The notes under the pieces were generated by a model, which searched no databases, had not been told where the DNA came from, and was given only the letters and a program-made list of their open reading frames with translations. This document shows, one piece after another, positions 1 through 64,000 of a stretch of 64,000 nt of DNA. The stretch covers positions 1,302,001-1,366,000 of the forward strand of contig JBLDXI010000017.1 in NCBI GenBank assembly GCA_047495785.1, written 5' to 3'. Each line of letters opens with the position of its first letter. Position 1 is the stretch's first letter. This DNA is from Lepidodermella squamata (taxonomy: Eukaryota; Animalia; Gastrotricha). A program made the translations under genes and the position numbers.

Positions 1-173
1 TGATGCTTGGGAACGCCACTAATATGCCCGCTATTGAAATAAATTACTCAGGGTAGTGTAACAGATGATTCAGTTTCAAGTGAGAAATTCCTGAACGCCA
101 ATTCCGTCAATGGATGCCTGCCTCTAAAATTAACGTTATAGAGAAATTGCACGCAATCCGGTTAGACAAAGGG

Positions 174-182
174 TATATAAAG
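174..182 (+). promoter_or_regulatory. Putative TATA box (TATATAAAG) ~60 bp upstream of the bZIP copy 1 ATG
   Basis: gggTATATAAAGc at 171-183; position is compatible with a core promoter. Confidence 0.4.
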
Positions 183-235
183 CAGGGTTCCAGCAGTGGC
201 TGAAATTATTAATTTTACAGTTTCTTAAAAGAAGA

Positions 236-1303
236 ATGGCAGACATGGGTTCGAACAATCTGCCACATCAAAATGACGAGAAAGCCACACCGCCTAGCAC
301 TTCTGGATTGGTTTACGCTAATCTAACACCAATGCCGCAGGCAGGGACCAACTGCTACTTGCCACCACAAAACCAGCCACAGTTTGGCTACCCGAATCCA
401 GCGCAATATCAGGTATTTTTTTTCGCAGAGGCTTTGAGGTTGATTTCTTCATAGATTCTCTACGTAGTTCTTCCAACCGATTCCAGTTTATGAATTTCCC
501 CCAGGACAGCATATGATGATTCATCAGCACCCATTTGAAGGCTTTCCTATCGCCTTCCCGCAGCAGCCCATTATTCAATATCAACACCATGAGATCAGCC
601 ACACAAGATCTGCCTCAGACTTTACGCCTAATCAGCCGATATCGGTTGAACCTCAACTTGTTGGTACAGCATCAGATGCGAAAACGCGATCGCTACCTAG
701 TACACGCAGACCACGGCGAATCTCAGAATCACATCAGGTTTTTATTTAATTTTGTTTTGGTATAACATTTTTATTTAAATTATTAATTTCAGAGCGCTTG
801 CAAAAATCTATTAACTCGATTAAGAAATCGCGATGCAGCTCGGCGATGCCGAGAGCGTAAAATGACGAAGATAAATGTTCTTCAGGAGGTAAGATTTTAT
901 TAGTTTCCAACATCCAACACGGCGAAATTCATCATTATTTTTTTTGTAGGAGGTCAAAAAGTTGGAAGATGAGCAAAAATCGCTGAATGATATTATAAAT
1001 AATTATGTTCAACTTCCAGCTGAAATTCTAAAGCTGATTCAGTCGCCATCTCACGAGTGCTGTCTTCGGAATGAGCGGCAAAAAATCGTCGAACGACCCA
1101 AGTCTCTTACGCGACCTTCCGAGGAACCGATGGAAACCCTAACAGCAAGAATTGATAGCATGATGGAAACGCCACAGGAAAGTGGTGAGCTCAAGTCGTT
1201 TTCAGACGACGTTCAGCATTTGAGTTTCATGCTTTCAGGTGATTCCCTTCGAACGCCCGTCTCTGATGTGCCACATTTACCATTTGGGGCGTTCAAAAAA
1301 TGA
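236..1303 (+). CDS. bZIP transcription factor, Fos/ATF3-like (cluster copy 1); exons 236-412, 468-737, 793-888, 950-1303
   Basis: GT-AG phase-0 splicing gives ...TRLRNRDAARRCRERKMTKINVLQE|EVKKLEDEQKSLNDIINNY. This has the canonical N-x7-R-x9-L basic region plus zipper, and the intron sits at the c-Fos-type position after the first zipper Leu. The N-terminus is P/Q-rich. Confidence 0.88.
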
Positions 1304-2539
1304 CCTAGCTAGTTCTAAAGTTTAAAATTATTTATGAATAAAATGTGATAATATTATAAAGCTTTATCATTATGAATTTAGGAAGTGTTTTACCCCATGC
1401 ATATCTGGTTTAGTTCTTAAGGGTCTATTTGTATGGCCTTTTAAATTTTGGAATGGGTAACCGGAATATGAGTTCAAATAATAATAGACCTTTTGAATGC
1501 TCATAAATTAGCCAACAGTGCTAACAATTTCGGGGAGATGAGTAGCCAAAATTTAAAGGTGTGTTGGGGATGGCTAGATAAACTCTTATACGGACTTTTC
1601 CCATTTCCCATTCTTTGCCAATTTTTCCAATATGTTAAGACTAACATTACATTCGAGAGGGGGCATGGAACGTTCGCGATAGAGGTCTTGTTGGAAGCAT
1701 GTTATGATGGTGATTCATTTTAACCATCATAAAAATTGGCAGCGTTCGAGCACAGGTTCGCTCTTATAAATGACACCTGAATAGAACAGCTAGATAGCCA
1801 GCCAGGTGTGGGGTTTTTTGTATATGAATGACGACATTTTGATGCATAATAACGGGGAACAGCGGTTTGCCACTTTAACGCAGGTGTGGAAAACGGGCTG
1901 AATTGTTCAAGCGCATCTTGGCAACCATACCTACTATTCCTATGAATAAGAACTATCTGCGTCTTAGATTTCTATACTTTTTCTCCTACGATAAGCATAT
2001 ACGATAGCAATCTTTTCCTATACTATAACCCTCTGGCTGGCTTAGGTCTTACCTAGCTTACGTAGGTCTTTTGCATTGGCCGCTGTTTTGTTTGGGTTTA
2101 TTTAAGCAACTTTTCCTTTCGGGAAAAGAATCGAACATTTTCCCTGAGGGTTTAATCAGAATTTATTTTGGAGGAACCAATTATCAAACTTGGAACTTGT
2201 GTCTCGAATCATTAAAACTTAATAAGCTTTAGTTTTTTGGTGATCACGCCTTGTCATCAAAGTGATGATACAAAAATCTATAGCTATGCTATTTTTTTTA
2301 AATATTTATCACTTAAAATCATAGAATCCCCGATTTTTATTTTTTTATTATTAGTTTTAATTTATTATTAGCGAATTAACTTATCAAAATGTGGCTCCGT
2401 TACCAGTCAATTTTGGTTCTTCTGGAAGTAATATAGAAACTGCAAAGTAATTTAGGTAAAACCATCGCCCTTTCAATGTCCACTTACTCGAATCATAATG
2501 ATTCTCTAAAATTGGGCTATTTCCATTTTAATATTCTGA

Positions 2540-4235
2540 CTGCCATGATATGATGAAAATAACTGTTCCACTATACTTATATTGATGCTGTTTTATAGAG
2601 GCAATGCATTCAACGTCACGGCATTCCCCAATGCTTCGCAGCATTAGCTGCGGCAGCTACTTCACTGACGACTTCGAAGATGGGACATCTATGTTTTCGA
2701 TTTTGGACCCGTCTGTTGATCACTCAGCTCAATCGTTCTTGGTGGCCAATGCTGATCTTACCACTCCAACCTGGGAAGGCGACGGAAATAATCTCGAATC
2801 AACACATTTTCCGTTTGATCAAGATTTGATTGATAAATTTAATAAAATTCCTGACCCGAATTCGTCTAATGATCAGCCCATGGACCAAGCCACAACGTCC
2901 CGTCCTGCGAACCCGTGTGAAGATGTAAGCACATTGAAAATAAAAACTCTGTAATCAGTACCTGTTTTTGTGTTAGACAACGCTGGTCGTAAACAAGAAA
3001 GATGGAAGGAAGAGGGATAGAGCTGAAACGAAAAAAAGCGACAACAATAAAGCGGCGAAAAAATATCGCGAAAAAAAGAAGAAAGAGTGTGACGATCTGA
3101 TTGCGGTATAATTCTTTTTCCAATGTTATCAAGGCCATATTGATTGACGGCTTTCAATTTTTCAGATGTTGAACATTGTAACCGGAGAGGTCGAGCATCT
3201 CGAACGGATCCACATCCGATACAGCAAGCTGATAGCTCAGCTGTTCGAATTAAGTCAGGCTTCCAATTCGCGCCCTGCGCCAGCTGAGGAAATCGGGCAA
3301 ATTTACCAAGCAACTGGCCCGCAATTAACAAGATGGAGTTATAACGGATAAAATGCATCGAAAATACATGCCGAAATTCAGTATATCAAGTCATTCACAG
3401 CAATCTTCCACCACTAAAGCTGTAAATCTTTCGAGAAAAGGCAAACAATTTGGCGAGGAAGCAAATTTATTCTATGCTCGTAGAGTAGTTTTATAATTAT
3501 CATAACCGTAGCGGAGGGTAACTTTGGGCACTTTGGCTTTGCAGTAATAGCTGTGTAACGCCGAACAGGGTTGGTTGCATAACATTTCCCGCCTCTTTAG
3601 CTTGTGATTGGAACAATTTGCTTTGGCGTGGATATCCTTTAGCACTGCTCTCCCAGTTATCGAACAAAGAAAACTCAAGATCCGACGGTTGATTTTTTCA
3701 GGGTATTCGCCTGATGTTAAAAGGCGAAAATTAGGTAATTTTGGACTGTAAACAGGTGCGGCTGTGGGAAAATGTATTTTTTCTCCATTTAAAAAAAAAC
3801 AGATGAATCACAATTGGTTCATAAATTTTTTTCGAAATTTGACCAAGGGTCGATGAAACTGAAAACGTGCGCAAATTCAAAATTACCAGCCAATATGCAA
3901 ACAATATTTTCGATCCCCAAAAATCAGATAAATTTCGTAAAATCACCAAAATTAATGCAGATACATTCGGATTCACCTTACACACCTATTTCTTGTGTGT
4001 CTTCTATGTCATAAATTTCTGAATTAAGACAGATTTATATTAATTCTCAAAAAGCATGGTTCTGTCCAAATTTACCCTCCGCTACGGTATCCCTGCATTT
4101 CCTTCATTTGTCATCTATATGGAGGCCTGTGAATAATATTCAGCTTTTCTTCAATAAAAACAGAGATTTACGAACATCTTAACTCAATGCAAACAGACTG
4201 CGCGTTATTTTTATCTCAGGTTGGACGAGATTAAA
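2540..4235 (+). repeat. Segmental tandem duplication, copy A (copy B at ~5480-7020)
   Basis: Coding, intronic and ~0.8 kb of downstream non-coding sequence align by eye, e.g. ttctatgctcgta.agtagtttt...gcggagggtaacttt at 3470 and 6380, and gcgttatttttatct.agg at ~4202 and ~6987. Confidence 0.85.
2604..3351 (+). CDS. Divergent bZIP transcription factor (cluster copy 2); exons ~2604-2925, 2977-3105, 3166-3351
   Basis: Spliced product ...KKSDNNKAAKKYREKKKKECDDLIA|MLNIVTGEVEHLERIHIRYSKLIAQL, with N-x7-R-x9-L spacing. The start is uncertain: there is a splice acceptor at 2598 and an ATG at 2631 that is conserved with copy 3. Confidence 0.8.
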
Positions 4236-5479
4236 GTTCACTCTCAAAAAAGTCTCGTTATAGCCCTATACAAAAAGAATAAAGACGCGGGAGGAATTTT
4301 TAGGAGGGGAGCATCCTTAGAGGTCTTAAATTCGAAAATTTAAAATCATCAAGAAAAAACTGAGTATAAGAACATCTTGAAATCGTAGAATCGTCCTTCT
4401 TCAAGTGAGCATACTTTTTGAGATTTTGCTGGAAAATACAGAAACTTCGCCAAAGCCAACTTTTCACTTGTTAACGGTGATACGTGGGCTGGAAATTGAG
4501 GATGTTGATTCATTCGAACTCACGTGAAAACTGCCAACGTTCGAGCACGAAATTTCACGTGTAAAGGTTGAACACCTAACACACCGCCTACAGACCACAG
4601 AGAAAGCCATCGTGCTTTTCCATTGTATAAGCAGAAGACGGTACGAAATGAATTTAGAAATGACGGCATTTTTATGAATTAGTTTTTCCCGCCGCAGCGG
4701 GCACACGAGGTGTGAAAAAACGGGCTATATTTTTAAGCGAATATCTTGGCCACTAAACTAGTCATAAATTGATATATATGCCTTTTGGAGTATTAAGAAA
4801 TGTTTCTAAAAAAGTTGTTCTCTTATGGAAAGCCTACTGCAAAACTCTTCGGCTATCTTCAAATTATTTCAGCTAGTTAGCTTGTACCCTAGGTCTTTCG
4901 TTTTGCGGTCTATCGTTCCACAGGCCTTTTTGATTATATAACAGGAACTACATTTTTTGATATATTTTGAACTGATCAGTTCAAAATTTAGCGCGCGCGG
5001 GAAATTCTACGTCTATTATTTCGTAGCGATAATAATTTGGGGCAATATTTTCTTGACCTTGTCAAATATGAAATATGTTTCATCCAGAACAAAAAATTGT
5101 CCTAAAAGTAAACGCATCTCGAATTTTTAGGGCGAGATAGCTATATCCATAGCTAAAATCGAAATTTTTAGTGATTTAATAATTCTGCAAAGAATTCCTT
5201 TAGTTCGTCTGTAGATATTCTAAAACAAGTCCACATGTGCCCTACGACGTTCTCCCAAAATGTGTACAGCTTGGAATGCCGCATCGATAGCCCCGTTCTA
5301 CCACCCTAATAAATAGCCTGGACAATGCCTTAAGAGATTATGGATGGCAATTTTAACCCCAGAGACCTTTGAAATTTTAGAGACCTTAGAGCCTTCTTCA
5401 ACACTTTTCCCTCCTCTTTGAAGTAAATTACCACGAATCCTAATACTCAATATTGGACTGTTTCATCATACAATTCCAG

Positions 5480-7020
5480 TTACGGAGATTTTATGAAATT
5501 TACTGTTATACTTTATTTTGCTGTTCTATTATAGAGGCCGAGTATTCAAAGTTACGGCATTACCCAATGCCGCGCAGCTTTAGCTGTGGCAGCTGTCTCA
5601 TGGACGACATCGAAGATGCAATATCTTTGTCTTCGATATTGGGAATAAAGGACCCGGACCCGTACGCTGATCACTCAGTTCAATCGTTGGTGTCGAATGC
5701 TGAACTCTTCACTCCAACCTCGTCAGATGATGCAAATCACCCCAAATCAACACATTTTTCGTTTGATCAAGTTTCGATTGATAAATTGAATGAAATTCCT
5801 GATCTGAATTCGTCGAATGATCTGCCCATGGACCAAGCCACTACGCCGCGTCCTTCGAGCCCGTGTGAAGAAGTAAGCAAGTATAGCAAAGAATTTATAC
5901 ACCAGTATCCATTTTCTTGGTAGACAACGCTGGTCGTAATCAAGAAGGATGGCAGGAAAAGGGATAAAGCTGGAACTAAAAGAAGCGACAACAATAAAGC
6001 GGCGAAAAGATATCGCGACAAAAAGAAGAAGGAACATGACGATCTTATTGCGGTATAATTCTTAATCCAATGATGTTATATCGGGGCGCTTGATAGACGG
6101 CTTTCAATTTTTCAGATATTGGACATTGCAACCAGAGAGGTTAATCAACTCGAATCGATCCACATTCGATACAGCAAGCTGGTGGCTCAGCTGCACGAAT
6201 TTAAAATCACACCCCGGCCAGCTGTGGAAATCGGGCAAATTTACCAAGCTGCCGGTCCGCAATTTGCAAGATGGAGTTATTCCGGATAAAATGCATAGAA
6301 AAATACCATGAATTTCAATGTATAATTTGCAGCAATTTCCGGCTCTAAATTGAACATCTTCTGAGAAAAGGCAAATTCATTCTATGCTCGTAAAGTAGTT
6401 TTAATTATCATTACCATAGCGGAGGGTAACTTTGAACACTGGCTTAATCCTTAAAAATGAAAACTTATTTTTGCTGGACATTCGCCTGAATTTCAGGTGA
6501 GATTCGGCTAATTTTGGACTATTTATGAATATTTATATTTCTAAATTTTTTGATAAAAACAGATGCAACATCTTCAGTTTTTTTAATTTGACCCAAGAGT
6601 CGATAAAAAATGATAACGCACAATGTCATTGCGTGCGCAAATGAGCGTTCAAAATTACCCGCTATAATTGTCCAAATATATGCAAAAATGTTTTCCATCG
6701 CAAAAGAAATCAGGTGAATTTCAAAAAAATCACCTAAATTTGCAGATCAATCCGGAATCACCTCACACTCCTATTTCTGAAATATCATGAATTTCCGAAC
6801 TAAGACTGAATTTTTGCTGAAAAACATGGTTTCGTCCAGAATTACCTTCCGCTACAATATCCGTGCATTTCCACCATTTCTAATCAAGGTTGAAGTTTGC
6901 GTGTGTTGAGGTCTATGATTAATATTCAATTTCGTTAATAAAAACGGGAGTTTTCAGACTATTTTTTTACTCAATGTACAAACAGTGCGTTATTTTTATC
7001 TGAGGCTTTCGGCGAGATTA
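5480..7020 (+). repeat. Segmental tandem duplication, copy B
   Basis: See copy A; boundaries are approximate. Confidence 0.85.
5567..6289 (+). CDS. Divergent bZIP transcription factor (cluster copy 3, recent duplicate of copy 2); exons ~5567-5872, 5924-6052, 6116-6289
   Basis: ...KRSDNNKAAKRYRDKKKKEHDDLIA|ILDIATREVNQLESIHIRYSKLVAQL...RWSYSG*. Exon structure matches copy 2. The 5' end is uncertain. Confidence 0.8.
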
Positions 7021-7204
7021 TAGTTGCGTTGGCACGCTTTACGTGACGTTGAAACAAAACGATGCTACGCGAAGCCGTAAAGAAATAGAAATGACTCAAA
7101 TGCTATTAGCTAACGTTGCGGTGCCTGACGCATTTTACGTGTGGGTTTATATTAGGTTCGAACGGGATCCTCAAAATAGTATAGTTACTTTCACTGCTAT
7201 TTCA

Positions 7205-7828
7205 ATGATTCGCCGCTCTAAGTCCGATCAGGTTTGATTATATTGCTGAATTGTTCCGGGCTCTTACTTTACTTTAAAGACTCATAACCATCCCGCTGAA
7301 ATGGATTTCCACCGGGAATTGACGAAGAAAGAACGCAATAGATTGGCTGCTGCAAAAACTCGCGAAACTCGTGGTAAAAGAGTAGCTTTCCTGTCAAATG
7401 TAAAGGCCGTAATTTCGTAATATTTAAAAATAATTTTCAAGAAATAAATTCAGCTTGTTTACAACATTCAAGAGGAGGTTCAAGAGCTGGAGAGCCTCAA
7501 AATCCGCTTTGAATATTTATTAGAAAATATGCAGGATCTATTGGCTTCCGTTGAGATGAATCGGCCATTTAGCTTACCGCTAACTCCAACCGCTGAATAT
7601 CAATTTACCAACAATTTCTTCTGCTCGAACATGGACGAACTTGAAACGCCCAAAGTCGAAGAGCGAGACTATGGTTTTGATGAGACGGCAGTTTGCTCTC
7701 GATATTCTTTATATCGGCCCGAAAACACCCCGATTTATGCTCGGCTGTCTTGGTCAGCTTCTGATTTCTTCACCGAACAATCTTTGGATAACAATAAGAA
7801 GGAAGATTTCAAGCTGCTTCAGCTGTGA
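7205..7828 (+). CDS. Short bZIP transcription factor, Fos/ATF3/BATF-like (cluster copy 4); exons 7205-7231, 7280-7399, 7454-7828
   Basis: MIRRSKSDQ|THNHPAEMDFHRELTKKERNRLAAAKTRETRGKRVAFLSN|LVYNIQEEVQELESLKIRFEYLL. The ERNRLAAAK.R motif is present. Confidence 0.85.
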
Positions 7829-8032
7829 CTTTGTTTGGCACCATCTATCGTGTCCCTTTATGACTCGGCCGTTTTTACAATAAAAAAGTCGATGATTAAT
7901 GTCCTGGTGTTAATCTCTGAGACGTATCATTATGTCAGGTCACAGCGCTGTGACCTAGAGTATAGCAGGGTGTCCTTGAAATCAGGGGCCAGTTTCTAAG
8001 GTCCCCAAGGGCCAGTTATTTTAGCATCGAAA

Positions 8033-8677
8033 ATGGACATGGACTTTTCTATAAGATCATGGGACTTGTCTATTTTCGCAGCTAAATCTCGAAAAATCAG
8101 TATGACGAAGGTCGCAGATGACCGTTTCGTCAACTTTGCTCGAAAAGCTGAACCTTTTTACGCCTGGCTGCGGCAAGCTAACGATTACTTTTCGATCGAT
8201 TTAATTCCAAGTCAAGACCTAGGTGATATTATTGAATCTCATGGCAAATTCAAAGCGTCAATGGTCCAAGCTCAGAAGGATCTGGTAAAACTAGGCGAAA
8301 TCGATGTGGATTGCCCGAATCCTTACACCTGGATACGCATGGCTGATTTGAGAAACGAATGGGAAAAATTGCAACGGGCCGTTTCCCGCCGGGATGAAGA
8401 AATCGCTCGAAAATTCAGCGAGCAAAAATGGACGTCAATCTACTTTTCACCTGTTCCTAAAACGTCGTTCAAACAGCTGAAAAGCTACCTGCGTTCGGTT
8501 AATTATCGATTCCGTGGCGAAATTGTTTATGACAAGAATGCGAATTACGCCATCATCGACTTTGAACAACCGGCAGCAGCGGAAATTCTACGCCAGCCAA
8601 CTTTTGCGTTCGATAAATGGGGAATCACTTCTCGCGTCCATGAAATCAATCGATATGATGACTATCAGCAGTCTTAA
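8033..8677 (+). CDS. Intronless chimeric protein: one alpha-spectrin-type repeat plus a C-terminal RRM-like domain
   Basis: FVNFARKAEPFYAWL...H.KFKAS...AQKD...NPYTWIRMADL.NEWEKLQRAVSRRDEEI resembles the NPYTW-containing penultimate repeat of alpha-spectrin (recalled from memory). It is followed by RNP2-like (SIYFSPV) and RNP1-like (NYAIIDF) motifs. The true start may be the ATG at 8102. AATAAA at 8717. Confidence 0.7.
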   Translation: MDMDFSIRSWDLSIFAAKSRKISMTKVADDRFVNFARKAEPFYAWLRQANDYFSIDLIPSQDLGDIIESHGKFKASMVQAQKDLVKLGEIDVDCPNPYTWIRMADLRNEWEKLQRAVSRRDEEIARKFSEQKWTSIYFSPVPKTSFKQLKSYLRSVNYRFRGEIVYDKNANYAIIDFEQPAAAEILRQPTFAFDKWGITSRVHEINRYDDYQQS

Positions 8678-9406
8678 ATAAATCCAAATTACTGTAAAAC
8701 TATTGGTATTCAGCTTAATAAAGGCAGCACATTTACTTCATTTCATTTTGAGTGCAGCAATATTTTATTTGACAAGAGAAAATAGGACAGTTTTCATTTA
8801 GATTACGTGCGCGACTTGAAAACTAACTTGAAAGTTGCGTTATACTAATAATGCCTGTTCGAAAATAGCTCAAGAAGTCGGTCAGCCGCAGCAAAATGGC
8901 TGATGTGTGCGGCTTCAAGGTTTTTTTATGAGTAATGTTTCATAAATTTGCTCTCATCATAAGTAGAGAGGTATTTGCAAAAGATGAATCACGTTGACTC
9001 AAGTTTTATTTAGAACACAGAATGGATTACATTTAAACCTCAAGAACGGCTCTACAACGTTTGAGCCAACTCATTTCAGTCAGGCTTAGCCCGAATAAGC
9101 AGCTAGAATTACAATTTATTTCCAAAAATTGTATAAAATTGACATTATTTGCCAACGACTATTCAGCCAAATTCAATTGCCACCATCAATTGGAGACAAA
9201 ATCAGAGGCATTGGGCAATTTTAAAAATTGTATTGCCGCAAGTCAGCTTCAAAAAGTTCGATTTTTTAAAAAAATTTTCAACTACAAGTAGGACAAGTCT
9301 ACGATTTTTTCTATTTCAATCGACAAACTCTAGATCTCTTAGAAAATCATAATTTCCTTGTCTGTAAAAAACAATTCGCTTTCATTCACTTATGACAGAA
9401 AAAGCC

Positions 9407-9790
9407 GTAGTGCGACATTTCAGCCGACGACAACTCAGCCAAATCGCAGCTAAAATTAATTAATTTCATACAAATGGGCAATTAATTGCGTAATATCAAG
9501 TTCGAAAGGGCGCCGGGGAACAATAAGACCCAGCACCCAGCAGACTGGACCTCATCGTCCGAGACTACGACTTCGCCCGCGTCCTGATCTCGGTCTTCCT
9601 TGGCTTCCTGAACCGCGCCATCTTTGACACATGTAACATCCAACTTTGTTTGGCCCAGTCTTTGGCTCTGGATCATCCACAGCACCCTCTCGATCCATTT
9701 CATTGATATTACGCTATCAATTGCCCATTTTTATGACATAAATTAATTTTTTCGCTTGGCTGAGCTGAGTTGGCTGAAATGTCGTAGAAC
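9407..9790. mobile_element. Non-autonomous TIR element (~90 bp imperfect inverted arms) enclosing a 203 bp GC-rich insert
   Basis: 9413-9499 (cgacatttcagcc...aaatgggcaattaattgcgtaatatcaa) is the reverse complement of 9703-9784 (ttgatattacgctatcaattgcccattt...ggctgaaatgtcg). No TSD identified. Confidence 0.7.
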
Positions 9791-10047
9791 TAAAAAAAGC
9801 TAGAAAGCTTGAAATCATCGAAATTTGATCTCTTCTGGGATAATTCAGTTCATGCAATTCAGGCCAATTTTTGGAAACCTGATGTGATCAGATTTCTATG
9901 GTTAACTATCAATGCATGAAGCCCTGATAATGAAATTGTGGTTGTCACGCTGAGTTGTCATCGGCTAGTTCCATTTTCTTTGCTTTTAGATGTTTATCGT
10001 GATTCGAGCAAAAAGCCGTTAGAAATTATGACAATCAAGTAACAACC

Positions 10048-10797
10048 ATGTCTGTTGGTGAACATTCTTTGGCAAGCGATATCAGTTTCAACGCATCAAC
10101 CCCATCGCCAGCGGCATGCAAGCGAAGAGCAACGCCGGGTCGAAGGAGAAAACGTGATACGGAACAACCTTTTTTGGTTCGAAACTTATATATTTCCAGG
10201 TTATGATGATTTCAAGTATAATGATTGCTTGCTCAGGTGGATGAAAAATTGGAGAAAAAGCGCGAAAAAGACAGGCTGGCAGCGAAGAAAAGCCGACTCG
10301 GCCGTGACAAACGGATTCAATTTTTGGAAAATGTGAGGACTGACTTTTTGAAAAAAAAATAATATTGATATAAAATGCAAAATAAAATAATTATGATTTT
10401 AGGAAACGAATTTTAGGCACAACTTTTTGTCCGTGCTGCGAATTAAATTTTTTGTCATCTCTTCCCCTTCCAGAAAATAATGTCGCTAAGATACGAAGTC
10501 GCCCAGCTAACGGCCCTTGTCCAGCGATACGAGATATTCAACTCTACTATTTTACCGGAATTGTCGAGGCAGGTAATGCTGAAAAATGAAATTGAGGCCG
10601 AGCCGAGCCGTATGACAGAGGCATTGACTGGCACAACGAGAACTTGGCAATCCGAAATTTCTATCGAGGAACTTCAACGGGTTTATTTGCCTGCCGGTGT
10701 CAGCTCTTCGGATGATTTTTCATTCACTGAAATCGGGCCTTCCTTGCCATCGCCTGGGACAACTGCATCTTTGCAAAAGTTACAACTGAGGCGATAA
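10048..10797 (+). CDS. Divergent bZIP factor (cluster copy 5) with Asp at the invariant Asn; exons 10048-10176, 10237-10332, 10474-10797
   Basis: ...VDEKLEKKREKDRLAAKKSRLGRDKRIQFLEN|KIMSLRYEVAQLTALVQRYEIF. The phase-0 intron is at the same position as in the other copies. Confidence 0.8.
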
Positions 10798-10804
10798 TGT
10801 GGGT

Positions 10805-11076
10805 ACCACAAAAAATGCACCCTAATTAAGGGGCATATTATCACCCTTATTCAGTTATTTTGCACCCTAATTACAGGGTGGCCAAAAAATTCCGCAGAGC
10901 GGGAATTCGCTGCGCATCAATTTAATGAGGAGTTTTAAGAAGTTGAAGAATTTCAAGCATTCTTTTGCCAATGGAATTCCTCAATTTCTTGAAACTCCTC
11001 ATTAAAATGATGCGCAGCGAATTCCCGCTCTGCGGAATTTTTTGGCCACCCTGTAGGGTGAATTTTTTCTGGTGTA
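10805..11076. mobile_element. Older short TIR element into which the CAGGGTG MITE inserted
   Basis: Left ACCACAAAAAATGCACCCTA versus the right-end reverse complement ACCAGAAAAAATTCACCCTA. Confidence 0.6.
10874..11053. mobile_element. Tc1/mariner-type MITE (CAGGGTG termini, TA TSD), near-palindromic
   Basis: TA|CAGGGTGGCCAAAAAATTCCGCAGAGCGGGAATTCGCTGCGCATCA...TGATGCGCAGCGAATTCCCGCTCTGCGGAATTTTTTGGCCACCCTG|TA. A second copy lies at 55701-55879. Confidence 0.9.
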
Positions 11077-11623
11077 TAGTCTGATTCATCAAACCTTCTG
11101 ACTTCCTCTTTTAGAAGCCGCTTTCAAGATCAATAAACAAGTCAATGAAATTTCAAAACGAGGCTCGTAGGGTTGCTATGAAAAACTGCGTTCGGAATTT
11201 CAAGTTTATATTTATCGGATCTCTATGGCTGGAAATTCGAAATTAAATAGAAATACGGATAGAAATACTTCAGTAAAATAGCCTGAAATGGTTCTTCTCC
11301 AAGTCAACATAATTCGGAAAATTCATATTGTGACTATAAAAATTGAGTATAATTCTCCAAAATCCAAGAAATTTAAAGCTCGATAAATTTCAAGTCAAAG
11401 CCGATGATTTCACGTGTGATTTATTGAGTAGACCTAGGAAAAAGCAAAAGGTAACATTAAAACTTAATTCATGCATTTTTATATTGAACACAGCTTATAA
11501 GTGACAAATAAGAATCATTATATACGATTTTATCATTGTAACGGTGAAACAATGCGCCTTAATCCTATAAGAATGTGCAGGTGGCTTTATATATAAGTTC
11601 AGTTGCGTCCTTTCTCGTGATTT

Positions 11624-13262
11624 CTAGAAGATAAGACGCTTGAGACCATACGGGCCCATTTCTTCGAACTGCCGGCGGGTGATCCATTTGCTGTGGAACG
11701 AAGACAGCGACGCCAGGATGGAGCCGCCGATCCAGACGGAATATTTCCGCTCGGCCGGGGCGACAAGTTTCGGCTTCATCGCAGCCGGGGTTAGATTGAT
11801 AATTTCCGTCTCCAACCTATCCGCAAGACCCTCGAGCACGGTCGTACCGCCAGACAACACAATGTTGTTGTACAACTTCTGGCGAATGTCAAACTGGCAA
11901 CGTTGGATCGAATCGACGACCAATTTGTGAATTCCAGGCGCGTCCATGCCGACTAGGGATGGCTTGAATAGAGCCTCCGGGCACATGAAACGCTCCGGGC
12001 CGATGGTCACCTCAGAGCCATCCGGCATGTTTGTGTACACCTTGTTGTAATCTTCCATCAGCCTCGCGCATTGCGACGCGTTAGCTTCTTCCAGTTCTTG
12101 CTTGGCTAGGTCGTAGTTTTGGTGGACAAAGCACAGCTTCTCCTTAATGTCCTTGGCAATTTCGAAGCCAGCGCTAGATTGCAGGGACAGGCCGACAGAT
12201 TCCATCAGCAGCGTTACGAGGTATTCGGTCAAATCGCGACCGGCAAGGTCGAGGCGCTTGATCGCGCTCGGAATGGCGTAGCCCTCGAAAATAGGGACAA
12301 CGTGCGTGACACCGTCGCCTGAGTCGATGACAACACCCGTCGTGTTGCCCGAGGCGTAGAGCGACAGCACGGCTTGGATGGACACGTACATGGCTGGCAC
12401 GTCGAAGGCTTCGAACATTGTTTTGAACATATTGACTCGGTGGTTGGCCGGATTTTGAGGCGCCTCTGTAATAGAAGAAAAAGGTCATGTTCAAAAATTG
12501 AAATAAAAACTCCTCCTTAAAATTTCATTTTTTCGCTCAAAAATCTAACGATTAAATTTATCAATTTCAAAATAATGATAATAAATTGAGCGTAAAAACG
12601 AATCAGGATTCCCGGTTCAACCCTCAACTTGAACTCCAAATTTTAACATTTTTTCAAAGTTGTTGCCATCAATATTTGAAATTGGACGTTTCAACCATAG
12701 AGAATGAAGTGATTCTCTATCATTTTATTATCTATGGCTTCAACAATTGAAGAGATGATTTTATATTCCAGATTTTTCTATCGATTCGCCAAATTCTCGG
12801 ATGAAAGCTGAAATCTCTAAGATTCGAGTGACCTGTAAGCTGAAAGCTGAAAGCTGAATTTTAGTCTCTCAATGCACTAGAATGTGTAAGTGAAGGTTCA
12901 AATTGCGTGTTTTATAGCAACTAACCTGTTAGAAGAACGGGATGTTCAGCCGGGTTGACGCCGAGCTCTCGCCAGAAGGTGTGATGCCAAATGCGTTCCA
13001 TGTCATCCCAATTCGTAACAATGCCGTGCTGCATCGGGTAGTTGAGCGTCAACAGGCCACGCATTTCCTGCGCATCATCGCCTACGTACGCTTCACGCGA
13101 CGTGATGCCGACGAGCACGTCGCGCTGGCGAAGCGGGTCCGGCCGGCCGACAACAGCCGGGAAAATGGCGATGGGCACGTCATCGGTCGCAAAACCGGCC
13201 TTGACGGAACCTGTTCCGTTGTCGATAACTATAGGCTTGCCAAAATCCTCAAAAGCCGCCAT
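11624..13262 (-). CDS. Divergent actin / actin-like protein (~392 aa); exons 13262-12926, 12465-11624
   Basis: Motifs [36 protein letters not shown]|[45 protein letters not shown] phase-1 GT-AG intron gives an intact frame (1179 nt). Confidence 0.93.
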
Positions 13263-13806
13263 TTCGATCCACCTTAATTAATATTAATTGATAAATAAAA
13301 ACTATACAAATGGGTCAATAATAAGTATAGTAATAAAAAGCCGACTAATTCACAACCAGATTTTTATCTGCCGGGTGGTGGTAACTTGCTCTTTATTTGG
13401 TCTTCCTCCGAGCCCAATGGGCACGGAAAAAAATACTGCCTATAGGTGTGTAATGGACGCGATTATTGCGATATAATATCCACTCAGCACCAAAAACACC
13501 GCACATTGTGGTGGACATTTTTTTGCGATACAGCTTATCTAAGACGTTCCCGCGTCGCCGTCATTTACACTCGCCCACAGCACCGAATGCTTTGTAATAT
13601 TATTATACTGTGGGCGGGTTAGTTATATAAACTGGAATAATAGCCGGTAAAAATACACGTTTTATCAGCAGTTTTATCGAGAAAAATTCCGCGCAACCAA
13701 GTATTTTATTACTAGATAATCTCGTTAGTAATCACAGTTTATTGCTGAAAGTAAATCTAGAAAATTTAAATAAATTTTTCGTGAAAAGTTCATTCCAATT
13801 TGCGAA

Positions 13807-14346
13807 TCAAGCGGTCGAAGTCGCTGAAGTGACTCGTTTTTTCTCTCGAGCGCTGAAAATATAAAAAAATTATGAACAATTCAAATTTTAATTAAAAACT
13901 AACATTTTCAAACCGCGTCTAACCAGGTAAGCTATCAAAACGAAAACGGCAGCTATAAGAATAACAGCCGCTGCCACAGATAGCCCAATGACAGCTTCTT
14001 CAGATAACGGACCGTAAGGTGAGGGTTCAGACGTTGTTTGAACATTCGACGTCCAGGTCGAGGTCGATTTACCAATTGTTGAAGTCATTCTCGTCGTCGT
14101 TGTTGTTGATGTTGTTGTAGTCGTGGTTGAAGCTACCGTTGAAGATTCCGGCTGATTTGGCGCCGATGTTGAAGTCTCTTCAGGCGGGTTCGTCCCTCCG
14201 CCCATACCTTGCAGCACTGTAAATTGAACGAATCGAAAAATAATTTAAAATTCGCGTAAAAAATACGATCTACCTCCCAAAGCGTTGTGGAGCGTGTCGT
14301 ACAGATTTCCGGCCTGAATGTTACCGTAGAGATTCGGCAAGACCAT
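13807..14346 (-). CDS. Small S/T-rich single-pass membrane protein, paralog A (3 exons)
   Basis: MVLPNLYGNIQAGNLYDTLHNALG|VLQGMGGGT, then a Thr-rich stalk, SPYGPLS, TM (VIGLSVAAAVILIAAVFVLIAYLV) and a basic tail. Exons 14346-14274, 14216-~13904, ~13852-13807. Confidence 0.7.
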
Positions 14347-14674
14347 ATTTACATCGGCGCCTTTTGCTTCAAATCGCGAATTGGCTACCTTTTGTTATAT
14401 AACGTAGAAAAAGCTCGTGCGATATTTCCCCCTAAATTCATTTATGAGCTCGATTCGATTTTTTTCTTGCAGCGCAAAAAACGTGTGATAGTGCTAAGCG
14501 ACGAGGACTGGCCTCATAAATTTGTAAAGATTCGTGGGATTTCAAACAGGATTCCATCGATCGTAAGGACTGATTGATTTAAAGATTACAATAACTCTTT
14601 GACTGTCTTGTCGTGTTTTTTATTAAAAAAACTCCAAAAAAAATTTAATTAAATTATAACGCTAAATGATTTCG

Positions 14675-15332
14675 TCAAATTCGCCCCGATGGCCCGACCG
14701 AGCTTTGCTTCCTGAAATTAAAAAAAAAATAATTAAAAATAAATTTCGCAAAATTAAATCGCGACCAACTTCTTTTTCACGCATTTCGCGATTCCGTAAG
14801 CCGTGAGAATTATTATGACGATCAAAACAATGCCACCGCCGATAATTACTGCTAGGCCAATTTCGAACGATAGCGGGCCGAATGGGGACTTGCTAGCAAT
14901 TTGCGTCGTAGTACTGTTGTCTTTACTTAAAGTTAGCCAATTATCGCCTGATGAAGTCGAAGTTTGGCCAGGTGCCAGCCATGATGTTGTATCGCTGAAG
15001 CTATTGATCAAGGTCGAAGTTCCAGCTGCGTTATTGGAACCTCCTGAACCTTGAGTTAATGTTGCTGAAGGGGATTGAGTCGAACTTGAAGTTCCGGAAC
15101 CTTGATTCGAGCCTGAGGACGGAGTTGTATCTGCTGTATCCGTCCCAGTGTTGTCTTTGGTTCCATCGGTCCCGGTATTTGTCCCACTGCCCATCGATGC
15201 CAAAACTGGGATTCGAAATTAATTTGATCAGCCTTAAAATTAATAAATAATTATTTTACCGTTCAGGGCATCTCGCAGCGTGCCCATAAGGTTTCCCGAT
15301 TGGATATCGCCATATAGGATCGGATTTACCAT
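14675..15332 (-). CDS. Small S/T-rich single-pass membrane protein, paralog B (3 exons)
   Basis: MVNPILYGDIQSGNLMGTLRDALN|VLASMGSGT, then a S/T/G stalk, SPFGPLS, TM (IGLAVIIGGGIVLIVIIILTAYGIA) and a basic tail. Intron phases match paralog A. Confidence 0.7.
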
Positions 15333-15630
15333 TTTTCAAATGGGATTTTTCTCTTCCTTCTATTTTTCGTGATGTGACCTTCGCGGGAAATAAAACAGGT
15401 CGCATCGATAATACGCAAAAAACACACAATTTTTTGCTGGCCGCAGCACTGCGCTATCAATAATTCAGCGCTATTAGCGGGTCGAACGGCTGATCGATCG
15501 TAAAAAAAAGTCGTTAAGGGGACATTGTTCATATAACCAAGCAACAATTCAATCATTTTTATTAAACAATTTGTCACATTAGAGCTTTTTTGATCAAAGT
15601 TAAATTTTTAGGCAATTGTGTCAATTAATT

Positions 15631-16692
15631 TTATCTCGAGAATAAGGTAATAAGTTGTTGCTGTTGCGCGTCGTGGTCTTTTTTGCCGAAATCCATCGGC
15701 ATAGTAAGGGCGGATGGGTTGTTGCTGAGGTTTGTATTGCCTTCGAGGATAGACGGGGATTCGTCGTCGATGCGATGATGCTTGGCTGTTGACGCCGGTT
15801 GTTGGCCGAATAACTTCGATCGAGATATCGAAGCGCCAAGTGACAGGAAAAACAGTACTGAAAGCATGTAGGCAAAAGCCTGTAAAAATTAGAACAAATT
15901 TAAAAATGATGAAAAAGGAGAAATTTAATTTAAAAAAAAATTACCCCAATTGAGCTAGCTAATGTGTTAGCAGGACAAGTAACCCCACTCTCAACTGGTG
16001 CCAAAGACGTTGAGCTAAAATTTCCGGGAATCGTAGTGATTAAAACAGGAACTGTAGAGGTTTCATTAGCATTTGTTATGCTGATGGCATAAGTAGTCGG
16101 TTGCTCAGTTGTAGCTTCCATTGTCGAGATCATAGCTGGAACTGTCGTGTTACCCGCTGGGGTCGTCGCAATTACAGGCATGGAAGGTAGCCATGATAAA
16201 TAATAGCACATCGTAATAACCAAGCCATAAACCACAAACATAATTGCCATGAAAAAATCCTGAAATTTTTTCAATTTTAATTAATTTTTTAATAACGATT
16301 TTAATTTGTTTATACCATCCTAGTCCGAACAGCTTGATGAGCTTTGGGAATGATTGTTCTCATAAGGCGAAGTAGGACGATGGTAGTCATGACCAGGCTA
16401 ATTGCCGGCGGGACGAACATCCAAATCCATGTTAGCGTGTCACTGCAGCTACTGATGAAGCTCATCAGCATACAGAGTAGTATGAAGGACCAGACCTTCG
16501 CAATTAAGAAATTGAAAATAAAATCATTTAAAATTAATTTTGATTTTATACCCATTGGAAAACTTGGAAAACAAGTTTGATAACTATTGTTCGCTTAGCA
16601 AGTTCTCTCATTTCGTAGGATTGAGCGCCTTCTATGCTGTCGAAATTTCGAAACATCGGGCACACCATCTCGCCGACAATTGAACGGCTCAT
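15631..16692 (-). CDS. Four-TM membrane protein (MARVEL-like topology) with a Thr-rich loop; 4 exons
   Basis: Phase-0 splicing joins MSRSIVGE...IKLVFQVFQW|VWSFILLCMLMSF...WIWMFVPPAISLVMTTIVLL...RM|DFFMAIMFVVYGLVITMCYY...(mucin-like loop)...SSIG|AFAYMLSVLFFLSLGASI. The MARVEL label is based on topology only. Confidence 0.6.
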
Positions 16693-17025
16693 TTCAGCTG
16701 AGTTGGAATTGTGATATAAGTTGCCAATATGAGACTATGATTAATAGTCGGAGCAAACACGGCTTAAGAACCGAAAAATAGAGCGGCTTATCCTTATCAT
16801 TTATCAACGTGGCAGTAATTAGGAAACGTGCCCTTCTATTTCGCCATTTGATATGTAATTTCTGAGAAAGATAAAAATTCCGCCCCGTATATTCGTAAGG
16901 ATTCACGAGCTTCAAATTATCAAAACAAATCGTGCAGATCAAATTTTGGTTTTATTGCGAAGGATATGGTTGAAATAAGATGATTAATTATACAATAAAT
17001 CTACAGATTAGTCTCATGTGATGAA

Positions 17026-17744
17026 TCAGAAACGCTTGGCGATTCCGAAAGATTCGAAAATCGACGAAAAGGGAGTAGATCGAACTGGGCGCGGGGGTGG
17101 CGTAGAAACACCGCCTCGAATGAAACTGGCGACAGTATCAGCAATCGTTGTTTCTAAAATAAAATTGAAATTAAAATTTGACCGAAAAATTGCTGGAATT
17201 AAGGCGTACCTAGGCAGATTTCGATGTGGTTTCCGCTTGATTTAACCGAGTACAGCTTTTTCGGGTGCAATTCGACAGCCGATTTGCTAACCGACCTGCG
17301 ACGACGCGGTGAATTTTCGACGACACGGATGACCGGTTTCGACGAGAACAGCAGACGCGGATGCGCGGTTTTCGGCTTCTCGGGCGTAGTCGGCGATTTG
17401 CGGCTCATCGCGCCAGCAGCAGCAGGTTGAACATTTTCGCGATCACAGCTAACTTCACGTAAAGCCGGTAGCACGACAAAACCAGGCGAACGACGAAGCT
17501 GGGGAAAAAATATTATTAAGGTGGATTTTTTATTAAATTTGTTAGTCACCTTAGAATTGCCATAGGAAGCCAGAGGAGTTTGTGGAGGCATGATAGGCGG
17601 AATGTGAGAATACGGGTTGATGTTGGTGTTGGTGTTGCTTCTACTAAATGCGGTAGTCGATGCGACTTGATAGCGTGAAATGTGCGTTGATGATCGCGCA
17701 TCGTTGCGCATGCTCGGTTTTAAGGCGGCCGGAAGTGAGTGCAT
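17026..17744 (-). CDS. Basic, S/P/R-rich uncharacterised protein (3 exons; start uncertain)
   Basis: GC-richer exons are separated by two ~50 nt AT-rich GT-AG introns (17549-17499 and ~17209-17154) that keep the frame to ...FGIAKRF*. Confidence 0.5.
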
Positions 17745-18106
17745 ACGCTGCGCGCAATATCTCAAGAGGCTGATCTCAATTGTTGCAATTGAAAAGGATT
17801 TTTGTGACAACGACACCCTGCACAGCAGGCCACTTGAACGCAATTTAAATACTCGAGTTGGAATGTAAATTACACAGATTTTCGCGCATATTAGGTGCTA
17901 AGTGCAGTTGAGGGTGCGGCAAATGTGATCACTCGATGCGTGCCCAGAAACCGGATCAGCAGACTAAGCCGTGACGAGGGTCGCGCGCTGTTCTCATCAC
18001 CCCATCCGCGCGCACCCCCGAAAATTGGTACACAAAACACGGTTATTGACATAAAAATATTTTCTCTTATATTTCTGATATAATAAGCGTAATAATTTAA
18101 ACAAAA

Positions 18107-19467
18107 TTAAAAGCATTTGCGAGCAGTGACACTTGGTCCGAATTCTTCGTAGTCTTGTTTAGTAATCCACATTTTGCTAAATGAGCTAAGAGCAGCGAGG
18201 GTGGATCCTCCGATCCAGACGTAGTATTTACGGTCTTCGGGCGCCGTGATTTCAACGCTTAGCCGATCGAGAACCAACGATTTCAGCTCGAGGGTGAGGC
18301 GCTCTTTGAAATTAGGCAGCATTGTGGTTCCGCCTGAGAGGACGATGTTTTCAAACAGCCGCGATTGTAGAGACATATCGCACTTTTTGATCGAGTTGTA
18401 CAGCAACTGATGGACCCCGGGCTCGTCGTAGCCGAGAAGCGAAGGTTGGAACAGGACCTCGGGACATTCGATCCGCTCAGTGTCCAACACGACTTCCTTA
18501 AATTGAAAAATCATAAAAAATTCGAATAATTTTATAAAAAAAAATATAAAAGAATTAATTGAAATTGATTGAAATTTCGGAAAAAAATTTTGTAATTTTG
18601 TAATTTTTTTGAAAGATTGAACTGGTATAATTGATTGATTTTTTTTATTTTTAAATTTGATTGAAATTGATCGATTTTTTAACTGAGAGAAAATTCGAAA
18701 AATTAGCAAAAATATGAAATAGTCATTACTCTGCCATCGGGTAGCATGTAGGTTTTCTCCATTTTGCCCCGCTGGGTGTTCATTTCGTCCTGATAATCGA
18801 GCGCAACACAGCACAACTTTTCCTTCATATCGCGCACAATTTCACGCTCAGCAGTCGACCGGAACGGGTGGCCAGTGTGGCGTAGTAGGGTGACTAGATA
18901 TTCTGTTAAATCACGCCCGGCAACGTCGAGGCGTTTAACTGTCATCGGGGCGCAGTAGCCCTCGTAAATTGGCACAACATGCGTGACGCCATCGCCTGAA
19001 TCTAAAACTACACCCGTTGTTCGGCCTGATGCGAATAGCGACAGAATCGCCTGAACTGAAACGTAAGCGCCTGGGGTTTGGAAGGTCTCAAACATAATTG
19101 TCAACATTTGTTCGCGATTTTTGCGAGGGTTCAACGGCGCTTCTGTCAACAGAACAGGATGCTCACTGGGGTCGACCCGTAATTCGTTGTAAAATGTGTG
19201 GTTCCAGATTTTTTCAAGGTCGTCCCAATTTACGACAACGCCGTGTTCGATCGGGTAGCGGATTGATAGTGCGCCTCGGGCTTCTTGCGCCGAGTCGCCG
19301 ATGTAGCACTCTTTTGATGTCATGCCGACCATGACGCCGACGTGGCGTGGAGTTCCGATTATTGAGGAAAACACTGAACAAGGCACCTCATCGCCGGCGA
19401 ACCCGGCCTTCATCGCTCCGGAGCCATTGTCGATAACAATGGGCCTAATTCCATCGTCCAAATTCAT
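18107..19467 (-). CDS. Divergent actin / actin-like protein with some Arp1-like residues (375 aa); exons 19467-18730, 18496-18107
   Basis: Motifs [56 protein letters not shown]-terminal ARKCF. Spliced length is 1128 nt. Confidence 0.93.
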
Positions 19468-19618
19468 CACTAAAATCCTAAAAATATCTGAAATATCTTT
19501 AGCTAATTTTTGAAACAAATTGCCTTTTTGTAAATAATTATGTGGTATATCAACTATTTTTATCATTTTTCAAATAGAACTTAGATGCTTTTACACGAAT
19601 TTGTGGGGTTTTCTTGGT

Positions 19619-19700
19619 CAGGATAAAGGTTAGGGCTAGGGCTAGGGTTAGGGTTAGGATTATGGTTAGGATTAGGATTAAGGTCTGGGTTAGAGTTAGT
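19619..19700 (+). repeat. Degenerate (TTAGGG)n-like hexamer tract
   Basis: ggttagggctagggctagggttagggttaggattatggttaggattaggattaagg...gggttagagttag, about 12 units. Confidence 0.8.
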
Positions 19701-21134
19701 TTTAAAAAAAGTTCTGCAAAATAGGTAAAAATTAGGTGCAAATGGGGGCACCATTTTGAAAAAAGGAAAATAGCAACAAATAAAAGAAAGAAATAAGCTG
19801 GTTGTGCCAATTTCGGCCAATTTCGGACCTAGGCGATACGGATTAATCCCTGGTTTCAAAATATTTTGCCGCAATGAAAAATATAGCGAAAAATTGGCGT
19901 AAATTGGCTGGTTATTTTTCTGTTGATAAGGTCACGCAGTTTTCGGTAGTAGGTATATAATATTATAGAACCCTGTGTATTTTTGTTGGTGCACGCGACT
20001 ATGAGACCACGCCCCCTCGCCAGCGTTAGTATTTTTGTCACCGAGTCGGCATTTTTGTGCTTTTATCTTTTTGCTGAGATAGCCAGAGTGGGCTTGATAT
20101 GCGTTATCGCAAATTTATTTACTGATAAAATTACATTTGAACGAAATGTGAAAAACAAACCGTTATTCACGTGGGAATTACGCTAGTTCTGTTGAAGGTG
20201 ACACGCTCAACAGAAAGCTGACCCTTTTATTGGGGCATCCGCTCGCTCTGCCGAAAATGAATAAAACTGTTAAATTCATTATTTTGACCAACCACAAATT
20301 TTCCAGATTCAAAAGCGTTAATTTATAAATCACGAGGTTAATAATGCCGAAAAATCCGCAATTTTGTTGGAAATGATTATTTCAGGTGTCCATTAGGACG
20401 GAAACCATAGTGTCGCCGATGCAGCGCTGAGGTGGAAGTTTTCCGGAGAAGTTTCTTTCACTTCTTTGTCGAATGCAGGCCATTCGCTTGTCAGGCGATC
20501 AGCCCTGTAAAAAGCATCTTCTTTATCAACAAGGATGGGTCAACATCTTTGACCCACGACCCGCGGTGACTCGCGACAGGGATATCCACGACCCACGACC
20601 CAAAATTCATATCACCCAAGGGACCCAGATATCGCGGGATCCGCGTCATAACAGCTCTGTACTATGTCCTTGATGTATATTTGTTAATTCTGGCGCCTAA
20701 TGTCACCTGGTCGATATCAGTGGAAAAAAACGCCACTCTATGAATGACTGAAAAAGTCGTATTTTTTCGTGAAATCAGTGCTATTTTTTCATGATGATCA
20801 ACGTCGAAAAAATTGGCACGCGCCGTCTACATTTTTAGGCATTTTTCGCACTTTGACAAATTATACTCCAATAAATCCAATAACTGCAATAAAACCTCCG
20901 AATGACTGAATGAATCATCGTTGGCGATGAAAAAAATAGCCACTAAACCCGTAAAAATAATGCGAACCCAAAAAACTCGTTAGCAGTGTGCACTTTTTGT
21001 TCGGGATACGTGGTCATCTACTAAGCTACGTTGAATTGTTATTTGCATTCTCTTTGGCGGAACAGCTTTCAAATAAATACCGTAATTTTCAGTATAAAGG
21101 CCGCGGCGAGTTATTTTCCCGTTTTACGAGAAAT

Positions 21135-22101
21135 GGTTCTATGTCAATTGAGCAAACGAAAATTGAGCAACGAAAATAGAGCAAGGGCTTTTGAGCAAAG
21201 ATATTTGAGCAAACGAAATTAGAGCAAAACGACACGAGAGCAAATTTAATAATTATAATTGCAGCTGTTATTTAGGCTCTACGACAATTTAGCAATGCAA
21301 AGATAAAATCCGACATTTTTTCTGCGACATTTAATCAAAACAAAATATAAAACGACATTATATAAAACGTAAAATTAGGGCCGACAATTTGGCAATCTTA
21401 ATTAAGCAAAGACATTTTTAAATTTTTATTAATATGAATTTATTCATGTAGTAGCCCTCAAAGGTAGCACCGACTTCAACAAAGTAAGTCACGTAGGACA
21501 AAATTGCAAAATGCAAATCAGCAGCGGCAAAATTTAGGTTTATTGGACGATTGAATGAGTGAACCGTCAAATCAGCAATAAGGGTACGGTTAGGTATCGT
21601 GAAGGTAGGTATAATAGAGGTACATGGTGCTGCCGTGGGTGCTACCGTAGATCGATATTGAGGGTTTTAGCATTGACCACACCAGGTCAAAGTCGACAAA
21701 TGACTGCCTAAACAGTTTGATCTCCTAATTTCATCACTTCTGTTCAATTTTGGCTCGTAAAGCTATAAGCGTTTTTTTGCGGGAATGGTAGTGAAATTAG
21801 TTATAGGTACATTTAAAAAAGTCTGTGTGAGATTTTGTCGTCGCTGGATTGTCGTTCTCATTATTTCGGTAAAAATATAATCAACTGGGGATTTTAAACA
21901 TTTTGTCGGAATTTTTTGTGATTTGCCAAATTGTCGTTTCATAAATTATTTTGCTAGATTGTCGTAACGCGGTTATTTATTGTAAATAAAATTTGCTCTC
22001 GTGTCGTTTTGCTCTAATTTCGTTTGCTCTAATATCGTTGCTCAAAAGCCCTTGCACAATTTTCGTTGCTCAATTTTCGTTTGCTCAATTGACATAGAAC
22101 C
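21135..22101. mobile_element. Nested TIR element with ~110 bp arms and 8 bp TSD (CGAGAAAT)
   Basis: GGTTCTATGTCAATTGAGCAAACG...gagagcaaattt is mirrored at 21990-22101. The direct repeat CGAGAAAT lies at 21127-21134 and 22102-22109. Confidence 0.9.
21275..21971. mobile_element. Third-level nested TIR element with 8 bp TSD (GTTATTTA)
   Basis: GGCTCTACGACAATTTAGCAA versus the right-end reverse complement CGCGTTACGACAATCTAGCAA. GTTATTTA lies at 21267-21274 and 21972-21979. Internal cgacaa/ttgtcg repeats. Confidence 0.75.
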
Positions 22102-22610
22102 CGAGAAATGGGTCAAAATTGCGGCGATTAATCGGGTGTGGTCTTTATTCGAGTGCGGCCCTTTTTTTCCCAAGTTTCGATTTTAATAGGCAGCATCGTA
22201 TTTCCCCTGAAAATTAGTTTGCAGGCGTGTGCATGTAGGGATTACATGATATTTGGTCACCTTCAGACTCGCCTAAGGTGAATCTAATCTGTTAGCATAC
22301 TCGAGAGGTGTCTGGAGTCTATAAAGGGTGTCAGCGGGCGGCTTAAGGTCACTGAGAGCTAATCGCTTGAACCGTGCGGTGATTAAACGAGTGCGGCCTT
22401 TATTAACATCCGAAGTTTGTTTTAAGGGTGATTTTGCGGCGATTATTCAGGTGCGGCCTTTATTCGGGTAGCGGCCTTTATACTGAAAATTACGGTAAAT
22501 GCATATTCTTATGTAGATACTTTCATTAAAATATAAGTACATTGTTTCCTGTAAGAAAGTTTGCTTTTATTTCTTCTGCTTTTAATAGATAAAACAGTTG
22601 AAACTTGAGC

Positions 22611-23878
22611 ATGGCGAATCATACAGACAGCAGCGCATTCTGGCTTACTGAATGTACTCCTAAAGCACTCCTCTTTCAAAACTTCGATACCACGGTAACA
22701 CTTATGTTTCGCAATGCCGATCCGAGCCAGCTCTTTGTGATCAAGCGTACAAAGCTCGATCGCTACAGCAGAAGATTTGACCATCCTTTAACCAGTTTGA
22801 CCTCTTCGATGATTTTGGGTGCTTCGGCCACTTTGGGTCTTTCGACCTCTTTCAGCGCTTTGAGCAGTTTGGGAGCTTCGAGAACCATGGGCTTAGGGGC
22901 TATAGGCACGAGCGGTTTCGCCATGAGCGCACGTGCGATAGATGAAGCGAAAGTCTTGAGAGCGTTCAATCACCCAAATATAGTCAAATTACTTGACAGC
23001 TTTGGTAGGAAAAAATGCTACTTGAAAATCAATACTTAGCTGCTTTTATTCATTACTATACTTCAAAGTTAGAGGTGGTGAAAACTTCCTTTGTTTGGAG
23101 TTTTGTGACAGGGGCGACCTTGAAAAGGTGATCCGATCAAGAAACGAACAAAAATGCGGTCCATTCCCTGAGAATTGGGTGAGCACAAACGCAAACTTTT
23201 CTTTATATCATTTTATTAGCATAACACGTAAAGATTAGATCATGGGTTACACAACTCTTCAATGGTATCCAGGCTGTTCACTGTCTGAGTCGTTACCATC
23301 GGGATATATCGGCTACAGTATATTTCCGCATTTCTCAGTAGCAAAAATAAAAAATTGTTCATCTTTTTTTCCTGCCATAGAACGTCTATCTCACAGATGG
23401 GGGGAAAACACTGAAAATAGCTGACTTTGGACTGAGTCGAAGGACTAACGACCAGCAAGATGGTGTGCGGAGAGATGGCGGAACGACTTATGGTCAGCGA
23501 TATTATTTGGATCCGATGTTAATAGAGGGCTTGACGTATGATGAGGCTGCAGAAGTTTATGCTCTGGGCGCTTTGGTCTGCTACATGGCTACCAGAGACA
23601 AGAAGACAACCAACGTGCCTGAGGTATACAGCCCGAATTTAACACTTCTAATTCAACAGATGATGTTGTCTGAGCGTTCTCAACGTCTACGAATTTCCCA
23701 ATTGCACACTTTTGCGTGGTTAAAGGAGCAAACATCATCTGAGTGCGACGCCTCTGATGAACGACCGTGGTTGGATCCTATAGAATATCCGGCACCACCA
23801 CCAGCAAACCTGTCGTCGGCATCACAGCGGGATGCAGTCGATGGCGAGGTTGTCGACAACGTCTCTCTAGATATTTGA
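22611..23878 (+). CDS. Atypical Ser/Thr protein kinase, NEK-like; 4 exons (22611-23004, 23069-23178, 23234-23317, 23381-23878)
   Basis: FVIKR...EAKVLRAFNHPNIVKLLDSF|VRGGENFLCLEFCDRGDLEKVI...PFPENW|IRSWVTQLFNGIQAVHCLSRYHRDISAT|NVYLTDGGKTLKIADFGLSR. HRD and DFG are intact after splicing. Confidence 0.85.
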
Positions 23879-25765
23879 GTCGCTCAGAGGGCTTTGATCG
23901 AAAAAAATAACAGTATCATAAATTTATAGTGCGATTTATATTTTTTATATAGCACATAAACCTAATGATTTATCGACGCTTTTATATCATCGTCTGTCTT
24001 AATCGACAACATGTAAACAATTGTGTTTCTTTTAAAACATATCCCCAATAATGTCAGACATGCATTATAATGCAATATTACCTGACATTCGTGCTAACTT
24101 GTAGGTGCTACCTAAATTACTGCAACTCGTAGCTTTCGTTATGCGTATTTTAATTTTCTATACCATTCATCTCGTTCATAGTTTTCGTTTCATTATCTTC
24201 TTTCGAGATACGCGCAAAAGTATAGCATTGAGCACGCAGGTGTACAACTGCCTATCATGTCTGCGTAACTCGTAACTCGTAATAACCAATGGATTTTTAA
24301 CAGGTCCGATTCGTTATTTTCAATAAAAACCATTTTCAATAAAATTGAAAATAACCATTTCAGACCAATCGCCAGAAACGACTGCAGAAGAGCTCCAGAA
24401 TGAAAGCTCGAGAATAAATAACCGACCAGGGCATATTCCGACTCAGAAGACGATGGCGATTTCAAAAGTATTTTTTCGAGAGCCCCGGATTTAATTTGAA
24501 TTTAATGGAAAAAGAGTATTTATAATGTGAAAAAGAGTGGATAATGGCAGAAAAAAGTTTTAATGTAAAAAGGAGGAATTTAATGGGAAAAGAAGTGAAT
24601 ATAATGTCGAAGTATATTTCCAAAGATGAGGACGCAAACGCGTTTTTGCGACGCCGGGGCTATATATGCGCCAGTTTTTATGCGAAACTTAGCGAAATTT
24701 CATTGATAAAAAGCGTGGGTGAATTTGTTTTGAATTTTTTTCGATGAAAAAAATGAAAATCAATATTTTATCTACAGCGCCGCTTGTGTCAATTCTTTCA
24801 ATTCTTTCAGATCCGACATTTCCGACAGTTCTGACAGTTCTAACAATTCCAACAATTTGCATTTTTTCACTCAATTGTTTCAAACATCGCGTTTTTCATG
24901 CCTTTTTGATAGTTCTCCAGATTTTTATCAAGGGCGTTAATTACTCTCATTCTCCCAGAAAGTTTTCCATCAATTCATAAAACTAACAAATAATTGGGCT
25001 ACGGAAGATGTGGCAAAAGGAAGAGGCGGGATGACAAAAGACTGGCTAACCAGGCTGCTCTTTGCAACAAGAGCGAAAAGTTATTTTTAAAGACTGCGAT
25101 CATTTTTGCGATGAAAGCTACCCAAAACAGCGTGGAGAGTGTGCTTATGCGCTCTAGATGAAAATTTTGCTCTAAGCCGGACTTTTTGACGTTGAGAGAA
25201 AACCTTTTATTGGTATACTGTGTTATATACAAACTATAACATTGCCTTTGAGACACAGGATTATAAATTATTAAGTTTATAATTTGATGAGATTAATTGA
25301 TGAATTAATTGCTTGATTGATTGATTAGTTAGCGTCTTTGAGTAGGTTGGCTATTTGAGTAAAGATGATTATTCAGGATCCTAATGCTATCCTTAAGGAT
25401 TTGATGGGCCATATCAACAGCTGTACTGCTGCTGATTCCGTAATCTAAAAATCGGTCCGGCTTAACGCAAGTCCGGCTTATGTCGCAAAACTACTGTAAT
25501 TATTTCGTCCAAAAATGGATTTTCCAAACTTTCTGAAATTTCCCGATTCATTTGAAAAAAATCGAAATTAATGCCCATAAAACTCTCCGTGATTTTCAGT
25601 ATAAAGCCTGGCAATCACTTTGCGAACAACACATGATCATGATTAAACAAATTATTCGAAAAATGGCACTTTTAATCATTTGCGTTTGGTGCCAACTATT
25701 AAAATTTGGTTCCGCCAAAAGATTTTACATTTCTGGTAGCGATTTTACAAACTGGTATTCACGTT

Positions 25766-25839
25766 AAATAGGAATAAATAGGATAAAGGTATAAAGGATA
25801 AAGGATAATAGGGTAATAGGGTAATAGGATAATAGGATT
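25766..25839 (+). repeat. Short tandem repeat of 7-8 bp units (GGATAAA / TAATAGGR)
   Basis: aggataaaggtataaaggataaaggataatagggtaatagggtaataggataatagga. Confidence 0.75.
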
Positions 25840-25962
25840 CAGCTAAAACAGTTGGTAAATTTCACTTTTGCAAGTCACTTGAATAAAAAATTGATTATCG
25901 ATAATAATAATCAGCAGATAATGTCGCCATAGACAATGTGATCTTAATTAACGTTATAGATA

Positions 25963-27385
25963 TCAAAAAGCGATAAGATTAAACTTTTGATTAAGAGCAA
26001 GCAATTCTTTGCTTTGGACAGGCGTCATAGTTACCATACGGTCCCGGAAACTGAGATATCTATCTGGCTGTTCCACTGGTCGCAGCACATTCGGCAACGA
26101 GGTCAACGAACCAATGGGAAATTCACTGACTTCCAGGTAGAATTTCATCGAATTTTCAATGCGCCCTTCGCGGTTGCACACGAATACGTCACGATCCATG
26201 CCACATAGTTTACCATTGTTGGCTTGAATGGCTACGGTTTTGTTGCCTTCGACGCGAATCATCAAGAAGGCCTCGCTTTGACTGAGATTAAGCGACTGAC
26301 TAACTTGAACAAGGCCGTTGCTATTGGCAGTCATGTAGCCGGTATCAAATCGAAAAGCTACCAACGACGAGTTGGCAGCCACCTTATCGACATCAATTTT
26401 TGTGTTCGAATCAGCACTATTAGCTGATTGCTTGGCTTCCGTGTAAATAAAGTGCGGAAGGCTCGAAAAGGATTTTGCTGTCAATTGGCTGATCAGCTTA
26501 GCTTTGATGGGGCCTAAGGAACTTGCAGCAGCACTGCCAGCCGCTCCCATTCCGCCTGAGACCCCGGCGAAAAGACTTGTTAACAGGATCTCTTCCGCCT
26601 TGAGCCTAGCCATTTTGCTGCGAATCGCTGGGTCTTTAATTTCAGTAGCAATCGCGGCCTCAACGGTTGTGCCTATCGCTGCGCCAACCATCGATGTCGG
26701 AATTGCGCAAGCTGCGGCTGCGGGGCCGCATGCCAAACTTGACAAGGCGCCAGCCACAGCGATTGCCGAGTTTGCGCCCTTAGCTGCCGCTCTGATCGCA
26801 TGGTCCTTATTACCAGCAACGGCGTGAAACGGAGCAGCCACCAAGCCACCTCCTGGTATTAAATTTTCTGCGACCTGACACACAAAAAACTTCATATTCA
26901 AAACTGCAAATTAATATTTCATAGCGGGAAAATCCAATGCTTTTTTTATGAGTGATTTTAAGATTTTTACCCTATTTTTGGTAATCGAATAATTTTTTGC
27001 ATAAAGTTGGAGAATTATCGGGGAATTTTGGACTCTCATTTGCATATGCGGAGAGTCATTTCAGTTTTTTATTGACCCTCGAAGTCGCCCAACTTACCTT
27101 GGTTATCGGACCATCGCGATTGCAAGCGCCTGGAATACCACAGGCGGCATTGACTACAGCACCGGCAGGGTTCGTTATACTGAAAGCTCCTCGCATCGCC
27201 GCCATTTTTGCCTCCTCCTTATTACCGGCAGCAGCGTGGATCGGTGCGGTGAGTAAGCCACCTCCAGGAATGGCCTCTACCGTTTTAGTCAACCAGCCTC
27301 TCTTTGAAACCGGGTTGCCGCAAGCTTTTGAACGAGCTACCATCGTAGCAACTAAGAAAAAACCAGCTATCAGCAGATATTTCAT
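25963..27385 (-). CDS. Secreted protein: signal peptide, two IPGGG..H...GNK helical repeats, Ala/Gly hydrophobic segment and fascin-like beta-trefoil; exons 27385-27098, 26874-25963
   Basis: Strong AAG|GTAAGT donor and CAG acceptor in phase 0 join the two track ORFs. Signal peptide MKYLLIAGFFLVATMVA. The C-terminal VAFRFDTGYMTA...EAFLM...VAIQANNGKLC pattern resembles fascin-type trefoil repeats. Confidence 0.75.
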
Positions 27386-28043
27386 GGCTTTAGAACTTCA
27401 AAAAATGATAGGTTTCACAAACGTTATGTAAAAACGAACAGCGGGAATTGGATTCTTATCAACAATGGCGATCGCTTTTATTCGGTCAGCATGTAAATTA
27501 TTCCATTTTTTTAATTAATAGATGCAAATTCTGACAGAGTGGTCATCCTTCCTAGTCGACTCATTCACCCAGAGATGAAAAACAGGAAGCGAAGTTGTTT
27601 TTTATTTTGCCTATTTTAACACATAAATCACCATATGATTACCTGCGCAATTAATTTCGCATAGCTAATTTATTATAAAAAATTCATAATACAACTTTTT
27701 ATTTCAGTTCCACTAAGCTACTGCTATGTAAAAAGATCAACTTCGGGCGTACCAAACTCGAAATTCCCAAGCCAAAAACTTCAAAAAATTTACCGAAAGA
27801 TACCGAAAAAAATCGCACATTCAGTACACCTTATTTGAAAAAAAATCGATTTCTCACAGCTCAATTTTTATTCCGGGTCATTTTTTCCTAACTTCATTCA
27901 CTAACACTAAATTCGACTTGGTCAAGGGATGAAATGAAATATGGCGAACACCATCATTTTCTTTCAAAAAATGGGAGCTAATCTGCTGCTTCTTAGAACG
28001 AGTCTATTGGGGCAGTAACGGACGGATTGGCTTTTCATTTGCG

Positions 28044-29057
28044 TTATTCCTTCTTGTTGGTGCGGAACTGCTGGAAGCGTGACATGAAGTCTGGCGCGTT
28101 GAAGCTCGGGAACGGCATTGGCGGCCTGACTGGTTTCTGGGTGTTGCCATTACCAGTGCTGGCTTTGTTCATCGCAGCAGTGGTCGTGTCATCATCATCG
28201 CTGCTGCTGCTAGCATCCATATCTCCAGGCATCATTGGTGGCATGCCCATCGGAGGCATGAATGGTGGTGGCATACGGCCGGCGCCCTGCTGCTGCTGTT
28301 GTCCGCCCATCATTGGCGGCATCGGGGGTGGCGGCATGCGGCGGAACATATCGGTGATGTTGACGCCGCAAACATCGGCGCAAGAAATCAGCGAGTTGAA
28401 GTTGTTGCCATCGGTGGTTGCCTTGCAGCCAATGAAAGGCTGGCACGTGTTGCCGGTCGAGTTGTAGAACCAGCGGAGTTGAGTCTTCGAGAAATCACCA
28501 GGGCAAAGATCATCCAAGCGGAACGGCTTGCTCGAGCAAACTAAAAAAATTAATTGAAAATTGATCAAAATAAATTTGTTAAATAGTCATTTTTTAATTA
28601 AATTAAATTTTAAAATTAATTTTCAAAATTAATTAAAATTTCGAATTTCGAATTAAAATTTTAACATTTAGTTCAATTTATTTTTAATAAAATTTCAAAA
28701 TTTTCGTTTATTATTTTAAAGTTTTTATAATTTAAAATAATTACCAGCTTTGTCGGGTTGAGTTTCATTGTCATCTGGCTGGGGTGGGCGCATCATTGGG
28801 GGCATGAAAGGCGGCATCATGGGTGGCATTTGACGAGGCATACCGCCGTTTTTGTTGCCATTTTCGTTCATCATCATCGATGGGTCCATCATCGGCGGCA
28901 TCATGCCGTTCATTCCCATGTTCATACCACCCATCGGACCGTCCATTGGCGGCCACTGGGGACGCTCGTTCTCGCTAGCGGCGTCGCTGCTGGCACGAGG
29001 CGGCATTTGAGCCGCGGCCATGCCGATCATGGCCATTAAAACTACTGCCTTTGACAT
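28044..29057 (-). CDS. Secreted Kunitz/BPTI-domain protein with Met/Pro/Gly-rich flanks; exons 29057-28745, 28540-28044
   Basis: Signal peptide MSKAVVLMAMIGMAAA. Six-Cys Kunitz pattern C..C..RWFYN...C.PF.GC....GNNFNS...C...C. Confidence 0.85.
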
Positions 29058-29667
29058 GTTTTCGAAATTTTGTTATACTACTACAACTGAAAATTACTCG
29101 AATGCTGGTACCTCTAGGCAGAAATAACCATTTTATATATTGAACCGGCGTTATTCGCGCTTGGTGACCTAGTCCCTAGTTGCAAAAAAACCGCAAGGAT
29201 GCCGAGTGCACACAACATTTTTAAAGGTATTTACTCTTCTCGAGGTTAGATACCGGCCTGCGAAGTAGCGCGCCGTTTACTCAGTGGAAATTCGCACCTT
29301 TTAGCGCATCGTTTGCCTGAAGAGACAAGCAAATAAAAAAATGCGATCAGCCCGGTGTCTATCTCTCCTACTGGCGCGGGTGCAAACAAAGAAGTTGCGA
29401 ATGTTTTTTTACACGACCTTTTGTTAAACAAAATTCAGTATCTACCTCAACAGTTTATTCTTTCAATCCAAGCTATATAAAAGTTACCGTGTCTTCTGAA
29501 AAATTTCTGAAATAAAGGTTAAAGATTGCCTATCAAGCAAGTAAGTGTTTTATATTGAAAGAACGAAGAGAGACAGTTATCAGATTTTTTTATCAATATG
29601 ATGGATGTAGGTTGAATAATCATCTGATTAGCTCGTCACCTGATACATGTCAACTTGATTTATAATA

Positions 29668-29829
29668 CAGTGGAACCCCGATTTCCCGTCTGCGATATGT
29701 GAATAAGTATTTAGGAGCGGCTTGGACTCGCAGAGGCCAATTACATGCAAAACTACCTAGATTTCCCGTCAGGATTTTCCTTCAGGATTTTCGATGAACC
29801 GTAGAAGACGGGAAATCGGGGTTCCACTG
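29668..29829. mobile_element. Tc1/mariner (pogo/Tigger-like) MITE with CAGTGG termini
   Basis: 24 bp perfect TIR CAGTGGAACCCCGATTTCCCGTCT / AGACGGGAAATCGGGGTTCCACTG. TA on the left, CA (mutated TA?) on the right. Confidence 0.88.
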
Positions 29830-32091
29830 CAATCTTCGCATTAGTAATTGGACATTTGAAAGCCTGGGAAAATGGCGCAAATCGCGACATGTATCTGTTA
29901 ACCCTGAAAAATCGGAAAAAATGTAGGTCATCAAGGCTATTTGATAAAAAATAAACCTATTCGATGTGACCGGAAAATTGGCGGCATCATAATCAACAAG
30001 ACAAAATGCCTACAATGTAATTATTTTTAGGAGTTGGTTGATAGAAAAAAACCTCTTACCTGAGCATTGGCAATGAAAAACACTTGATCATCGGTAAATT
30101 GACGCCTCAATATTGGGACGAGCTTGGAACTTGCCAAGTTTGAATTATTGTTCATCTTAAAGGCATTATAAGCCATATGGACGCTGAAACTATCAGCTGA
30201 AGTTTCTTCAGGGAAACCTAAGACTAAACGAAATTTTTTGAAAATTTCAGTAATTGTTTGCAAATTTTCCGTCTTACTTTTCAAGATTTGTCCAAGATCG
30301 TTGCCAATAATTGAACCGAGACTACCGAAGTTCAAAGCATCGGGGTAAGCTGCGTCGAAGAATGGCGGGGCAATTTTAGAACGAATTGAATCGGCAATCC
30401 GATCGAAAGGTCGTTTGATTTGATGTCGAACATCATTCTGGTACAGCGAAACAAGATTTAACACAAAATTATCGCCCATAGCCAATGCTTCGTAGTAATC
30501 ATCCTGCAATGACGAGTTGATTCGGCTGGAAATTTCCGTCAAAATAACATCGATATTCCCATTTAAATCCGCTACAGTCAAGTTTGAGGTTTTGTTCGCA
30601 GAGCGAAATTCGTCCATAATTTTGTTGAACAGCAGTAAATTTTCATCCTTGATGTTAAAATTTGCTGCATTCATCGCAAATTTGAGCCAATAATTCGTTA
30701 ATTCTTCACAAGATCGATTCTCGGCTGGTTGGAAGGTTTCAAGAGCTTTGAATACCATGAAGTTATGCACCACTCGTTTTGTCGATTCATTCGCCAATTT
30801 TTCAACGAGAAAATCGTTAAAGGCATTCAGATTTTGCGGATTTGAAGCCAGGTACAAAGAGTAATTGGATTCCAGGAGTGCTTTAGATCGAAAAGTGGTG
30901 AAATAATGATACCAATCAATAACAGGAACCAATTCATCCAGGTCAGAAGAGTTGAAGATCCGCGTTTCATTCCCAGGAAAATTCAGTAAATCCTTGAGAT
31001 TTTTCTCCATCTCATAAATCGAAGTTAGATTCAAGTCTGGCGGGAAAATAGATGGCGTTGGATCTCCTTTCAGAATCGGAACTTCAATTTCTAGCGAAAT
31101 ATTGAAAAAGTTCGATCGAAATTTCAATGGCCATCCGATGTTGAATTGCGAGAGCTTCGCAAATGTTTCATTGAAATCAGGAACGGTTTCATTGTCAGCA
31201 ATAAAACCACCCATCTCTTCTACGATCTTCTGTAACCCAGTTAAAGTAGATTGCCAGTCCTGATTACGACAGCTCTCCAATAATTTTCGCAAATTTTGGC
31301 TGATTTCAGGCGAAATGCTTGGCATTGATTCGTTTGATTGAAGGAAAGACATAAATGTTCGCTCATTATCAGCCGATTTTTCTCTTTCTGCGGGCGTCGA
31401 ATTTCCGCAGGAAAATTGGTAAAAATCCCGGCATGGATCGGCGCTAAAATTCATGGAATTTTCCATAACCAATAGGCGATTCGCACGGTCTTTAAAAAAA
31501 TAGTTTAAAAATTTTAAAAATTAAGGAGGAATTTTTCTACCGATATTAGTGATATTGGCAATAATTGACGGCGTAGTAGTGACATTTTGTGGCCGCCCTG
31601 TTGTTGTCGTCATCATCAGCGTAGTATTCGAAACGGTTACATTGATATTCGGTACTTGAGTTGTAGTTACGTTCATTTTCATCGATGACGTTGTAGGCCT
31701 TGCCGTGGTTGTTGGGTGACCAGCCGTAATTTTCGGTCGGGATGAAGTAGCCGAGAAATTGGCTGAAGTTTCATTGAATATGTAAAACCGAATTACAGTC
31801 CTCTTGTTAGCTGTTATCACAACGCCAGCTAAAAGGCAGCATAGGCTGAATAGAGCAAGCACTAGGATGAACAGAGCGATAAGTCGTTTCCTTGTAAAAT
31901 AATTCCCTGAAAATAATTTTTTTAAATTTCCACCCATTTTAGTTGTAAAATTGTATACCTAAAGCAGCCGGAATTAATCTTATTTTTGTGAAAGCTCCTT
32001 CCAATGTCGACGGGGTAACTGCGACCATTTCACCATCAGCGACGTAGTAGACCCTGGCATAAGGACTCGGTCTACCAAAAAGCGTTCCCAT
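29753..32091 (-). CDS. Neprilysin-like (peptidase M13) type II membrane protein lacking HExxH (pseudopeptidase)
   Basis: N-terminal TM and Thr-rich stalk, then MNFSADPCRDFYQFSCG, PPFFDAAYPDALNFGSLGSIIGNDLGQ (HExxH replaced by NDLGQ), FTDDQVFFIANAQ|AFC, RVN...FSQAFKCP. Multi-exon; the stop is predicted inside the MITE. Confidence 0.8.
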
Positions 32092-32430
32092 CTCGTTTTT
32101 ATTTTTTTTCGGAACAAAATACAAGAGTAATAAGCAGCAGATGATGTTATTATAGTATAATATGAAGATTTTAAACCCTCTTGCACGATCGATAATTCAG
32201 TAGAAAACTTGAACACGCATTTTATCGGACTGTTCAACTTCCTGACAGGTAATCCGATATTTGATTTTTTTTCCTTTATAGTATAAGCGATGAGAGAGGA
32301 GAGTCGTGATGTTTGTAGCAAAAGCATCGCATAGTATGTATTTCAGTGCTGATATTAGGGATGGAAACGACGCGCATGTGTTATAATGTTTTAGTTAAAT
32401 GAGCAAGCACGTTTGCTGCGATTGAAACTC

Positions 32431-35168
32431 CTAAAAGAATTCACACTTTGGTAAATTCATCGGTGAGCTCGCAGGACATCTGAACACCTTGAAAAAATCG
32501 ATCGATTGTGAAGCCGCGATGTTAATCCTGGAAAAATAATTACAAAAATGATCAATAATTATCAATATTGCCACCACCAAAACTGAAGGTCCAGCAATAG
32601 GTCTTCTATTAGGAAAATTGAGATTCCAACCTCCAAGAACCTTAATTTGGGGCCTTAGTAGTGCTGGAACCCTTCATTTAGGGTGTGGATTATGCCCTAA
32701 ATGATTAAAAAAATTACCTGTAAGGGCCAGGTGGATGAGAGCTGTATCGCAACCAATACAGGGTGGTCAAATCCGTGTAAGAAAAGCAGTCTTTCTGCTC
32801 GGAAAAAGCTCAAATTAGGCAAATTCTCCCGAATTTTTCAACTTTCAAACCTGTGCGAAAGCGATGAAAAAGGTTTGATCGCTCGAAAATTTGCGCTTTG
32901 AAACCGGCAAAACAACCGAATTGGCTGATGGCGTCGTCAAATTTTTGAACAAATCAAAGGCCAAATCAAGGCCTTCGATTTCCGCAATGTTTTCGCGAAT
33001 AGTTTGCCGGCTTGGATATCTCGTCCCATTGAATTGTAGGTTGCTTGTAAAATTCGAGACACACTGCTCAAGCCAAAGCAAGAAAACGTCCTGACCCAAT
33101 CGGTCATCTGTACAAGAAATCATAAAGAAATGCTGATAATTTTCATAATTTCAAACCGTGTAGAAGATGCATCATTTCGTGCATCATCGATTGAGCTATT
33201 GCGCCGAAATTGAACGCGTCAATGTAATTAAGGTCGAAAAATGGCGTGTGAAGCAGGCTCGCGAACAGTTTTATCATGTCGTAACTGACCCAAGCGTTGA
33301 GTTCAGACAAACCTACATCGGAATTGGTCATATATTCCCGCAAAAGATCGACTTGATCCCGCAGGTTGAACCTTTTGAAATACAAAAATCATCATTCAGC
33401 CTTCAGCTGTTAAATACTGACTCACTTGTACATTTCGATCGAGTTTTTGACGTAGCTGTCAGAGAAGGTTAGCGAATCGTAGTGATTATCAAGCAGGGTG
33501 ATGTTCCAAATCTGCCACGGTCGGCCGATTTTGAATTTCCAATTTTTCAAATTTCGCAAAACATCTCGCCTTTTCCAGGTGGATAAGTAGGTCGAGTTTC
33601 TGACAACGTAACGGAAAGCTTTCCAAGCTTCGGCAAACATTGAAATCGCCTTCGATTGCATTTCCTCAGAAACAAGCAGGGCACTAGCGGCGTACGACAT
33701 CGCCTCGACTGTGGCATCGGTACACGACTTTTTCGTTATCGGACTCAGAGGGATGTGAGGGGTGGTCGCTAGGAAAACCAACGTGTTATGAAGAACTCGT
33801 CGACCTTTCGCGCTGGAAAGTTGCTGTTTGAAGAAACTATTCAACCTTGTGATGTACAGCCGATCTTCATCTGTCAAAAATTCCATGCGAAATTCCAACA
33901 CTTTGTCATCGATATGAGTGAACACGGTTTTCAGCATCCTGTCCCAGTCAACCAATGGCGCTAGATTTTGAAGTTCTGACACATCTACCGACGTGTTTTT
34001 CGCATTTTGAAGGCGGCCAATGACGTAGGATCCAACTTCTTTGATCGACTTAAGTTGCGCCACAAGTTCGCGAATCGCTGCAAATTCCTCCTCGAAAACT
34101 TGAACCGAATTCTTGTTTGGCAATGGGACAATCTTTTTAGCTAGATCGTACATGGGTATATGATTGTGATGTCGAGTAGTCCCGGTCGACAACTGAACTA
34201 GCAAATCATCCGGGCTAACACTCATCGAATCGTAAGTGACGTGAATTTGCACCAAGGCAGCTACATTAAATTCCGCTAATTTCGCAATTGTTGTATTAAA
34301 ATCAGGTACAGTTGCGTTTAGGGTTTCAGGGGTCAACATGAAACCACCCATCCGATCGATTATTTGCTTCAAATCCGCGACAACCCGCTCGTCAGTCTTG
34401 TTCGCATTGACACAGGCGTCGTATAACTGCCTCATTTTCGCTAGGGTCGCCACGCCGAGTCGGTCTGTTTCATTTCCGAATTCGATGTGGTCAAGCAGTC
34501 GCCGGTGGTTGTATTTGCCCATTAACTCAGCAACGGTCATGCCTAATTCGCCGTCTTTCCCAGGTGTGCTGTACTGCTTGAAATTGCCGCACGCGAATTC
34601 GTGGAAATTTTCGCATGGACTCACGCTTAAATTCATGTATCGCTCCATCATCGCAACTCGATCTCTGCATTCGTCGGATAAATCGCAGTTCCAAGAAGTT
34701 TCCTCCGAGGCGTAGGCGTCGTAGTAGATTTCTTTCAGGTCATCACAACACTCAACCGGCGGCGTGTAAGGCCGGATCCAGCTTACTGTTGTAGTGTTGC
34801 CCCAAGTTTTGTTAGACCGGTTCGAAGCCATGTCATAGTCATCGACAGTCATGTTGAGTTTCATGAATACAATTTGATCGTTAAGGCGCATCAAACCGCT
34901 CATAAGGACTAGTTGGACTATCAACACGACCAATGCTATGAGTGTCACAGCGGCTGCCCCGAGGATGACAGCTCTTCTAGCCACAGGTTGACCTAATTAA
35001 GCCATTTAAATTGGGGCGTTGAAGGATTTATTTTAGCTCACATTTCTCCTCAGTTCTGCAGGGGACCTGTTGTAAATCGTTCGTTTGCGATATTTGAATA
35101 GCATCGGCTTGAGAGACGTACAGAACCCTATCGTAAGGCACTGATGGTGACGAATAGCGAGCTCCCAT
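32431..35168 (-). CDS. Neprilysin-like (peptidase M13) type II membrane metallopeptidase, probably active
   Basis: TM AVILGAAAVTLIALVVLIVQLV, then MNLSVSPCENFHEFACG, NAWVS, NFGAIAQSMMHEMMH (HExxH), ENIAE, DQTFFIAFAQ, HPPGPYR|IN, FRCPASSPMNLPKCEFF*. Confidence 0.9.
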
Positions 35169-36229
35169 TTCTCTCGCTTTTTTCCACAAAATTCAACGAC
35201 AGAATGATAAAAAGCTTCAAGCTATCTTTTTTGTCTCGTCTTGAATTAGAAATACTGCGTGCAGTTCACTCATTGATGTACGCAGCTATACGGAACTTTC
35301 GATCCGATCATAATCGATTGGCTAGTGCAGTTAGCCCGCACGGTTTGGTGCTGAATTATTTATATCGCGACAAATCAATCGTATCAACTAATGTAAGGCC
35401 ACATCGCTCTTTAGTTAACACCAAATTCAGGATCACAAAAAATCAAAGAGGCCGGTTTGAAGTAATCGTCCCGTCATTCCGATGTTCTGATTTAATCGGA
35501 AAAATGTTCTGATGTATTCAGGAAACTTCAGGGAAAAATAGAACGGACTGAATCGGTGTTAAACTGCTGTTTTCCAATATTATTTGCAGCAACCCAACCT
35601 TATGAAAAATTAATATAAGAACAAGAGGGGTCCGTGCGCTTTCTGCGAGCATTTTTTTCGTAAAGAATTGTTGAGGGAAGGTCCTGAAAAAACAACCTGA
35701 AAACCGAGAAATGTAACAAAGAATTTCCTGGTACCAATACACTGAGAGGTTCCAGTCCTTATCTTAGCGATTTTAGCAGGAAATTCTTTCGATTTTTCGC
35801 GATTTTGGCCTTTTCTTTCTCGATCCAATGATGAAGCACCCTTCGACCCTGGATTTCTTTTATAGCTGCCAGCCAGGCTCCATCAGGCTTATGTTAAAAA
35901 TGCTCAATATTGGCTTCCTGAACCGTTGACTGCTGATACGAATCATAGATTTTTAAAAAATTTTAAAATCAATCCGGAAAATCGATATCGGCTGTTCAGG
36001 CTGAATTGTGGTTGGTAAACAGATCGTCGATACGCGCAAAATGAGATCTATCTGTTCGGCTTGATAACAATAATTCGAGTGTTTTGAGACTCGAAAAATG
36101 ATATTTTGTGCTCTGGAATTCTATTATTTGCTGGAACCCTAGGACCATGCACACGCCCTACCGCCTAATATTCAAGACTTTTACCGACAAAAATAACACA
36201 CCAAAGGATAAAAAAGTAAACAAATAATT

Positions 36230-37123
36230 TTATTCCGAAGACTGCTGTTTTTCATCATTCTTATCACTAGTATTATCATCAGAAAAAACATTAGGAATAA
36301 CAAGACAATTGGGCAAACTGCCTTCCAATGTAGCCATAAACGGCTTGTTGTTCGTCACATGCGGCAAATCGTTCATAACTAACCGCTTCAAATTTTGCAG
36401 TTGATACAACGAAGCCACGCCGCGATCTGTCACCTTTTTACACCCGCTGATGTCGAGGAACCGCAACGAGTGGTAGCAATTGTGAAGTTTCGATAGGCAC
36501 CAATCGTCAACATGTTCGCAATAGCTCATGTCGAGGTATTTCAATTGAGAACACCCTATTAGGGCTGTGAAGCTTTCGTAGACTAGAGGTAGGCCTTTTA
36601 ACACAACAGCTTCGATAGATTGGCCAGGGATTATAGTTTGAGGCATTAAAGTTAACAGTTGGCTGTCAGATTTCGCGGTAATACCGAATTTTTCCCCGCC
36701 GACTGAGTACCACTTTTGCGAGGTAGAAAATTTAACAGCCCCGCCCCGGGCCACGAAAAAGTAAGCAGCGGCCAGTTCTGGACTGAGGCCCTCTATCATT
36801 TGCACGTCGAATGTATACCGTCTCACGTGATCTTTCCATTGATTACGCTCCGCCCAAGATTTGATTCCCTAAGAAAAATCGGATTTTTAAGAAGGATTTT
36901 TTCGAAATCAATACTTTTTTACCTCCAGAGAAACATCAACAGGGTGAGATAAATTTAGAACGCGCTTCCTTAATTTGAAATTATTTTCGTTATCCATGGC
37001 TATTTGGACCTTGTCCGGTTGAATGTCGGGTGGAACTTGGCGTACAACTGACGGAAACATTTCGGTCGTCTGCTTCCGACTACTGCCAGAAAGACAGCGG
37101 CAAATCAACCGAAATAACGCCAT
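36230..37123 (-). CDS. DMAC2: DMAC2 / ATP5S-like mitochondrial LRR protein (2 exons)
   Basis: Mitochondrial-targeting-like N-terminus (MALFRLICRCLSGSSRK), LAAAYFFVARGGAVKF motif, and LRRs LKYLDMSYCEHVDDWCL / LRFLDISGCKKVTDRGV. Confidence 0.75.
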
Positions 37124-37259
37124 AGTAAAAGTCTAGTTTGAAAATCAAATTTTTTAATTGAAAAAACGCTTGTCGAGTACATGATACAAGACACATGAAG
37201 AAACATGATCAGCAAGAAAAGACATTAAAAATTGCAGAAAAAATTTAGTCATTATTTTT

Positions 37260-40200
37260 TCAAATCCATGGCAACGTCGTCGGATCGACGCGGCAGAGAT
37301 TGTCAGCCGATTGCGCGGCGGCAATCAATTTTTGAATATTCGCCGAGGTCGACATGGTCGAATGAGCCGCAGCGCTGGAAGTTGATGACGTCGACGATGA
37401 CGTGTCCATCTGCGAACTGCTCGATTCAGCCACGGCGGCATTTGATGCCGATGTCGAGGATGAAACGAGGCCTAACAGCCGCGTTGTGATGTTCGACGCA
37501 GCTTTATTCATCGAATTGATAACCATTTCTGTTGTTTCGTCGCATAACCCGGTTGTAGGGTAGTCGGTCGCTTCGGCCTTAGCGACGGATGGCTCCGTAG
37601 CCTCGCCTGGGGTCGGCGTCGAGCAGAAAGGAACGCGTTGAGCAGAACTGCCGAAATTTGGCTGAGCAAATAGAGCGAGGAAAACTTCTTTGAGAAGCAG
37701 TCGAAGTGGCCCGCTGAGGCGCGAATTCGGCGGTTGGGCGAGACAACGCGCTAAGCACGTCGCTGTTGCGGTGAATGGGCCAGAAATTCCGAGATTTGAC
37801 ATGAAATCCGCCAAAACCGGGGTCATTCGGAACGGAATAGGCCTATTCGCATCAAGATTAGCTGCATAATGAAAAATCGATAAAATCACCAAATCTCAGG
37901 TTCAAAATTCATACCTGAAGCTGGGTCGATCTCAAACTGGTAGAAACACACGGAAATTGACCCGGTTTGAAGGTCGATCATCAGCATTTCCGGAGTCAAC
38001 GGGGTCAAATAGAAAATATACTCGGCCATCGACGCAACAGCCAAACTGCCCGTGAACTAAAAAAAATCGAAACAAAATTATTAAGGTGGATCTAATCATT
38101 ATTTCAAGATTCTTACCCTCTTGCGGAACAAGAAATATTGCGTTTGGTCAGCAAAGGTTGTAGTTGCCCAGTCGCGGAGGAACGATTTCGGAACCATGGC
38201 GTGAATTTCTTTCAGCAAATCTCGCATAGCCATTTGATTAGGGTGGACAGCCGTACCACTCGCCTTGCAATTTTGCATGGCAACAGCTAATCGTTCGAAA
38301 TACTTCAGCAACGGCGCGTCGGGGTCGACGCCTCGCTGCCGGCACGAAATGCGCCAAATGTCACCCAGGGACACCCATTTTGTCGGGCTTTCGACAAAAC
38401 GCCAAGACGGGGAGACGGTTAGGGTTCGGACTGATGTGAAACGAACGCCACGTCTCGCTGTTTCGCGACTTCTCAACAACTGCGGGTTCAAACAACGGCC
38501 GAGTTGCAGAATCGTGTCTTCACACCGCATTTTCGTCATATGTTCATCCTCGCCTCGAACAAGCATATAACTGAAAATCTTGCCATTCGCCGCCAGAATA
38601 TGAACTCGGCGTAGCAACTGGCCAAATCGGAAAATCACGTCTGAATGCGGTAATATCTTGACGATATGCAGGTGACTGCGGTCGCGAGTGAAAGCTCCAC
38701 CGATGCCAAGACCACCGGCTATTGAAGACGACCCGGCCGGGGCGGCGGCGGCACTCGCCACCCCGCCGTCTGACGAGTCCATCGTAATCAGCGCACCCGG
38801 AGCGGCCTCGCCCGGAATCTCCAACTCAGCCAAAACATCGGCGTTGAAAATTAAGGCGGATGGCAGGCGGCGTTTTTTCACCGCTTCGTCGTGAGCAATG
38901 AACCGCGACTCAAGGGTGACTGAGTCGATTTCTCGCAGACGCAATTCATCGTCTAGCAAACGTTGCCATTTCAAAAGAATCGAGCTCAGTGAATAAAGCG
39001 ATTCAACACTCGAGAAATCACGCTGATATTGCTCGGCTAGGTTCGGCCACAATTGCGATAGTTGTTCCTGGGCTAGAGGTGACAAAGCCGCCAAATCCCG
39101 CGCGATTTTTTCGGGTAATGGCGAAACATCCTGGCCCTTATAGGTCATGGCTAATTGATGGTGGCATTCCGTAGCCAGCTGGGTCAATTTCATGGCGAAA
39201 AGGCCAGGTTTAGGGCTGTCACGGGCGACTGGGCTCAAATTTGAGAGGAGCAGCTCAACCGCAGAGACAAAAGTCGGATGGGAGTCGTAAATCGACCGCA
39301 TAACTTGCCCGATACGGGTTAATGGCTCCGATTTCACCGCTTCCTTACCCTCCAGGACGACTTCCATCTCCTGCTGAGCAACAGGTGGTACCGGTTGGGA
39401 TGAATCATCCGGCTCGTTTTTCACGTTAGAATCAGCCATATTCGCCAGTTCAGCTACGAGATTCTCGTCAATATTCTCGCCAAGTTGCTGCTTCACGTTC
39501 AAATACGCGCTGCGAAGTGCGTAGTACATCGGTTGGGGCATAACCTGGCTGACTAGAATCGCAGTTTTCGTCAAATGCCGCCCGGATGGTTGGCGGAGTA
39601 AGCAAGTGATGAATTGCGGGATCCAGTGCGCGAATTGAGCCGGCGGGATGAGATTTGCGTAGCGCTTCGCAAAATTTTCCGTCAGCCCATTCACCGCTCG
39701 CTGGTCGTCGAAAGTCAGCAGCCAGAAGACCCGGGCGAGGAATTTCCGGCCCTTACCCGGTTTCAGGGTTCGGCACGCGTGGGCGAAGCAGCATAGCGCG
39801 TTGATCGCCAGCGCCACTTGAGACCGATCGCGTAGGTACAGCTGTTCGAGCAACTCGCCCCACTGACCCCACGCGCCGGCCATGCTGGGCGGGTCGTCGA
39901 TTTGGAAGGCGGCCGAGAAGCATTTCTGCGCCTCTTCGACCTTACCGATATGGGTCAAAAACGACCCGCGTTGGGCCAGTAACGGCGCGGTCATTTCTTT
40001 GTTGAAATACTGCATCTTGCAAGCGTCCAAAATGTCGAGACCCTCTTGGAATTCGTGTTTATTACCCGAGGCCAGGCCGAGTTGGAGGTAACACTTCAAC
40101 TGTTGCCGAATACGGCGGAAAACATCGACAACCGGAATCGTAGGAATCGTGTAAATTCGGTCTAGGACTTCGAAACAAACCGGGTAGACACCCTGTTTCC

Positions 40201-43200
40201 TCGCAATTCGGCCGAATTGAATCAACGTGTGGCAGGACTCGTGAACGCCGACGTACATCGAAACGTCTTGGACAATGGTTTGTTGTTGACTGCCGCTCGG
40301 TTGATTCGAGAATTCGTTGGAAATCAATCGGTAGTTGTGCTGGCGCCAACTGACGATGTTAGACCAGTGTTCCAGGCTTTCGGTGATGAGGGGCAAGCGG
40401 TTTTTCCATGTTTTCAGAATCGTTTTCACCGTATGTTGTTGCTCGCGGGTTCCGGGACCGTGATTCACGGCTTGAACGATCATCGGCGCTTCGTTCAGCT
40501 CGATCACCTAAAAAATAGGAGAAATTGTATAAACTTGATCGTAAATCGATAGAAATAACCCCGAAGCCCAGAATCATCATGAATCTACAATTTTTGGGCT
40601 GATGTGATGTTCATTAACTTCATTAAGGCATACTTTGGCCCCCGTTGATCGCTAAGAAATTTCGAGCTATCGAAGCTCTCGCCAAGGCGAGGATGGGGAG
40701 GAAAACCGCCCCTGAATCGTTCATTTCGTGGTTCACGGGGGTTGTTAAGACCTACAAAGCCGCGGGAGGTCTTGCCGGTGACGACGAGATAGCGTGCCTG
40801 TTCATTCGCGCTCTGTGCGATGAGCGGTATCGAGATTTCAAGCGCCAGAACTTAAGGGCAGCAACTGTGACGTTGACGCTTTTCGGGCGGAGGTCGCACA
40901 CTCCCGAACCGCTCCGCGGGGACGTCCAACGCTCTGGCAGTGCGCCCTTTGCCAAAGGCAAGGCGCACACAAGACTGCAAACACTGCGCTAAATTTTATT
41001 CTCAACTTGAGAATTTTTCATGATCATTACGTTGCATCGGTATACATGGCCGAAATCGCGAACTAGAACTCGTTTGAGCTGAAACTACATAGGCGACATA
41101 TTCAGTTTCTCCTGACGGTTTACCGGCACTCTGGTGGAATTTTGCGTAGTCTGACCGCATCGCTGGTTTGAAATCAAATACGTTTTCGAACTTTTTTGAA
41201 CGTTTGTGTTGTCCTTCAACTCGATTAAAGATACTTCTCCGACCAAAGAAAAACTGCACTTATCATCTTTAAGGTTACAGAGCTTCTGTTATCGGATATC
41301 AAGCTATTCAACTAAATAAATCATGGCTTCTGCCGTCTAGCACAACGCAACTATCAGCCGAAGTTTTCCAGGTTTACGTTCCTTGGAACGTTCGAATTCC
41401 CAAGCCCTTTACAGGCATAATTCAGTAATCTTATCATAATTTAGTACGTTACCCCTTCCGTCCTTACTATGGCTCTGCGATTTCGACAGTTCACTTTGAT
41501 ATCGGCTTTATCAAACGCCTTTCTGGTTGGCAATGCATCGATAATTCGCCTAATTTATGACACCGCTGATGATGAAATTCGCGCATCTCATGAAATGAGT
41601 CAGGCATGGTTGTCGATTTTCCCGTACGACGATCAGCAGCTATGCGCTGATCTGTGCAAAAATACCTGCAGCGAGTACTGTGATAATGGATTAGAGTTTT
41701 GTCCAATTTTGTCGTACCTGCGTGTTCTTATAAACGTTCGATTATCCATTTCCGGCCTTAACGGGTTTTTCTCCAAGACGGCTCAGGTGGAGCCTATTTG
41801 GGCGAGTCTTTTGACCTGAATGCACGATTCAATGCGCACATAAACCGCGATAGCGCTGCCATCTGCTCTGCCGGAAAACCAGCGAGGCCATACCTTTTAC
41901 TACGGCGCTATCGAAAAGCGCCCTACTCCGAAAGACCCTTTTAGACTGTTGTAGGACACAGTTCAGAGGGCAATTTGACCTCTTCAAATGAAACATCAGC
42001 AAGTAAAAAGTTGCCAAGCATGATTTGCAAGCTTTCAAAGGAAACAATCGCCAGATGCGAATTATAACATTCCATCGTTTATAACATTAAAGTTTATCAA
42101 GTTATCTGTAAAATTTGCTCAACATTTGGTACCTGTTTTTCGATATCTGTACTACATGCAGCATTTGGATTTTGCAGTTTTTTAAAGAATTGGTCTTCTT
42201 TTCTCAAATTTGTTTTTCGATGCAACTACATCTTAAAAAGTTTCATACGTAGTTTTCCTTTGCTATTCATTTGTTTGGGATAATTTGTATATTTCAGCTT
42301 ATCTGTTTCGGTTTGGAGAAAATATTAATAATTTATCCGAGCTCGGATTGGTACTTCTACATTCACAATAGAAGAATGCATCAACATCTAACAACCAATC
42401 AAATTGACGAAACAGCAGCATTTTGCTAAAATACGCGAGCCGTTATTTCGATTCGGAGATAAACTTTCCGAGTCCAGAAAATCGGCCTGCAAACTGGAAT
42501 ATAAAAACAGAACTTTGTAGCATATATTTGCTACGTTGTTCGCAATTTCTGTACCGCAATTTCCAACTGTAAGCAATCGAAAGCGAATGAAAAACTTATG
42601 GGACAGCTGGTACACAGTTTTTCGTCGTGAAGTTACCCGTTTATCTCAAATTAATATTCTATTGAAACTTGAGGCAAATATGCAACATCGGGGGCAATTT
42701 TCAAAGTGGAGGGGAACTCTCATTTATCCGCTAACGGCTGATCAGAATTATCAAATTGTGAGAGATATGATTGCTCTCGTTTTCTCGGCGAAAGAGTTGG
42801 GAGGTCTGGCAACAGAGCCCTACGCCTCGAAGACTTTGGCACTGCAAGTGCTGCCAGCTGGAATAGTGAACGACTACGAAGAAAAGGATATCGAGAAGAT
42901 CGCGGCACATTGCAAGACTGCTATGAAGGTCACGTTCGAGGATTCGATGTAACGTTGTGTCACTTTCTTGATACTTCGTATCACATAATTGTCGCCGATG
43001 TGAAGGGGAAACCTTAACAGCTCCGACTTTCAGAGTTGTCCGAACACAACGGATTTCCAAACCCTAATGGCTAATTTCTTTTCCAGACATCTCCAAATCG
43101 GGAGCCATGCAATCCGAAGTGCCCCAAGGTTCTGTACTTGGACCGCTGTTATTCGCGATATGTTTGCAACTGTATCAATAATTCTGTTCGCCGATACTGA

Positions 43201-46200
43201 AGTACTTCGCCGATCTTCAGATGCAGACTGAACACGAACTGTTGCAAAATGGCCTCGATCTTCAAATGGTTTACATCAAATGGGTTAGACATTAACAGGC
43301 CGTGTCGACGGCGTGGCGGTTACCGCCCCTGATACCTATGAATTACTCTCGGCCGAAAATACGGTGTTTTCGATGGATGATCAACTATGATCCTGACGAT
43401 TTTACAGTTTGCTGTCATTTCGGCGATTCTTGTTTTTTCCCTGCCCGTCGTGATTGTCATTTGTCTGAAGGACATCGGAAGGACATCGGAAGGACATCGG
43501 ATGAAGATCGACATGTTTATAAATTGAATATATAAGTTTATATATAAATTTCTAAAACAAATGCTGCGTTCTTCGCTTGGGTAGCTATACCTTTAAATTC
43601 TATAAATTCTAGAGTATTCTATGAACGGTAAGTTCCTTTTGTTGAATCTACTCAAGATCTTGGTGGGAAATTAAACTGGTAAGACTCACTTTGCTCATAT
43701 CATTAACAATTGTAACAGGCTATTATATGCTATAAACAGTGCTCGGACTGAGGCTAAAAGTATTCGAGTCATACATTTTACCGAATTTCGATCATTATTG
43801 TATTGTATCTTAAATCTATGAAAATGACGTTTACCAACCTGTTGAGCGGCTTGAAGAATGAGCGCATGAGCCGGCGTGACAGCGGCCGGTAATCGGCGCC
43901 AGTCTCGCATCAAAAACTGGAACGCAGCCTCGACGCATCGCTGAACAACTGACGGGGTAGCATAGGCAGGCGTGATCGCCCCAGCTGAGGATGTAGTACT
44001 CGAAGCCGCTGCTACAATCTCATCCACACTCTGCAACGACGACTGCGAGCCAGAAAGTGACAGGCAAGTATAGCCCTGGTACAGCGACGCCTTCCACTGC
44101 CACTCAGTCGGGCATGTGTTGATATCAATCCGCGTCAAATGTTCCCGCATTGACTGCCAATCAGGCAGCCGCCAGACAACATCGGCGAGCAACAGTGAAT
44201 TCGAGTCGCTGTCCGAATTTGAAAAATCTTTCAAAACCTGCCAGTGAGACAGCTGCCGGCAACAGTCGATCCACAAATCTTCCATCAACTGGCATTCGAC
44301 GACCTCATGCGAATTCATCGGGGTTTGCGCGTGTTTGTCCACCGCCTTCCGCATCGCCTGTTCGAACGTAATTCGACCCTGCTCGTACAGCCCGTACTGG
44401 TAATAAGCAACAGCATTAGCCGCCTCGGGGGTTGAGCTTTTCCCGCCACGTTGCCACAAAGCACATTTCAGGTCAATCTCCCCCAAATGGTCGTATAGCT
44501 CTGATAGGCAATTCACAGTCTCGTGGACTGAAATCGAAGCCAACGGTGACGGCCCGGTGGGAATTTGTTGAGTAGGATCGGCCGGATTGGTATCAGCCAG
44601 CGCTTGTTGTTGCTTCGCCTTTCGGCCAGTTGCCGACAGTAAAGCGGACAAACTTTCAACATTCGACTCGTGGAAAACGAGATAACGCTCAAGAGCTAGA
44701 CACGCTTCATACCACGCCCGATGCGATTTTCCGACATATTTCACGCAGAACGGTCTCAAAGCCATTGGCGGCGGTCCGGCGAGGAGACATGCCTCGAAAA
44801 TAACTTTCAACGCACTTGTTGGTAGATCGCGCTGAATTAAATGCGCCCCAGAGCATAGGAATGGCACCATTTCCGACGTCAAACCAGTTTGCTGCTTCCG
44901 GCTCAAGATCCGCCAAACTTTCGTGAATAAATCCAGCCAAACACTCGATGCGAATTGCGTATCAGCGTGGACTAGATGGTTGAGTGAGGTCAAGAATTTC
45001 CCGACATTGATCTGTTGCGATGGAGACTCGCTTTTCAATGACATGATTTGCTGTGCGGTGAAGTATGCCCCTAATGTCGAATGGGCTTTAGACAACACCG
45101 TCTCTGCTTGAGCCATTTCTAGCAATAAGCTGGATGATGATGTTGTTGAAGTCGTAGAGTCGCGTTGAGGTGGCAAGTCGACTTCCATAGCACAGCTTGG
45201 TTCGGTTTTAACCGCCAATGATGGAATTGGCGGGGGAACTGCGGCCGATAGGCTCTGAGTAGCTGGCGGCGCACTTGTACTGGCAACAGTTGTTGGACAT
45301 GGCATCAAAATATTGCTGGTTGATGGAGCCGCTGTGGTAATTTGAGGTGGAGCGGGTGGTGGAGGCGGTGGAAGTAACGACGGAACAGTCGGCCCAGTCA
45401 AATTTGTGACGACAAGAGAGTTTTTGTCAGCCACTGTAAAAGAAATTATCACAAATTTCATAGCTTCGTATTTTCAAATTAAATCGAAATTTCGAAAAAA
45501 TATTAAAAAAGAATATTTCTGATTTTAAAATTTCAAAACTTCGAATTGTTCGCACTCATCGCGTTTCTTAAATTTATTATTTTTTATTATTTATCATTTT
45601 CATTTCATTTTATTATTATTATCTTTATTATTATCTTTATTTATATTATCCACTTAAAACCACAGCGCAACACAAAACACCAATTTGCAGCAGGATAAAA
45701 TTGCAACACATAACTTATTTCTGTAACTTGTAAGTTCGATATAACAAGAAGATAGAGGATAGGGGCAGTTTTTTACGCTCAATCCGAATATGAAAACCGA
45801 AAGGGACGATTTCCAATTTTTACCCGGGTAGTACCCGGTTTTTACCCGGTTTACCCGGTACCAACGTCCCTGACATTCAAACAATTACCACGGTCGTATT
45901 CCGCGCCCGCGATAACATCTATTGGTATGCCTGAATTTTACTTGTTTCACTAATGCCAAAAACAAGGTCGTGTGTTGCAAAAATGTGTGCTGCAAAATAT
46001 TAAATTCTGTGTTGCACTTCGGTTATTTCTGTTACGCTGTGGTGGTGAGCCTATATTATCTTTATTTTATTAAATTGTTGATGATTATACATATAATTTC
46101 AAAATTTAAATTTAAATTTCGACATTTTCGGGAAATGAAAGGTAATGTAAATTTACCAGCTAAGACAAGCTCCACGCACTGTTTGACCCAGAAATGCTGG

Positions 46201-49200
46201 CCAATATTTTCCCAATTTTGACTCGACGTGATGTAGAGCATGCGTTCAACCAGCGATCTCGGAACATTCGTATCCAGCGATTCGAAAAACTTGGCCCTAA
46301 CCTCCGGATTCCGCGATTTCAGCCCACACAGGAAGGCCGGCTCAAGTTTCGCCGCAACCTCAACACCGCGATACAGATCGTCGCGATACACTTGAATAAT
46401 CACGCTGTAAAACGTCGAGCAAACTTCTTCGTCGTTCGAAAATCGCCGCTCGACATTGTTCATCAGCTTGATCAATAATGCAGTCCTTTCGCGAGGCGAT
46501 GGAACAGCACTAGCGGCAACGGCGGCTAGGGCCGATGAAGCAGATGTTCCGCTGGATGAAGCTGCCGTCGCCCGAACATTCATCCACTCCTCCACGATTT
46601 TTATTATCATTTTCATGACTTTTGGATCGGAGGTTTTTTCGATCAAGACACCGAGAATACTCGCGACGAATTCTTTTTGCGTATCCGCCGACATAGCTGA
46701 GGTCCGGCCCTTGAGTAGCTCGAGGCCAATCAAAATCAAATCAGCAGTTCCCTGGCTTGGCGAGTCAGACTGAGTGTGATCTTTCGTCAATCTCAGCAAA
46801 ACATGAACAAGACCGGGTAAAATTTTGTCGATGTAAGTCGGCGAGTGCATTCGAGCTGTTCGAACCAGGAGCAAAGTAGGGGTCAGTTGCAACAGGGTTA
46901 AAGGCTGAGCTTTCTCCAGCTTAATCAACCCATCATGAATCACCTTGGCACACGCTGCGTAAAGATGTTCCAACTCATCCCTCGGCGAATACTGCGACTG
47001 CATATTACCCGAACCGCCTGTGATGTTGACCATAGGTGGCGGTAGGTCGTAGGGTGGCCAGAATGACATGACCCGGGCTAGAACCAGGTGAACCAGCTTG
47101 ACAATGCGCAGATTTGTGCATCGAACGCAAACAGCTAGACCCATTTGAATTTGCTTCAAGCAATTCAAAACTTGTTCTCGGTTGTTCATGATTGAAATTA
47201 GGAACGCTAAAGCTTCGAGGGACGCGCAGACTGTGCTCAGGGTGTTCGCCTGGGACGATTGCTGTTGCTGTTGTGCTGGGATAGCCTGACCGGCGGCGTT
47301 TTGTTGCTGTTGTTGAGCTGAGGAAGCGCTTTCGCTCTGCAGTAAAATTCGATCCATCCATTGCAGTTGAATTTCGGGTTGAGGCCACATCTCCGGGCCT
47401 AGGACGGATTTCAATAGGCAAAGAGCTCGTTTACCCGACGCATCGAGCTGGGTAACAGCGCTATTAGCTGCCGTATTTGGAGACGTAGCTTGGTTAGCCG
47501 ACGATGAGGAAGACGTGTCAACGATTGAAGCGACTCTAATCAGAGAATTGACGATTGTATCGCATTGCGAGCGTTCCATGGGTCGTTTCGTGACAGAGGA
47601 AGATGCGCCTTAAAATACCAAAAATTATCGTATAAAAATCATGATTATTTTACAATTGTTTCATACCTGAAATGTGGCGACGTCGAAGTTCGGTTGGAAT
47701 CGATGAATCGCCGACTGAGGAGGTTGCGCCTTGGTTCAACTGGGCCGATGCAGTCGGGGTAGTTGCCCCTGCCTCAGATCCGGTAGCTTGCGGCCCTCCG
47801 ACCGTCACCATCGGTTGCGTATTCATCTCCTCCGTCAATCTCGTCTGCTCCCAGCGAATAATCACCTCGCACAAATCGATGATCAATTTCTTGTTATCAG
47901 CTGTTAGCGAGGACGATTGGTTCAAAATCCGATTCATGCCCTGGCAACACAGCTCCAAAATCTGGAATCGGACTGGGTAGTAAAGCTTCTGATGGCGGAT
48001 AACTAGGGCCAGAACATGGGCACATGCGATCGGCTGTTGCCCGTCATCGAGCAGAATTCGCTTCGTCAAATGACCGAGAAGTGTTGTAGCGTCATCACTA
48101 GCGATTCGAGCCGGCAAAGCCGGCATTAAAGTGTGAAGAGCCGAATGAACAATCGCCTTCACGTTCGCGTCAGATGTATGCGCTTTAAGCAGGCTGTTCA
48201 AAACCTGCGCGGGGAAACATAAAAATAATTAAAAAAATGCCAAAAATTAAGGAGGAATTTTCAATGATTAAAATCAATCAGTGCAAGGATGGTTTAATCA
48301 CAAATGCGAGGCAGGCCGGTTAGGGCCGTCTCTGCGAAGTCAGAATATAGCAATGATGCATGATAAAATCATGTATCCATCATTTTGATCTGAAAATTCA
48401 AGAAAAAACCGAATAAAAACCGACCTGAAGAACAATTTTCTTGTGAATAGCGAATTTCGCGATGATATGCGCCAGAAGAAGATGGCCGTAGTATTTCACC
48501 GATGGGTCGATGCAGTTTCGAGGCAGCAAACTGGGCCATGCGAAAGTCATCAAACGCCTCAGTTTGGTGCCTTGTTTCTTCGATACCGAATCGTGAATGT
48601 GACAAGGAGCACAATCGACCAGTAAACACGCCAATTGGAGCAAAGCAACCATCATTGCATCGGACAAATTTTTCAACGCATCAGGATCAATAATCTGAAA
48701 TTTTTAATTAAAAAATCGAAAAGAATTAATCGCAAAAACTACGTTATTGAGGAAGACGCTGATGATGTTGTCATCACTATCAATATCTGGCTGCGGCTTG
48801 CTGCCAATAATCGCATCAGTATTTCCGGCTTCGAAGGCATTCGCAACCGCCGGAATTATGATATTGATCACAATTCGCGATTTGAATTCTTGGCTCAGAT
48901 CATCCGAGGTGAATAGACTTGCGAATCGGAAGAACGCGCAACGCACCCAGGAAACTGGGTACGATTTGACGACAACTTCATCCACAAATTTGCGCACGTT
49001 TTGAAATTGATAGACCAGCCGAGTGTCGAAAGCTGATAGCAACTGGAAAATCAAATCGACCGATGCTTGGTGATTCGCCTCGTTTGTCACGTCCATAGAA
49101 GATGCGCGATGCACGAGTAATTTCGCGACGAAATACGGAATTCGCCAGTACGCATAGTCGTTGTTTTGATTCGAAAAAATATTCGTGAATCGCGCGACAA

Positions 49201-52200
49201 ATTCCGGATCAGTCCACATATGCAGCAACGCCTCGGCTAGCCGGTTATCAGTCGCCATGTCAGAGGGTGAAAATTTGCGTAAAACGCAAAAGCACCGCAA
49301 CGAAACGCAAGTTTGAGCGGCTGATCGTTGAAAATTCAGCATTTGGTACAGCGTTTCGCGGTGATTTGCCAGCAATTCGTTGCGCAAGTCAACGCCTTTT
49401 TGCTCGTTTTTCAACATGTGGATAAACATTTCCATCGTATGAACGTCATTCACGTAGCGGTCGGATAAAATCAATTTAATAGCCGCGTTTGGGTTGCATT
49501 TCAAACATGATAGTAACGGCTCAGCAAAAGGACTGCCATTTTGCATTAACATAGCAGTTTCTTTCACTACAACCGCATTCAACAGCCTGGCTAGTAATGA
49601 CTGGGTCAAGCTTTCAGTTGGGAAGTATTGAAATGTCTCTATCAGCGCGATCGAAAGACGGACTTCACTCGAAAACAGGTGACCAGCGATTGACTGAACG
49701 CTTTTAGTCGAATTAACCGACCGCTCGAGCCAAGTTTCAAGGTGGGTCGGCAGCAGTTCATCCAACGCTTGCTCACTGACAAGATTTGGGAATAACTGAA
49801 TCAAAAACTGGCATCGGCGAATTACGTCAACTGTTAAGGAGGCGCAATCTGACAATTGCCCGGTTATGAACGGCTTCACGACTTGGTCAAAAATCGTGCT
49901 GAGCGACAAAATTTGGCGATTTTTCTGGTCTTGATTGAGTAGTAACTTCGCGGCTTCAAAAGCTGTTGAGGTCAACTCGTTAACCGGTGAAACGAGCGGG
50001 GCAGGCGGCAAACCAGCGACTTGACTGCTCGGTAAAATATCGAGCAGACACTTGCAAATCGCAGCGAAAATCCGCTCAAGTAACGCCGTATTGCTGATGT
50101 AGTGGCAAGTCGTCAGAAATTGAAGGGCAGTGCATTTCAGCCCAGATAGTGAAGTCACGTTTTTATAACAAGTTTGTTGGCTCAAAACGTCCCGTTCGTT
50201 CTCTTCACACAGCGTGATCAGCGGGGTTAAAAAAGCCTGGCAAGTTTCGTCGTTAGAAAAGAAATATTGATGAGGATTTCGCATGTTCTTCGCGAGGAAT
50301 AGGCAGCCATTCAATAAACCGACTTGGCTAGCGTAAGGCAGCAGTTTTAACGGACGATCTCGAGCCTGGGCCGTCGCCTCCTTAATCGGCTGATCGAATT
50401 TTTCAAGCAACTCGCCAACATTTTTGAAGTTGGATTTCAGAACGATTTTGTCTAAAACTTGGCCCGTTGTAGTTCTGACGTGTTCACAACTCGAGAAAAG
50501 CGCTGGAATCAACCGAGCAGCGATTATTTTATCCAGAATATCGGTTATTGGATTGGTCAAAAGTTCGAATAGTTTGTTAACGCCGTCAAATGCAAGATCG
50601 TTGCAGCAAAACGAAACCTCTTGATCGATATCGGACAACATGTATAGCAACGCCTCGGAAAAGGAATGCGCATTTCTGGTCAAAAATGCTGAGCTGTTCT
50701 GAGAATTTGCGCACAAATGAAGGAGTAAATTCAACGCCCGGCAACCGCCCGCCTTCGCATACCACGGCCTCGAAAAACACATTCGCACAACCTGATCGGT
50801 GAAATACTGCAGCGAAACAAGTTGCCAGAAGAAAACCTCGTCGCCCAGCAGCAAAATTAAGGTGGAATAAATGCGTTCAATCACGTCGAGAGTTAAATTC
50901 ACAACATCTTTGCGCTCGTTTGCGAGTAGGGATAGAATTGCATCGAACAAAATCCAACCATCCAACTGGTTATTTTGGCTGAGGGTGGGGAAAATTCCGC
51001 TTTCTTGAGCCAACATGATCAGGCAAAATCGATCAACGACAAAAGCGGTTAGTTCGGTAGCGGATTTATTGAGATCTGGTATCAGCATTGCGAAGAAATG
51101 GGCTTCAATCAATTGACGCAAGGCAGCTCTACCCGAAGATTCAGGCAGCAGCGATTTCCCTAAATCGCTCAGAGAAAAATCTTGTTTCGGCTTCGAATTT
51201 TGCATAACGTTACGGATTTCGTTGATATTCGCTATACCCCCGCCGGTATTCAGCAGAGTCAAAATCACCGAATTAACGACTTCAAAGGCCTGTTTGCCTA
51301 AAAAGGTGGTTTTCGTGTCTTTGACTGGACCTGCCGTGCCAACGTTATCAGACAATACCGAGCTGACTTGAGACAGGGATGAACCAGCTTGTTGCTCTAA
51401 CAACGCGACTTGCTGTAGGGTTTTCAACGCAACGCTAACTGCCTCGTCTAATTTCAATTCAACAACACCCCTTTGCGGAAATTCAAGCTTCAACGTGACA
51501 GTTGAAGATGTATTGGATGAAGCGCTGAGGAGGAAGTTTTCCGAAATTCGATCACGACCAGTTCCGCCGAGTTTACCGAAAATTCTCAAAGCGGTTTGAG
51601 CAACATCAGGTGGGCCATTCAAACAACAACACAGGGCCGACATCAAATCTCGATGTACCGGCTGGATGTAGTTGTAAAAATAATCCGGTTGAACGTTATC
51701 AACGCACAATTCCAGAGTTCTCAAACCCTGTTGGACCAAAGATGGTGAGCCACTTAGTGCGGAAACTAGAGGCCCCATCAATAGGTGGAGGAATGGCAAT
51801 AAGGTGGACAGACGAACCGGTACAGTGAGGCATAGCTCGACGAATAAATCATGAATTTCCGAACGATGGCAGTCGTAATTAAGCCGGCTAAGCGTTTTTA
51901 ACAGACTTGGCAATAACTGGTAGAATTCTTTATAAAGCCGTTCCGTCGTCCCGCCGCCGATTGCTCGGAACAGGCAACGCAGTAACATCAGATAGTTGCT
52001 GGGATGAGCGGCAGATTTCGACAGTTGAACGCATCGGCTGACTAGAGAAACGAGATGAGGCTCGAGGACCGCCTCATTTATCACCGGGTACAGCGAAATC
52101 GAGCCGAAAATGGACCGGAAAAGCTTGAGATAAATCGGCGGCCGAATCGGGTCGGTCGAGCCTAAAACCGGGAGTCTTGCCAGCAAATACTGCAGTAAAA

Positions 52201-54723
52201 TTGTCGCGAAAGTCGACGATTGCAGCTGATTTGCCAAAAACGAATTGATAATGACTTGGAGCAATGGGTTTCCGATAAATCGCTCGATTAACGTGTCAAT
52301 ACATTGGACAAAGATTTGGCGGAAAGTTTCAGGATTCATGTGCAGATTGAAAATCCCGGCGAAATGCTCTAAAACCTCCTTTTCCTCTTTATTCTTCAAC
52401 TGAGGGGAAATCGCATTTGGCGACATTTTCGTGTAAGTCATCGCCCCGGGTCGGCCGGACGAGCTGATCAAGTAGATATCAAGTACTGCAGTTGCGTGTT
52501 TCGCCAACTGGACGTATACTTGAATTTCCCGAGGCTGGCATAGCTTCTCCATAGTAATAGTCGAATCTCGATTAGCGGGTATGGTTTGCTGCAGGCCCAA
52601 AGTCACCTGTTTAGTCGCAGCTACAAGAGTCTTAACCAAATGACGGCATTCAACCAGAGGACAAGCGACACTTTGGGCGGAAGAACCGGGTTGAACCGGC
52701 TGGTAAGACCCTGATCCGCAAAAACCAGCCTGGCTTCGTCGAGATGGGCTCAATAACTGATGTTGCTGAGGTTGGCCAGTCGCTGATTGATCTGAAGCCG
52801 GTAGATTCGATTGCTGCTCCTGTTTGCCAGATTCAGTAACGGCTGATACAAAAGCTTGGGGCGACAGCATTTCCTCGATCAGTGGCTGACTCTGAACTTG
52901 TTTCGCCAGATCCGTAGCCGGTGGTTGTTGCTGAGTCGATGTGCATTTAGCCAGTAACATTGGAATGTGATATTTCGCCAAGGTTTTGAACTTCAAACAG
53001 TACATTTCGAGAATTCGGAGGAGTAAATCACGACCATTATTGTTTTGCGGATCTTCCTCGGTTCGTTTTCGAATGCAATCAACCAAATTCATCATCAATC
53101 GACAACAGATTTGCTGAATACCCCACTGAAACGTTTCGGCATGGACGTGCCTCGCGTAGAAATTGACAGCCAATGCCAAGGTTTCAAAGGGTAGGTGATT
53201 TCTGATTCGATGGACTAAATCAGCCAAGGTAGTGTAAGCCAAGGGCTGAAGAGAGTCTTGAACGCTGTAACCATTAGACAGGAGCAACTTTTCATCGAAT
53301 AGCTTCTCCACATGAGGGATGAACCTTGTCATCAATTCCGAGTTCAAAATGTGACGAACAGCAATTAGCAGCTCGCGTCGCAAATGATAAGCTTCAGGTG
53401 GACAAGATGCAAGTAACTGAAGCAGACCAGTAGCCAACGACTGTCCCTCTTTATCAATCTATGAAAACAATTCAATTGAGAATCGGTATGAAAACTAAAA
53501 AAGAAAGGCTTACCATCACAACGAGATCTTTGTAAACCTTAGCGGCCACAAAAGCAATGAATGAAGCAACTTTGATTTGAACAGTGATGAAATCGACGTA
53601 AATCTCTTTAAAAGTTTCCCTCGCTCCGATTCCATCTCCACCCGAGACAGAGGGGGTAGCGGGGTTGGCTGAGCCTTGAGGAGAAGGAGCAGCTAATGCT
53701 TTGGCTGACGTTGACGGCATTGGAGGCTGCAGCATTAAGCAGCTAATTGTCGTCACTGTAAATTCGCCTATTTCCGTTTGAAACAGCTTTCCGTACAATT
53801 GGTACCAAAGGACAACCATAAGTGGAACTTCAGCCAACACTTTTAGCGACATGGTCGATCGGGGCAGCAAGACATAGTTTAAAGCGGGCTGACTCTTGTC
53901 CTCTGGTCGAGTGTCAGTAATTGTCAATTGGGTGAAGGTATTCTGAAGCAGCTGTTCGACATTGATTCTCTGACACATTTGGTCGATACTAGCCATCTTA
54001 CGCAGGTCCTTAACAATCAAAGGCGATTGCTGCTCAAAGATTTTGGGCATGTAAGATTGCAAGTGAGAATATAGCTGTTTGACAGAAATAAGAAAGCTGT
54101 GAATTCCGGCATTAATTGACGGCCGATAATAGCGATGCAGATCCATAATGATTTTCATGCAAACCAAAGCATTTTCCTCGTTTTCGATCTCGAATAAGCG
54201 AAACATTTGAGTGAGGAGAGTTGAAACATAATGCTCTTTTATTATCTCATTGGTAGGAAGCCTGAGAATGATTTCAAGAATTTGCTTTCTCAGTTGCTGG
54301 AAAGAAAATATCATTAGGGACATCTCCATACTAACGATGAAAGTACTCACATGAAGTGGATGCTCGGAGATGAAATGCGGTTCTGTATCTCGAAGAACTC
54401 GCATAAAAACTGTCAGCATGTCATTGATGAAATCATTCAGTTTGGGATGGCAAGCGATGGTAGTCTGCAAATGTTCGGCGATTTCCTGGGCTGCTTTTAG
54501 CCTCTTCTCCAAATCTGAAATGTAGACAGGATGAATTTGATTTAAGTCAGGATTAAACATGCCATATAAAAAACATACTTCCGAGAGCAAGGGGCTCGCC
54601 AATGAGTTGAACATAACTGACGAGAGTCGATAAATGACCGGGAGCCTGCGATTGAGCCGATGGAGTAAATGGAGAAATAAGAGGGCTCGGGCTCGGATTA
54701 CTTCCAGACGGAGTACTAGTCAT
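37260..54723 (-). CDS. TRRAP: Transformation/transcription domain-associated protein (TRRAP/Tra1/Nipped-A), multi-exon
   Basis: Diagnostic segments: ENEENALVCMKIIMDLHR, SLKVLAEVPLMVV, LRRELLIAVRHI, DLFVELCLTVPVRLSTLLPFL, QGLRTLELCVDN, KLRRLMTFAW, FAT region (WRRLP, Q|VIELNEA, KTWKNRLP), pseudo-PI3K domain (PFRMTP), FATC (DNLCRVDPTTLPWI*). Confidence 0.96.
40645..40992 (+). mobile_element. Possible LTR-retrotransposon gag fragment in the TRRAP intron
   Basis: GC-rich ORF ...PESFISWFTGVVKTYKAAGG...DDEIACLFIRALCDERYRDF resembles copia-type gag (ES...Y...G..DD.....L..L...Y). No LTRs seen. Confidence 0.4.
43100..43296 (+). mobile_element. Decayed non-LTR (CR1/L2/Jockey-type) reverse transcriptase fragment
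   Basis: SEVPQGSVLGPLLFAI (RT motif B'), then frameshifted ILFAD(T) and KWFTSNGLDIN. Confidence 0.85.
45660..46042. mobile_element. Decayed MITE-like inverted-repeat element in a TRRAP intron
   Basis: ccacagcgcaaca...gcagca...ttgcaacaca on the left is mirrored by tgtgttgcaa...tgctgc...tgttacgctgtgg on the right. Internal (tttacccgg)n repeats. Confidence 0.5.
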
Positions 54724-55700
54724 GATTAAATAGACATTTCCTATTGAAAAGTACAAGTAAATATTGAAAAATACAGAACGAAAGCCAAGATATAAGCAAT
54801 TTTTTGTAATGATATGAATTAATTAGAGCAGGAAAGCGATTGGAACCATGAAAGAGTGAAATGCTACATCGACGCTGCTGGTTGCTGGTTGCAGGCAACA
54901 AGTAAAACAACTGCGATGTACAGAAAACATGACTGAAAAACGAAATCTGTGATGCAAGCTGTAAAATACGATGGCGTTTAGCGTTTAGCTGAATATCCAA
55001 CTACTGATGCCTGATGCTCATTTTCGCAAAATACTTGGTACTTGGTGATCGAACAGAGTCATCCTACTGCGTTAAGTCGGAAATATTCGCAAAAATATTT
55101 GAAATCTTCAATCGACCTTATTTTTATTATTTGTCAAAATACTTTTAATACTTTGTTTTTCAGTAGCAAAATGATTTATTTGACTATTTTAAATTGTTTA
55201 ATTAAGGCTTTAAAATCTTATTTGCCGCAGGAAATTTGACGAATTCGATTCTAAGCTGATGCAGGTTCCAGGTCAAAGTACCTAACGGAACCTAGCAACT
55301 GTATTGAAGTTAGCAGAAGGATTCCAGCAGAATACACTTCCACTTATCCGATTGACTTTATTTTTTGTTATTTTCAAATTCAGCTTGTTTCGCGGCGAAT
55401 CCAACGATACCAAACTTATTGAGGTATTAGCGTATCCCCAAACTAGGGCAGTACGGGCAGCACCCGGTTCCTTAATTCCGGCCGAAAGCTCGAAATTATG
55501 GATCCATCACCACTTCACCTGATAACCAGAAACAAGTAAACGTAAATTGATTGATGAATTAAAAATTAAAATTGGAAATGCAATTGACCGTTAACAAGTG
55601 AAAAATAGGGTCTGGCGAAGTTTTCATGTATTTGAAAAGTGAATTCGTGCCTTTTCTTCCTGTGCGTGATTTTCCCTCGAAACTAGTCTCCCTTAATATA

Positions 55701-55879
55701 CAGGGTGGGCAAAAAATTCCGCAGAAGGCGAATTCGATGCGCATCATTTTAATGAGCAATTTCAAGAATTGAGGAGTTCCATTGGCGAAAGAATGCTGGA
55801 AATTCTTCAACTTCTTATAACTCCTCATTAAATTGATGCGCATCGAATTCGCTATCTGCGGAATTTTTCGCACACCCTG
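55701..55879. mobile_element. Second copy (opposite orientation) of the CAGGGTG Tc1/mariner MITE
   Basis: TA|CAGGGTGGGCAAAAAATTCCGCAGA...TCTGCGGAATTTTTCGCACACCCTG|TA. The interior is the reverse complement of 10874-11053. Confidence 0.9.
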
Positions 55880-56171
55880 TATACATAGTTGATGCGAATA
55901 ACAAAGAAGAATTTTTTGTCTCAATTTCCGGGTCAAATAATGTCCTACTTATTGCTTCATGCTGACTTATTGGACGATCTTTGATGTATTTTTTAAACGA
56001 GAGAGCAAAAGAACAAAACAGCAGCTGATACAACACTTGGTGGGTGGAATGCGCTAAGGGCAGCCTATAAAGCTGGAGGCATTTACTGAAAGAAGGCGCC
56101 TGTTTCACCCAAAGCGAAGTCGTTGTTTAATCTCTCATCAACTTCTCGTTCTTACGTTTCTCTTTCTCGTC

Positions 56172-56604
56172 ATGCTCAGCCGAACTTTCGTCGCACTTGC
56201 TCTCATTGCGGTAATCGGTAAGGCCGAGGATTGTCCAGGGCTATCAACTAATGCTGTTCATAATAATGAATAGGGTTCACGTATGTTTCTGCATTCTACC
56301 AGTTTACTCCAGAAGAGGAGAAAAGTGAGGGCCTTTTTTCGCAACGCTTCCTGTTCCTCATTGCCCTCTTCATTTTTCAGTTATCACCTCGTTCAAGAAG
56401 AGCAGGACTATGTGCGACAATTTTAGACGACCAATACTGGCCCGGACAGTAGAGAAATCGCTTGAACATTGCATACTTGCTTGCTGGAGAGAAGGAGCGA
56501 AGTGCAAAGGCGTTGATTACTCTACCAGCGGCGTTTGCATGCATAACTCGATATGCGATTCACAGCAAATTGGCGGCTCTATTAAAACTTATATCAAGCA
56601 GTAA
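56172..56604 (+). CDS. Small secreted PAN/apple-like Cys-rich protein; exons 56172-56217, 56381-56604
   Basis: Signal MLSRTFVALALIAVI|V via G|GTAAGG...TTTTCAG (phase 1), then SLEHCILACWREGAKCKGVDYSTSGVC, a PAN-type C-x3-C-x6-C...C pattern. Confidence 0.65.
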
Positions 56605-58313
56605 ATCAATTCAAAATCGCAGCGATCCGTGGAGAAGAAGAGTTGATGAGTCACGAATGATCTTATTCATTCTATTTAATATTTCATTTAATCTAAGAGA
56701 TCATTTCGTGCTGGATCGTGATGAATATTCATTAAAACGCTGTTAGAATCTGCCGCAGTTTTAGTCTTGAAAAGTATTGTCTTACGTGGCGTAATGGGCA
56801 GGTCCCTAGTTTGATAATTTGGATAACAGAAAACCGAGGAAAGTGAGACGAATCATCTCAGAGATCACCGGGGCGTATTAGATTGGAATCCTTGGTTCTC
56901 AATTTCGTGAAGATGTCAAACGGTAGACGGGCTGTCGAGGTCACTCTTTTCGCCTGGCTTTCTTTTCTTTTGGCTCTTTTCTTTTGGAGAGGAAGCTGAC
57001 TGTATTGAAATCAATGCCTGACTTGAAATATTGGATCTCACATTTCCCCAAGAGTGAAGAGTTCGAGTCCAGCATTAGTCAAATGTTCGTGGCAATGAGC
57101 AAGTCACCCAGCCATAGACAATAATACAAGATCGGAAACTTATAGTTCTCCCATAGTGTAAAATTGCATAAGCTACAAGGGATTAGCGAGCCTGCTTGTT
57201 TACTTTTCACGCTCTTTTAACGAGAGGAAGATCGCACACTTGCATTGAAAAATTATCGATTTTGAAGATTGATTTCACAGAATTGTTAGTGATCTGAATT
57301 CCTGTTGAAATTAGGGCTTTTGCACGGAATTTCGCGGGCTATTAGAATCACTAAAATTTATTTCAGCACCAATTTCTGTTGATTTTCTACTCAATTTCAA
57401 AAACAACCCTTTTTCGGCAAAAGTGCAAAAGTGGCTCAAGTTCGCGGGCCGAAGTTTTACATGCCATCGTATCAGAAAAATCGTACGCTTCCTGCTCAGT
57501 GCCTCATGGCTTTTAGCGTTTCATCGCTTTCCTTCCTTTCCTGTCTGAATCACCTGGACAGTTAGATGGACAAAACCAGCCTTACTCTTCTGAAATGTCT
57601 TGTGCTTGTCTGTGCCTGAAGTTTCCAGCTTAAAAAAATATTCTCATGCCAGACAGAAACTAGATGTAAAATCACTTCCCAGAAACTGACCTTTGCTTTG
57701 GTCACAGGTCTTAGATTTTCTCGAAGACTGACACTCCGTTACCAGGGATTATCCAAGAGCCGAAACTATTCCAAATTCAAATTTTTATTTGTTTTCGCTC
57801 ATGTGCAGTGAAGAGACTTCGCCATCACTTTCAAACGTATAGCATTAATCATACCATCATAATCATTAAAAAAGAAATAAAACGAATCATCAGCAAAATA
57901 TCAGAAAACTATGATAGTTATTATTGTATGATCAGTCGTTCTTCGCATATACATAAAATGATATGATATAAAACAATGATGAAAAGAACAAAGGTAGCGC
58001 AGCAAAGTCGGAAGGCGGAGGAGTATACGTTCGTAGTCGCATCGACACACAATGCGCGGGGCGATGTGGAAAACGTCTAAAGAGGTCTGCAAAACTTCCA
58101 ACAAGTCAACAACACATTTCCGGGCCAGCGTAAATTCATTTGACAAGCAAAACAAATCCAGTGGGTTTTGATGCTTGAAATTTATAGCAATAATTAAAGA
58201 CACCATTCCTTGTTGGATGAAGAAATTTCATTGATATCAAACAGCAGAAATATATATAAGTCGTAAAATTTGTTGGTAGTTGAAAACGAAACAACAATTG
58301 TACAAAATTATGT

Positions 58314-61300
58314 TTAGGCCAAGCGACCTTGGCGAAGCAGGCGATCTTTCACGCTGGATGAAGCAGGCCGGCGGCTTTCAGACGGGGCGGAACTGGGGTG
58401 GTTGTTCATGAAAAACGGGTGCGATGATTGATTCGACGGCTGAGGGCTGTTGAAAATGACTGATTGCGATCGCCGCTCAGCAACGACAGCTAACCGCCGG
58501 CGTCGGGCGAGTTCGCGCCGGTAGACAGCCGTAATATCGGCTGAAAACGCCGCGAGGGGTGCGAAAAGCTCCGAGGGCGACGGGCCACTTGGCGCCGAGT
58601 TGGAACCCAACTGCTGGGGCCCGTCGTGGTTACCGCCAGCCAGGGCGAAGTAGGACACTAAATGAGTGAATTTACTCTCAGAATCCTTCATCAACTGCTC
58701 GGTTTGGCTGATATCTTCCTGAGCTTGCACGATGAAATTTTTCAACATTGCCGTAAAACCGTCTTCAACTTTAGGCTGGCTAGGTTGAACAACAGGTGGC
58801 TGGGGCGATGTTGACGATGGCGGCGAGGCGTCGCCCTGAGACGACGCTGTATCCGCGTCACTTTGAGGCGGAGTTGGCAATTGTGATGGTGAGATTGATA
58901 ACGAAGAATTTTGAACTACTGGTTGTTGGTGATGCATTGGCTGAGGCGGGCATTCCTCCTGAATGAGCTCCAGGTACCGCGAACAACGCTCCAAATCGCC
59001 CTTCAGCCGGTCGAGGTCTATCCTCAACGAGGCGAGGTCAACATCGGCAGCGGCTGCGAGTTCTGGCTGGGTTGGCAAATCAGGGTCTGGTGGCATCTTC
59101 TCCATACTTCCACTGGCAACAGTTTTCAGTAAATGCGTAACTAGTTCGTTCACAACGTAGTGAAGTAGGGTTAGCGAGCCGTCGCTGCTCTTAATTTCCT
59201 TCAGCTTTGGCACAACATCGAGTTGGAACCCATCAGCCTGGCCACGGCTAGCGTTGCCAGCATTCAGTACATTGCCAACTGCGAGGATAATGCCGAACAA
59301 GAAGCGAAGTTGTTCGCTCGACTTGACGCGGTCGCACGTCAGCCGGAACGCGGATAACTTAGCTTCGAAAGACTGCAGGCCATCAGGTAGCGTTAACCTA
59401 ACAATCAAACTGTTAAGGCGGAGATCGTAGCGAGGTATGCGGGTAAGCCGGTAGCAGAAGAGATCAGGCTTATCGAGGCCTTCCTCGCCGAACTCGCGCA
59501 CGTGATCGACAAGCGCGTCGATTTCTTCAGCAGTTGGCCGGTGTTTGTCCAACGTCTCTAACAGGGTCAATTTAACCGCGGTCAACCGCCCGTTAACCAA
59601 CACCTCTCGAATCTGGTCGAAAGTTAACCGGTAACTGCTGATAGCGATTCCTATCGCTTGACTACGCCGAGGTTCCAGGAGCTTTTTCAGTGCACTAGGC
59701 CGACCGTCGGATACCCCAGATCCGCCTGGGCCTCTTGTCGCTTGAGATAGCAACTCACTAAGCCGCATAGGTGAGGTAGGCCGGCCGTCAGGTCCGACGA
59801 CTTGAAGCTGATTATTGCCCATGACTTTGCTAGCACTTGACGTCGAGCGGCCGAAGTGTTTTTCGATCTCTTTGACGTCGATGAAAGGTTCCTGCAGGGT
59901 GAACCACAGCGTTTGAGCTTCGCTTGGCTTCACCGGCTGCGACGCCATGAACTGAATCCGCCGCCAGAATAACGGCTTCATTTCTACGGCGACTTTGACT
60001 GGCTTCTTGCGGGGCACCTTTTTCACGGCATTTGAAGGCGGAGGAGGCGGGGGAGGTGGAGGTCCGGCGCCTGGTGGAGGTGGCGGTGAGACGGAAGCAC
60101 CCGGTGGTAGCGGCGGAGGTGGAGGAGGAGGCCTGAAAAAAATAATTTCAAATTAATTTCAAATTTCAAATTTCAAAAATTAATTATTTTAAATTGTCTA
60201 GTAATATTTTCAAAATATCATTCAATTTTTCAATATTTTTTAAAATTTCAAAAAAATTCAAAAATTTGAATTCCTAACTTATTTTTAGATTTTTATTTTC
60301 ATTATTTTTTACAATTTTTAACAAGCTTCAAAAACTTACGGAGGAGCTGGTGCCGCTACGCATGAGTCAGAAGGTAACGGCGGAGGAGGAGGGGGAGGAG
60401 GGGGTGGTGGTGGCGCGGCCGAAACCGGTTGCGGGCTTTCCGGTACAGGTTCACTCGAGCTCGAAACGGGCAGCGGAGTCGCGGAAGTTTCCGCAAGCGG
60501 TGTCGGAGCTGAAACAGTTATATCCGGCCCAGCGTTGTTTTGCGCAACCGGTGTCGCCGAGGGTGTCTCAGCCGTTGCGTTGATATCGAGCGACGAAGCT
60601 GGCGATAACGTGCCGGCAATCATCATCAACGTCGGCTGCGGGCTATGCGAACCAGACGACGAAATCATTGAAGAAATCGACGAAGTTTCCGGAGACATTG
60701 ACCGGTGATTTTGGCCGCTGACTAAATTGATAACTAAAGACGAGGTTGATTGCGTATCTAGCCCACTCGATTGCGACGACGCTGGGTTAACAACGTCCGG
60801 CAAGCAATTTTCATCAGATTTCTCAGACTGTTCATTCGCCGATTTCTCCGGGTGGTTCGATTTTGATTCGAGCTGTTCGATTTCGAGTTGTTTACACCGC
60901 GCCTCCAGCTTGCCGTTTTCAGCTTCGAGTTGAGCTATGCGCACGTTCATTTCGCTCATTTTCAGCTCGATCATGCGCATCTCGGCTTCGTAGCGATTGC
61001 GTAATCGCGCGGTTTTATTCGCGTGATCTTTCTCGCACATTTCGAGCCGATCGGCAAAGTCAGCCTTCAGCTTCTGAATTATTCCTTCTACATCTGAAAA
61101 CAATAAAAAAAATTATAAATATTTTGCTGTAGCGACTATTTTGAAAAAATTATTGCCATTCTAAATTTCCGAATTTCGGTTCCGTTAATTTCTAAATTTT
61201 CCCCATAAAAAAGAATAATAAATCAAGAAAATTCAAAATAAATATCAATAGAAATATGGACAACTTTAAATTTATTACAAATCCTGGGGCTTAATATAAA

Positions 61301-62159
61301 CGAGAACTATCCGGTATCCAAAATTGTATCTAGGATGGATGGCATTTTTCGAAAAATAAACAATTCGAACATTGCGGTGTCCATGGAGATTTCCCAAAAG
61401 GTGCCTTTCAATTAAGAAAGGCGTGGAAAATGCTATCTTGATCCGCTTGATTGACAACTTAACGCGCTGTTCTTTTCATCAACTTTCAATAAGCTTGAAA
61501 AAAAATCCACCATAAAAAAACGTGAGTAGACGGGTCACTATATATTTTTCCCTAAATATTCCCATCATCTATACAAAATTACAATATTTTTTTTCCGAAT
61601 CGAAAGCTAACCTTGTTGGCTGAATCTATTGCCGGTTTTCGAGCCGTTCGGCGATTCGGCATCGGGTGTTGTCGGGCTCGAATGGAAGCCGTTGTTGAAA
61701 GACCGCGCGGTATTGGTCAAAAATGTTGACCACGAGTAGTTCATATCAGGCTGTGGGTGTAACATCACAAAAATGCACGCTATAATATTCGAAACAAGTG
61801 ACTGCACTATTATTATTATTGACATAACAGGGCGCTTCCGTTGCGCAACCCAGCACGAAACGATGCGTGTAATATATTTATATTTACCTTGAAGAGTAGT
61901 GGCTGAGGCGTTCCGCTTAAGCAGTTAGCATCGGCATGTGAAGGCGACGAAGCTGTTGCTGTTGTCATAGCAGAAACACTTTTCACCGGCGTTGATGCAG
62001 GTTGTTGCTGACCCGCCGGTAGGGCTGGGCGGATAACGCCGAGAGCTAGCAGATCGGTACAAAACTGAAGCGCCAAAGTTATCAAATCGTTCTTGACCAG
62101 GTACTGCAGGTAGTGCGTTCGATCGATCGTCGAACACAGCCACTCCAATAACACTTCAC
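58314..62159 (-). CDS. Formin, FMN/Cappuccino subfamily (5' end extends further; candidate exon 63467-63407)
   Basis: FH2 (MKPLFWRRIQ, ILAVGNVLNAGNASRGQADGF), poly-Pro FH1, coiled coil, DEP-like segment (LLEWLC...QFCTDLLALGVI...FK|PDMNYSW), and a Capu-type tail SSVKDRLLRQ. Confidence 0.92.
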
Positions 62160-64000
62160 CTAATAATATTAAAAAAATTAAAAGTGGGCTTGCAAAAAAA
62201 TGTTGAATACAATTAAAGAGTCAAAATTTAAAATGTCAACAACCGCGGTTTGTTATTTGCTAATATTAATTATTTAGACTAACTAACAAGGTGAGATAGC
62301 AGTGCGAAAAAGGGGAAGAGAAAATGAAACAACAATAGATGGCTTTTTGTCGTATTACGATACTCCGATGTTGTAGCGTAAATGAAAACAAAGCATCAAC
62401 ACCTGCAGTGTTCGTGTTTGCAGCAGGGGGAAAAGCCGAAAAGAATTAACTTGATGTGAGCTAAGGTAGACAGGTAGGCAGGTAGTAATAATAAGTGGGC
62501 AGCGCGTAAAAATTCTCTGTAATTTAATGCTGAGAAGAGTGAAATAGATTAGCAAAAAGGTGTTGATGATACACATCGTGCGCGTACTAGTGAAGAAATT
62601 TAGACTAGCGCGCAGTCAAATTTTAAGGCCGAGCCAAGACGTGTAATAAAAACTCGCCGCGCGCGCGTCCGTCTACTTGACGGTTGTTTTATTAAACTGG
62701 CCTTTGCCCAGCTGCAGGCCGCAGCTGAGGTTTGTTGAAATTAATATTATCAAGTGGTCGCTGAAATTTCTGTCAAAAAGTGGCGACAAGCGACGACAAG
62801 TGAAAGCAGGGCTCGGCACACAAGCGAGTAATAAACAAGCGGCACTTGTAACATGGTAATTATTTGCGGCACGCACGTTTCAAAGAAAAACGCAAAATTT
62901 TTCTGAAAAACGCGACTAGATTAAATGATAATATTTATCGTGTTCGTTTCATCGCAGCGCTTGTTGACGTTTAAATTAACAACAACTGGTAGTAAATTCG
63001 TCAAACAACTGCATGTGTAAAAAATAGATGCCACTACTAGTTTTACAAGTGCTACTTTGAGCTTTTCACGATGCCTAGCAAAAATATAGTATTGATGGCC
63101 TTTTGAATCACTCTAATGCTATATATTGCGCTGCGCGTTTAGCAACGAGCATAGACGAATAATACTACTACAGTAAAAGCCGGCATGTCAAGGTAGAAAT
63201 TATCATCGATCAGAAAACCATAATTTTTTGAAATTCCTCGGCCGTGGAAAATTAGCTTGTTTTTGTTTACTTACCGCTACGCTATTACCTGGGTATTACA
63301 ATATTACAATGCGCGCGAGGGGAAATTCGATAAATTTCTATGCCGTCGCGGTCTCGCTCTCGCTCTCTATGTGACATTGATTTTGGATCAAATGTAAAAA
63401 ACTAGCCCTTTGGCATAATTTCGACTAGAGTCGCGGGATTAAATATTGATGACGATGGACGCGCCGACTGAGTAATTGCACGCGTAAAATGACTCACATG
63501 AAAAATGCACCGAGAGAAAATGGGCAGGTGACGAATTATTGCAGACGCAAGAAAAAAGTGCGTGGTCAGGTAGAAAAAACAGTGTGAATAAGCGATGCAA
63601 CTTTTTAGGTAAAACAAAAAATGGTTAACCTAAAAGTTGGCACGTTTAGGCGCTCCTTATATTTCAATTTGTTCACGTGATTGAGATAAATTTTGAAGGA
63701 TACATGATGCATCTATTCCCAAGCAATAAACGTAAGGTATAAAGCACGATTTTTTGTAAATATTTCGCGTCTTTAGTCTAATAATCGAATAAAACATTGG
63801 TGCTTTGATTTTAGGGTATTGAGTGCATAATTTAGGAAGAAGGTTGAAACAGTAGCTATTTTAGCAAGCTTCGTTGGAAATCCGGAATAATCTTCTATTA
63901 ACTTTTCCAGAAAAAAATCGCACAGCTTCGGAATTAAAGTACTGAGTGCTGCGAGATTCTAAAAAATCCCTACAATTTGTTAGATGGGCGATAAAGATCG

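Follow-up and report, generated by a model that had tools for sequence, protein, structure and literature searches.

A tandem cluster of five bZIP genes in a gastrotrich genome, probably one AP-1-type gene and a locally duplicated, lineage-restricted subfamily

The window analysed here (the whole 64-kb stretch of DNA) carries, between positions 236 and 10797, five bZIP genes that all point in the same (+) direction. We think it likely that they form a tandem cluster of intron-containing genes in which copy 1 is of the AP-1 type and copies 2/3, 4 and 5 make up a fast-evolving, lineage-restricted subfamily produced by local duplication. The cluster looks like an ordinary lineage-specific expansion of a well-known family with a few unusual details, and not like a new kind of system. 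It adds orphan bZIP factors for Gastrotricha, a phylum almost without transcription-factor annotation and for whose bZIPs we found no description in the literature, and it provides RNA-supported gene models for copies 2 and 3. The genomic setting is compact, with short introns, and the GC content of the window, about 0.42, agrees with the 43% published for Lepidodermella squamata. The features discussed below are:

174 to 180, + strand: TATA box upstream of copy 1; the five genes have no other TATA in their 400 nt of upstream sequence
236 to 1303, + strand: copy 1 (g1), 298 residues, model from GT-AG enumeration; exons 236-412, 468-737, 793-888 (96-nt basic-region exon) and 950-1303 (zipper and C-terminus, stop); basic motif NRDAARRCR at 826-852
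1161 to 1184, + strand: part of the copy 1 last exon joined to the first coding exon of copy 2; loose end of record 1 of RNA run X1, its 23-mer unique in the window
2599 to 4117, + strand: copy 2 (g2), 211 residues, from a 1432-nt RNA contig; exons 2599-2924 (ATG at 2604), 2977-3105 (129-nt basic-region exon) and 3166-3351 (stop), 3' UTR to at least 4117; basic motif NNKAAKKYR at 3043-3069
5535 to 6925, + strand: copy 3 (g3), 202 residues, from RNA joints; exons 5535-5872 (first ATG at 5567), 5924-6052 (basic-region exon) and 6116-6289 (stop), 3' UTR to about 6925; basic motif NNKAAKRYR at 5990-6016
7301 to 7828, + strand: copy 4 (g4), 157 residues, splice model; exons 7301-7399 (ATG plus 96 nt, with the basic motif NRLAAAKTR at 7337-7363) and 7454-7828; Phe at the fourth d position
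8033 to 8677, + strand: intronless ORF with a spectrin repeat and a C-terminal region (Pfam Spectrin, E 2e-6), between copies 4 and 5 and outside the bZIP family
10048 to 10797, + strand: copy 5 (g5), 182 residues, best canonical-splice model; exons 10048-10176, 10237-10332 (96-nt basic-region exon) and 10474-10797; basic motif DRLAAKKSR at 10270-10296

The first-pass annotation of this DNA had described five co-oriented genes with a small hidden basic-region exon and with DNA-contact residues that differ from copy to copy, and this description is borne out: the exons are present (96 nt long, 129 nt in copies 2/3) and five distinct basic motifs were located. Basic-region exons as short as these hide such genes from ORF-based views. 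The annotation had also proposed to confirm the splicing by RNA. This succeeded for copies 2 and 3, whose introns are proven by RNA contigs of run X1 with GT..AG joints (2924 to 2977 and 3105 to 3166 in copy 2, 5872 to 5924 and 6052 to 6116 in copy 3), and the models of copies 1, 4 and 5 are the best canonical GT-AG splice solutions.

The common anatomy is that of bZIP proteins. The spacing from the basic-region Asn to the first zipper Leu (18 residues) is identical in all copies, the a and d heptad positions are hydrophobic, and the zipper on the last exon is short, at 4-5 heptads. From the motif N-x2-AA-x2-(C/S)-R the copies depart by single residues: Cys/Ser is replaced by Tyr (copies 2 and 3) or Thr (copy 4), and copy 5 has Asp instead of the Asn. 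Three further features reported in the annotation hold in the spliced proteins. A phase-0 intron splits every zipper, with its GT donor exactly two codons past the Leu at N+18 (five of five models, RNA-proven in copies 2 and 3); it measures 61, 60, 63, 54 and 141 nt in copies 1 to 5, and the heptad register is restored at its AG acceptor. The fourth d residue is aromatic in all five, since positions N+18/25/32/39 read L-L-L-Y (copy 1), L-V-L-Y (copy 2), L-A-L-Y (copy 3), L-I-L-F (copy 4) and L-L-L-Y (copy 5). Finally, copies 2-5 have in common E28-V29-x2-L32-x5-R38-(Y/F)39.

The array is not a product of chance, because independent Pfam bZIP models match all five basic-region exons (E 8.6e-6 to 0.023) and all five spliced domains (E 4.5e-11 to 2.6e-4). 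Copy 1 (bZIP_1, 43.1 bits, cut-off 27.6), copy 3 (bZIP_2, 28.4 bits, cut-off 22.3) and copy 5 (bZIP_2, 24.4 bits, same cut-off) score above threshold; copy 2 (bZIP_1, 26.5 bits, E 7e-6) and copy 4 (bZIP_1, 21.5 bits, E 2.6e-4) stay below the cut-off of 27.6, both with a full-profile alignment. A profile scan of the 64-kb window found no sixth copy. The spliced domains, of 59-67 residues each, served as queries for family comparison; searches of the PDB with half-domains are too weak for classing, and the spliced domains alone are informative.

The annotation had further seen a lineage-specific expansion of all five genes, and here we part with it over copy 1. With the method and database size of the PDB searches, g2 and g3 match at 89 bits, g4 and g5 at 31 bits, and g2 and g4 at 21 bits; no bZIP of solved structure comes as close to copies 2/3, 4 and 5 as they come to one another. 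By the same measure copy 1 reaches at most 11 bits to any of them, with no significant similarity in BLASTP either. Four copies (2, 3, 4 and 5) are thus demonstrably related to one another by sequence and copy 1 is not; its kinship with the duplication family would follow only from its place in the array, the exon layout and a single Tyr. Since copies 2-5 are each other's best matches and lack detectable outside relatives, they look like a lineage-specific expansion, with the qualification that the databases lack this organism's own proteins, so that close relatives in other gastrotrichs or in flatworms would have escaped. Such an expansion fits the independent diversification of bZIPs described in general terms for many lineages (PMC4736632), but here the copies are closely packed in tandem, with one transcript that joins two of them.

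Within this subfamily, copies 2/3, 4 and 5 would have arisen by local duplication and then evolved fast, copies 2 and 3 being the last to split. The proteins of copies 2 and 3 are 66% identical (dS 0.29, dN/dS 0.60) and the duplicated DNA extends over 2547-4238 and 5487-7025, respectively; judged by sequence, copy 3 is a recent duplicate of copy 2 and the two are the most recent pair of the subfamily. Their coding sequence appears to be under constraint, as indicated by this dN/dS ratio and by comparison of the window with run X2, in which the copy 2 CDS differs by one synonymous change and the 60-nt intron 2 by four changes. An exhaustive profile search of 1.84 billion representative proteins found no true relative of the N-terminal exon of copies 2/3; its sole match, P0001, is spurious, being a repetitive protein matched in six stretches. 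A word-index protein search, in collections evidently without this genome's own proteins, returned nothing for the first coding exon of copy 3 or the last exon of copy 4, and the Atlas feature search gave no usable match for the last exons of copies 2 and 4.

Copy 1 appears to be a fairly canonical AP-1-type (Jun/Fos-like) bZIP. Its best solved-structure matches are JunD (26.1 bits, E 6e-5), c-Jun (25.6 bits, E 8.5e-5) and c-Fos (24.1 bits, E 2.7e-4), and AP-1 proteins are also the first matches of copy 4 (c-Jun, 17 bits) and copy 5 (c-Jun, 21 bits, E 0.003, with NFIL3 at 0.049). Like AP-1, the copies have a basic region and, at a set distance behind it, a Leu zipper in heptads. They differ in their low scores, which do not tell Jun and Fos apart, in their changed contact residues (Tyr, Thr, Asp), and in their short zippers, which end in Pro in copies 1 and 5 (in copy 1 at N+43, after the d residues L, L, L, Y). 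Their fourth d residue is Tyr or Phe, and the zippers of c-Jun and NFIL3 have Leu there. The copy 1 gene is followed by an AATAAA at 1337 and is represented in run X1 by a 23-nt fragment only.

The annotation had called the whole array Fos-like, and as a family label this finds no support. Neither the PDB searches nor a profile of copies 2+4+5 made Fos the closest relative of copies 1, 2, 4 or 5: c-Jun or JunD matches at least as well as Fos for g1, g4 and g5, the spliced domain of copy 2 matched no solved bZIP at all, and the profile ranks NFIL3 (E 4e-4), c-Jun (5.5e-4), JunD and ATF2 ahead of FosB (0.1) and c-Fos (0.17). One could still argue that all five are genuine if divergent members of the Fos family, paralogues descended from an ancestral Fos/ATF3/BATF-type gene whose diagnostic intron was kept, a view that we hold to be quite improbable. 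The intron is its main attraction. Human c-Fos exon 3 ends at Ala167 and the first zipper Leu is Leu165, which gives the same phase-0 position two codons past the Leu. As in Fos, ATF3, JDP2 and BATF, an exon border separates the basic region from the zipper. Published papers call exon 3 of BATF "the ZIP coding region" and place most of the JDP2 zipper in exon 4; they bear out only that basic region and zipper lie on different exons in these two genes. In addition, copy 4 has an AAAK of Fos/ATF3 type, the acidic g/e pairs are reminiscent of Fos, and copy 1, with c-Fos among its top matches, starts its zipper with LQEEVKKLEDE, which resembles the start of the Fos zipper. Yet none of the copies is closer to Fos than to Jun, the profile points elsewhere, the NN-AAK--YR of copies 2/3 is nearer to the PAR/NFIL3 or ATF4 signatures, and the upstream exon border lies 11 or 22 codons before the Asn, compared with 15 in c-Fos. 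Our literature search turned up no usable account of bZIP intron positions across metazoans or of c-Fos exon borders. Intron position is the only Fos/ATF3-type character of the array as a whole.

NFIL3/E4BP4, the top match of the copies 2+4+5 profile, has in common with it, in the alignment, NN-AAK--R-EK and a zipper start L-E-N, but the E-value is marginal and level with that of c-Jun; the NFIL3 bZIP is presumably encoded without an intron. The extended basic region of PAR-type bZIPs was not seen in the copies. An ATF4-like reading of copies 2/3 was suggested by the Tyr before the invariant Arg (N--AA--YR), a feature of ATF4, and was rejected: against the profile ATF-4 (1ci6) has an E-value of 7.7, and the search with copy 2 alone does not match it.

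One detail was unexpected, namely a conjoined transcript. The copy 2 contig (record 1 of run X1) starts with copy 1 sequence, spliced in frame from 1184 to 2599, and the resulting ORF of 472 residues is predicted to contain two bZIP domains. At least some of the copy 2 product would thus come from read-through of copy 1, by splicing from within the last exon of that gene. A bolder version, to which we give little credence, would have copies 1 and 2 (perhaps also 3) form one transcription unit under the TATA box of copy 1, its long isoform (1184 to 2599) a 472-residue chain with two bZIP domains. The joint is well formed, with a strong internal donor G/GTGAGC at 1185, the acceptor ttttatag/A at copy 2 and a 472-codon frame through it; the sole assembled contig of copy 2 mRNA opens with 23 nt unique to the copy 1 last exon; and copies 2 and 3, both starting at a conserved acceptor, lack a TATA such as copy 1 has. 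Copy 3, moreover, lost the acceptor-adjacent ATG yet keeps its frame open from the acceptor on. Against this, the case stands on 23 nt of one de Bruijn contig, a joint falls in frame by chance one time in three, and the implied intron of 1414 nt exceeds the usual local length about 25-fold; the acceptor lies 5 nt ahead of the copy 2 ATG and may normally take a spliced leader, in which case the cis join is a minor read-through by-product. We know of no natural double-bZIP protein; in such a chain the two domains could pair within one molecule, as a single-chain heterodimer, or the chain could link two dimers.

As to function, the proteins would be expected to dimerise through the zipper and so to bind DNA. 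The changed contact residues (Cys/Ser to Tyr or Thr, and Asn to Asp in copy 5) may alter or weaken half-site recognition, and the E28/E33 g-e' pair common to copies 2-4 may disfavour homodimers, so that these copies are probably heterodimer partners or modulators. Copy 4, which has no N-terminal domain and consists of the bZIP and a tail only, and copy 5, without the Asn, are candidate inhibitory partners. The closed combinatorial dimer network with a zipper code of its own, put forward in the annotation, is a conjecture. We consider it very improbable that the five proteins form a dimerisation system of their own, with the aromatic fourth d as a private pairing code among them, in which the 1184 to 2599 mRNA yields a single chain with two different bZIP domains (from copies 1 and 2) that pair with each other as a fixed heterodimer. 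If a private pairing or binding code, or a two-bZIP protein, were true, the locus would offer a compact natural case for the diversification of bZIP networks after tandem duplication.

Either copy 4 or copy 5 could be silent or decaying. For copy 4, run X1 contains low-depth contigs on the last exon only, with no junction; for copy 5 no RNA was detected in that run, the only RNA run, which holds less than 5% of its words. That both are relics without function, either young pseudogenes or duplicates that were never expressed, with copies 1-3 the only working genes, is unlikely in our opinion, though somewhat less so than the Fos-paralogue or single-unit readings. Besides the expression data it could draw on the loss of the invariant Asn in copy 5, on the score of copy 4 below the Pfam cut-off, and on the 5 nonsynonymous and 4 synonymous changes that separate copy 4 in the window from run X2. 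The copy 4 ORF stays open in that comparison. Against the relic reading, in both genes the ORF is complete, the splice sites are canonical, and the heptad register and the E-V-L-R-Y/F signature are kept; over 45 residues the two still show 44% identity. The transcriptome, moreover, is of adults only, so that stage- or stress-specific expression would escape. Among the neighbours of the cluster, beside the spectrin-repeat ORF, there is another ORF that is Tra1/TRRAP-like.

The five co-oriented genes at 236-10797 of the window (g1 to g5) are a genuine tandem cluster, expressed in part, of divergent bZIP genes, made up, as far as sequence comparison tells, of four members of a private subfamily and one AP-1-like gene. 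The cluster enlarges an already well-known family, and its otherwise modest interest is slightly raised by the aromatic residue at the fourth d position of the zipper (d4), by the copy with Asp for Asn in its basic motif (g5) and by a conjoined transcript.

The window carries eukaryotic DNA; its introns are very short and its GC content is about 0.42 (the published L. squamata genome has 43% GC, and its transcriptome is from adults only). A six-frame scan of it located all five of the basic-region motifs that the first-pass annotation had placed in the array, on the + strand at 826, 3043, 5990, 7337 and 10270, and the gene models were assembled from canonical GT-AG sites.

Gene models of the array
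236-412, 468-737, 793-888, 950-1303, + strand: g1, 298 aa, canonical GT-AG model
2604-2924, 2977-3105, 3166-3351, + strand: g2, 211 aa, canonical GT-AG model plus RNA joints
5567-5872, 5924-6052, 6116-6289, + strand: g3, 202 aa, canonical GT-AG model plus RNA joints
7301-7399, 7454-7828, + strand: g4, 157 aa, canonical GT-AG model
10048-10176, 10237-10332, 10474-10797, + strand: g5, 182 aa, canonical GT-AG model

The basic-region exon (96 nt long in g1, in g5 and, after its ATG, in g4; 129 nt long in the pair g2 and g3) ends in phase 0 in 5/5 models, exactly two codons past the Leu at N+18 (counting from the Asn of the basic motif), so that the intron proposed after the first zipper Leu is present in all five models, and is RNA-proven in g2 and g3. 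No sixth copy was found in the 64 kb with a local profile made from the five half domains.

The RNA comparison set contigs of two public sequencing runs, X1 and X2 (the latter from a closely related genome), against 2500-8000, a span outside which g1 lies, and over which X1 behaves like RNA. One X1 contig of 1432 nt spans 2598-2924, 2977-3104 and 3165-4117 of g2 with GT..AG joints, and other X1 contigs carry the g3 joints 5872/5924 and 6051/6115 (cut +1). These joints prove the introns of g2 and g3, and with them the start of each zipper exon, on which the heptad register depends. The predicted splicing thus stands for these two copies; g4 appears in X1 as low-depth contigs of its last exon only, with no splice junction among them, and g5 is not contained in this run.

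In the same g2 contig, the 23 bases ahead of 2598 are identical to 1161-1183 in the last exon of g1, a 23-mer unique within the window. The join 1184/2599 has a strong donor (G/GTGAGC) and an acceptor (ttttatag/A), and is in frame, giving an ORF of 472 codons that contains the bZIP domains of both genes; g1 and g2 may be one unit with a double-bZIP isoform, and a TATA box is found in front of g1 (at 174) and is lacking in g2 and g3. It may also be that the g2 acceptor normally takes a spliced leader, the cis join being a by-product; g2 and g3 each start at a conserved acceptor.

With the spliced models, the residues at d positions N+18, 25, 32 and 39 are L, L, L, Y in g1; L, V, L, Y in g2; L, A, L, Y in g3; L, I, L, F in g4; and L, L, L, Y in g5. 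The aromatic d4 is thus present in 5/5 copies (Y, Y, Y, F, Y), and E28, V29, L32, R38 and Y/F39 are common to g2-g5 as the signature EV..L.....R(Y/F), which confirms the zipper observation of the first-pass annotation. The zippers are short; Pro terminates that of g1 at N+43 and that of g5 at N+48. In g2-g4 the g-e' pair E28/E33 is like-charged, an arrangement that disfavours homodimers under the usual bZIP pairing rules, and homodimers of these copies are therefore predicted to be disfavoured. For the closed dimer network that the first-pass annotation proposed, none of the analyses gave support.

We think that all five are bZIP domains, though very divergent ones. The basic exons alone match Pfam bZIP_1/bZIP_2 at consistent profile coordinates, and the spliced domains of g1 (bZIP_1, 43.1 bits), g3 (bZIP_2, 28.4 bits) and g5 (bZIP_2, 24.4 bits) pass the cut-off; those of g2 (bZIP_1, 26.5 bits vs 27.6) and g4 (bZIP_1, 21.5 bits) fall short of it.

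Their family assignment is a more delicate matter. Against all solved structures, g1 matches JunD (6e-5), c-Jun (8.5e-5) and c-Fos (2.7e-4), as well as BACH1, CREB1 and GCN4; g4 matches c-Jun (0.06) and FosB (0.29), g5 matches c-Jun (0.003) and NFIL3 (0.049), and g2 has no bZIP match. A profile of g2, g4 and g5 finds NFIL3 (4e-4) and c-Jun (5.5e-4) best, then JunD and ATF2, with FosB (0.1), c-Fos (0.17), C/EBP-beta (0.7) and ATF4 (7.7) at lower ranks. Between copies, scored with the same program and database size (BLASTP agrees), g2-g3 reach 89 bits, g4-g5 31 bits and g2-g4 21 bits, and g1 has at most 11 bits with any neighbouring copy. These two sets of scores place g2/g3, g4 and g5 nearest to one another, in a private subfamily, and show that g1 has a more canonical AP-1-type domain, to which a Fos rather than a Jun label cannot be given. 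The proposal of a five-gene lineage-specific expansion is accordingly supported by these scores for g2-g5 and not for g1. The "Fos-like" label is not supported: Jun/JunD or NFIL3 rank ahead of Fos in the structure searches, and the intron position is the one feature behind the label. In human c-Fos, exon 3 has Ala167 as its last residue, two codons beyond Leu165. The zipper exon of BATF is exon 3, and most of the JDP2 zipper lies in exon 4; we found no literature survey of how widely this basic/zipper intron position occurs.

The g2 and g3 genes lie in a duplicated block (2547-4238 vs 5487-7025), and their proteins are 66% identical (dS 0.29, dN/dS 0.60). Compared with X2, g2 has one synonymous change in its coding sequence and four changes in the 60-nt intron 2, and g4 has five nonsynonymous and four synonymous changes with its frame intact. 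The N-terminal exon of g2/g3 had no true relative in a profile search of 1.84 billion representative proteins, and word-index and Atlas protein searches with the array exons were blank; since this organism seems to be wholly missing from these collections, "lineage-specific" means here only that nothing is detectable outside.

Some X2 DNA contigs join 4030-4236, at the end of the g2 block, to 6826-7025, the homologous end of the g3 block, so that about 2.79 kb is passed over and 17-25 unlike letters stand at the join; this may reflect a haplotype without the duplication, or it may be an assembly hop between repeats, and other X2 contigs cover g3. In the g2-g3 spacer, X2 depth is about 2150 at 4340-4523 vs about 77 around it, and loose ends of both X1 and X2 contigs are numerous at 4318-4478; 4340-4523 is probably a dispersed repeat.

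Between g4 and g5, on the same strand, lies an ORF of 214 aa (8033-8677, +) that has no intron and contains a spectrin repeat (Pfam E 2e-6); an exact-sequence look-up did not find this ORF in any public assembly. An actin-like ORF fragment of 268 aa, judged by eye, follows shortly downstream of the array on the other strand (11624-12430, -). Further on, an ORF at 46062-47579 (-) is nearest to Tra1/TRRAP HEAT-ring Atlas clusters (score 0.97); this ORF and the long ORFs at 43695-54614 probably belong to one large TRRAP-like gene.

Follow-up and report, generated by a model that had tools for sequence, protein, structure and literature searches.

The high-affinity site that nucleates the association of alpha- and beta-spectrin is formed by repeats 20 and 21 of alpha-spectrin together with repeats 1 and 2 of beta-spectrin (PMC12269838). 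The open reading frame (ORF) described here, from the gastrotrich Lepidodermella squamata, differs from this two-repeat module in that it encodes an equivalent of repeat 20 only, which is diverged and has a shortened B-C loop. The ORF lies in a 64,000-nucleotide stretch of genomic DNA (the window), to which all coordinates given below without a contig or locus prefix refer. Our main reading, to which we assign a probability of roughly 0.55, is that the ORF represents a separate, lineage-restricted gene for a protein of 191–214 residues, in which a duplicate of alpha-spectrin repeat 20 is combined with a ferredoxin-like domain, and which would be expressed and act as a small adaptor.

Genomic setting of the ORF

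The sequence-only reading of this stretch described an intronless ORF of 214 codons in a region where other genes have introns. This was borne out, and the exact coordinates, the ATG and the TAA were confirmed. Neighbouring genes do carry introns, such as the 72-nt phase-0 intron of bZIP gene 4 at 7400–7471 (by reading). The ORF is present in single copy, as judged from a search of the 121-Mb assembly, and its reading frame is open already from position 8000, giving an open frame of 225 residues. The following features delimit the ORF and its putative transcription unit:

7826–7828, + strand: stop codon TGA of the upstream bZIP gene 4, which spans 7301–7828 (by reading)
7879–7884, + strand: AATAAA of the upstream bZIP gene, the 5' bound of the transcription unit of the ORF
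8033–8677, + strand: intact ORF of 214 codons, ATG to TAA, in a single exon
8073–8081, + strand: splice-acceptor-like sequence TTTTCGCAG (by reading)
8102–8677, + strand: alternative product of 191 residues with Met24 as its start, to be expected should the acceptor-like site serve spliced-leader trans-splicing (by reading)
8677–8682, + strand: AATAAA overlapping the stop codon of the ORF (by reading)
8717–8722, + strand: second AATAAA downstream of the ORF (by reading)

The ATG at 8033 is separated from the bZIP stop codon by only 204 nt. Situated between the stop codon and AATAAA of the bZIP gene on one side and its own stop-overlapping AATAAA on the other, the ORF has the appearance of a gene in its own right. 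Translation could begin at Met1, in the start context AAAATGG, to give a protein of 214 residues, or at Met24, and the same two domains are present in each form. The acceptor-like sequence TTTTCGCAG ends at 8081, which is 20 nt 5' of the ATG at 8102 and 197 nt past the upstream AATAAA. An acceptor-like site just before an ATG and after the AATAAA of the preceding gene is the arrangement looked for in a trans-spliced downstream gene. The homology to spectrin begins just past Met24.

Together with their spacers, bZIP genes 2 and 3 form a tandem unit about 2.9 kb long (1700–4220 versus 4500–7005, with 77–94% identity in blocks). The ORF is located outside this unit, and neither bZIP gene 4 nor the spacer of the ORF is recognisably within it. 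About 80 nt 5' of the first ATG of the ORF, at 7939–7954, a perfect 16-bp palindrome is found, GTCACAGCGCTGTGAC, which is unique in the window and has one other copy in the genome, with one mismatch (C23:394384). It could be a site for a dimeric transcription factor.

Several further elements were noted downstream of the ORF. Nested inverted repeats at 9051–9788, with arms of 35 nt (9051–9085 and 9754–9788) and 48 nt (9452–9499 and 9703–9750), are reminiscent of the terminal inverted repeats found in small non-autonomous transposons. A decayed bZIP copy at 9110–9720 was suspected from three short collinear repeats, and was rejected on an alignment identity at random level. Just 3' of bZIP gene 5 there is a near-perfect hairpin (10872–11055; 84-nt arms, 94% complementary, with a 16-nt loop) which may represent a foldback element or MITE, or else a long hairpin RNA. 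On the reverse strand at 11624–13262 and 18107–19566, 3–11 kb downstream of the ORF, there are two divergent actin-like genes, both containing introns, and a local grouping of fast-evolving, cytoskeleton-derived genes may exist here. Three ORFs on the reverse strand (13888–14217, 14754–15203 and 15930–16274) encode a Ser/Thr-rich mucin-like stretch, then a hydrophobic segment and, at the end, a short basic tail, and look like a small family of single-pass membrane proteins. No Rfam match was found in the window.

The N-terminal spectrin repeat

The N-terminal half of the protein contains one recognisable domain:

8108–8428, + strand: single spectrin repeat, residues 26–132 (Pfam, BLASTP and structure model)

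The Pfam spectrin profile PF00435 matches residues 31–124, covering profile positions 2–103 of 105. With the N-terminal half alone the match is above the cut-off of 29.9 bits (E 3e-7, 31.2 bits), and with the whole ORF slightly below it (E 2e-6, 28.7 bits). Helices are predicted at residues 27–53, 63–86 and 103–130, albeit with low pLDDT in the AlphaFold2 model. The best matches among PDB sequences are to rod repeat 3 of alpha-actinin-2/4 (1QUU, 1HCI and 1WLX; E 4e-8 to 6e-7). Residues 2037–2149 of human erythroid alpha-spectrin, i.e. repeat 20, are matched with an E value of 9e-6. Helix A of the ORF, FARKAEPFYAWL, resembles the actinin sequence FAKRAAPFxxWL.

Within the genome, the nearest relative is an exon of alpha-spectrin (G000:C9:3640622–3640966; 36% identity, E 6e-14), and this is the sole other genome match. 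The identity of the C9 locus as alpha-spectrin is clear from its 323-codon exon, which aligns with residues 1918–2231 of human SPTA1 (E 9e-115) and is followed by EF-hand exons. Pairwise BLASTP aligns the N-terminal half with this alpha-spectrin at E 8e-19; of the 112 columns 34% are identical, and the alignment has a single gap, of 6 residues, in the B-C loop. Repeat 3 of the species' own alpha-actinin (C21), compared exon by exon with each exon taken singly, is only 23% identical to the ORF over 82 residues (E 1e-4), with an additional 14-residue match to helix A on the preceding exon. The ORF is clearly nearer to alpha-spectrin than to alpha-actinin in these alignments. The gene structures differ as well: alpha-actinin repeat 3 is interrupted in helix A/B by an intron roughly 620 nt long (positions 5403–6022 of L017, G000:C21:481000–490900), whereas the exon containing alpha-spectrin repeat 20 (L002 1105–2076) is uninterrupted. 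Both genes have a GC content of about 60%, compared with about 40% for the window of the ORF.

The repeat of the ORF and alpha-spectrin repeat 20 share the three-helix organisation, FKAS in helix B, the sequence NPYTW before helix C (residues 96–100 of the ORF, nt 8318–8332) and both tryptophans, as Trp45 in helix A and Trp110 in helix C align with tryptophans of alpha-spectrin; the overall identity is 34–36% over 107 residues. The homology ceases at residue 132, exactly where repeat 21 starts in alpha-spectrin. On the strength of these alignments, the N-terminal half is a diverged copy of alpha-spectrin repeat 20, the penultimate repeat. The sequence-only reading had seen a close resemblance to the NPYTW-bearing repeat of alpha-spectrin; the source is correctly given as a repeat of this protein, namely repeat 20, but at 34–36% identity the word "closely" is too strong. 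There are also distinct differences. The repeat of the ORF is isolated, having neither repeat 21 nor the EF-hands nor any flanking repeats, its B-C loop is shorter by 6 residues, its GC content is 43% rather than 60%, and a non-spectrin domain comes directly after helix C.

The C-terminal domain

The remainder of the protein is predicted to form a second domain:

8429–8647, + strand: ferredoxin-like beta-alpha-beta-beta-alpha-beta domain, possibly RRM-like, residues 133–205 (predicted structure)
8438–8455, + strand: RNP2-like motif IYFSPV, residues 136–141, on predicted strand 1, with the aromatic residue at position 2 kept
8543–8563, + strand: RNP1-like motif NYAIIDF, residues 171–177, on predicted strand 3, with the first aromatic residue kept and the second replaced by Ile

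In the AlphaFold2 model of the whole protein, made without an alignment, this half consists of a strand (133–138), a helix (143–160), two strands (163–167 and 172–177), a second helix (180–187) and a final strand (200–205), with pLDDT values of 63–80. Folded alone, again without an alignment, it reaches a mean pLDDT of 76.8 and a pTM of 0.68, and the "recognition" value of the language model is 3083, compared with a mark of 2300 that is reached by 91% of real families. A pLDDT and a pTM as high as these for a single sequence argue for a real folded domain. Helix C of the spectrin repeat ends at residue 130 and strand 1 begins at residue 133; in the model helix C runs almost straight into strand 1, which suggests a rigid two-domain unit.

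Assignment of this domain to the ferredoxin-like fold class is supported by the structural comparisons of the model. The Foldseek matches, with E values of about 1.5e-3, were confined to generic folds of the ferredoxin-like type, namely designed ferredoxins and the ABM and dimeric alpha+beta barrels. With VIA-align, PII-like, dimeric ferredoxin-like and ABM chains were found at Z 7.5–8.1, and RRMs (TIA-1 RRM1, Pes4 RRM4, ZNF638, RBM22 and calcipressin) at Z 6.6–7.3, all of them values that the tool classes as "common arrangement". Structural Z scores as low as these are typical of a common fold rather than of kinship. The ferredoxin-like sandwiches (PII-like/CutA, ABM and designed proteins) are the best structural matches, with an rmsd of 2.4–3.1 A over 78–83 residues, but the sequence identity to them is 4–16%, without any family signature.

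The alternative that survives best is that the C-terminal half is a true, highly divergent RRM, in which case the protein would be an RNA-binding adaptor built on a spectrin repeat. The C-terminal half had been called RRM-like from the sequence, on the basis of motifs resembling RNP2 and RNP1. These motifs are indeed present by reading and fall on predicted strands 1 and 3 of a domain with the size and the predicted topology of RRMs (RRM_1, PF00076, or the PARP14/RBM43 type, PF23085); aromatic residues occupy two of the three canonical positions, on the right strands, although the pattern is too loose to be diagnostic. RRMs also show the highest sequence identity among the structural matches (13–17%). 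The clusters nearest to the C-terminal half in a language-model search are the PARP14/RBM43-type RRM and RRM_1, with scores of 0.77–0.84, which, being below 0.9, count as leads only. In an hhalign comparison with the 24 aligned RRM_1 domains of the genome, a P value of 0.0013 and a probability of 18.6% were obtained, in a register that brings helix 1 and strands 2 and 3 into line with those of the RRMs and places NYAIIDF opposite GFAFV. For five unrelated controls the P values were 0.019, 0.21, 0.38, 0.0068 and 0.25, so that the profile match stands out only marginally from the background. Other observations weigh against this assignment. No Pfam family, RRM included, matches the C-terminal half even at an E value of 10, and no sequence match was found in PDB (best E 1.1). 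In the Foldseek and VIA-align comparisons, PII-like, CutA, ABM and designed ferredoxin folds score level with or above the RRMs, and the predicted helix 1, with 18 residues, is long for an RRM. The designation RRM-like thus holds for the predicted topology, which is common to RRMs, but neither the profile nor the structure tests single out the RRM from other ferredoxin-like folds. We regard a divergent RRM as a serious possibility, though with odds somewhat short of even.

The profile PF23085 (RRM_PARP14_3) matches the genome at C26:1380278–1380772, C17:1150545–1150742 and C9:545580–545798 (G000). A separate family of PARP14-type RRMs in this genome was considered and rejected, as every one of these matches coincides with a stronger match to the ordinary RRM_1.

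Search for relatives

No true relative of the C-terminal half was found by phmmer among 1.84 billion representative proteins. Four matches were rejected, since each adds up several brief stretches of similarity along a bacterial surface-repeat or low-complexity protein whose Pfam content is unrelated. Of the 97 candidates obtained when the whole ORF was used in a word search, none is significant and none is of comparable or shorter length, and a word search with the N-terminal half yielded no candidates. Metagenome contigs returned nothing in an exact 24-mer search or with back-translated patterns, and the genome contains no paralogue of the C-terminal half. There is no record of the exact products starting at Met1 or Met24; the same is true of two other ORFs of the window taken as controls. 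Records of this genome may be absent from the collections searched, so that a missing record of this kind says little. In keeping with the earlier remark that no protein combining a spectrin repeat with an RRM was known, none of the searches revealed another protein with such a combination. Sampling of gastrotrichs is very thin, and the absence of relatives is therefore weak evidence either way. On these searches, the gene may be called lineage-restricted only loosely.

Origin of the gene

The sequence-only reading also proposed, as one possibility, a retrocopy, for which lost introns were to be checked. This proposal is unsupported: the corresponding segment of alpha-spectrin lies within one exon of 323 codons (L002:1105–2076), so that there was no intron to lose and the argument from intron loss fails. 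No poly(A) remnant or target-site duplication was seen flanking the ORF, though at such an age both could have decayed. The GC content of the ORF is 43–45%, compared with 60% for the alpha-spectrin exon, and the copy would therefore be old or under a different codon pressure. The same difference speaks against a copy made recently and against a chimera created in assembly. The L. squamata assembly was built from multiple-displacement-amplified DNA, and the adult transcriptome is the only one for the species (PMC11660948). A chimera arising from this amplification was considered and rejected, as both halves are single copy, the N-terminal half is only 35% identical to alpha-spectrin and the GC content is different.

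We propose that the single alpha-spectrin exon encoding repeat 20 was partially duplicated at the DNA level, and that this gave rise to the N-terminal domain. The duplicated repeat would since have changed until about 35% of its residues remained identical, while its base composition came to match the local one. It is joined directly to a ferredoxin-like alpha/beta domain of about 75 residues, which may be either a very divergent RRM or of local origin. The gene is presumed to be expressed. Either it would have a promoter of its own, with translation from Met1, or it would be a unit behind the bZIP gene that is matured by spliced-leader trans-splicing, with translation from Met24. Taken together, the gene is probably a lineage-restricted chimera.

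Two other gene models compete with this duplication and joining of domains, and we consider both of them unlikely. According to the first, the ORF has no function and is either a relic or a frame extended by chance, i.e. a decayed fragment of alpha-spectrin that is never translated. This would agree with a search that found no relatives, product record or transcript-derived protein, and with a GC content near the value for the non-coding DNA around it. It is difficult to reconcile with a frame that is intact over 214 codons in spite of a divergence of about 65% from the source in the N-terminal half, by which time stop codons or frameshifts would be expected in a neutral relic. Moreover, the 82 codons past the repeat are also open and encode a confident single-sequence fold, and the hallmark residues of the spectrin repeat are kept. 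ORFs of such length are rare in the window, where 19 reach at least 170 residues in 64 kb, and the other long ones that were examined are actin-like exons. In the second model, the ORF would serve as the last exon of a longer gene, for example bZIP gene 4 with an alternative 3' exon, spliced at the acceptor ending at 8081. This model could draw on the good acceptor-like site within the 5' end of the ORF, the short distance from the bZIP stop codon and the local introns of typically about 70 nt, but the bZIP gene has its own stop codon and AATAAA before the ORF, a poor sequence, GTTATT at 8015, is the sole donor as far away as an intron would require, and homology starting directly after Met24 leaves little need for upstream coding sequence.

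Possible function and significance

As a chimera of a repeat-20 duplicate and a ferredoxin-like domain, the protein could act as a small adaptor, in which the three-helix repeat docks side by side on another repeat of the spectrin family and the alpha/beta domain binds a second ligand, either RNA or protein. Weak lateral docking on a spectrin-family repeat would be the most natural activity of the N-terminal half. Nucleation of the spectrin dimer requires alpha repeats 20 and 21 together, and as the ORF provides one diverged repeat with a short loop, strong competition with alpha-spectrin for assembly is unlikely. The sequence-only reading had suggested that the protein could tether RNA to beta-spectrin or compete with spectrin assembly, and the lack of a second repeat weakens both ideas. 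A more specific and far less probable version is that of a gastrotrich-specific adaptor in which the repeat-20 module binds repeats 1 and 2 of beta-spectrin (or alpha-actinin) while a cryptic RRM binds RNA; we consider this a long shot. If true, it would tie the localisation or translation of mRNA to the cortical spectrin skeleton, through a domain combination that our searches found in no other protein.

Should the ORF prove not to be expressed, it would merely be an orphan ORF, although an unusually well preserved one. If it is expressed, it would represent a clean case of gene birth by partial duplication, in which a repeat of a giant cytoskeletal protein was combined with a domain without detectable ancestry, in a phylum, Gastrotricha, for which functional genomics hardly exists. 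The protein would further provide a natural minimal spectrin repeat derived from the dimer-nucleation site, and thereby a means of asking which partners a lone repeat of this kind can bind.
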